Shown: positions 1-64,000 of the stretch, in pieces
Numbering within the stretch: the first letter of the stretch is position 1
How the letters are laid out: each line of letters opens with the position of its first letter
Assembly: GCA_030141605.1 (NCBI GenBank)
Contig: JAQGDQ010000218.1
Coordinates: 248,001-312,000 of the forward strand
Direction: 5' to 3'
DNA length: 64,000 bases
Source of the DNA: Tubiluchus corallicola
Taxonomy: Eukaryota; Animalia; Priapulida
Position numbers and translations under genes: made by a program
Notes under the pieces: model-generated
Database searches by the model: none
Told to the model about the DNA's origin: nothing
Seen by the model: only the letters and a program-made list of their open reading frames with translations

Positions 1-1600
1 GAGTACGGCAATGTTAGAGTATAACAGGTTTTATAAAAATGAAGTGTACATAATTTTTTCTGACACTGAAAAGTGTTTTGATAAGTTGTGGTAGAAAGAT
101 GCATTGACAGAACTATGGAGGATGGGCATATCACCAGGAGAAATTTTTACGACATATAAACTAAATGAAATTGCAGAAATAGTTATACAAACACCATTAG
201 GTAAAACAGACCAGATAGAAATAAATGAAATAGTCCGACAGGAACTGTGCTGGGACCATTACTATGTTGTGCTGCAATAAACCGGATTAATGAGATAGTG
301 ATAACAGGTACTGTAATGGGCAGCAATTTACCTGTGGGTATGTTATTATTCATTGGCGATATTGTGGGAATAGGACAAGAAACTATAATCAAACAGATGA
401 TTAAAAACTGTCAAGAAATTGAATGAACAAAAAAATTATCATTCAATATACAGAAAACGCAATATATGAGAACAAACATGACACGAAAGAAAAGGATTCC
501 AGAATTATGTGAGTCACTAAGGAACGGAGAGGTTAAGGAAGCAGAGGAATACAAGTATTTGGGAGATTGGATTAATACAAAATGTAGTTATGAAACAATG
601 TCCGGAAAACGCACCGGGAAAAATAAAATGATAATTAATTATATCAATACAATAGGAGGTGAGCTGAAAGTGGGAGATTGCTCAATAGGGGTTAAACTAA
701 TGCTATACAAGCTTCCTTCAGTGAGTGCAGTGCTAAATAGTTTTGAGACAAGGTCGAATTTGACAACTGATTGGGAGAAATTAGAAATGATTCAAGCAAA
801 TGCTTTAAAAACCTTATTTAATATTAGTGAATCAACACCATATTGGGGATTAGTAACTGAAATAGGCATATGGCCTCTAAAACATAAAGTGAATTATAGG
901 AGATTGATGTTCTATCGGAATTTACTGATTAGTAAACCAAAGAGATTAGCATCAGGGGTACTCGAAATGCAAATAAACAGTGCACATGAAAGGTCATGGT
1001 ATAATGATGTAGTTGAGGCTGCAAAAAATATACCATAGATGCTAATAAAGAAAGGGTGAAGGTCATGAAAACGTCTGAATGGAAGAAAGAAATAAAGAAT
1101 AAGATTGAATGTTGTATAAAGAATGAATGTGCAGAAAATACAGGAGCAGCACTAAATTAAGATTTTTAAGGCATACCGAGTGGAAACGACAAAATTACAT
1201 AGACACATGCAAGCCGGAAGAGGTTAAAGATATATTGAAAATAAGACTGAATATGATTAAAGTTAAAGGGAACTACAAGAATGAGTTTAAGGATCAGTTA
1301 TTATGCCCAGTGTGTGGGGAAGATGATGATACTACTGAACATATGCTTAGATGTGACAGATATGGAGAATGGAAAAAAAATTGAACTCAAGATATATTAA
1401 TGAACAGTGAAAAGGAAGGACTGCTAGAAATTAGAAATCTAGTGAACGAATGCATGGAATACAGGATAAAGGCAAATAAAGGCATTAAACTTGGAAAAGA
1501 CAACTAAAAGATCAGCGTTACAGAAGAATAGACTTTACACCCTATAAAGGTGCCCGCCTCGGATAGGTGGAGAGTCGAGTATCGCAATCGTAATCGCAAT
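1..1600 (+). mobile_element. Degenerate non-LTR retrotransposon (LINE), 3' part: RT remnant, C-terminal CCHC-type finger, 3' UTR
   Basis: RT-like motifs (D..KCFDKLW near 60-95; VRQGTVLGP near 232-258; YKYLG in ORF 466-1038) are broken by stops and frameshifts. ORF 1127-1384 has CPVC..DTTEHMLRC. Ends in short (atcgca/atcgta) repeats. Clade not assigned. Confidence 0.85.
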
Positions 1601-2057
1601 GCTAAGTAATAATATATAAATACGTATCCAAGCAAATCAAATTATTGATATGATAGTAATAACAGTAAACGGGTAACTAAAATAGATGACTAATACTTAC
1701 TAGTTTCACCAACGCAAATGAAACAAAGAAATAGCGAGCAGTAAATTGTCCGATTCTACTACAAAACCTCAGTTTTCCACTTGAATCGCTATAACCATGT
1801 TGTTGTCGTCGTTGCACAGTTTTGGCGGCATCTACTGGCAACTAGATCATTGACGTCAACTGCTTTATGAAGTCCACATCATAGATTTTAAAGAGTAAAA
1901 GAAGTTGCCATTTTTTCAAAAGTTGTGTCATTATTAGAAATAACAACAAAAGTTAAACCGTTGCACTTTTTGTCAATTTATTACACTTGCACTTGACCAA
2001 ATACACATCTGTGTCCGAGTGTGTCAACTTACGATCCCAATCGGTTCCGGATGATTG

Positions 2058-2601
2058 GTTACGATTGCGATACTCGACTCTCTCCACCTATCAGAGGCGG
2101 GCACCTTTATAGGGTGCAAAGTCTATTCTTCTATAACGCTGATCTTTTAGTTGTCTTTTCCAAGTTTAATGTCTTTATCCTGTATTCCATGCATTCGTTC
2201 ACTAGATTTCTAATTTCTAGCAATTCTTCCTCTTCACTGTTCATTAATATATCTGAGTTCAAAATTTTTTCCATTCTCCATATCTGTCACATCTAAGCAT
2301 ATGTTCAGTAGTATCATCATCTTCCCCACACACTGGGCATAATAACTGATCCTTAAACTCATTCTTGTAGTTCCCTTTAACTTTAATCATATTCAGTCTT
2401 ATTTTCAATATATCTTTAATCTCTTCCGGCTTGCATGTGTCTATGTAATTTTGTCGTTTCCACTCGGTATACCTTAAAAATCTTAATTTAGTGCTGCTCC
2501 TGTATTTTCTGCACATTCATTCTTTATACAACATTCAATCTTATTCTTTATTTCTTTCTTCCATTCAGACTTTTTCATGACCTTCACCCTTTCTTTATTA
2601 G
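2058..2601 (-). mobile_element. 5'-truncated second copy of the same LINE 3' end, inverted
   Basis: ORF 2259-2516 is almost identical to ORF 1127-1384, and the DNA is the reverse complement of about 1042-1592. Confidence 0.9.
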
Positions 2602-4447
2602 TGTGGCACAGCTCGGCTTAAGGGTATGATATTAGGTTAAAGTGCCACCTATCATTGACTTCTGCAACTAACTTTATTTTGCTTTATTTTTACATAAAAA
2701 AAATGTTGGGTTCAGCTTTGACAATATCTTGAGGCTACTTGTAATTCAAATTTAAACTGAGTAAAAGCAACAACAAGTGAACTAAGATTAAAAATAATTT
2801 ATTCTATTGGCTTTACTATAAAATACAGCTAATTTTAGTTAGGTAAAATCCACAATCATCAATACTATTCTTGTTTCTAGTTAAAGAAATCTTCTGTAGC
2901 AATTGCAATTGGTCATGCAAAGAATGCTAGAGTCCAGGTTTCAGTAAGATTAAGCAGTTGCAATTTTCATGCCAGTCCTGTGTATAGGTACTATGTTCCT
3001 GTTCCACATTTAACTAAAAGTGAGCAAAACTATGATCCAGTCTCTTCTTTCACTTATTTGTATAAGATCTCGAATAACCCCGGATCAATAGCTAGCTGAC
3101 TTGTGATCTGCAACTTTTTTTTAAGTGGAACTTTTTCATTCCAGGAATTTTCTGCAACTTTTCTATTCTGCAACTCTTTAAATTCTGCAACTCTTTAAGT
3201 TCTGCAACTCTTTAAATTCTGCAACTCTTTTCAATTCTGCAACTCTTTTCAATTCTGCAACTCTTTTAATTCTGGAACTCTTCTATTCTGCAACTCTTTT
3301 CAATTCTGCAACTCTTTTAATTCTGGAACTCTTCTATTCTGCAACTCTTTTAATCCTGGAACTCTTTTATTCTGGAACTCTTCTATTCTGCAACTCTTTT
3401 AATTCTGGAACTCTTTTAATTCCTGGAACTCTTTTAATTCTGCAACTCTTTTAATTCTGGAACTCTTTCATTCCAAGAATTTTCTGCAACTCTTTTAATT
3501 CCAGGAAATTTCTGCAACTCTTTTAATTCCAGGAAATTTCTGCAACTCTTTTAATTCCAGGAAATTTCTGCAACTCTTTTAATTCCAGGAAATTTCTGCA
3601 ACTCTTTTAATTCCAGGAAATTTCTGCAACTCTTTTAATTCCTGGAAATTACTGGAACTCTTTTGATCTTGGATTTTCCTGGAACTCTCAGCAACTCTTT
3701 TAAATCTTGGATTTTCCTGGAACTCTCAGCAACTCTTTTAAATCTTGGATTTTCCTGGAACTCTTTTTGTCTCTGCAACTGCTTCAATCCTGAAACCCTT
3801 TTCTAGCTTCTCTTTTGGTTTCTAGAACCTAGTGTTTCTGAAACTCTTTTCATTTCTGGAACTCTTTTCTAGGTTCTAGATTCCTGACACATCCTAGCTA
3901 GTTTTGAAAGCTAGCTTTATCTAGTAAGTTAAAACTTACTTCTCATCCTGCTTCTTTTCCATGTTTAGATGAATCTTCAGTTGCTGTAGCTCTTTATCAC
4001 TTTGAAAATGTTCGGATGTGTGTGGTCAATGGCCTGGCCCTCCCTTTATATAGCCGCCTGAGCGTCGGCGTCGCTAAGTTACCATGGATTGTGCATTGTA
4101 ACCGAGGGGTGGGCTGTTCATTACACTTTGTTACTTTCAGTCTTCTAATTATAATTTCATCAATTTGTTTTGCTCTTTTTTTAACAGCGCATATGTTTGT
4201 CTACATTTAATCTAATTTATCAGCTTATGTTTGATCCTTTTTGTTTTTATTTTCTTGTTTTCCAAACCGGGAATTCACCGGGTTCTAAAGTTTCATCGCC
4301 CTGTGTTTATCTTTCGGTCAGCATCTGGTGTGCTCGCCGAATAGCGAAGATGTGCATAACATAAGAGCATCCATAATGGCTGCGTCCATAGTGCGTGTAA
4401 ACAATATTAAAATTCCGATGATTATATTTTTTTTAGAGAATATTACA
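2599..4447 (-). repeat. 3' LTR (outer 2 nt missing), with internal minisatellite at about 3105-3780
   Basis: Near-identical to 12279-14061; ends ...aatattaca at 4447 next to the PPT. Confidence 0.95.
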
Positions 4448-4460
4448 ATTCCCCCTTTCT
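4448..4460 (-). promoter_or_regulatory. Polypurine tract
   Basis: Minus strand AGAAAGGGGGAAT immediately precedes the 3' LTR TGTA. Confidence 0.85.
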
Positions 4461-4900
4461 TAAAACTGCACCTGCCCTCAGGTGCTCTGTCTCCTGTCAG
4501 CATCAGGTATGCTTACCAAACTATTGTTGAGTTTTGTTGACTGCTCCTTTAAAATTTTTTTTTTTTGTTTCTTTGCCATCCTGATATTGAAATCCAATAC
4601 AGCTTATATACTTACTAAACTGAATACAGCTTTATTTACTTGTAAAATATAACGGAATTTTTATACATCCATACATATTCTTGATAGCACCATTCTAGTA
4701 AACAATATAAGTAAATAAGCAAGTATATAATACTGGAACAACCCGTTGTAGATATGCTGATATATTCCTTCAAATGATATATATATATATATAAAAGATA
4801 TATAATTTTTAATCTAATTTATCTAGGAAATATTGGAATGTATATATGAACGTAGGTTGAACGTAGGTATGAATATATATTGGAACGTAGCTGCATGGCC

Positions 4901-5887
4901 TTAGTCCTCTTCACTGGAGAAGTCATCCGAGGAGACAGCTAGATCTATAGAAATATCTGTATTTGTGGGTGGCATTTGTTGTTGACCTTCAGTGTTCTTC
5001 TTTTCAGCCAACTTTTCCACCTCCTTTCTCACCAACTTGCTTACAGTTGTTTCCATTCTCTCATACATACGATCAACTGCCTCATTCCACTCTTTTTCTT
5101 TCTTCTCCGTAATTTCTTTACTCTTCTTCTCTAAAACTGCTTCCCACTTATTTAGAGCTGCTACCCTGCATCGCTCCTCTAGTTCCATGATCTCATTTTT
5201 TAATTTTAATATCTTTTCCCTCATGACTATCTGATCTAGCTCTGTGCATGGAGGTGGAGCTTTTCGTGGCACCTTGTCCGACTGCGGTGCAAGGAATACT
5301 GGCAGATTTTTCGACTGTGTTTCCTTGTATGGTTTATAGTGTGGTAAGGCAGGTCTAGTTGGTTTTCTAACTTGGTTGGTCAGGTTATGGGTGCTGTTCT
5401 GCCTCACAATACTTCTGCTTCTGAAATTTCTGAAGGTTGAGTTGCTTGTTGGTGGCTTGAAGGCCCTGTTCTTCGGATTACTTAACTCAGGCCTTACTGT
5501 AACTGGGGAAGTTCCTCTTTTTGTTTTGGGTGATTTTGCTGTTTTGATTTTGCTTTCCTGTTCCGACCTCTGATTATGACTCTTTAAATCTCGCTCTTTC
5601 TTCCCGTCTTTTCTTTCCAGACTGCTGTCACTAGTTGTACTCCATTTGGAGCGGCTCAATCTTGGTGATCCTTCTGGTGACAGAGGTCTTTTATCAACAG
5701 AGGTTGCCTGAGGTGGCCTTTCAAGACGCTTAGTTGGCCAAGTAGCGGGAATTTGTCTACTCCCATGACATGCCTTCCAGTGTTTTGACATATAGGCAGT
5801 CCTTTGAGACCTATAGTCACAGTTTGTACAACAGTACACTGTCTCCCTCCTAAAATAGACAAAATAACAGTGTTTTAATAACTTCAT
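4901..5887 (-). CDS. Gypsy accessory ORF3: C2H2 zinc finger, basic Ser/Pro-rich linker, coiled coil, acidic tail
   Basis: 328-aa open frame between pol and PPT. C-TN-C-x12-H-x4-H motif near the N-terminus; Glu/Lys-rich helical C-terminal part. Candidate splice acceptor ttttgtctattttag|G at about 5850. Confidence 0.75.
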   Translation of the reverse strand: MKLLKHCYFVYFRRETVYCCTNCDYRSQRTAYMSKHWKACHGSRQIPATWPTKRLERPPQATSVDKRPLSPEGSPRLSRSKWSTTSDSSLERKDGKKERDLKSHNQRSEQESKIKTAKSPKTKRGTSPVTVRPELSNPKNRAFKPPTSNSTFRNFRSRSIVRQNSTHNLTNQVRKPTRPALPHYKPYKETQSKNLPVFLAPQSDKVPRKAPPPCTELDQIVMREKILKLKNEIMELEERCRVAALNKWEAVLEKKSKEITEKKEKEWNEAVDRMYERMETTVSKLVRKEVEKLAEKKNTEGQQQMPPTNTDISIDLAVSSDDFSSEED

Positions 5888-6220
5888 TTTCCACGGTTAC
5901 GTTTTTTTTTTACTAAGGTACCTTTGCCTATTTCTTTTTTTTCTACATTGTAATTGTAATAAGTGACACATTTCTAAGTGACATGTGATTATCAAGTGTC
6001 ACTAACTCATACTTTTCTATATTTTTTTTTCTTATGCTGGATGCAGTTTAATGCCTTGCCCAGGGCAACTAATCCAGATAACAGCTTTTAACAGAAAATT
6101 AATGCAGCAGCAGAGGAAAGGAAGAAAATATGGTTAAGTTATAGGTCAAGTCTGTTTGGAGGTTTCCTCATCCGCTGTCCTCTTCCTAGCATTGTGTCAG
6201 AAGTGCTACTGGACGGTTCA

Positions 6221-9200
6221 TCATTTTTTTTCTTGAATTGTGGTAGTTCCTGTTGTATACATTTCTTCTTTCTCTGCTACTTCTTCATTAACTGTAGGAA
6301 AAATTCTACTCAATTCAAATTCTTCTAGTTGCTGTTCATCATCAGAATTTGCTAGTTTCTCTATTTCTGTCCAGTCTATTGGTGGTTCATCAGTATGATA
6401 AAGCTTCAAGTTGTCAATATGAACTACTTTAACAGGAGCTTTTGCATCTCTCTGGATTTGGTATGTCACATTATTAATCTTCTTTAGTACTAGATATGGG
6501 CCTTGCCAGCCTTGGCCTAATTTTCTCCTGGTAGCTGGTGGATACCAGTACCATACCCAGTTACCTTTATCAATGCTAAGCCTTTTCACAAATTGATCAT
6601 AATCTCGTTTTTGTCTTTCTGCAGCTTTTCCCAGTGATTCTCGAGCAAAATTGTGTGCCTCTTTTATAACATCTCTTATCCATTCTACGTATTCCTGTGG
6701 ACACTGTGTAGGTCTTTCTGGCTGTGGTGGAGGTCCCACCATCACATCTAATGGCAAATGGTTTTCCCTACCAAACATCATTAAGTTTGGCGAGCAATTG
6801 GTAGACGCATGTGCGGTTGCCCTGTATGCCATCATGACATAAGGGAGGTGGTCATCCCAGTCATCACGATGATCGTTAACAAATATAGCCAGCATTTGCT
6901 GTAATGTCCTCATAAATCTCTCAACGAGACCATCTGATTGTGGATGATACGGGGTTGTCCTTGTTTTGTCAATCTGCAAAGCAGCACACATTTCTTGAAA
7001 TAACTTTGACTCAAAGTCTGGCCCTTGGTCACTATGTATTTGAATTGGTACTCCAAACCTGCATATAAATTCGGTCACCAACACATCTGCAACAGTATAT
7101 GCCTCGTGATTAGGAAGTGCATAGGCTTCGGCCCATTTTGTAAAATAGTCACAGACGACCATCACCACCTTATTTTTCTTATCAGTCTCTTCTAGTGGTC
7201 CTAAAATGTCTATTGCTATTCTTTCAAATGGTCCAGTTGCCCTCTGTTGTTGCAGTTTACCTCTTTTTGGTCCTTTTCCAGGTTTTCTTCTGGCACAAGC
7301 AGCACAATATAGGCACCATCTTTTAATGTCTGCCTGATAACCTGGCCAGTAATACCGTTGCTTTAATAATGACAGACTCCTCTGTATTCCTTGGTGTGCA
7401 CCAGTTCTGGTTTCATGCAAAGCTCTAAATAATTTCCTTCGTAATGCAGTTGGTACAACCATCTGGTATACAGGAGCACTTGGTGTTACATCTGTTTCCC
7501 ACTTCTTGTACAGCAATCCATCTCGTACCTCTAATACATCAAACAAGTTCCAGTATGCCTTGAAATCTGGGTGTTTATCTTTCACATCTTTCCAGCTGGG
7601 TCGGTCCAAATCTTCTTCTTTCAACTCCTTGAATAACAAAACTGCTTCCTCTTCCTGTTGCATGTTAATAACATCTTCTCTTGACAAATCTAAAACAAAC
7701 TTTTTCTCTTCTTCATCTTCTACCTCTATTTCTTGACTTGCCAATATTCTGCTGGGAGCCACTACAAAACATGAACCATGCGCTGCTTCCTCAGCCATAT
7801 AGGGAGCCTCTCCTAAACACAAATCGTGCGCTGCTTCTTCCATATGAGGAGGAGCCTCTACCAAACACGATTTCTGCGCTGCTTCCCTGATATCACCAGG
7901 AGCCTCTACAGAACACAAGTCGTGCGCTGCATCCTTTCCACAAGTAGGTGCCTCTGTTATGCACAGTCTGTGCGCTGCTTCCTGGTCTTCATAAACATTG
8001 TCAAGTCCATCTTCCCCCTTTCTGGAATTACCTTCCATGCATAAGCATTCTTTTCTACATCTTACTTTACCTTTTCTGAAACTACTGCTTTCCTCTTCTC
8101 CATTTCCAGCTGGTATTGCATAGATAAAATCACACTCAGCATTGTTTGGAACTTTTAAAATATCGTTACGTGTCCTCTTGCTAATTTCTTTAGAACTGTG
8201 GGCTTCTTTCGTGCCTTTATGCCTGTCGTCATTACAGTCCTCTCTTGGGCATTTGCTAACCCTTGTATTTGGTTTTCTGGATAATCCATCAGCATTCCCA
8301 TGTTGTGTTCCTTTTCTATGCTCAACACTAAAATCATAAGTGTCTAAAATAGATAACCATCTTGCTATCATACCTTCTGGGTTCTTGAAATTGATGAGCC
8401 AAGTTAGTGCTGCATGATCAGTCCGAATCCTAAAATGTCTTCCCCATAGATAATGGTGGAATTGTTTTACAAATGTGATAACAGCCAGTAATTCTTTTTT
8501 TGTAGTACAGTACTGCCTTTGTGACTGGTTTAATGTCCTACTAGCATAAGCAATGACTTTCTCTTCATCGACTTGTAACTGGGATAAAACAGCTCCAATC
8601 CCAGAGTTACTGGCATCTGTATCTAAGATGAATTTTCCCTCCTGTGTTGGATATGCCAATGCAGGACTTCGTGTTAAAAGATCTATTAAGGTGTTAAATG
8701 CTGCCATACATGAATCATTCCAAATAAATGTTGCTCCTTTCTTTGTCAAGGCAGTAAGGGGGTCTGCAATTGAGGCAAAATGTGGAATGAATTTTCTATA
8801 ATATAAAGCAAATCCCAAGAAGCTACGTACTTGTGTAGGTGTTTTTGGGAATGTCCAATTCTTTACAGCCAGTATTTTGTCTGGATCACATCGGATGCCT
8901 TGACTATCCACTACATGCCCTAGGAACCGAACACTTGTCTGAAACAGTGTGCTTTTTGATGGCTTGATTTTCAAATTTGCTTTCCTCAAGCGAGAAAATA
9001 CTGTCTTTAAATTATTTTTAGCCTCTTCAAAGTTTTTGCCAAAAACAATAATATCATCGAGATAGACAAGACAATTCTTCCATTGTAAGCCTCTAAGTAC
9101 TTCTTCCATTAACCTCTCAAATGTGGCTGGTGCATTACAAAGGCCAAACGGCATCACTCGAAACTGAAATAATCCTTGTCGTGTAACAAAAGCTGTTTTA

Positions 9201-10387
9201 GGCTTCGACGTTTCATCCATTTCAACTTGCCAATACCCGCTAGCTAGGTCGAAAGTAGAGAACCAGTGGGACCCACGTAATGTGTCAAAAATCTCTTGAA
9301 TGTTTGGCAGTGGAAACCCATCTTTAATTGTCTTTTCATTTAACTGACAATAATCAACGCAAAATCGTGTGGAGCCATCCTTTTTAGTCACCAACACGAT
9401 CGGTGAGGCCCAGGGACTGTTGCTGTGTTCAATAATTTGTTCTTTGAGCATTTTATTTATTTCAGCTTCAGCAATGGCTCTTTTCTGTTCAGCCAGTCTT
9501 CTCGGAGCTTGTTTAACTGGGTGCTCAGTACCAGTGTCAATAACGTGTCTTACCAAGTTTGTCCTGCCATATTTATTATCGGGCCCCACAAATATATCCT
9601 GATATTCCTGTATCAAATTTACGAGAGAAGATTGCTCACTAGGTGAAAGCTTAGAGCTGATTTCTTCTATTAGTTGATGCAAGTGCTCAGGGAGCAGAGA
9701 TTTCGGAGCACCCTTTTCACCAATATTTTCTGGCAACACTAAGTCAATCTGATTATCTGAAGAAGACTCATGTTCATAATCTGAACTATCCACTGAATTC
9801 TTGAAACATTGTATAGTAACTTCACCAATATGGAGAATTCCTTGCTGCATATCTAGCACAGCACTTCTTGGTTCAAGAAAATCCAATCCTAAAATTCCGA
9901 AGGGCCCTCCAATGGAAGCGACAATCATTGTACTAGTGGTACTTATTCCAGCTAATATAACTTGGAATTCAGCTTCTCCCATTTGAATCAGTGTACTAGT
10001 GGTACTTATTCCAGCTAATATAACTTGGAATTCAGCTTCTCCCATTTGAATCAGTGTGTGTCCACTAGCTGCTTGAAGATTCTTTTCGGCGCTTTTCAAG
10101 ACTGGTCTTTCTTCTTCCGGAATACTATAATACATGTAAACATCTAATATGCTAGCACTGGCTCCACTATCGATTACAAAATCTACATCTAAACTGTTGA
10201 TTAATAATTCTACATGCCAACAATATTTATAATCTACTGGTAGAACTACAATGTTCTCACTTCTCTTCTTTATCAGATCGGAGTGAGGAGGAATAACTAC
10301 TTCTTCTTTGTTCAGAGCTGCAACTACCTCTTGCTTTCCCGTCACGGGGCCAGTGCAAGGTAGTATTCCTGAGGCCTGTGTATTCAT
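6221..10387 (-). CDS. pol: Gypsy Pol polyprotein (aspartic protease, RT, RNase H, integrase)
   Basis: IDSGA protease; SPWASPIVLV, MPFGL, YLDD RT; TDAS...ELLA...RTDH RNase H; H-x6-H..C-x2-C, IDILGP, SDQG, DGLVERF integrase; GPY motif. Confidence 0.97.
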   Translation of the reverse strand: MNTQASGILPCTGPVTGKQEVVAALNKEEVVIPPHSDLIKKRSENIVVLPVDYKYCWHVELLINSLDVDFVIDSGASASILDVYMYYSIPEEERPVLKSAEKNLQAASGHTLIQMGEAEFQVILAGISTTSTLIQMGEAEFQVILAGISTTSTMIVASIGGPFGILGLDFLEPRSAVLDMQQGILHIGEVTIQCFKNSVDSSDYEHESSSDNQIDLVLPENIGEKGAPKSLLPEHLHQLIEEISSKLSPSEQSSLVNLIQEYQDIFVGPDNKYGRTNLVRHVIDTGTEHPVKQAPRRLAEQKRAIAEAEINKMLKEQIIEHSNSPWASPIVLVTKKDGSTRFCVDYCQLNEKTIKDGFPLPNIQEIFDTLRGSHWFSTFDLASGYWQVEMDETSKPKTAFVTRQGLFQFRVMPFGLCNAPATFERLMEEVLRGLQWKNCLVYLDDIIVFGKNFEEAKNNLKTVFSRLRKANLKIKPSKSTLFQTSVRFLGHVVDSQGIRCDPDKILAVKNWTFPKTPTQVRSFLGFALYYRKFIPHFASIADPLTALTKKGATFIWNDSCMAAFNTLIDLLTRSPALAYPTQEGKFILDTDASNSGIGAVLSQLQVDEEKVIAYASRTLNQSQRQYCTTKKELLAVITFVKQFHHYLWGRHFRIRTDHAALTWLINFKNPEGMIARWLSILDTYDFSVEHRKGTQHGNADGLSRKPNTRVSKCPREDCNDDRHKGTKEAHSSKEISKRTRNDILKVPNNAECDFIYAIPAGNGEEESSSFRKGKVRCRKECLCMEGNSRKGEDGLDNVYEDQEAAHRLCITEAPTCGKDAAHDLCSVEAPGDIREAAQKSCLVEAPPHMEEAAHDLCLGEAPYMAEEAAHGSCFVVAPSRILASQEIEVEDEEEKKFVLDLSREDVINMQQEEEAVLLFKELKEEDLDRPSWKDVKDKHPDFKAYWNLFDVLEVRDGLLYKKWETDVTPSAPVYQMVVPTALRRKLFRALHETRTGAHQGIQRSLSLLKQRYYWPGYQADIKRWCLYCAACARRKPGKGPKRGKLQQQRATGPFERIAIDILGPLEETDKKNKVVMVVCDYFTKWAEAYALPNHEAYTVADVLVTEFICRFGVPIQIHSDQGPDFESKLFQEMCAALQIDKTRTTPYHPQSDGLVERFMRTLQQMLAIFVNDHRDDWDDHLPYVMMAYRATAHASTNCSPNLMMFGRENHLPLDVMVGPPPQPERPTQCPQEYVEWIRDVIKEAHNFARESLGKAAERQKRDYDQFVKRLSIDKGNWVWYWYPPATRRKLGQGWQGPYLVLKKINNVTYQIQRDAKAPVKVVHIDNLKLYHTDEPPIDWTEIEKLANSDDEQQLEEFELSRIFPTVNEEVAEKEEMYTTGTTTIQEKK

Positions 10388-10429
10388 GACCGGGACACTG
10401 GCCCCATGCCCGGTCTCCTTTAGTTTAAC
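10388..10429 (-). promoter_or_regulatory. Putative -1 ribosomal frameshift signal (G UUA AAC plus stem-loop) joining gag to pol
   Basis: Gag ends CAG TTA AAC TAA. The -1 frame reads open into the pol ATG. Stem GACCGGG...CCCGGTC begins 7 nt after the heptamer. Confidence 0.8.
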
Positions 10430-12185
10430 TGCTTATGTACCTGGTTTTCAGAACCAACAGCTTCTTCTCTTGGTCTTTTTGGAGATGTAGCTATCGAAAA
10501 CTGTGTCATCTTGGGAAATCTTTCTCTGCAAAATCTCATCACATGTCCAGGCTTGTGACAGTAGTAACATTCAACCTTCGCACGCCAGTCATTTTGATTT
10601 CTCACCTCATTTTGTTTTTGCATATTTGATTCAACGTTAAACTTCTTTTCTTGTTTTTCAGTATTAGTGAGTTCACGCAGCTGGTATTTTACACTGTTCA
10701 GCTCTTTCATAATTTCTTCCAAAGTTATTTCTTTGCTTGATGATGCTTTGTGTGTATAATTCACTTGGTTGATTCTCGGTTGTAGCGGCTTCTTGCTTCT
10801 AGCTTCGGCGGCCTCCTTAGTCACTGCCTCATATTGTGCAACTTTTGTTATTGCATCCTCAAGCGTTTTTGGTTCCTGGAGGCTGGCATGCTTTCTGACT
10901 TCTATGTCACCAAGTCCTTCCAGGTATTTATCAATTAGTAAAGCTTCACTAGCTTCTTTTGACAAACCAGGATAGGCTAAGCCAAACAAACGTCGAACTG
11001 TAGCTCCAAATTCTTCCGGAGTTTCACTTAATTTTCTCATTCGATGCCTCAGCTCACTGCGATGTTGTAGCATGCGTTCAGCTGGATCAAAACGTTTACC
11101 CAGTGCTTGGATGAGTGACATGTAAGTCACTTCACCAGAATCCAAATCCATTTCCATTGCAACTTCAAGTGCATCCCCTTCCAAGCATAAGGGTAGGTGG
11201 GTCACCCATTCAGTTCTTGGCCAACTGTTGTGTTTTGCAACTAGTTCAAACTTTGCAATAAATTGTCTGAACTGCAAGCCATCTCCTGTTTTAAAAGTAG
11301 GAGGCTTCTTTTCTTTGCGTATTTTGCCTGCTCCTTTTGCTTGTGTTGTCGCAGTTGGAGTTGACTGTTTGGTAAGATGGGGCAGTGGTGTCCATCCAAC
11401 TTCAGGCTGATTTGGTGTTGTATAACTTATATGTGGCCATCTTGGTTCTACTTCTTCACCAGCTTCTGATGCATTTCCCTCTGTTGACCATTCTGACCAT
11501 GGTGAATGTACTTCTACAGGTGGTGCTTCAATCCAGCCTGTATGTCTCGCACGTTTTCGCTTGCTTTCAGTACTAGGTGTACCGAGATTGGATAAAGTTG
11601 TTTTTGGTTTTACAGATGGTGTTATCTGTAATGTAGTCGGCTGCAAGCTTTCTTCGTTTTGCAGTGCTGCTGGGAGTGTTGCTCTTCTCTTGCTGAATTT
11701 TCTATCTTGTTAAGATGTGGCAGTGGTGTCCATCCAACTTCAGGCTGATTTGGTGTTGCATAACTTATATGTGGCCATCTTGGTTCTACTTCTTCACCAG
11801 CTTCTGATGCATTTCCCTCTGTTGACCATTCTGACCATGGTGAATGTACTTCTACAGGTGGTGCTTCAATCCAGCCTGTATGTCTCGCACGTTTTCGCTT
11901 GCTTTCAGTACTAGGTGTACCGAGATTGGATAAAGTTGTTTTTGGTTTTACAGATGGTGTTATCTGTAATGTAGTCGGCTGCAAGCTTTCTTCGTTTTGC
12001 AGTGCTGCTGGGAGTGTTGCTCTTCTCTTGCTGAATTTTCTATCTTGTTCTGCTCCATCTGTTTCCATCTTATGCATAGCATTTTCTATGTGGACCTCTG
12101 TATTTTGTGCTCCCACAATTGTATCAGTGTTACTTTTAGGAGTGGAAGTCAGAAAGGATTTTAAGTAGGATAATATAGCTGTCAT
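10420..12185 (-). pseudogene. gag: Gypsy gag, frameshifted by a 338-bp internal tandem duplication
   Basis: ORFs 11622-12185 and 10420-11646 share a duplicated peptide. Capsid-like region (FELVAKHNSW...LEGDA) and CYYCHKPGHVMRFC zinc knuckle are present. Confidence 0.9.
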
Positions 12186-12255
12186 TTTACCAATTTTATT
12201 ACAGCTTGCCGTTCTTACTCAGTTTGAATCACAATGCCTCAAAACAAAATTCAAA

Positions 12256-12273
12256 ATCCCGGACGAGCCCCCA
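12256..12273 (-). promoter_or_regulatory. Primer binding site complementary to tRNA-Pro
   Basis: Minus strand TGGGGGCTCGTCCGGGAT, the classic tRNA-Pro PBS, 3 nt from the 5' LTR. Confidence 0.95.
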
Positions 12274-12276
12274 AAA

Positions 12277-14061
12277 TGTAGTGTGGCACAGCTCGGCTTA
12301 AGGGTATGATATTAGGTTAAAGTGCCACCTATCATTGACTTCTGCAACTAACTTTATTTTACTTTATTTTTACATAAAAAAATGTTGGGTTCAGCTTTGA
12401 CAATATCTTGAGGCTACTTGTAATTCAAATTTAAACTGAGTAAAAGCAACAACAAGTGAACTAAGATTAAAAATAATTTATTCTATTGGCTTTACTATAA
12501 AATACAGCTAATTTTAGTTAGGTAAAATCCACAATCATCAATACTATTCTTGTTTCTAGTTAAAGAAATCTTCTATAGCAATTGCAATTGGTCATGCAAA
12601 GAATGCTAGAGTCCAGGTTTCAGTAAGATTAAGCAGTTGCAATTTTCATGCCAGTCCTGTGTATAGGTACTATGTTCCTGTTCCACATTTAACTAAAAGT
12701 GAGCAAAACTATGATCCAGTCTCTTCTTTCACTTATTTGTATAAGATCTCGAATAACCCCGGATCAATAGCTAGCTGACTTGTGATCTGCAACTTTTTTT
12801 TAAGTGGAACTTTTTCATTCCAGGAATTTTCTGCAACTTTTCTATTCTGCAACTCTTTAAATTCTGCAACTCTTTAAGTTCTGCAACTCTTTAAATTCTG
12901 CAACTCTTTTCAATTCTGCAACTCTTTTCAATTCTGCAACTCTTTTAATTCTGGAACTCTTCTATTCTGCAACTCTTTTCAATTCTGCAACTCTTTTAAT
13001 TCTGGAACTCTTCTATTCTGGAACTCTTTTAATTCTGCAACTCTTTCATTCTGGAACTCTTCTATTCTGCAACTCTTTTAATTCTGGAACTCTTTTAATT
13101 CCTGGAACTCTTTTAATTCTGCAACTCTTTTAATTCTGGAACTCTTTCATTCCAAGAATTTTCTTTTAACTCCAGGAAATTTCTGCAACTCTTTTAATTC
13201 CAGGAAATTTCTGCAACTCTTTTAATTCTGGAACTCTTTTAATTCCTGGAAATTACTGGAACTCTTTTAATTCCTGGAAATTACTGGAACTCTTTTGATC
13301 TTGGATTTTCCTGGAACTCTCAGCAACTCTTTTAAATCTTGGATTTTCCTGGAACTCTCAGCAACTCTTTTAAATCTTGGATTTTCCTGGAACTCTTTTT
13401 GTCTCTGCAACTGCTTTAATCCTGAAACCCTTTTCTAGCTTCTCTTTTGGTTTCTAGAACCTAGTGTTTCTGGAACTCTTTTCTAGGTTCTAGATTCCTG
13501 ACACATCCTAGCTAGTTTTGAAAGCTAGCTTTATCTAGTAAGTTAAAACTTACTTCTCATCCTGCTTCTTTTCCATGTTTAGATGAATCTTCAGTTGCTG
13601 TAGCTCTTTATCACTTTGAAAATGTTCGGATGTGTGTGGTCAATAGCCTGGCCCTCCCTTTATATAGCCGCCTGAGCGTCGGCGTCGCTAAGTTACCCTG
13701 GATTGTGCATTGTAACCGAGGGGTGGGCTGTTCATTACACTTTGTTACTTTCAGTCTTCTAATTATAATTTCATCAATTTGTTTTGCTCTTTTTTTAACA
13801 GCGCATATGTTTGTCTACATTTAATCTAATTTATCAGCTTATGTTTGATCCTTTTTGTTTTTATTTTCTTGTTTTCCAAACCGGGAATTCACCGGGTTCT
13901 AAAGTTTCATCGCCCTGTGTTTATCTTTCGGTCAGCATCTGGTGTGCTCGCCGAATAGCGAAGATGTGCATAACATAAGAGCATCCATAATGGCTGCGTC
14001 CATAGTGCGTGTAAACAATATTAAAATTCCGATGATTATATTTTTTTTAGAGAATATTACA
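12277..14061 (-). repeat. 5' LTR, with TATA box (13659-13666) and internal minisatellite at about 12785-13415
   Basis: TGTA...TACA ends; direct repeat of 2599-4447; TATATAAAG on the minus strand. Confidence 0.95.
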
Positions 14062-14280
14062 ATATTACTCGATTTTGTTCTGCAGTAAAACCATCAATAA
14101 TTTGTTTGAAAATTGTGCACAGAAATCACAGCTAAATTATTTTAATTGCATGATGTTTCAATCATTTTAATGATATGGAACATATGTGATTGAAGTGCCA
14201 AATTATTCGAATCTATAGTTTTACATTCGAATCTAGTTCGAACTAAAAAACTCGTTCGACTCGAATTCAAATGTTCGTAT
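14062..14280. mobile_element. Fragment of the MITE family also at 35694-36682
   Basis: gattttgttctgcagtaaaa...cacagaaatcacagctaaat is the reverse complement of about 36473-36540; ttcgaa-rich subterminal sequence follows. Confidence 0.65.
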
Positions 14281-14977
14281 TATTGATGGCCATTATACTG
14301 CTGTACCATATACAGCATAATTGTTGTACCTCAACGAGATATTCTTTTAGCCTTGAGGGGTGATAGATAGGAGAAATAGCCTCCTAAAACATGCAGTGTT
14401 TGCAAACTAGTTGGAATGCATTCAAGGGGTATCTTGATGACATATGGCAAAACTGCTGCTGCAATACTGAAGCAGTGCCTTCAAGCAAATTTTAGTCAAT
14501 ATGTAATGTTCTTTGTAATCTTAATGAGGACATTACAGGGCTTTACGTTTTTAATGTTAAAGATGACAGGTCTCACTCATAATTAGCATTATCTTAATAA
14601 TTATTTGTATAGTTTTCAAGAACAGAATGGTCAACAGGCTAATGCCTAACACGTGGGTGATGGTATGGTGTCCTAAACCACTATTTCACATGGAGTAGTT
14701 TGCCAGCAGATATCATATTGCCTCAAGCTCTCGAGTGTAACGTTTTTTTAAAAATGGTTACTGTTTTCAACTTTCTGCAGCATTATCTTCTTTGCAATGC
14801 TTTTAAGTTATTTGTTATTTTGTTTAACCAACTTTCATGAAACACACGGACCTGTATATAATTATAATAATGACATTTACTCAGTATTTTTTTACAATTT
14901 AATAAAATTTAAAAATAAATTCTCAAAAGCATAAAGTGGTCGTGTAAGCGTACCTTTTGATGTTAATAAAATTGTAG

Positions 14978-14985
14978 TGACGTCA
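14978..14985. promoter_or_regulatory. Palindromic CRE (TGACGTCA) in the putative VPS4 proximal promoter
   Basis: Perfect site about 215 bp upstream of the VPS4 ATG; motif match only. Confidence 0.35.
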
Positions 14986-15199
14986 TACGCACAGGAGTTT
15001 TTAACTATTGCTGAATTACAGTGGTTCCTTTAGCGATAAAATAGGAACTCTTGGGACGAAACATTAGTGATTTGCCGAACTTCTGTGTCTTAAAAATGCC
15101 CAAACCTAACGCTGTTTTAGAAAAAAAACTTTAGAGCAACATTGACGAGTTTAAAACCTATAACTTTGGGTAGTCACCGGTATACCTTGACATTTCAAA

Positions 15200-30679
<15,480 letters not shown>

Positions 30680-31220
30680 ATTTTGTTAGTCTGTGATGAT
30701 GAAACATGAAATGTATATTTATCAGTTTATAACCTGTTACTTGGAGTCTGTTGTAACTCATCACCTGTACGTCGTTTAGTAGTTTTGCAGGTAAATACTT
30801 TGTTTGATACGCAGGGAGGCGAGCAGTAGCAAATCCAAAAGTGCATGAAATTCCAACTTTCGGCTGTAACCGTAGCCGTAGCCGTAGGTACACAATATGG
30901 TACGTGCATTTCCATTTGTAAAGTAACAGAAACAGGTTTTCGCATTTGTTAATGTAGAACATGATAAGTATATTGCTTATTTGTGATTTTGTATGCTAAC
31001 TTCCTTCAAGTTAAAGTTGACACGTGTATAAGATGCGGCTTCGTACAATAAATTCAAGTTTGACAGGTCTGTGCAGCGCAATTTACCTTCAAATTACACT
31101 TATATCTTAGTTTGCCGGATCTCGCTTTTACGGATGTCGGAGCAAAACCTGGACTGTTAAAAAGTCCCACATACTAGAGACACAGTCCGTTGTTTCACGA
31201 GCTGAACGCTAGTTGACCGT

Positions 31221-31392
31221 CACTTTGTTTACATCATTACATCTGTGTAACCAAGCAGCGTGTCACTTTGTTTACATCATTACATCTGTGTAACCAAGCA
31301 GCGTGTCACTTTGTTTACATCATTACATCAGCGTAACCAAGTAGTGTGTCACTTTGTTTACATCATTACATCAGTGTAACCAAGCAGCGTGT
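31221..31392. repeat. 43-bp tandem repeat x4 downstream of the VPS4 stop
   Basis: Unit cactttgtttacatcattacatctgtgtaaccaagcagcgtgt. Confidence 0.9.
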
Positions 31393-32603
31393 AACGACAC
31401 GTGTGTAGCTTGTATGTCAGCTTGTTTAACTGGTTTTGATTAGCAGAGTTATTTGAGTCAATTGCTGACAGTTTTTATACACTTTTGCATAATTGCATGT
31501 GGGAGACCCGAACTAGACGTTTTTGAGACAATTTGGTGATTGATTCTACATTATCGTGAGTCTAATACACGGCAGTTACTGTATTAGTTTAGTATCGGTA
31601 AATACGGACAATCGGCAAATTTGGACTGACGTCTCCCCGCTTTTGTCCAGCGAACTGAGATATGAATGTAGTTCATTTAGGTAAGCTGTGTCTTAGCTGA
31701 TACTAGCACGGCATAATTTTACTGATATGTTTACTATATAAGATACATAAATGTGGGTTTATGCTATGATTACATTTCTAATGAAATACATCAATCGTCA
31801 ACATATAAGATCAGTCAATGATTTAATCCACTGTTGTTTGTTTGTTTAATATTCGAGTATATAGTCATTTAATGAGATTTTGCTATCTAATTAATAATGC
31901 TGCACATAATCTATGCATACATGTGCATAAATTATGCAAATTTTTCCTGAGATGTAATATTTACCTCAACGTAAGCATATAATTACAATTCTTACTACAA
32001 GCGTATAATCAATACGTACAATTCCTAGAACTCACGTGAATTTTATTCTCAACATTATAGCGAGAGTGACGACCGTTTACAATCTTGCTGTTCGACGTAC
32101 CTCCATGTGCAAGCCTGCCTGCCTGTTCCTGTCGTGAATAATATCTTCACGTATTCTGCCTGCTTATATCCTGCCGTGAATAACGACTCCAAACATTCAG
32201 TTTGCCTAATCCTTCTGCGCCTTGTTGGCTGTGTTGATTAGTTGTAGATATTGAAATTATGTGATAGAATAAGTAAGCAAGTCGTTTGTTGCAGTTAGTA
32301 AAGATTGATGAATTGTAGAAACTTTGACGTAAGGTATTTCTTTTGAAAGTTTTAACACGTATGATATCCATTTCTCGAAGAACTAGGTTTGAAAATGCTG
32401 TGAGTTTTTTTCAAGTACAATGTTGTCATCCTTAAAAGTATGTTATTCTCAATTGTTAAGTGTGTTTATGTCTTGCTTATATCTAAATTGATGTAAAAAT
32501 GTTTGTTTAAATGCAGTAGCTGAACATATTTAAAAGCTAATATATTTTTCACCTTTATTATCATAAATCTTTACTTAATTAACGTCTAGCATAACGTCAG
32601 TCG

Positions 32604-32868
32604 TTCCCGTCGACCGCCCAATAAGCGTGCAAGATTTTTTCACACCCACGCAGAGCTTATTTAACGCGGTTCTTTCGGGACATTTAGCTGCAGCTGCATA
32701 TTGCCGGGCATCTAATACTGTTATGAAAAATGCAGTCATTCCCGTCAACAGCCCAATCAGCGTGCAGGGTTTTTTCACACCCACGCAGAGCTTATTTAAC
32801 GCGGTTCTTTCGGGACATTTACCTGCAGCTGCATATTGCCGGGCATCTAATACTGTTATAAAAAATGC
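32604..32868. repeat. 134-bp tandem duplication
   Basis: Two near-identical copies of ...cacacccacgcagagcttatttaacgcgg... Confidence 0.85.
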
Positions 32869-34763
32869 TCAACTTTTCATTAGTTAGCGGGAGAAATATT
32901 GGCCTGGTTCTAGATTTCATTATTGTTGATTTAAATTGCCAGTGAATTGGTGGAAATATATAGTCTAGTTTTGTTTATTATAGGAAGAAATGCACAGCGC
33001 TTGAGTCTATGAGTTGCTGATTAAATCATTTTGCTATCAATAAAACACACAGTTTAGTTGTGCTTATGACTTTGCAAGTTAGATAAAAAGCTGAAACAAC
33101 CAATATGATTGAAAAGGATAAATTAACCTAACGAGGTTAGGCGATCATGATTAGACATTAGTTGTCACGTTGTTTACTAAAGACAGTTGTTATCCAGCGT
33201 GAGCTGCTGTCCCAAATACCGCTAAGCAGGCTTACGTTACAGCGCACGCGGAGCGACAGACCAATATACTTGACGTCGATTAAGACGTGATGCGTGTCAT
33301 AGATTAGAACGGACTTTGGCATTTTCAGTTTTTGTCCTGTGCCATCAGTGTCGTTGATCAACATTTTTAGTACCTGCTTTTTGTGATACGAAAGCAACTT
33401 TTGACGAATTTGAAGTAATGCAGAGTATTTTAGCTTTCAGACTGTATTATGTCGGCTAAAAACCTTGTTGTTGGTGTGGAAACTTATTAGCGTCTGATAC
33501 ACAATAATGTAAATTTATAAAAAAATAAGCTAGAATGCTACAACGTAACCCCCCTCCTGAGAACTGAAAACGAGTATTCCAGATCATTCTGATTTTCCAG
33601 GAAGATTCCCGAATAACTTGACCTAAAAATGAAATATTAAGTGGCGTTTATGTAGCATCTGGGTGTGGGGAGTCGGTTTACAATGTACCCGTTTACGCAG
33701 CCTGAACGTGCATTTTTTTCCGCAGGTGGAAAACGCACCTGCATTGGCATCCGCGATTCCGGATGCTACGAAAATGCCACATTAGTCTGAATTTCTAATA
33801 AGACTAGCAAGCAGTTCAGTGAATAACTTGTAAAAAAAAGATCATAACACGCAATGATTCAGCAAACGAGCCACAGAGCCGTTTGTTACCATTTCAGATA
33901 CAATCAATTTGTAAGCTGTAGCTAATATAAGACACTATAGTCTTTTTTTAAGCAAACATGTACACTAATGTAGTTTTTGAAGGTTCTTAGTAATTATTTC
34001 TCGTTAATCAGTCATTTAAAACATTGTAACTAGAACCAATTACATGTTCCAATTTCTTCGGGTTAATTAACTATATTAGCTACATAAAATTAAATTAAGT
34101 TTTATACATTGAATAGGAAAAACAGCTATGTCTTAGCTAGTTTTTTGTAGGACCTTTAATTTAAACTGTTTATTGATACGATATTTTCACTGTTTGATAC
34201 ACAGATTACATTAAAATAATTCAACAGTGATTACATGCTGGGTTAATTGTTTATGGTAAATACTGTGTTTATGTTTAAAGCAAGACTTGTAATATAATTA
34301 ATTTGTATAATAAAAATAAAAACTATTGAACGTTTAATTGAGAAATCACTTATTTCTTAACAATGATTGACGAATCATTATCATTCACATTAAAATCTCA
34401 TTCCATATCAGATACGTAATCAGTAGACATTGAATAAACAAACAGTTGTAAATTAATATAAAACTTTCAATTACTTGTGGTGTATTAGAAACAGTATTAA
34501 ACTAGTTTCTACCTGGTTATTATTAATTACATGTATTTGCATAGAGCTTATATTCAAGCAGAGTGCTGTAATACCTTGCACCTGTTCGTTATGTGGTACT
34601 TATATAAAAGCTGGGGCCAGTAACTGCCTGTGGTGTGTTACAAAATGTGCCCTGGACATGAATATAAAAGCATACACATTTTGATTTTGATAAATCAATG
34701 TCATAAATAATGTCATATTACCTTGTTGCTGTCTGTACTATAATACTACACGGTAGAGTCAAT

Positions 34764-37700
34764 TTATGAACCAGTAGATAAAGATTCCAGATACTGTAGT
34801 GCATTCTGCAGGGAAATCAGACAATAGCCTTCTTCGCCCATTAAATACCTGTGAGAAAATCATATTTCATCATTTTGCAATTGAATTTAAACGAATGCGG
34901 GTCATTTTTATTCTGTCTAGACCAGAGCCAGATTTAAGCCAATTAGGCAGATTCGTTCCTGAGCCCTGCGTCAAGGGGGGGGGGGGCACGCATGGTTAAG
35001 CGGAGAACGCTATGGTGAATTAATGATGCTTATGAGTGTCCAGGTTGCACGAAGTTTCTTGATACTGTGAACGCAGTGAAACTATTCAATCTGTCCTCAT
35101 TTAAATTGGGTCCCGCGCCAAGAGGGGGGCACGCATGGTTGAGGAGAGGACGCTATGATGAATTAATGATGTTATGAGTGTCCAGGTTGCTTGAAGTTTC
35201 TTGATACTGTGAACGCAGTGAAACTATTCAATCTGTCCTAGTTTAAATTGGGTCCCGCGCCAAGAGGGGGGCACGCATGGTTGAGGAGAGGACGCTATGA
35301 TGAATTAATGTTATGAGTGTCCAGGTTGCATGAAGTTTCTTGATACTGTGAATGCAGTGAAACTATTCAATCTGTCCTAGTTTAAATTGGGTCCCGCGCC
35401 AAGAGGGGGGCACATATGATTGAGGAGAGGACGCTATGATGAATTAATGACGTTATGAGTGTCCAGGTTGCATGAAATAACACATCACTCTTCAGCCTTT
35501 AGGGCAGAGGGCCCCAATAATTTTCTATTTGGGCCCTGCACTTCCTAGGGCCGGGCCTGGTCTAGACAGTACTTTAATCATTCAACTGTGATTACTGACT
35601 TTAATCATTCAACTCTGATTATTGACAAGTTTTCACAAAATCTTTGCCAGCTTACAAACAAAAAACTAAACAATCGTTACACAATATTTTTGTGAGGGGT
35701 GAGCAGAGAATATTCGAGTTCAATTCGAATGAGTTTTTTGAGTTGAAATTCCATTCGAACCTAAATTGTAGATTCAAATAAGTCAGCAGCACTTCAACTA
35801 AATGTGTTGCTTGCAAACCAAAATCGTCCACGAGTCGGTTACATTATGATGCTTCAAAGTAAAATGCACCAAAAATTTGGTCAAATGTCAATCTTTCATT
35901 TTTTATAAAAACAAATGCTAAATATATTGGACTTTTATATTCTAGCATCAAATTGTCAAGAAAATGTTTAAAAAATACCAAAAATCTAATTATATAACCC
36001 GGTACCCACTTTTCTGGCTAGAAACTAGTACTGAAATTGTAAAACTTGTATTTTCAAACTCAGATAGTAGCTTGTGAAAGCAGTCATTTTGCTTTGGGTT
36101 TTGCCAAGCCCAGATCTTCGTCAGGAAGAGCCATCTACTGCATTTCAACATAACTTCAAAGTGCTCTTGTAAAGTCTGTAGCAACCAACATTTGTGCGGT
36201 TGCTAAGTGCTTTGTAGAAATACAATGGCTGACTTTAACATTGATTTTCTCAAGATTATGTTTTTCAGTGTGCAGCCTGCACCTCAACTTCAATGTGGAT
36301 TATCTCAGCTTAGAAATAACATAGAGTGATGAACTTGGTATTAAAATGATCCTCATGAAATGGAGATTCAGGATGAGTGAATAACTAGAAAAACTTAATT
36401 GCTGACTTATGGATTATTTTGCTATGCAAGTTCACATGATTTTTTCATTAAAACATTTCAAACATCAGCACAATTTAGCTGTGATTTCTGTACACAATTT
36501 TTAAACAAATTATTAGTATTTTTACTGCAGAACAAAATCAAGTACTATGCATGATCTTTGTGAGACAACTTTTTTGCTAGAGATTTCAAAATCTTTGAAA
36601 CTGAATTCGGATTAGAGTTCGAAATCCAGAAATTCAATTCGAGTTGAATTCGCTTTCTGATAGAGAATGCTGCTCAGCCCTAATTTTTACAGTTAACTGA
36701 CACACTAATGAACGTACTCATTCGCTTTCTGATAGAGAATGCTGCTCAGCCCTAATTTTTACAGTTAACTGACACACTAATGAACGTACTCATCGTGAAT
36801 GAAATCCTCTACAGCTTGTAATTCCGCAATTAACAGAGGTAACTCACTGCGCACGATTACGTAACTCAGGATGGGTACAAGATCATCTGCACCACTGTAA
36901 TGGAAAATAAAACAGAAATGAATTAAATCAACGCAGTTTAGGATGGGCACAAGATCATCTGCACCACTGTAATGGAAAATAAAACAGACATGAATTAAAT
37001 CAACGTAGTTTAGAATGGGCATAAGATCGTCTGCAGCACTGTAATGGAAAATAAAACAGAAATGCATTAAATCAACGTAGTTTAGAATGGGCACAAGATC
37101 ACCTGCACCACTGTAATGGAAAATAAAACAGAAATGAATTAAATCAACATAGCTTAGGACTGGCACAAGATCTTCTGCAACACTGTAATGGAAAATAAAA
37201 CAGAAATGAATTAAATCAACATAGCTTAGGATGGGCACAAGATCGTCTGCACCACTGTAATGAAAAATAAAACAGACATGAATTAAATCAACGTAGTTTA
37301 GAATGCGCACAAGATCGTCTGCACCACTGTAATGGAAAATAAAACAGACATGAATTAAATCAACGTAGTTTAGAATGGGCACAAGATCGTCTGCACCACT
37401 GTAATGGAAAATAAAACAGACATGAATTAAATCAACGTAGTTCAGGATGGGCACAGGCTTATCGGCACCAGAGTAATGAGAAATAAAATAGAAAAGAATT
37501 AAATCAACATAGCTTAGGATGGGCACAAGATCGTCTGCACCACTGTAATGAAAAATAAAACAGACATGAATTAAATCAACGCAGTTTAGGATGGGCACAA
37601 GATCGTCTGCACCACTGTAATGGAAAATAAAACAGACATGAATTAAATCAACGTAGTTTAGAATGGGCACAAGATCGTCTGCACCACTGTAATGGAAAAT

Positions 37701-40700
37701 AAAACAGACATGAATTAAATCAACGTAGTTCAGGATGGGCACAGGCTTATCGGCACCAGAGTAATGAGAAATAAAATAGAAAAGAATTAAATCAACATAG
37801 CTTAGGATGGGCACAAGATCGTCTGCACCACTGTAATGAAAAATAAAACAGACATGAATTAAATCAACGCAGTTTAGGATGGGCACAAGATCGTCTGCAC
37901 CACTGTAATGGAAAATAAAACAGACATGAATTAAATCAACGTAGTTTAGAATGGGCACAAGATCGTCTGCACCACTGTAATGGAAAATAAAACAGACATG
38001 AATTAAATCAACGTAGTTCAGGATGGGCACAGGCTTATCGGCACCAGAGTAATGAGAAATAAAATAGAAAAGAATTAAATCAACATAGCTTAGGATGGGC
38101 ACAAGATCGTCTGCACCACTGTAATGGAAAATAAAACAGACACGCATTGCTGTAAGAAACACGCTACGAATGGTACAAAAAGTTAGATACACGATGTTTA
38201 CACTTCATTTGAACTACCTGAACAGCTGAAATTTTTTGGCAATTTTTAACATCTAAGAGGAAAAAAGGTAAGCTGGATAAATACTACTAAAACCTTGAGA
38301 AAATGCTTACAAAATTTTCGGCTATGAAACTTATATTATATACATACACATATATATATATATATATATAATTTTTATTTGCCATTAAAATACATTGATA
38401 ATCACTGATAAAAACTTTACAAAGATGATCAATCAGTGTTAGTTAATAAAAACTTGCACTGCTGAAGGCGAATGCATCAGTGCAATCTAAACTACTGTGC
38501 AGTAATGGAAAGTAACGACGAATAAAATCAAACATATTTACAACTATGCACAAAAAAATGAAAAAATTATGATTTAATTAATACCACCGTGGATGTATAA
38601 ATTCTGAATTAGTGTGTATGTTGTCATGCTGGTGTGATGGTATTTCATATCTGGTTAATATTAGTGATTTTAATTTTGTTTTAAATGCTGATAGGGACTT
38701 GATTTGTTTAACCTGTTAATAATGATTTTCAACGAAAACGAAACTGAACCAAAAGTGCAATTATCGGCAAACGGAAACCAAATTTTCGTATTCGTAACAT
38801 CCCTGCTGACGCCAAAAACAATGATGAAAAATGACGTGTAAAAACACGCAAGACAAAAACAATGTAAAACTGAACTTGCCAAAAACAATGATGAAAAATG
38901 ACATGTAAAAACACGCAAGACAAAAACAATGTAAAACTGAACTTGCCAAAAACAATGATGAAAAATGACGTGTAAAAACACGCAAGACAAAAACAATGTA
39001 AAACTGAACTTGGCAAAAACAATGATGAAAAATGACGTGTAAAAACACGCAAGACAAAAACAATGTAAAACTGAACTTGGCAAAAACACTGATGAAAAAT
39101 GACGTGTAAAAACACGCAAGACAAAAACAATGTAAAACTGAACTTGGCAAAAACAATGATGAAAAATGACGTGTAAAAACACGCAAGACAAAAACAATGT
39201 AAAACTGAACTTGCCAAAAACAATGATGAAAAATGACGTGTAAAAACAAGCAAGACAAAAACAATGTAAAACTGAACTTGCCAAAAACACTGATGAAAAA
39301 TGACGTGTAAAAACATGCAAGACGAAAACAATGTAAAACTGAACTTGTGTTATTAGTAAAACTTACATTGAATTCCCCTGATGCTGTTGTCCTTTTGCAC
39401 TAAAGTACTCATCAACATTCATGCATATAATCTTGCATACTTGTACTGTGAGATACAAAGAAACAAATACAATAGTTTAAAAGTTGTTAATTATGTTATA
39501 AAGACAGACAGAATGCCCATCACGACTGTCTGTCCATCTGTGCATTGCCTGCCTTCGTTTGCAGTGGTCACAATGGCTTTTTAATTTATATAGTTTGGCA
39601 TTTTAACAAAACCAAATTTAGAATATTCACTTGAATTTAAAAGAAAACAAGACCCAATCTTAAACTGTAAGTCAAAATAATCTACTCCTTAAAATATTGA
39701 AAGGAAACGTACTATTTTTTCAAGAATGACTTACGTGAAAGAATTATTGCCACACAAACACAATTTCGCATTCGTGCCACTAGTTCTTCGCTGTTACATG
39801 CATTTCGCCATTCGCTAGTTAGATGGGCACTAGCACCTGAATTTTGGAAATGCATTGCACAAAAAACAAGCGATGTACCTCTCAATTTAGATGTGTTTTG
39901 TCGACTCCCAGTTTAGAGGTGTCTTGTTCACTCTCAATCTAGAGGTGTTAGTTTGTGACGTAGTGCACAGCTTCGACAGCTCTTGCATAAGCACAGCAGT
40001 AAATTATAAACTTGAATTTTTATCTTAAAACTTGTCTAGTTTTAGTTTAACACAATGAATCTCTTACAGTAGCAGTGTACTTCAATTTTCGTTTTCACAA
40101 ACACGTGCAACACAATATTTTTACTGTTGAGATTTATGTTAGTTTGTGATGTCATCAATAATTGGGCTCGCTCCCCGTTATCATTTAATTAACAGAAACG
40201 CTTTTGCAGTATTAATCGTGTTAAAATTATACTTTATATCAGACTTGAAAATGGGGGGGGGGGTGTATGAAAAATCATCCTGTCCTCTTTTAATTACCAC
40301 AGGTGAAAAGTTCACTAATAGACAAAGATTTGTTGTCAGAATTTTAGAAATACTTACCAATGATTTCTAATTTGCTGAGAGGACAAATACAATTGATAAG
40401 CTTTCTCAGTTCAAAGATGGCAGCACTGTACGGTATCTCCTCACTATCTAATAAACTCAACTTCTTCTTCACGGTTAGGTGATAAGGCAATGCACCTTGG
40501 TACAGCGTCATGGTTTTTGCCAAATTTATTTCCCTCGATTTGTAGACCAACCTGTGCAAGAAAATAGTTAGTAACTTTTATTTCAACTCAAAAGATTTAG
40601 TGTCTACTCACTAATAGCTACTGCAGTTATTTGCAGGAGCGTATCAAGACTCCCTAGGCTGATACTTCTGTCCTGCCAATCTTTATTGCAAATTTATGGT

Positions 40701-43700
40701 TGCTTATATAATAAGCAATTTAAACAATTACTTGTGGTGTATTAGAAATATTATTAAACTAGTTTCTATGTGGTTATTATTAATTACATGTATTTGCACA
40801 GCGCTTACATTCAAGCAAGCTGCGAAGCTTGTTGTGTAATACCTTAGACCTGTTCATTATGTGGTACTTATAGAAAAGCTGGATGCAGTAACTGCTTGTG
40901 GTGTGTTACAAAATGTGCCCTTTACATGAATATAAAAGTATACACATCTCTATTGTGAATTTATATGGTTATTTATATAATAAGCAAATTAAACAATTAC
41001 TTGTGGTGCATTAGAAATATTATTAAACTAGTTTCTACGTGGTTATTATTAATTACATGTATTTGCATAGCACTTATATTCAAGCAGGCTGCGATGCCTA
41101 TTGTGAATTTATGGTTGTTTGCTATAGTAATTTCACATGACTGCAAATAATGCAATTACAAGTTTCACTGTTGTGCCTGATTAACTTGCTGGCTATTGAG
41201 AAATTCACTTTTCACACAATATTCATTAATTTTATTACAATGAGAATCTGCGGGTAAAAACAACCAGCGGATCTATTATTAAGAGGGGTTCTTATTGTAA
41301 CGATCAATGCACCAATGCTGGTTAAATCATGTAAATTAAACATTTTATTCATAATTCTACTATTAATTTCTTTCTCTTTGTTTGAAACATCTATCTTTCT
41401 TACCAATGTCTGGCTAGACTTGCTAGCGATCTCTCCTCTGCCAAGCTCTGCATGGAGCGACCTTGAGACAATTTCATGTAGTATTGATGTGGTTGCTATA
41501 GCAACAGGTTAGAGACAAAATTACTTGGCATAAAGTTTAAACGCCGCTGTCACTTGATGCAAACGGCTAGAATTTAGTACATGGTCAGTCGGGAAGCAAA
41601 AACATTATAATAATTGCACTGTTTACGTTACTAATACATTTTTAGAACAAAATAAAGCAATATGTACCATTTTAATGCTTCAAATTTGCGAAAAAAAAGT
41701 TGTTGATAAAATAAAAATGGCCGTGAGCAAGGTAAAAAATTCGTCGTTAAACGAAACTGTGCGTCATTAAGTGAGGAAAAGGTGTCAACTAATAGTACTA
41801 CTTTCACATCGTGAGCAAGGTAAAAAATTCGTCGTTAAACGAAACTGTGCGTCATTAAGTGAGGAAAAGGTGTCAACTAATAGTACTACTTTCACATCGT
41901 GAGCAAGGTAAAAAATTCGTCGTTAAACGAAACTGTGCGTCATTAAGTGAGGAAAAGATGTCAACTAATAGTAGTACTTTCACATTTTTGCTTCAAGATC
42001 ATTTTTGGGTTTTGTGCGTTTTCTGTAAATTTAAGTAAATGAAGTATTTTCATGGTGTACCGGCTGATTTTCCTGAAGCAGTTATTTTATTTAACTATTG
42101 AACTAAACTAAATGATTAAGTTGAACATTTTACAAATAATCAGGTGAGTATTAACCAAATAGGCTAATCAAAATCAAAATGTGTATACTTTTATATTCAT
42201 GTAAAGAGCACATTTTGTAACACACCACAGGCAGTTACTGACCGCAGCTCTTATATAAGTACCAGATAACGAACAGGTGTAAGGTATTACACAACAAGCA
42301 TCGCAGCCTGCTTGAATATAAGTGCTATGCAAATACATGTAATTAATAATAACCATGTAAAAACTAGTTTAATACTGTTTCTAATACACCACAAGTAATT
42401 GTTGACTTTGCTTATTATATAAACAGCCATAAATTCACAATAGAGATGTGTATACTTTATACTCCCTCTCCCTCTCTCTCTTGCCGCACGCGCGCCGTTT
42501 GCCAGTATTGACAAGTATTAAGGACTGGTCTTGAGAATAAAGCAGTTTTTCTTTCAATTGTTCTTTTCTTTAACAACTGTATAACTCCATATTTTCTCTT
42601 CGACCGGCATTCTAGCAGTTCAAAAATTTTCAGGGCGCCCCGAGGGGGCCTTACACGCCCGACTTCCCCGGGCCTCGCTTAGACTGAAATAGGCCCTGAT
42701 AATCGTAAATAAAAATGTGCAACGCCGCACACTTGACAAATACAATTATCCGAGATCTCTGTCTAAATTAAAACACGAACCTGATTACCTGAACAACGGT
42801 AACAAATACGGCCACAGTCTCTCCAGAAAAGGTTGTTCTATTGAAGCGTGTACTTGATCGCGACCAATCGGTGTATCTAACTGCTCATACGCTAAAATAA
42901 ACAATTCATACAAGCGATCCATGTAGAGTCGAACGTCATTAATGATATTCTTTGAATGTCGCATCAAAGCTTCTTCTTCCAGGGAGCAGAGACCGTGACG
43001 CGTATCCTGGAAACGAAAATAAATGTAATTCGCACCAGCAAAGCTTGATCCTTCTACAGTAAGTCCTCGCTTAACGACGCTAATGCGTTCCAGCAAAACA
43101 CGGCGTTAAGTGAAACGTCGTTAAACGAAACTGTGCGTCATTAAGTGAGGAAAAGGTGTCAACTGTTCAGAGTGGTTAAGCGTCCCGGGACTTCACTGTA
43201 TGTATAATAAAAATAATTAACAGTTCAAACTAATTTTAATGTTAATAATTAAATTAACAGTAGCTAAGTACACAGAAGAAAGCTATTATAACAGCTAATG
43301 TCCATAAATGTCTGTACTTTCCGTTCATAAGTTTTTTTGTATATTTGTTAGCCTACAATACTTACTTTTTAAAAATTATTCAAAATTTTTTTAAAATTTT
43401 CTTAATTTTTTTTGATACATTTGCTAAGTTTAAGTGATACGTTTAGGTAAAAACACAACATACTGAGTGACTTGTTCTTTCCTTTAAATTTCGTACCTTG
43501 ACCTCCTCACTGCTGGGTGATTCCTCAGCTGCCGTATCACCTGTAAGTTGCCTGACTAGCCTACTGCCTTTCTCTAAAGCCTTTTCCGCATCATCTATAG
43601 ATGAAGCTACCGCATCTGCAAGATCACTACCGTCATCACCGGTCCCAGCATCACCAGGCACATGCAAATGATCACCAGACTCTAGTAGCTCCGTGTTTTG

Positions 43701-46700
43701 ATTGGTAGGTGGACTGGAATCATCGTCAGTGAGCCGTCGATCGTCATGAACATCGTCGTCACCGTCGTCATCATCATCATCATCGTCATCGTCGCTGGAT
43801 GAGTTATGTCGATGAAGTGCGCTCCCTGGTTCTATGCCACAAAACGGCACCCGAACGTAAAAGCATTCATTCAATCTGTCCACAACTAACGGTTTTAATT
43901 TGTCGTATATGACATACTGGTATTTCCTAAGAAGCTGGCACAGTGGATGGCCATCCGTACTGTAACGTAAAAAATTCCTTATTACATGTGTAACTGCACT
44001 AGCCGTACGTTGGGATTGAGGTGGGTTGCTACATTGCTACTTGAGGTGGGATTGAGGTGGGTTGCTACGCCTTCAAGGGGTGAAAAACTATTTTAACGCA
44101 GAAACACAGTGAAGATCTGTAATCAGATTACCCAAACGTCTTTACGGCTACAGAACAGGTGAAGACATATGATGGCATTCGCAAACATAGCTCCGTACAA
44201 ACGTCCCGTAATTACTAACATATTCCCTGTATTTACTACATAAATTCACTGTATAACTAATGTATTCACCGTATTTACTACACAAATTCATCATATTACT
44301 AAAGTATTCAATGTATTTGCTGCATAAATTCACTGTATTACTAACGTATTCACCGTATTTACTACACAAATTCATCATATTACTAAAGTATTCAATGTAT
44401 TTGCTGCATAAATTCACTGTATTACTAACGTATTCACCTTATTTACTACATAAATTCACTATATTACTAATGTATTCACTGTATTACTAACCTATTCACC
44501 GTATTTACTACATAAATTCACTATATTACTAATGTATTCACCTTATTTACTACATAAATTCACTATATTACTAATGTATTCAACGTATTTACTACATAAA
44601 TTCACTATATTACTAATGTATTCAACGTATTTACTACATAAATTCACTATATTACTAATGTATTCAACGTATTTACTACATAAATTCACTATATTACTAA
44701 TGTATTCACCTTATTTACTACATAAATTCACTATATTGCTAATGTATTCAACGTATTTACTACATAAATTCACTATATTACTAATGTATTCACCTTATTT
44801 ACTACATAAATTCACTATATTACTAATGTATTCACCTTATTTACTACATAAATTCACTATATTACTAATGTATTCACCGTATTTACTACATAAATTCACT
44901 ATATTACTAATGTATTCACCGTATTTACTACATAAATTCACTATATTACTAATGTATTCACCGTATTTACTACATAAATTACTATATTACTAATGTATTC
45001 ACCGTATTTACTACATAAATTCACTATATTACTAATGTATTCAACTTATTTACTACATAAATTCACTATATTACTAATGTATTCACCGTATTTACTACAT
45101 ATTCACTATATTACTAATGTATTCACCGTATTTACTACATAAATTCACTATATTACTAATGTATTCACCTTATTTACTACATAAATTCACTATATTACTA
45201 ATGTATTCACCGTATTTACTACATAAATTCACTATATTACTAATGTATTCACCTTATTTACTACATAAATTCACTATATTACTAATGTATTCACCCAAAC
45301 GTGAAATTGTGTGTGTGGTAATAATTCTTTCACGCAAGTCATTTTTGAAAAAATAGTTTGTTTTCTTTCAATATTTCAAAGTGTAAATTGTTTTGACCTG
45401 CAGTTTAAGATTGGGTTCAATTTTGTTTTAAATAGCATCTTGACTTCTTTTACTGTCATGACTGGACATTGTACTTCTTTTACTGTCATGACTGTACAAT
45501 GTACTTCTTTTACTGCCATGACTGTACAATGTACTTCTTTTACTGCCATGACTGTTCATTGTACTTCTTTTACTGTCATGACTGTACATTGTACTTCTTT
45601 TACTGTCATGACTGGACATTGTACTTCTTTTACTGTCATGACTGTACATTGTACTTCTTTTACTGTCATGACTGTACAATGTACTTCTTTTACTGCCATG
45701 ACTGTTCATTGTACTTCTTTTACTGTCATGACTGTACATTGTACTTCTTTTACTGTCATGACTGTACATTGTACTTCTTTTACTGCCATGACTGTTCATT
45801 GTACTTCTTTTACTGTCATGACTGTACATTGTACTTCTTTTACTGTCATGACTGTACATTGTACTTCTTTTACTGTCATGACTGTACATTGTACTTCTTT
45901 TACTGTCATGACTGTACATTGTACTTCTTTTACTGTCATGACTGTACATTGTACTTCTTTTACTGTCATGACTGTACATTGTACTTCTTTTACTGTCATG
46001 ACTGTACATTGTACTTCTTTTACTGTCATGACTGTACATTGTACTTCTTTTACTGTCATGACTGTACATTGTACTTCTTTTACTGTCATGACTGTACATT
46101 GTACTTCTTTTACTGTCATGACTGTACATTGTACTTCTTTTACTGTCATGACTGTACATTGTACTTCTTTTACTGTCATGACTGGACATTGTACTTCTTT
46201 TACTGCCATGACTGTATATTGTACTTCTTTTACTGTCGTGACTGTACATTGTACTTCTTTTACTGTTATGACTGTACATTGTACTTCTTTTACTGTCATG
46301 ACTGGACATTGTACTTCTTTTACTGTCATGACTGGACATTGTACTTCTTTTACTGTCATGACTGTACATTGTACTTCTTTTACTGTCATGACTGTACATT
46401 GTACTTCTTTTACTGTTATGACTGTACATTGTACTTCTTTTACTGTCATGACTGGACATTGTACTTCTTTTACTGTCATGACTGTACATTGTACTTCTTT
46501 TACTGTCATGACTGTACATTGTACTTCTTTTACTGTCGTGACTGTACATTGTACTTCTTTTACTGTCGTGACTGTACATAGTACTTCTTTTACTGTCATG
46601 ACTGTACATTGTACTTCTTTTACTGTCATGACTGGACATTGTACTTCTTTTACTGTCATGACTGTACATTGTACTTCTTTTACTGTCGTGACTGTACATT

Positions 46701-49700
46701 GTACTTCTTTTACTGTCATGACTGTACATTGTACTTCTTTTACTGTCGTGACTGTACATTGTACTTCTTTTACTGTCATGACTGGACATTGTACTTCTTT
46801 TACTGTCGTGACTGTACATTGTACTTCTTTTACTGTCATGACTGGACATTGTACTTCTTTTACTGTCGTGACTGTACATTGTACTTCTTTTACTGTCATG
46901 ACTGTACATTGTACTTCTTTTACTGTCATGACTGTACATTGTACTTCTTTTACTGTCATGACTGTACATTGTACTTCTTTTACTGTCGTGACTGTACATT
47001 GTACTTCTTTTACTGTCATGACTGGACATTGTACTTCTTTTACTGTCATGACTGGACATTGGACTTATGTGGACAAATGAGTAAAGAAATCAGAAGTCAA
47101 TATGTGAGTTTAAACTTTTAGTATCAGTTACCTACATAGATAAATACTCTAAGCTCATCATCTTACCTGACTATGAGCTTTATAAGATGGTCTATAAACA
47201 CCGTATCTTGCTGACTCTCTTTTAACCTTGCCCTCCAATCGAGAAGCCACGCCTGTAAGAGAAACCACACCTGTAAGAGAAGCCACGCCTGTAAGAGAAG
47301 CCACGCCTGTAAGAGAAACCACACCTGTAAGAGAAGCCACACCTGTAAGAGAAGCCACACCTGTAAGAGAAGCCACACCTGTAAGAGAAACCACGCCTGT
47401 AAGAGAAACCACACCTGTAAGAGAAGCCACACCTGTAAGAGAAGCCACACCTGTAAGAGAAGCCACGCCTGTAAGAGAAACCACACCTGTAAGAGAAGCC
47501 ACACCCGTAAGAGAAGCCACGCCTGTAAGAGAAACCACGAATTCTGTAGCAAGTACCTCATTCAAACCATTTTAAAACATTTTTCATCTTTTATAGTTAA
47601 AACATCACAACTTTATTAAAACTTTTACTTTAACGTAGTTAAAAATCATATCAAACATTTCGACAGAGCTACCGCTATCATCATCAATAGTACATTTTTA
47701 CAAACATACAACCTGTTTACATAGGCAGAAGTTACAGTATAAAACATTATGCACTAATTATCTATTTAAGAGAAGCAAAATAGGTCATGAATTACAGACC
47801 AAAAGAAAAGAAATTGATACAATAAATTATGCATAATGCATGCTTTTGTAAGTACATAATTAGTGCATAATCTACTGTATCAATTTCTTTTTTTCAGGTC
47901 TACTTAATCACTATCTATTTGTCTTTTGTAAATACATAATTAGTGCATAATCTACTGTATCAATTTCTTTTCTACTGGTCTGCTTAATCATTACCTATTT
48001 GACTTCTGATAATACATAATGTTCTATACTGTAGGTTCTGCCTTTGTAAACTGGTTGTATGTTTGTAAGATTTACTATTGATGATGACAGCGGTAGTTCT
48101 CCTTAAACGCTTGACATGATTTTTTTAACTATGTAAATTAAAAGTTTAAATAAACGTGAAGTGCTTAACTAGACATATCCAAATATATTAACAACCAACC
48201 TGATCTTGTTCATACTCTAATATAGCTAAATAGATTTGCTTCTTCTCATCTTCTTGCCTAGTACCAGTACCGCCACCAAATTTCCTAAAAGACCAAGAAC
48301 CTATTACAAAAATGTGCAAACAATACAGAATTACAGAAATTGTTGCGCTTTGTTTCTCTCGTACGGCTCGTAGAGAAACCCAGAAAACACTTCATCAAAT
48401 TAAACTAGTTTATTAAGCGAGAATTCTACAACATAAAAGTATGAAGGAACACGAAATGATTACAGTAAACGTGAAAATCTGGAAAACGTTTAAGTGTATC
48501 TGAAATTGCAAGTATACAAGAGAATGTGTAAGTGACGTCTCTGTGAATCTGTGTGTGTCAGCGGCTTGCTTCACCTTATATAGGGTGCCAGGGAACATTC
48601 TAGACGTTTCCTTCTAGAACATTCTACAAGGTAAGACGATTGTTCTAATGGAACATTCTACAATGTTCTATTTAATTCTAATAGATGCCAGCGATCTCCA
48701 CAATAGAAATTTAGTTTTTACATATAATCACAGTCTGAAAGTACCAGTACCACCACCAAACAATACAGAACTAGAGAAATTTAGTTTGTACATATAATCA
48801 CATGTAATAATATATATAATCACATATAATCACAGTTTGAAATCACCTTGCAGCAGCATCTTTGAGCTTTTCTCTTCTTTCTTCTCGTTTTCTTAATAGT
48901 TCCTCGTGTTTACTCTTAGCAATGGCTACATTTTCTAGCAGCCTTCGTTGTAATGAAACACCCTGTAGAATGAAATTGCAAACCAATTTTAAAATTATTT
49001 AGCGGGTCCCCACTCGCTACCTTCAACCTCTCCCAGAGGGGACCGGGTCCCCACTCGCTACCTTCAACCTCTCCCAGAGGGGACCGGGTCCCCACTCGCT
49101 ATCTTCAACATCTCCTTGTTTAACTGAATACCAGCCAAACTTAATGGAAAACACCTAATTGACTCAAAAATGTCTGGAACGGGGCACTCCTATTCAAATG
49201 TACATAAAAACCATCGGTAATTGACTCACATAACTGTGCACAATTGACTCAAATAACACCGAGTAATTGACTCAATATTTTCTCTTGGCGTACTTAAAAT
49301 AAGACACTTGTGTGTGACCAAAGAACTTTTACTGCTTTCATGTCATTTTTACATTGATGTTGTGCACTATAATATACGTAGAAACAGTCATGTTAAGTAC
49401 AGCTTTGTTTGTAAGCAGGTACAGTATCACAAGTACTAATATGTTAGCTTAGCAGTTTTGCTTTGAATCTGTCACCCACTTGTCCACTGCAATTAACCTC
49501 GTTGTTTCTGGAAGCTAAACATTTAATCACTTGACCAGCGGTTTGCTTTTGAAGTTCCTGCTGCTTTTCACAGGGGAAACAAGGTCATCACCAACTGCAG
49601 CTCAAGCACTAGGTGACTACGTGTTTTGAGTGAATATGTACAGTATACAGTAACAGATTTTCAAAGAAATGTTGCAGACCAAAATCAATGCATCTTTAAT

Positions 49701-51801
49701 GCTCAGGTCAAGTGTTCTCCAAGGTCAAACCTCAAGTGCATGCTTAATCTTTCTGAACGGAAATACTCAGTAGCTAAGAAAAAGTTCTTTTTTCAGTTAT
49801 GGAAAGACATTGTTTACAATGTAAATACAGTAAGTCTTTGCTTAATAACTCCCTGTTTAGAGATGTTTCGCTTGACATTTGACTCTTTTAGTCACCTAAC
49901 GATTCACTTTAATGATTTTTTTACTTTGTGTAAAGTCAATTTTTATTTTGTCAGCAACATTTTACCTAATTTCCTGCATTAAAATGGCATATATTGAGTT
50001 ATTTAGTTCTAAAAACGCACTAAAAATGTAAATAGTGCAATTATTATGCTTTTGCTTCCCGAATCTTGATTTGATCAACAAAATTTTTGCCTAATTTGAT
50101 GCATTACGAGAGTACAACTTGCATTATAAAATGTATGTAAAATGTTTGTGTATATATGATACAGTAAGTCCTCGCTTAATGACGCTCCGTTTAGCGACGT
50201 TTCGTTTTAATGACATTTTACGCTTTTTTCAGTTAATGACGCCCGTTTCACTTTAACCATGATTTTTTTACTTTGCTTAAAGTCAATTTTTATTTCATTA
50301 GCAACATTGTTACTTAATTTGATGCATTAAAACATCACACATTGCATTATTCTGTTCTAAAAATGTACTAATAATGTAAACAGTGCAATTATTATACCCG
50401 TTTTTCTTCTTCCCTTCTGCTGACTAAAATAAAATGCCAGCCGTTTATGTCACCTAAAACCTACCAGCAAACTTTGCACATGCAACCTGTTGCTATAGCA
50501 ACCAGACTAAGTATCTAGATAAGATCCCCATGGTTGTCCAGCGCTTGGCTTTGACTCTGCAGTGTTTATTGTTCACACCGCTGTCTAGGCTTAAACGTTA
50601 ACGAAAGAGAAGCTGCTATAGTTAAGAATGGTAAGTAAGATGTATGGGTGGTTTCAGGCAAGCAGAGAGAAATTAATCAGTAGAAATATGAATGAAACTC
50701 ATAAAATGTTTAAGTTACATATTTAATCAGCCTTGATTTTTGCCTCTGGAACGTATCTCAATTCACTTACACTAGTTTCCATGGAAGTCTTGGATTCATG
50801 TAACGATGCTTCGCTTAAAAGAAAACCGGATGATTGTGTCAACATTAGTTCAGAATCAAAAATGCTCTAAAATATTGAAAACTACAACAGCTTTTTTGAA
50901 TCAAAGCTTAGAATAAATAATAATTACCTCGGATAGTTAAATTTCGTTAAACTTTCAAAGCTACGCGCGGCTCAGTGAATCTACTAAGATTAGCAATGGC
51001 GCCTTTTTGTCGCGTGCGCATGGCCGACAAATAGAAGGCGGTACTGCGATAACCATGATCATGAACTGCAGTGTTAGTTTCTAACGTGATATGACGTAGG
51101 GCCCATTTTCGTGACATCATGCATTTAAGCAGTATTGTAACACCTATGCAAATGTGCTTGAAGCGCAAGGGAAGACGCCTGCCATCGCGCAAACTGTGGT
51201 TAGTTTCTGACGTATGCAATAGCTGTGTTCAGTTGCCGTTAATTAACTTTCTAAACTAATTATTCAAATATAAGAAGCAACTGCTAACTTTTATATTTAG
51301 GCAAGAAAACATATGTTTTGGATAGTAAATTAAAATGAGATTGAGTCTAAACAATCATCCACTTTTCCTTTAATGTCACATTTTGCTGGAACGCATTAGC
51401 ATCGTCAAACGAGGATTTACAGGAAAGAATTTAAACCGTAAATTAAAACTGTAAAGCGAAATAAATTAATTTAGTAATTAGCGACAGTTCTGTTAAACGC
51501 ATTCAAATCTTAATAAAAGAAAAATCGATACCAGTTGATATTTGGTTGTCGCTCCATGAGTCCTTGCTATACGAGCTCGATAAGCTGCTATTAATCGTTG
51601 GTTTTCTCTGGATGCAAGTTCAAGCGGGTCGTATTCTGTTCTGAGAAAGAAATTCATAAAAAATAACAATAAATCAAAGACGTAAGAATACAAGTAACAA
51701 ACTGCAATAAGAAATGGGTATTTACTGATATACAATCTGGGTAAACAAATATATTCATTTTTCATTTTTATTCTCCCCAAAGCATTTGTCTAGAGCCTTA
51801 C

Positions 51802-51858
<57 letters not shown>

Positions 51859-54800
51859 CTTTATTATTACGACTACGGCAAAATCACGTTGAAAACACCG
51901 GTTCTCGTCTGATTACCGAAGATAAGCAACATATAGCCCGGTTAGTACTCGGATGGGTGACCACCTAGGAATACCAGGTGCTGTAGGCTTGCGGGATGCC
52001 CACACTGTATCTCGACACTAGGCGGAGGAGCTGCACAAGCAGCCAACGGCTAGAGGGCGGAGGAGGTCAAGTGACCCAACGGCCATGTGTAGAGGAGTAA
52101 ACCTTCAAAATCAGGAGTGGAGCTCCGAAGGCGGACCAGTGCAGCATGCTCACTGACTCCGGCAGTTCCTGCAGCCAACCTGGTGCCAAACGTATCGTTC
52201 CGCTTTCTTTGGACTACACCAGCGAGGAAGAGAGGGGGTTCCTGTTGTCTGGGCAACTCAGGATCTCCATACACCTTGCCCAGGCATGTGCCCTGGAGAG
52301 GCCATTCCAGTGGTTCAAGGATCGGACTGCTCAGCCACAGTCGACGCTGCAGCTCCAGCAATGTGATCAATAACTGACTCTCTTGGCGCACACTCCATTG
52401 TCTTCCAAGACAGAAGGATGCCAACCAATAATAATCTTTATTTAAAGTCGGCTTTTGGGTCAAAGAGCTATTATCGCCGACTGTAAATAACAACCTACAA
52501 CTACATAACAGAGACTATTATTACCGCTTGGTTCCCAACCTGGTGTACTAGTACCCCTAGTCTGTCGAAAACTGAACAGCGATTCAAAAAGTAACTAGTA
52601 CCCCCTGGAAGTACTACTGAACACCACAAGGCGTGCACGAGAAGCCTCTTAGACAAAATTAAAAAATTAGCGGGTGATTCAGACAACTGAAGCGCCGCCT
52701 GGAAACAACATCAGTAACCGAATTTTGGTGCAGTCCGCAGATACGCGAGGCCTATCTGGTTCCATACGTCCACCCAACTACGACGTTTGTGATTGGCTAC
52801 CTGTGAAGCAGGCTGTTCAAAGATGGTGACAATGAAGACAAAAGCCCGAAACCGTGTTGACATCCGCAGAGATATGAGAGTCAGTCTGTGGAAAACTGAA
52901 CCGCGATTCATAAAGTTAGTTTCTGCTATGCAACAGCAGCCAACTCATTGGGCTTTCATTTACTGAGCTTGATCATTTATGTTCACAAATAAAAACAACC
53001 ACTGGTACATTTTAACTAACTGCACCGTTATGTTAACAACAAGCGTTCATTTATTACACCCTGAGAGCCTGAACACACGAACTGTGAGTCGCAAAAGTCA
53101 GTGTTGCCCCCCCCCCACACACACAAGGCATTTGGTTGAGTTTTTATCTGTCAGTTGTATATAAGACTGCTTAATTACCCTAATTGCACACGTTAACAAT
53201 GAGTCAGCCTAAGTAGTACCACACTGAGTACTATTAATGCGGCGTAGGTATTAGGAAAATAAAATAATCTATAATATCCTTTTTGTATTCTGTTAAACTT
53301 AACTATCTGTTAATTCGTTTCTTGGAAATAGTGGCCTAAAATAGGTTTTTAAAAGTTAATAAACAGTTAAATTTGAATAATTAACCTCTTTGTAAAGAAA
53401 TCATAGTTCTTTTGGAAGTCACCCCTACAGCAAAAATGGTTTAGTCTTCCATTCCTACTAGTTCTTAACCTGGCACGGTGCCAGCAGTTGACCTGGCACG
53501 ATGCCAGCAGTTGACCTGGCACGGTGCCAGCAGTTGACCTGGCACGGTGCCAGCAGTTGATAGTCAGTTAATTGAACTACACAACAGAGTGGCATTCAAA
53601 TTTTAAATTCTCTAACAATGGATATCGCATTACAAATGTCTGCATTTTCATTATCGGAGCCAGGTAGAAACATTAAGCTCGGGCAATTAACAATGCGGGT
53701 AATTTCTCAGGTACCCGGGAACACTAATGCTTACCTAGGACTAGCTGGCATTAATGACAAACTTCTAGACTCAGCAGAAACTGGAGAAGATTGGGATGAT
53801 GAGTGCGGAGTGGATGCTGCAGGTAAACTATGATAATTGGTAGAAACGTGTAATTTTGACTGAGACGAGTCGTCTGCAGTTACTGCAAGACTGGAAGGTT
53901 TCTGAATAACTGTATCTTTATCACCGCCTGAAAAATACAAAGTTAGGAATGAATGAACAATCAAAAAGTGGCCCGGAAAAGGGATGATTATTATAAATAA
54001 AATTAAATCATTTGTTTATAATCCTTGAAAAATTGTTTGGTAAAAGAAATGATTTGAATTAACTTCACTGTGATTTCCAGAAACGATCAAATACGGTCGG
54101 AACCGCAGATCTAGGTGCGTCCTCAGAGAGAGATTGTTAGGCCTGCGTAAAAAGTGAGGAAAACAATGGGCGTCATGTTCTAATACAAATTCTATGCTCT
54201 GCTGTTGGGCAAACAATGGGCGTCATGTTCTAATACAAATTCTATGCTCTGCCATTGGGCAAACAATGGGCACCATGTTCTAATACAATTTCTATGCTCT
54301 GATGTTGGGCAAACAATGGGCGCCATGTTCTAACACAAATTCTATGCTCTGCTGTTTGGCAAACAATGGGCACCATGTTCTAATACAAATTCTATGCTCT
54401 GCTGTTGGGCAAACAATGGGCGTCATGTTCTAACACAAATTCTATGCTCTGCTCTGCTGTTGTGCAAACAATGGGCACCATGTTCTAACACAAATTCTAT
54501 GCTCTGCTGTTGGGCAAACAATGGGCACCATGTTCTAACACAAATTCTATGCTCTGCTGTTGGGCAAACAATGGGCACCATGTTCTAACACAAATTCTAT
54601 GCTCTGCTCTGCTGTTGGGCAAACAATGGGCATCATGTTCTAACACAAATTCTATGCTCTGCAGTTGGGCAAACCATGGCCATGTTGCTGGACCAAATAG
54701 CATTTGATTGTTACGCAAAAGCTGCCCTCGAGCGACACAGTTTTGAAACATTGTTTTATACGCAAGCTAGCAATCTCTCTACACACTTCATCTAAATCTA

Positions 54801-57800
54801 CGGTCAAAACAAAATTTTTTACTATTTTTCCTCAAGATTATTCTATGCAAATGAACTACTGAAGAGATAATGTTTAATATAATCACCATTTTCCTTCAAA
54901 ATCTCTTGTGTCCGTTCAACGCACTGCAAGCAAAGCTTAAAGAACTTGTCGTCAGCTCCACCTAGTAGTAAAAATGTTTAATATAATCACCATTTTCCTT
55001 TAAAATCTCTTGAGTCCGTTCAACACACTGCAAGCAAAGCTTAAAGAACTTGCCGTCAGCTCCACCTAGTAGTAAAAATGTACACTGATATGTTTGTTAG
55101 GTATGAAATAAGGGGTTTTTACTTAAGCCTGTGTGTTTGCCGATTAAAGGTATGTGGTGATACTTTGTTAAATAGTCAAACACACAACACAAATCGCAAA
55201 TCGCATTTAGCCCCGCCCAACTTGAAGATGTAACACACATTCTCACAAACTCCCCCCGATACAAGTGCTTACAACACATTAACAAACTGAAAAGATGGAA
55301 AAAATTGGTACTAGTAAGTTTGCCAAAGGTAAATTTGGTCTAGCAATTTTGGTAAGAGGAATTTTTGGTGCAGCAAAATTTTAGCACAGCACCCGGAAAA
55401 TTGGATACAGAGAAAATCTTCTACTGGAAAAACTTAATACAGTACTGGCAAGCTTTTGTCACGCATTTTTAGTACAAGGAAATCTGGTTCAAGGTAATAG
55501 GAATTTTCACAGTTTCATTGCGCAGTTGCTGTAGGTCAAAGGTTAAGTGTGCCACAGCAACGAGCCTTAACTACAACTGTCACGTGACGTGTAGGTAAAG
55601 CAAAGCTGTCTGTCGCATCAGCTCAGTAGCTTCAGTTGTTTTACATAGACTTTACCTAATTATGCATTAGTCTGTGCATAGAGTGATTTACTAGCAGGAT
55701 TTTGCTCGGGAACAAAAAAATGAACTAGGTAACTGTTAAAACTGTAAGTATTACAATGACTTGGGCTACAAGGGGTTATCAATTGTAGACAAATGTGTTA
55801 TCTAGTACACTTAACCTTTGGTCTTTTCACGATCATCATCATTCGCTGGATCTGCAAGACTTATTACAGAGGATCAGAGAATTCTCTATAACAATGTATA
55901 AACTGCTCCAAATCTCGATGTTGCCTCCAGAAATACAGCACTCGTGTACGGCATCATTGAAACAGTGATAATAATGTTAGTTAGACAGTAAAATTGGTGC
56001 AATGATGATAAAAACAATTTTTCACACCGATACAATAAGGGAATATTCATCACAACGACATGACATTATCACTAGTGTGGTAGTTGGAATTGTACATTGT
56101 AGTCAGGTGCTGCCATCTATGTGCTAATCTTGTTACATTCTACAAGCTGACTTACCTTCAGTCTAATTGCATGGTCCAGTGACTACATACACACTGGTCC
56201 TCTCCCTATCAAAAATTAATGGTTGTTGTGAAGCCTGTGCAACTCTGCATAGTTCAAGTTCTACACCTGTATACTGGCTGTGAAACAGGTTTTACTGACT
56301 GTTTTTGCTTTTCTAGTTTTTGCTCAATGTTCAGTGCAGCAGTTTTCTGTAGTTCAATAAACACTTTTCTGTTGTGTGCAGTGCAAATATTTATTATAGA
56401 TTTTTGGTTCCTATTCACACTTCTCTGTGTCTAAACTCATTCATAACTAAGTGACTGAACAACAACTTCAAAAATGACTTTCACAACTAACATCCTTACA
56501 AGCCAGTGAACTTAACTTAATGTACATTTATCTAAGATTAATACAAACCTTTACTCCTTGCATCTGCCAGAAGATGTTGTATTACATACGTCACGCATTG
56601 TAAATAGGTTACGGAAGCTGCCTAGATAAGAGAATTAGAAAATATTTCAGAAAGTACCACTTTCTTAGTATAATTCTAATCACAAGAAATACAAATACCA
56701 AAACACAATGAACCAATACAAAATACAAATTATAATAATAATAATAAGAAGAATTTTTTTATTTATCTTGCAACACACGCAGAGTTATAATGCAGTAAGG
56801 ATAACAAAGTTTGGTGTCATTTATAATTATAGTGGTTCTTAGTAATTGTATCACGTATTACTCGAAATTTCAAGGTCAGGGCATTTTTACAAGCTTGGTT
56901 TCTTACAATACAAATCATTTAGGTGGGTAGTTAATAATTTTTTTTCAAAATTTTCTTATTACATATCTTGCAGTTTGCCACCTCTTGAATTATTGAAAAC
57001 TTTTTGCTTATTTTAATGTATTAATTTTTTATTTGTGTTGATGTGAAATAAACAATCTATATATATATATATAATAATCTTTATTTGCCATTAAAAACAT
57101 TGATAATCACTGATAAAAACTTTACAGAGATAATCAATCAGTGTTAGTTAATAAAAACTTACACTGCTGAAGGCAAATGCGTCAGTGCAATCTAAACTAC
57201 TGTGCAGTAATGACGAATAAAATCAAACATATTTACAACTATACACAAAAAAATATAAAAAAAACTATGATTTAATTAATATGGCCGTGGGTATATGAAT
57301 TCTGAATTAGTGTGTATGTTGTCGTACTGGTGTGATGGTATTTCATATCTGGTTAATATTGGTGATTTTAATTTTGTTTTAAATGCTGATAGGGACTTGA
57401 TTTGTTTAACCTGTAATGGTAGAGAATTCCAAAGTAGAATTGCTTGTTTGATTACAGAGTTCGTTCCATAGTGGGTATTTGTCCTAATTTGTTTTAGATT
57501 GCTTGTTCTGGAATTAACGATAGGATTTGGAAAAAGGTAAATCTGTTATTCTGGAATGGTTTGCTGATGTTGTTAATGTATTTAAATATAAAAAGCAGAG
57601 TAAAATATTCTTTGTGTGCTTCAATGATTGGGAATTTTAATGTTTTTCTCAGGTTAGTTGTTGAAGCTTTGAATTTTTGTCTACCTGCCTTGTGTTTGTA
57701 TGAGTACCCAGCTATCAATCTCAATGCATAGTTTTGAAGGAGATTTAATTTTAAGTAATTTTCTCTTTTGGTTTTTTGAAGTAGCGTACATCCATATAAG

Positions 57801-60800
57801 AAGTGTGGTAGAACTAAAGTTTTATATATTAGTGTTTTAGTTTCCTTTGTTAGTTGCCCTTTAACTTGTCGGAGATATGATGTGCTAGATGCCATTTTTG
57901 TGTATATGTTATTAAAGTGATCACCCCATGAAAGATTATTGTCTACCTGTATGCCCAGGAATTTAACATTGTTAGTTTGTTTGATTACAGCATTATCTAT
58001 TGTCAAAGTGGTTGATGATGCATCATTAGTATTTAATGAGGGTGACAGTATCATGAATTCTGTTTTGTCATTATTCATTTTTAGCTTGTAATGACTAAAT
58101 GCCATATTTATATTTTTTATATCTTCTTCTAAATAATTTTTTGCAGTTTGGACATTTTCATGGGCTATGTAGATTGTAGTGTCATCAGTGTATTGCGTTA
58201 TTTGTGAGTGTTTTAATACACTGGATATGTTGTTTATATATAGGCAAAATAATAACGGACCTAGTAGTGTTCCTTGCGGTATACCTCTGTTTAACGTGGC
58301 CCAGTCAGAAAAGTTGGTTGTATCTAACTTTACTCGTTGTTGTCTATCTTTGAGATAATTTTGTATCAGTTTTAACGATATCGAATCTAATCCTATTTGT
58401 TTTAAATTATCGTAAAGTAGTTCGTGATTAATGCTATCGAAAGCTTTACTTAAATCCAAAAATGCTGCTAAAATGTATTGCTTGTTGTCTAAACTATGTC
58501 TCCAATTTTCTGTTGTGTGTATTAGGGCGTCAATGGTTGAATGGTGTTTACGGAAGCCAAACTGATGTTTTGATAAAAGTTCATGTTTATTTACATATGA
58601 ATTTATCTGATCATAAATTACCCTTTCCCAAACTTTGCCGAAACAATGGATTACAGAAATTGGGCGATAATTCATGGGATCACATTTTGGATCTTTTTTA
58701 TGGATTGGAGTCACGTTTGCCATTTTACATACCGTTGGAAATTCGCCTCTCATAATTATCTGATTAGCAATGTAAGTCATATGCGGGGCTATTACAGATG
58801 CGCTATCTTTTAGAATTTTGATAGGAATATCTGATGGTCCACTCCCTTTGTTGGAACTTAGGTTATTTAATATGTCGTTAATTTCTCCTACTGTGACGCT
58901 TTTGAATGAGAATACTGTGTTAGACGATTTGTTTTTTAATTTATTAATTATATTATTGTTAATATGAGAAGCCACTCCCTTAAAATTTCCAAGATTCAGG
59001 AATATTGCATTTAGCGCATTGGCAATATCTTTGGGTTTTGTAATAACAGTGTTGTTGATCTTAATTTCGTCAACACGCGTTAGTTTGTTACGGCATTTAT
59101 TTATTACATTGTTAATAATTTTCCATTTTTCTTTGGTATTTGTTGCGTTTTTACATTGTTGTTGTATATGTTTATTTTTCAAGCATTTATTAAGATTATT
59201 AAATTGATTTCTCTTTTTTTATAATTGTTATGATTGTTTTTAGTTTTGTTCTTTTCCCATATATTATACATTCTGTTTTTCGCTATTCTTAGTTTGTCAA
59301 GTTCAGGTGTTGTCCAGGTACTTTCGTTATTGAGTTTGCTTTGTTGTGGGATTTGCTTTACGTTTTTATATGGTGCATGTACATTAAGGCAATATTCGAC
59401 ATTATATGTCAGAATATTAACTTGTGTATCTATTTTATCAGTCATATATATGGAGGTCCAGTTCATTTTTGCTAAGTCGATTAAGTATGAATGTTTGTTG
59501 TATTGGGCGTAGTCTCTCATTAAATGCCAGACTGAATTTTGGTTATTATTATGCTGTGGGGTCATTTTATCTACTAATATTATGAAATGATGATCTGAAT
59601 AATCACACGGGAAAGTATCATATGCTACGAAATTATTGTTACTATTCGAAATGAAATGGTCGATTACTGTGGCTGATGTTTTAGAAATTCGAGTAGGTTT
59701 ATTGTTGTTAAGTATGTGGACATTATATTGTTTTAAAAGCTCTGTGTATGTTTTGTATGCCAGTGTGTTTGTAGCTAAAATATCAAGGTTGAAATCGCCC
59801 ATTATAAGTACTTTTTTATTTTCGAAAACACTGCGTTCTAGTTCTTCACTAAAGTATTTGAAAAATGTTTTGTGTTTGAGATTGGGTGGTCTATATATGG
59901 TTCCTATTACATAGTTCTCAATGCTGCACCAAACAGATTCAATTTTGCCAGTTCTGATGCCTTTCATTTCTTGTGGTCTCAGGTGTGAAGGTATATACAT
60001 CGCAACCCCTCCACCTTTCTTATTTTTACATCTATCTCTTCTTATTAATGTGTGATTAGGTAATTCTATAGTGTTGCTAAGTATTTGTTTATGTAGCCAA
60101 GTTTCTGTTATGCCTACAATCAGATTTTCGGTGGCGTGAATTGTATCTTTCAGCAGCCAGTGTTTTTTGACGAGACTTTGAATATTTATATTTAGAAATT
60201 TGATGTTCTTTTTATAAGTAATCATGAATTTTTTTAGCTTATCACTGGTATTATTATTGTTGGTGTTATTATTATTATTATTTGGCAAAATGGGTCCAGG
60301 GTTAGTTTCGATACCACCAAGTATAAGTAGTAAACGAATTATGGTTAAAATGTAAGCCAGTTCAGAACATGAGTATAGAGTGCTTTCAAATTTAGATGAA
60401 ATCTGTAATTTTTCCAATTTTTTTAGAGCTACGTATTTTAGATTGACATGACGCATTTGTCTTATAGCACTGAGGTACACAACTTTTAAGATGGATACAA
60501 ATCTTTTTAAAATAAATTGCATAGAGTGTCTTATTCTATCGCTATTTACAGGAAAAGCAATGAAAAAGTTGTTTAAATTACCTTTAGTCATTACATTACA
60601 AATTACTGTTACGTAGATCATTTTCAGTTTTAGTATGGAGAGTAATGTACGTAGTATAACTAAGACGTAAGCATAGTTACAATAAAAGAACTTAACTGTT
60701 TGATATTTGGCGTTAAATATACAAAGGCTCCCATGATCACAAATAAATTTGGTAATTTTATGATAAGATACGTTAGAAATATCAACTATGATACAAGAAG

Positions 60801-63484
60801 TAAATTCGTATGGTTTCCAAAATGTACCTATTAACACAAATAAAATAACTTTAACTTGCAGTTTTTTTGCAGTAATACAGCAGCATAGTATCAAGCTTAC
60901 ACAGTAAAACGTTACACATGCGTGGTAAATTAATTTTAGAACGATCATAAGGATACTAATATCGATTGTGAGTAAAAGGGCTTGTATAGAATACAGTACT
61001 ATAAGAAGTAAATATTTCCTATTATGTAATAACGTGGGTGAGATAATTGTTATTATAATACTAGTATACACAATTGTTACGTTATAATCTTTACACGAGT
61101 TAGGATGGATTGGCCTATTTTGCCATATTATGTAAAAATTCACTAGCAGCAGTGCTAAAAATTTTCTGTTATTCAGTGTCATCATTAAAATCATAATAGA
61201 ATAGTAAAAAAAGGAGTTTTATAACAGGTTTACGCAGACTAGCTTTAAAGTTCAGAGTAATGTCTAAAACCAAGCTAAACGATACTAGGCCTATATGAAC
61301 TTGGAGATAAGCTCTTTAAAGGCTTTGGTTAGTATGTTTTCAATCTCGGATTTTACAACTGGTTCCTGAGTTAACAGCAGCGGTTCATTTTGGCTTGGCA
61401 GTGTTGTAGAACATTTATTAGGATAATGAGCTTTAGCCGATTCTGTGTAGTACAAACTGCTTCGTTCAGATGGCTCTCTCCGGTTCGAAACGGAGTAGGC
61501 TCGCTGTGGGTCGTTAATTACTGGCGTTGGGAGAAGACCAGGTTTCTTAACTGCGTCTGAATAGCTGGTATTGTGAGATGAACCAATACGTAAATTAAAC
61601 GAGTTATTTAGGCGCGAAATTGCAGAATTGTGTTGGTATGGGTTTGTATGGGACATTGGCTTGCGTCTTGTTTTCACGTACCAACGCTTAGGATCATTGT
61701 GTAAACATAAGTTCAGTCGTTCTGCTAATTTTGATACACCAGCACGACTTAAATGTAAACCGTCTCTTGCCATTAACCCTTCAGCTAAAAAATGACTTTG
61801 AATGTTGCACAATAAATAGCCCTCTTTGTTAGCTAAATAGACTAGATCATCATTGAAAGAGCGTATAAGCTCGTTTGTCAGAAAGATATTACATGGTTTT
61901 GCATTAAAATGCTTACTTTTTGAAGTCAGCGGTATATTACAAATAAAAATGTTTGCAGCTTTAAACTTACTTGCAATGTTTTTTGCACAGTTGTCTGCAA
62001 TTGTAATGATGTCTCTAACTGATGATTCTTTGTCGATTTGCTGTCCAACCTCGTCGCATTTTTGCGCTAGCCGTCTTATGTCATTTACACCACAAGCGAT
62101 GATCACATTTTCAAGCTTCATAGCTGGATAATGGTTTAACACTTTTGTGCTTAACTCTTCTAATGTTAAGCCTCTGTATGAGTGTACCTGGACGTTTTGC
62201 CCGATGTCCTTTGGATTTAAGTATACGGTCCGTGAGTCTCCCAGGACTAGCGTTTGAGTGGTTGCATGTATGGTCTTATGATTTTTCCTTCTTTGATTCA
62301 CAGTTATTGTGGCATTGCAAGTTTCCTTTTCCTGCAAGGTTTCGCCCTGCGATGGAAGGTCATTATTGCCGTGTTTCGATGAGGAGGTGTCTCCATTCAC
62401 AAGCAAAGTTTGACTTGCTTCATCTGTGTGACTGGGATCTTTGGAGGAATTATCACTTGTTTGGTTGCTTACATTTCGTTTTCTTTTTTGTAGTTCAGAG
62501 AGTTCCGTTGATAATTTATGAACCTTTTCGATGAGAGTTGACTGCTCTTTATAGCTGGCAGCTAGTTTTGACTCCAAGCATTGAATTGTCTTTTTACTCT
62601 CTTTTTCCTCATTTTTGGTTTTTATTTGTAAGGCAATTAGCATTTGTTTATATCGTTCGCCCTCTGGATCACCAACAAGTACGAAGTCGGGAAACACAAT
62701 TTCTGCCGCCTCGTGTCCATCATTTCCCATATTCGTCGTTTGCCTATGTTTTTTGAAGCACCTTTCGCACGTTGCAAGAAATAGCTGATTTTTATTTATT
62801 GGATTTTTTGCACTTTTGCAAAGCGTGCAACTTTTCCTTGCCATTCATGTATGTCTTTTAACATATACTTTGTTCGACGTAGTATCTTTTAACTATAAGT
62901 AAATTTGTACAGCCTTGGCCTCACGGCCTAATCACAATCTATTCAACACTAACTGGTATAATTAGCAACCGGAGCACGAGACAAACGATGTGCACCGGAC
63001 AACTGACAACTGACCATCTTGACTCTTAAATCTTGAAAATCGTACATAAGTTTTTTCCCTCTTTAGAATTTTTCAGCAAGCTCACAAAATGTCTTCCAGA
63101 AGCTCCGTTATTGGGGATCAATTTCTCCGGAAGTGTTTAATAGGGTTGATAAAACAATAAACTCCTGACAAAGTTTTTCACCCGGCCAAAACTTGTAGAG
63201 TAATCTGAATATATTAGCTCAAAGTTCATAGTTCTCTAATATCGAATTTGACAATTCATAAATATGATATTATATTGTTTGTATTTTTCCCTGCAAGTTT
63301 ATGTAAAAAAAAGCTCCCTTGAAACTCTGTAATCCAGCCGTACTTAGTTTCCAATAATTCAGACCCGCAAATGTGTAGACGTTACCTGGTGTTTTCCATG
63401 CTCATCCATGCGGATTCCTTCCGCGGCGATTTGTTTCGCTCTGACGAAGATCGCATCCGTGACTGTCTGTTTGCTCATTATCAT
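34764..63484 (-). CDS. VPS9D1: VPS9 domain-containing protein 1-like (N-terminal MIT-like helices, coiled coil, VPS9 GEF domain); 14 coding exons, exon 3 duplicated
   Basis: GT-AG exons in transcript order with consistent phases: 63484-63386, 56621-56549, 55065-54991 (or copy 54961-54887), 53927-53735, 51640-51532, 48962-48847, 48284-48200, 47252-47167, 43959-43497 (alternative donor 43464), 43006-42789, 40551-40358, 39445-39367, 36894-36790, 34848-34764. Peptides: [86 protein letters not shown]. Start could be 63478. Confidence 0.92.
34975..35477. repeat. ~142-bp tandem repeat, about 3.5 copies, in the last VPS9D1 intron
   Basis: Repeated gggggcacgcatggttgaggagaggacgctatg... Confidence 0.85.
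35694..36682. mobile_element. hAT-like non-autonomous element
   Basis: Imperfect TIR gaggggtgagcag / ctgctcagcccta; TTCGAA subterminal motifs; partial TSD atttttgt/atttttac. Confidence 0.65.
36858..38145 (-). repeat. 72-bp minisatellite of intron end, acceptor and first ~12 codons of VPS9D1 exon 13 (18 units including the real exon)
   Basis: Unit ...ctgttttattttccattacag|tggtgcagacgatcttgtgcccatcct...; frame stays open (ORF 36777-38192). Confidence 0.95.
38351..38715 (-). mobile_element. 5'-truncated copy of the LINE at 57071-63010
   Basis: Near-identical to 57078-57413; next to (TA)n; interrupts a repeat seen intact at about 24200-24390. Confidence 0.9.
38812..39347. repeat. 67-bp minisatellite x8, beginning about 20 nt into the intron after VPS9D1 exon 12
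   Basis: Unit caatgatgaaaaatgacgtgtaaaaacacgcaagacaaaaacaatgtaaaactgaacttg.caaaaa. Confidence 0.9.
40683..41115. mobile_element. ~270-bp dispersed repeat, 1.5 tandem copies; inverted copy at about 42175-42460 and another at about 34468-34700
   Basis: Shared caattacttgtggtgtattagaaa...gtgttacaaaatgtgccc sequence. Confidence 0.8.
41723..41985. repeat. 88-bp tandem repeat x3 derived from a MITE internal segment
   Basis: Unit contains cgtcgttaaacgaaactgtgcgtcattaagtgaggaaaaggtgtcaact, also at 43116-43164. Confidence 0.9.
44205..45295. repeat. 42-bp minisatellite
   Basis: About 25 copies of atgtattcaccgtatttactacataaattcactatattacta. Confidence 0.95.
45443..47062. repeat. 30-bp minisatellite (about 54 copies)
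   Basis: Unit gtacttcttttactgtcatgactgtacatt; highly homogeneous. Confidence 0.97.
47241..47538 (-). repeat. 18-bp minisatellite made of the VPS9D1 exon 8 splice acceptor (16 units)
   Basis: Sense-strand unit ttctcttacag|gcgtggc; the last unit runs into the exon [13 protein letters not shown]. Confidence 0.95.
49004..49112. repeat. 41-bp tandem repeat about 40 nt upstream of the VPS9D1 exon 6 acceptor
   Basis: gggtccccactcgctaccttcaacctctcccagaggggacc, about 2.6 copies. Confidence 0.85.
51802..51858. repeat. (AAT)n microsatellite
   Basis: Direct observation. Confidence 0.95.
51871..51990 (+). rRNA. 5S rRNA: 5S rRNA-derived sequence (pseudogene or SINE head)
   Basis: 120 nt following the metazoan 5S consensus with several substitutions: gactacggc...ccggttctcgtc.gat.accgaag..aagcaac...ggttagtact.ggatgggtgacc.cct.ggaatacc.ggtgctgtaggctt. 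No oligo-T terminator. Confidence 0.9.
51871..52427 (+). mobile_element. Putative 5S rRNA-headed SINE (SINE3-like) with GC-rich body
   Basis: 5S head runs into a ~435-bp GC-rich body; flanked on both sides by aataataatctttatt (candidate TSD). Confidence 0.7.
53468..53560. repeat. 23-bp tandem repeat x4 with internal palindrome
   Basis: Unit acctggcacggtgccagcagttg. Confidence 0.9.
54161..54688. repeat. 50-bp minisatellite (about 10 copies, some 55 bp)
   Basis: Unit aaacaatgggcaccatgttctaacacaaattctatgctctgctgttgggc. Confidence 0.9.
54869..55081 (-). repeat. 104-bp tandem duplication containing the whole VPS9D1 exon 3 with both splice sites
   Basis: Exon copies at 54991-55065 and 54887-54961 separated by 29 nt. 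Confidence 0.92.
57276..59182 (-). CDS. LINE ORF2 reverse transcriptase part (frameshifts at about 59217 and 57533)
   Basis: [42 protein letters not shown] shifted frame continues ...[10 protein letters not shown]...FKTKLK to a stop at 57276. Confidence 0.93.
59179..61194 (-). CDS. LINE ORF2 N-terminal part: 300-aa hydrophobic leader, 2A-like motif, APE endonuclease
   Basis: [14 protein letters not shown] at residues 288-301, then [41 protein letters not shown]. Confidence 0.9.
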   Translation of the reverse strand: MILMMTLNNRKFLALLLVNFYIIWQNRPIHPNSCKDYNVTIVYTSIIITIISPTLLHNRKYLLLIVLYSIQALLLTIDISILMIVLKLIYHACVTFYCVSLILCCCITAKKLQVKVILFVLIGTFWKPYEFTSCIIVDISNVSYHKITKFICDHGSLCIFNAKYQTVKFFYCNYAYVLVILRTLLSILKLKMIYVTVICNVMTKGNLNNFFIAFPVNSDRIRHSMQFILKRFVSILKVVYLSAIRQMRHVNLKYVALKKLEKLQISSKFESTLYSCSELAYILTIIRLLLILGGIETNPGPILPNNNNNNTNNNNTSDKLKKFMITYKKNIKFLNINIQSLVKKHWLLKDTIHATENLIVGITETWLHKQILSNTIELPNHTLIRRDRCKNKKGGGVAMYIPSHLRPQEMKGIRTGKIESVWCSIENYVIGTIYRPPNLKHKTFFKYFSEELERSVFENKKVLIMGDFNLDILATNTLAYKTYTELLKQYNVHILNNNKPTRISKTSATVIDHFISNSNNNFVAYDTFPCDYSDHHFIILVDKMTPQHNNNQNSVWHLMRDYAQYNKHSYLIDLAKMNWTSIYMTDKIDTQVNILTYNVEYCLNVHAPYKNVKQIPQQSKLNNESTWTTPELDKLRIAKNRMYNIWEKNKTKNNHNNYKKREINLIILINA
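61291..62844 (-). CDS. LINE ORF1p: N-terminal Cys pairs, coiled coil, SGNH/GDSL esterase-like domain
   Basis: CTLC...CERC; heptad-rich segment; VLGDSR, RGLT, CGVND and RDGLHL blocks. Confidence 0.88.
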   Translation of the reverse strand: MARKSCTLCKSAKNPINKNQLFLATCERCFKKHRQTTNMGNDGHEAAEIVFPDFVLVGDPEGERYKQMLIALQIKTKNEEKESKKTIQCLESKLAASYKEQSTLIEKVHKLSTELSELQKRKRNVSNQTSDNSSKDPSHTDEASQTLLVNGDTSSSKHGNNDLPSQGETLQEKETCNATITVNQRRKNHKTIHATTQTLVLGDSRTVYLNPKDIGQNVQVHSYRGLTLEELSTKVLNHYPAMKLENVIIACGVNDIRRLAQKCDEVGQQIDKESSVRDIITIADNCAKNIASKFKAANIFICNIPLTSKSKHFNAKPCNIFLTNELIRSFNDDLVYLANKEGYLLCNIQSHFLAEGLMARDGLHLSRAGVSKLAERLNLCLHNDPKRWYVKTRRKPMSHTNPYQHNSAISRLNNSFNLRIGSSHNTSYSDAVKKPGLLPTPVINDPQRAYSVSNRREPSERSSLYYTESAKAHYPNKCSTTLPSQNEPLLLTQEPVVKSEIENILTKAFKELISKFI

Positions 63485-64000
63485 CTAACGACAGCAGCTG
63501 AACGAATAAAAACATTTTTTGATGAAATGGTGACACTTTTATAAGTTTTTTACTGTTAAATTACATTCTTACCTAATGCAGTACCAAAATGAATAAAAAC
63601 ATTTTTTTCAAGAAATGATTCAACATGTCCAACATTAGTACGTTTGTTACAATAAAATTAACGCAGGTTAGTTCTCAGTTAAACAATGCTAAAATTAGCT
63701 TCACCTTGTCTGAATTTTTTATTTGCATTAACTTTGCTTATTTTTTCAAAATTGACCTTTTCCGGTTGCAAGCTGGACCTTCGGCATCCGGCGCTGCTAA
63801 AGAGACAGATTGTCCAAATGTACCCAAAAAGCAATAAATCTAGCCTTTTTCAGACAATCTTAGTCTATTGAGTAGGTTAGTCTGGTGTACACTTGCGTGA
63901 TCGTACACACTATTTTATTGATCGCCTGGTTGCTACAGCCCGAGAGAAGTGTCTGCTGTGAAGAACTCGAGGAAAACTAACAGATCAGCCAAGGACAAAC

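Follow-up and report, generated by a model that had tools for sequence, protein, structure and literature searches.

Intron 12 of the VPS9D1 gene of the priapulid Tubiluchus corallicola ends in a tandem array of about 18 units, each joining the end of the intron to the start of exon 13. This array is probably a mirage minisatellite of the intron 12/exon 13 boundary, in which the copies drift, the last acceptor would mainly be used and a normal protein would be made. The array was studied in a 64,000-nt stretch of contig JAQGDQ010000218.1 (hereafter, the window), which also contains the neighbouring VPS4 gene.

Based on domain content, fold and phylogeny, the host gene is VPS9D1. Its product matches the VPS9 domain (Pfam PF02204), retrieves Rabex-5 (2ot3) and AtVps9a (2efc) in a fold search, and forms a clade (100/100) with a Priapulus caudatus VPS9D1-like protein. 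The Asp of GADD, which the first-pass annotation had named as invariant, is D613 and is conserved throughout the family. The gene model that uses the last acceptor (36,894) alone is full-length and stop-free, and the exon 13 numbering and the donor at 39,367 given earlier are correct in this 14-exon model. Intron 12 measures 2472 nt to the last acceptor, and the largest exon of the gene is 463 nt long. Compared to P0001, a Logan-assembled protein of a different, related organism (possibly without the array), 553 of 676 aligned positions are identical, with 92% identity over the C-terminal 235 aa. The normal product is predicted to be an ordinary family member that shares domain, fold and D613 with other VPS9-domain GEFs, none of which, among those examined, has the repeat.

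At 36,868–38,142, Tandem Repeats Finder (TRF) reported a period of 72 bp (17.7 copies, 89% matches, 0% indels). A script placed 18 units exactly 72 bp apart on the minus strand, their exon-like parts beginning at 38,118, 38,046 and so on to 36,894. Both confirm the earlier description of 18 in-frame 72-bp units that lack an in-frame stop and end at the true exon 13; the array as such far exceeds chance expectation. There are no stops among the 407 codons of the exon frame, and 18–53 stops in the remaining five frames. TRF also calls a 288-bp period, in agreement with the 4-unit higher-order repeat noticed before: its three copies are units 2–5, 6–9 and 10–13, which differ from one another at 0, 3 and 3 of 288 bases. 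AG is kept in 15 of the 18 units; units 2, 6 and 10 have TC instead (TCT for AGT) and encode GADKP, as had been noted, and the variants VAED, GAGD and AADD were found in units 14, 15 and 16, respectively. The proposed set of about 15 competing in-frame acceptors is therefore refined to 14 decoys plus the true acceptor. The decoy anatomy behind the splice-choice reading stands; for its 0–17 inserted copies, the three units without AG leave just 15 possible insert sizes. Ten of the 18 units (the true acceptor and nine of the 14 decoys) share exactly the same 23-mer around the AG. There are eleven distinct unit types, up to 21 of 72 bases apart. The terminal (true) unit is 6–13 of 72 bases away from each of the nine units compared with it, and over the first 35 exon bases it can be told from all the others; unit 1 has only ~30 of the 37 intron-part nucleotides in common with the rest of the array.

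Table 1 Features of the VPS9D1 locus (positions within the window)
Feature	Position	Strand	Remarks
VPS9D1 gene	34,764–63,478	−	14 coding exons, 657 aa
Exon 14	34,764–34,848	−	last coding exon
Exon 13 donor duplication	36,648–36,793	−	72-bp x2; read-through reaches a stop after 3 codons
Exon 13 (true)	36,790–36,894	−	105 nt; begins GADDLVP with the family-invariant Asp
Acceptor-spanning minisatellite	36,859–38,142	−	72-bp x ~18; per unit 37 nt of intron end and 35 nt of exon start
Donor-like CAG/GTGATC	37,097–37,105	−	product of a D>G change in unit 15; would shift the frame if used
Higher-order blocks	37,219–38,083	−	three copies of a 4-unit (288-bp) block, units 2–13
Array units without AG	38,046; 37,758; 37,470	−	
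Decoy AG acceptors	38,118 − 72n	−	14 sites
Exon 12	39,367–39,445	−	79 nt; phase-2 donor (last base 39,367)
Second acceptor mirage, before exon 8	47,241–47,538	−	18-bp x16.6; in frame, stop-free, 14 decoy AGs
Duplication of exon 3	54,869–55,081	−	104-bp x2; whole 75-nt exon twice, 29 nt apart

These properties are those of mirage minisatellites, described in amphioxus in Adh3, troponin C, the globins BflGb6 and BflGb9, and PGBD5 (PMC3087553, PMC3902484). As in amphioxus, the unit spans an exon-intron boundary of its host gene (intron 3' end plus exon 5' start, in tandem), and its 72 bp lie within the mirage range of about 10–160 bp (PMC3087553) and the Adh3 range of 10–72 bp. A splice-site dinucleotide (AG or GT in mirages; here AG, 15 of 18) occurs in many but not all units, and a homogenised middle (0–3 of 288 bases between blocks) lies between divergent edges (6–13 of 72 bases for the terminal unit). 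Both 5' and 3' boundaries are affected, again as in amphioxus. In contrast to the cephalochordate cases, the host is an ecdysozoan, the array has 18 copies with a 4-unit higher-order block (3–6 copies in BflGb6), and all of it is in frame and stop-free over a catalytic motif; moreover, decoy silence and length polymorphism were shown in amphioxus, whereas the VPS9D1 array is represented by one haplotype and the silence of its decoys is a prediction. Human CBS 844ins68 (c.844_845ins68), a duplication of 52 nt of intron and 16 nt of exon, likewise doubles a 3' splice site by its intron end and exon start, and the distal, exon-complete site is favoured (PMC2630376, PMC7490669), although it has two copies rather than 18, its 68 nt are not a multiple of three and its site choice was studied by experiment. 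The 37-bp VNTR of human F7 intron 7 is also a multi-copy minisatellite on an exon-intron boundary with identical pseudo-sites: its pseudo-donors are functional yet silent, and the exon-adjoining site wins (PMC1557585). Unlike the VPS9D1 array, it lies on the donor side, and its 5'-to-3' scanning explanation cannot apply to VPS9D1, whose true acceptor comes last rather than first. The first-pass annotation had supposed that, should the last acceptor alone be used, something must suppress the decoys; since silent duplicated splice-site arrays have already been described, no special suppressor has to be assumed.

The founding event may have been a local duplication joined at the TAC-G/T edge, with later expansion through slippage or unequal exchange; the unit spans the boundary, and the array grew by single-unit and 4-unit steps. 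With long introns on either side (about 2.5 and 1.9 kb), exon 13 is probably recognised across its length (exon definition), and the last acceptor alone would give a short 105-nt exon beside the donor. The extra copies would be removed with intron 12. Low-level use of the nearest decoys, which would yield exons of 177, 249 or 321 nt, is possible; given that VPS9D1 exons reach 463 nt, size does not exclude the five nearest. The sequence around the acceptors gives the last copy no advantage, as the ten identical 23-mers score alike, and this counts against predominant use of the last site. For human exons between long introns, the upstream 3' splice-site preference is only 'significantly reduced', with no reversal stated (PMC9225289). 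A search for RNA runs covering 36,700–40,600 found none. Run X1, whose RNA nature is a guess (share 0.00), yielded only dispersed-repeat pieces over 39,350–41,700, with exons 11 and 12 uncovered, and no joints over VPS4 (20,370–29,100), where the eight pieces listed, of 33, were short; both regions are uninformative on splicing.

Such duplications would arise often in this genome, and those that span a boundary would survive because one complete exon is always left. We found five further boundary duplications in VPS9D1 and VPS4 (see Table 1 for those at exons 3, 8 and 13), and tandem arrays make up 25% of the VPS9D1 gene and 17% of the window. Whether arrays are enriched at splice sites depends on the null chosen: four were observed where 3.8 are expected when arrays are placed by their final length (P = 0.55), and 0.76 are expected when they are placed by their founding unit (P = 0.007; 3 of 20, P = 0.03–0.04, without the exon 13 array).

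The first-pass annotation had read the array as a splice-tuned insertion of active-site peptides, and a functional rheostat of this kind, in which regulated acceptor choice adds 0–17 peptides and tunes GEF activity, could draw on the stop-free frame, the lack of indels and the 15 intact acceptors. However, the stop-free frame is expected by chance given the number of changes (P = 0.55), eight of the 13 VPS9D1 acceptors have no stop in the 12 codons upstream, and TRF reports 0% indels also for intronic arrays of the window (30 x 54, 42 x 19.6 and 67 x 8). Neither the frame nor the lack of indels is beyond chance, and indel absence was rejected as a sign of frame selection because indel-free arrays are common in the window. 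Synonymous bias among units, which had been set as a test, is absent: of the 26 derived alleles, seven are synonymous (25.5% expected, P = 0.51), as are six of the 18 in the exon-derived part of the units (27.8% expected, P = 0.38). Six of the 17 copies carry a change at a family-invariant residue: units 14 and 15 at D613, units 2, 6 and 10 at L615, and unit 12 at P617. Neither the synonymous bias nor the retention of key residues expected of a coding tandem repeat under selection is seen. Retention of Ser by TCT was also discarded as a sign of selection: the change arose once and was triplicated with the higher-order block, one in nine possible double changes at these two positions yields Ser, and the unit type concerned has several further amino-acid changes. 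A repeat at the exon 13 site is absent from all 37 homologues examined, including P0001, which has a single GADD in an organism that may itself lack the array. When four units plus exon 13 were modelled with AlphaFold in single-sequence mode, the best model had a helix-strand repeat, which would suit a rheostat, but its confidence (pLDDT 55.7, pTM 0.42, with three of the five models close to 30) is too low for use. The array copies evolve like non-coding DNA, without protein-level constraint, and we regard the rheostat as highly improbable.

An unlikely though more serious alternative is that the array is leaky but tolerated: units 17, 16 and 15 would be used measurably, lengthening the loop that precedes the catalytic helix by 24–72 residues, and the array would persist as it is in frame, with selection filtering mirages by frame. 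In the AlphaFold model of P0001, the exon 12/13 junction falls in a loop (601–611) followed by a helix (612–626), and the loop varies from 15–25 aa across the 37 homologues, so that inserts would leave the last GADD where it is. Leakiness also fits decoys identical to the true acceptor, the 3n, stop-free state of both VPS9D1 acceptor arrays, and periods divisible by three in four of five boundary arrays versus six of 26 others (p = 0.027, post hoc and from five arrays). This over-representation hints only weakly at leaky acceptor use: without the exon 13 array, three of four boundary arrays are 3n (p = 0.069), and one 3n donor copy hits a stop at once. Furthermore, the insert is hydrophobic (GRAVY 0.9 vs −0.45 for the whole protein), one unit alone would make the loop about twice as long, and the exon 8 site has nearly fixed spacing among homologues, so that inserts there are unlikely to be benign. 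Slightly less probable again is a version in which 3n arrays survive preferentially, the loop just before the aspartate finger gains one or a few hydrophobic 24-residue units from the nearest decoys, and the proportion of normal GEF depends on repeat copy number; if true, no earlier mirage would have been shown to extend into a protein. Mis-assembly of the array or of its copy number has very little probability. The first two higher-order blocks match at all 288 bp, so the block count could be wrong, but an assembler cannot make eleven unit types with up to 21 of 72 differences, and at most the copy number is doubtful.

Other candidates were rejected. A 34-nt mini-exon/38-nt mini-intron reading has a weak GT and a frameshift. 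Under intron gain by tandem genomic duplication (the AGGT proto-splice model), a unit carries an acceptor and a usable donor; here the junction is AG/TG, and the unit-edge GT scores −1.2 to −4.5 on a small matrix of VPS9D1 donors (the donor and acceptor matrices, from 13 and 11 sites of this gene, are both rough). A strong donor-like site occurs in unit 15 and in no other unit of the array. Pfam matches of the array ORF to Cas1_AcylT and DUF4144 were below cut-offs, with zero passing stretches.

The literature searched (most subscription journals lie outside its coverage) yielded no report of mirages in priapulids or of VPS9D1 with a tandem repeat or alternative splicing, and nothing on priapulid tandem repeats; no look-alike stretch occurred among the other genomes compared. 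The mirage type is already known from amphioxus, and the VPS9D1 array likely extends it to priapulids. Taken alone, the locus is an unremarkable by-product of a genome rich in minisatellites. It is of value as a natural test of 3' splice-site choice, exon definition versus first-AG scanning, with fourteen decoys upstream of the real acceptor; since all decoys are in frame, nonsense-mediated decay would not be expected to hide their use.

The array at the intron 12/exon 13 boundary of VPS9D1 is a genuine, large mirage minisatellite, a known kind of repeat whose unit spans an exon-intron boundary of its host gene. On the minus strand, 18 units are spaced by exactly 72 bp throughout, each with 37 intron-like and 35 exon-like bases, unit 18 carrying the true exon 13 acceptor. 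The intron part ends with AG in 15 of the 18 units and with TC in units 2, 6, and 10. The exon 13 frame runs through 407 codons without a stop and is continuous with the true exon, versus 18–53 stops in the remaining five frames. Tandem Repeats Finder also detected a 288-bp higher-order period: units 2–5, 6–9, and 10–13 form three blocks (differences: 0, 3, and 3 per 288 bases), and the number of these four-unit blocks could be miscounted. Every feature described in the first-pass annotation was recovered. With its eleven distinct unit types, the array is no echo produced by the assembler.

Coordinates of VPS9D1, its boundary repeats, and neighboring features in the window
Feature	Position	Strand	Description
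LTR retrotransposon	about 3150-13800	minus	RT, RNase H, integrase matches
VPS4	about 15200-29000	plus	MIT, AAA, Vps4_C domains
VPS4 donor mirage	21119-21202	plus	four GG/GTAAGT copies, spacing 19, 21, 19
VPS4 donor mirage	23442-23582	plus	75-bp duplicate, in frame, stop-free
VPS9D1	63478 to 34764	minus	14 coding exons, tblastn with the three proteins found with exon 10
Exon 13 donor duplication, 72-bp	36648-36793	minus	perfect; VPS9D1
Exon 13 acceptor array	36868-38142	minus	72-bp period, 17.7 copies, no indels (Tandem Repeats Finder)
Exon 8 acceptor array, 18-bp x16.6	47241-47538	minus	in frame, stop-free, xWLLLQ-type units, 14 decoy AGs
5S rRNA	51871-51989	plus	full-length match, 91 bits; VPS9D1 intron 4, antisense to gene
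104-bp duplication with 75-nt exon 3 twice	54869-55081	minus	both splice sites in each, copies 29 nt apart
LINE-like element in VPS9D1 intron 1	about 57060-62850	minus	three long frames

A protein search with exon 10 returned three matches: P0001 (a Logan-assembled protein of a related organism, 671 aa; 93% identity on exon 10), a Priapulus caudatus VPS9D1-like protein (78%), and one fragment. All VPS9D1 introns are GT-AG once boundaries are fixed, and the frame is intact (657 aa) with the last acceptor, 36894 (exon 13: 105 nt; intron 12: 2472 nt; intron 13: about 1.94 kb). The product has a Pfam VPS9 match and shares 553 identical residues with P0001 over 676 aligned positions. It groups with P0001 and the Priapulus protein (clade support 100/100; tree built without P0003 and P0004), which makes the animal a likely priapulid. 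The AlphaFold model of P0001 (mean pLDDT 79) matches Rabex-5 and AtVps9a, and places the exon 12/13 junction at the end of loop 601–611, directly before helix 612–626. The first Asp of GADD (D613) is invariant across 36 aligned proteins. Judging by its motif and by an alignment to AtVps9a that is itself weak (E 0.38), we take it to be the equivalent of the Rabex aspartate finger. The latter is D313 (available text of PMC3919270).

Amphioxus mirages, in the available text of PMC3087553, are tandem duplications that take in an intron 3′ end together with an exon's 5′ part (units: 10–160 bp), with AG/GT kept in many but not all units, a middle that evolves in concert, unstable length, and apparently unaffected splicing; the same is described for mirages in Adh, troponin C, and PGBD5 (available text of PMC3902484). 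As far as that amphioxus account goes, all four structural features compared here are shared by the VPS9D1 array. A mirage minisatellite is likely new for priapulids. In the human CBS 844ins68 allele, the boundary between intron 7 and exon 8 is duplicated and the distal site is favored (excerpts of PMC2630376 and PMC7490669), and the pseudo-donors of the human F7 intron-7 VNTR are identical and functional, yet silent (excerpt of PMC1557585).

The first-pass annotation had proposed that splice choice among in-frame acceptors could insert 0–17 active-site peptides. Ten of the 18 units, the true one among them, have the same 23-mer around the AG, so the acceptor cannot be selected by local strength. 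The exon 13 donor lies 105 nt from the last acceptor and 177, 249, 321, and up to 1329 nt from the decoys. With long flanking introns, sites closest across the exon are favored, and for 3′ sites the upstream preference is only 'significantly reduced' (available text of PMC9225289). Given the donor distance and this reported preference, acceptor 36894 would dominate, and units 17–15 may be used at a low level. One sequencing run, presumed to be RNA, gave coverage of neither exon 11 nor exon 12 of VPS9D1 and no splice joints in VPS4, blanks that carry no information on splicing.

Protein-level selection on the units was not borne out by the substitutions. When 17 copies were compared to the majority unit and every allele was counted as one event, 7 of 26 distinct derived alleles were synonymous (25.5% expected under the observed transition bias, P=0.51), a sample in which weak selection would escape; in the exon-derived part the count was 6/18 (27.8% expected, P=0.38). 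The probability of zero stops from 26 changes is 0.55, and 8 of 13 VPS9D1 acceptors (6/11 without both arrayed acceptors) are stop-free for 12 codons upstream. Six of the 17 copies have changes at family-invariant residues. Compared with the true unit, the AG>TC unit has 13/72 different bases and many amino-acid changes, so the retention of Ser at the one TCT codon, highlighted earlier, means little. Zero indels are usual in the window (also in the 30x54, 42x19.6, and 67x8 arrays). Among 37 homologues, the loop before the catalytic helix has 15–25 residues and none has a repeat at the exon 12/13 site; a full insert would add 408 hydrophobic residues (GRAVY 0.9). The suggested modeling of inserted units gave a single-sequence fold for four units plus exon 13, at low confidence (pLDDT 55.7). 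The position of the array on the catalytic motif, like its frame, is due to chance.

Tandem arrays occupy 25% of VPS9D1 and 17% of the window, and the gene has three further boundary duplications (exon 8 acceptor, exon 3, exon 13 donor). Four of 21 VPS9D1 arrays span a splice site. Placement by final length predicts this number (3.8), and placement by founding unit predicts fewer (0.76, P=0.007; P=0.03–0.04 when the exon 13 acceptor array is excluded). Periods divisible by three occur in 4 of 5 boundary-only arrays versus 6 of 26 others (Fisher p=0.027; 0.069 without that array), the 26 being listed by hand from Tandem Repeats Finder output after removal of arrays within coding sequence (retrotransposon or exon), microsatellites, the duplicated whole exon, second copies of LTRs, and a few short matches that were two-copy or nested. 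This post hoc excess is the sole, weak hint of occasional decoy use, and leaky, frame-filtered mirages that reach protein seem improbable to us. Nine exon 8 units read CAG/GTGTGG, combining an acceptor with a donor-like site (proto-splice type). The exon 3 copies differ at one codon (D/G), and read-through hits a stop, so they would be usable only one at a time. The exon 13 donor is the weakest in VPS9D1 by a rough PWM. A partial short copy of the exon 7 start, without AG, lies 480 nt upstream of exon 7 (48740-48760, minus strand).

In the neighboring VPS4, 15-bp and 33-bp minisatellites (17283-17450 and 20139-20364, plus strand) end 10–25 nt before acceptors and span none; the 15-bp repeat has an open frame running on into the exon. 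The LTR retrotransposon has a pol frame of 1403 codons (6221-10432), a 17-bp minisatellite inside its LTRs, and, between them, tandem duplications of 338 bp and 63 bp. Inspected by eye, the LINE-like element appears to be of endonuclease/RT character, and GIETNPGP near 60290-60320 is presumably a 2A-like motif. A 91% copy of the element's 3′ 370 bp sits in VPS9D1 intron 12 (38351-38716).
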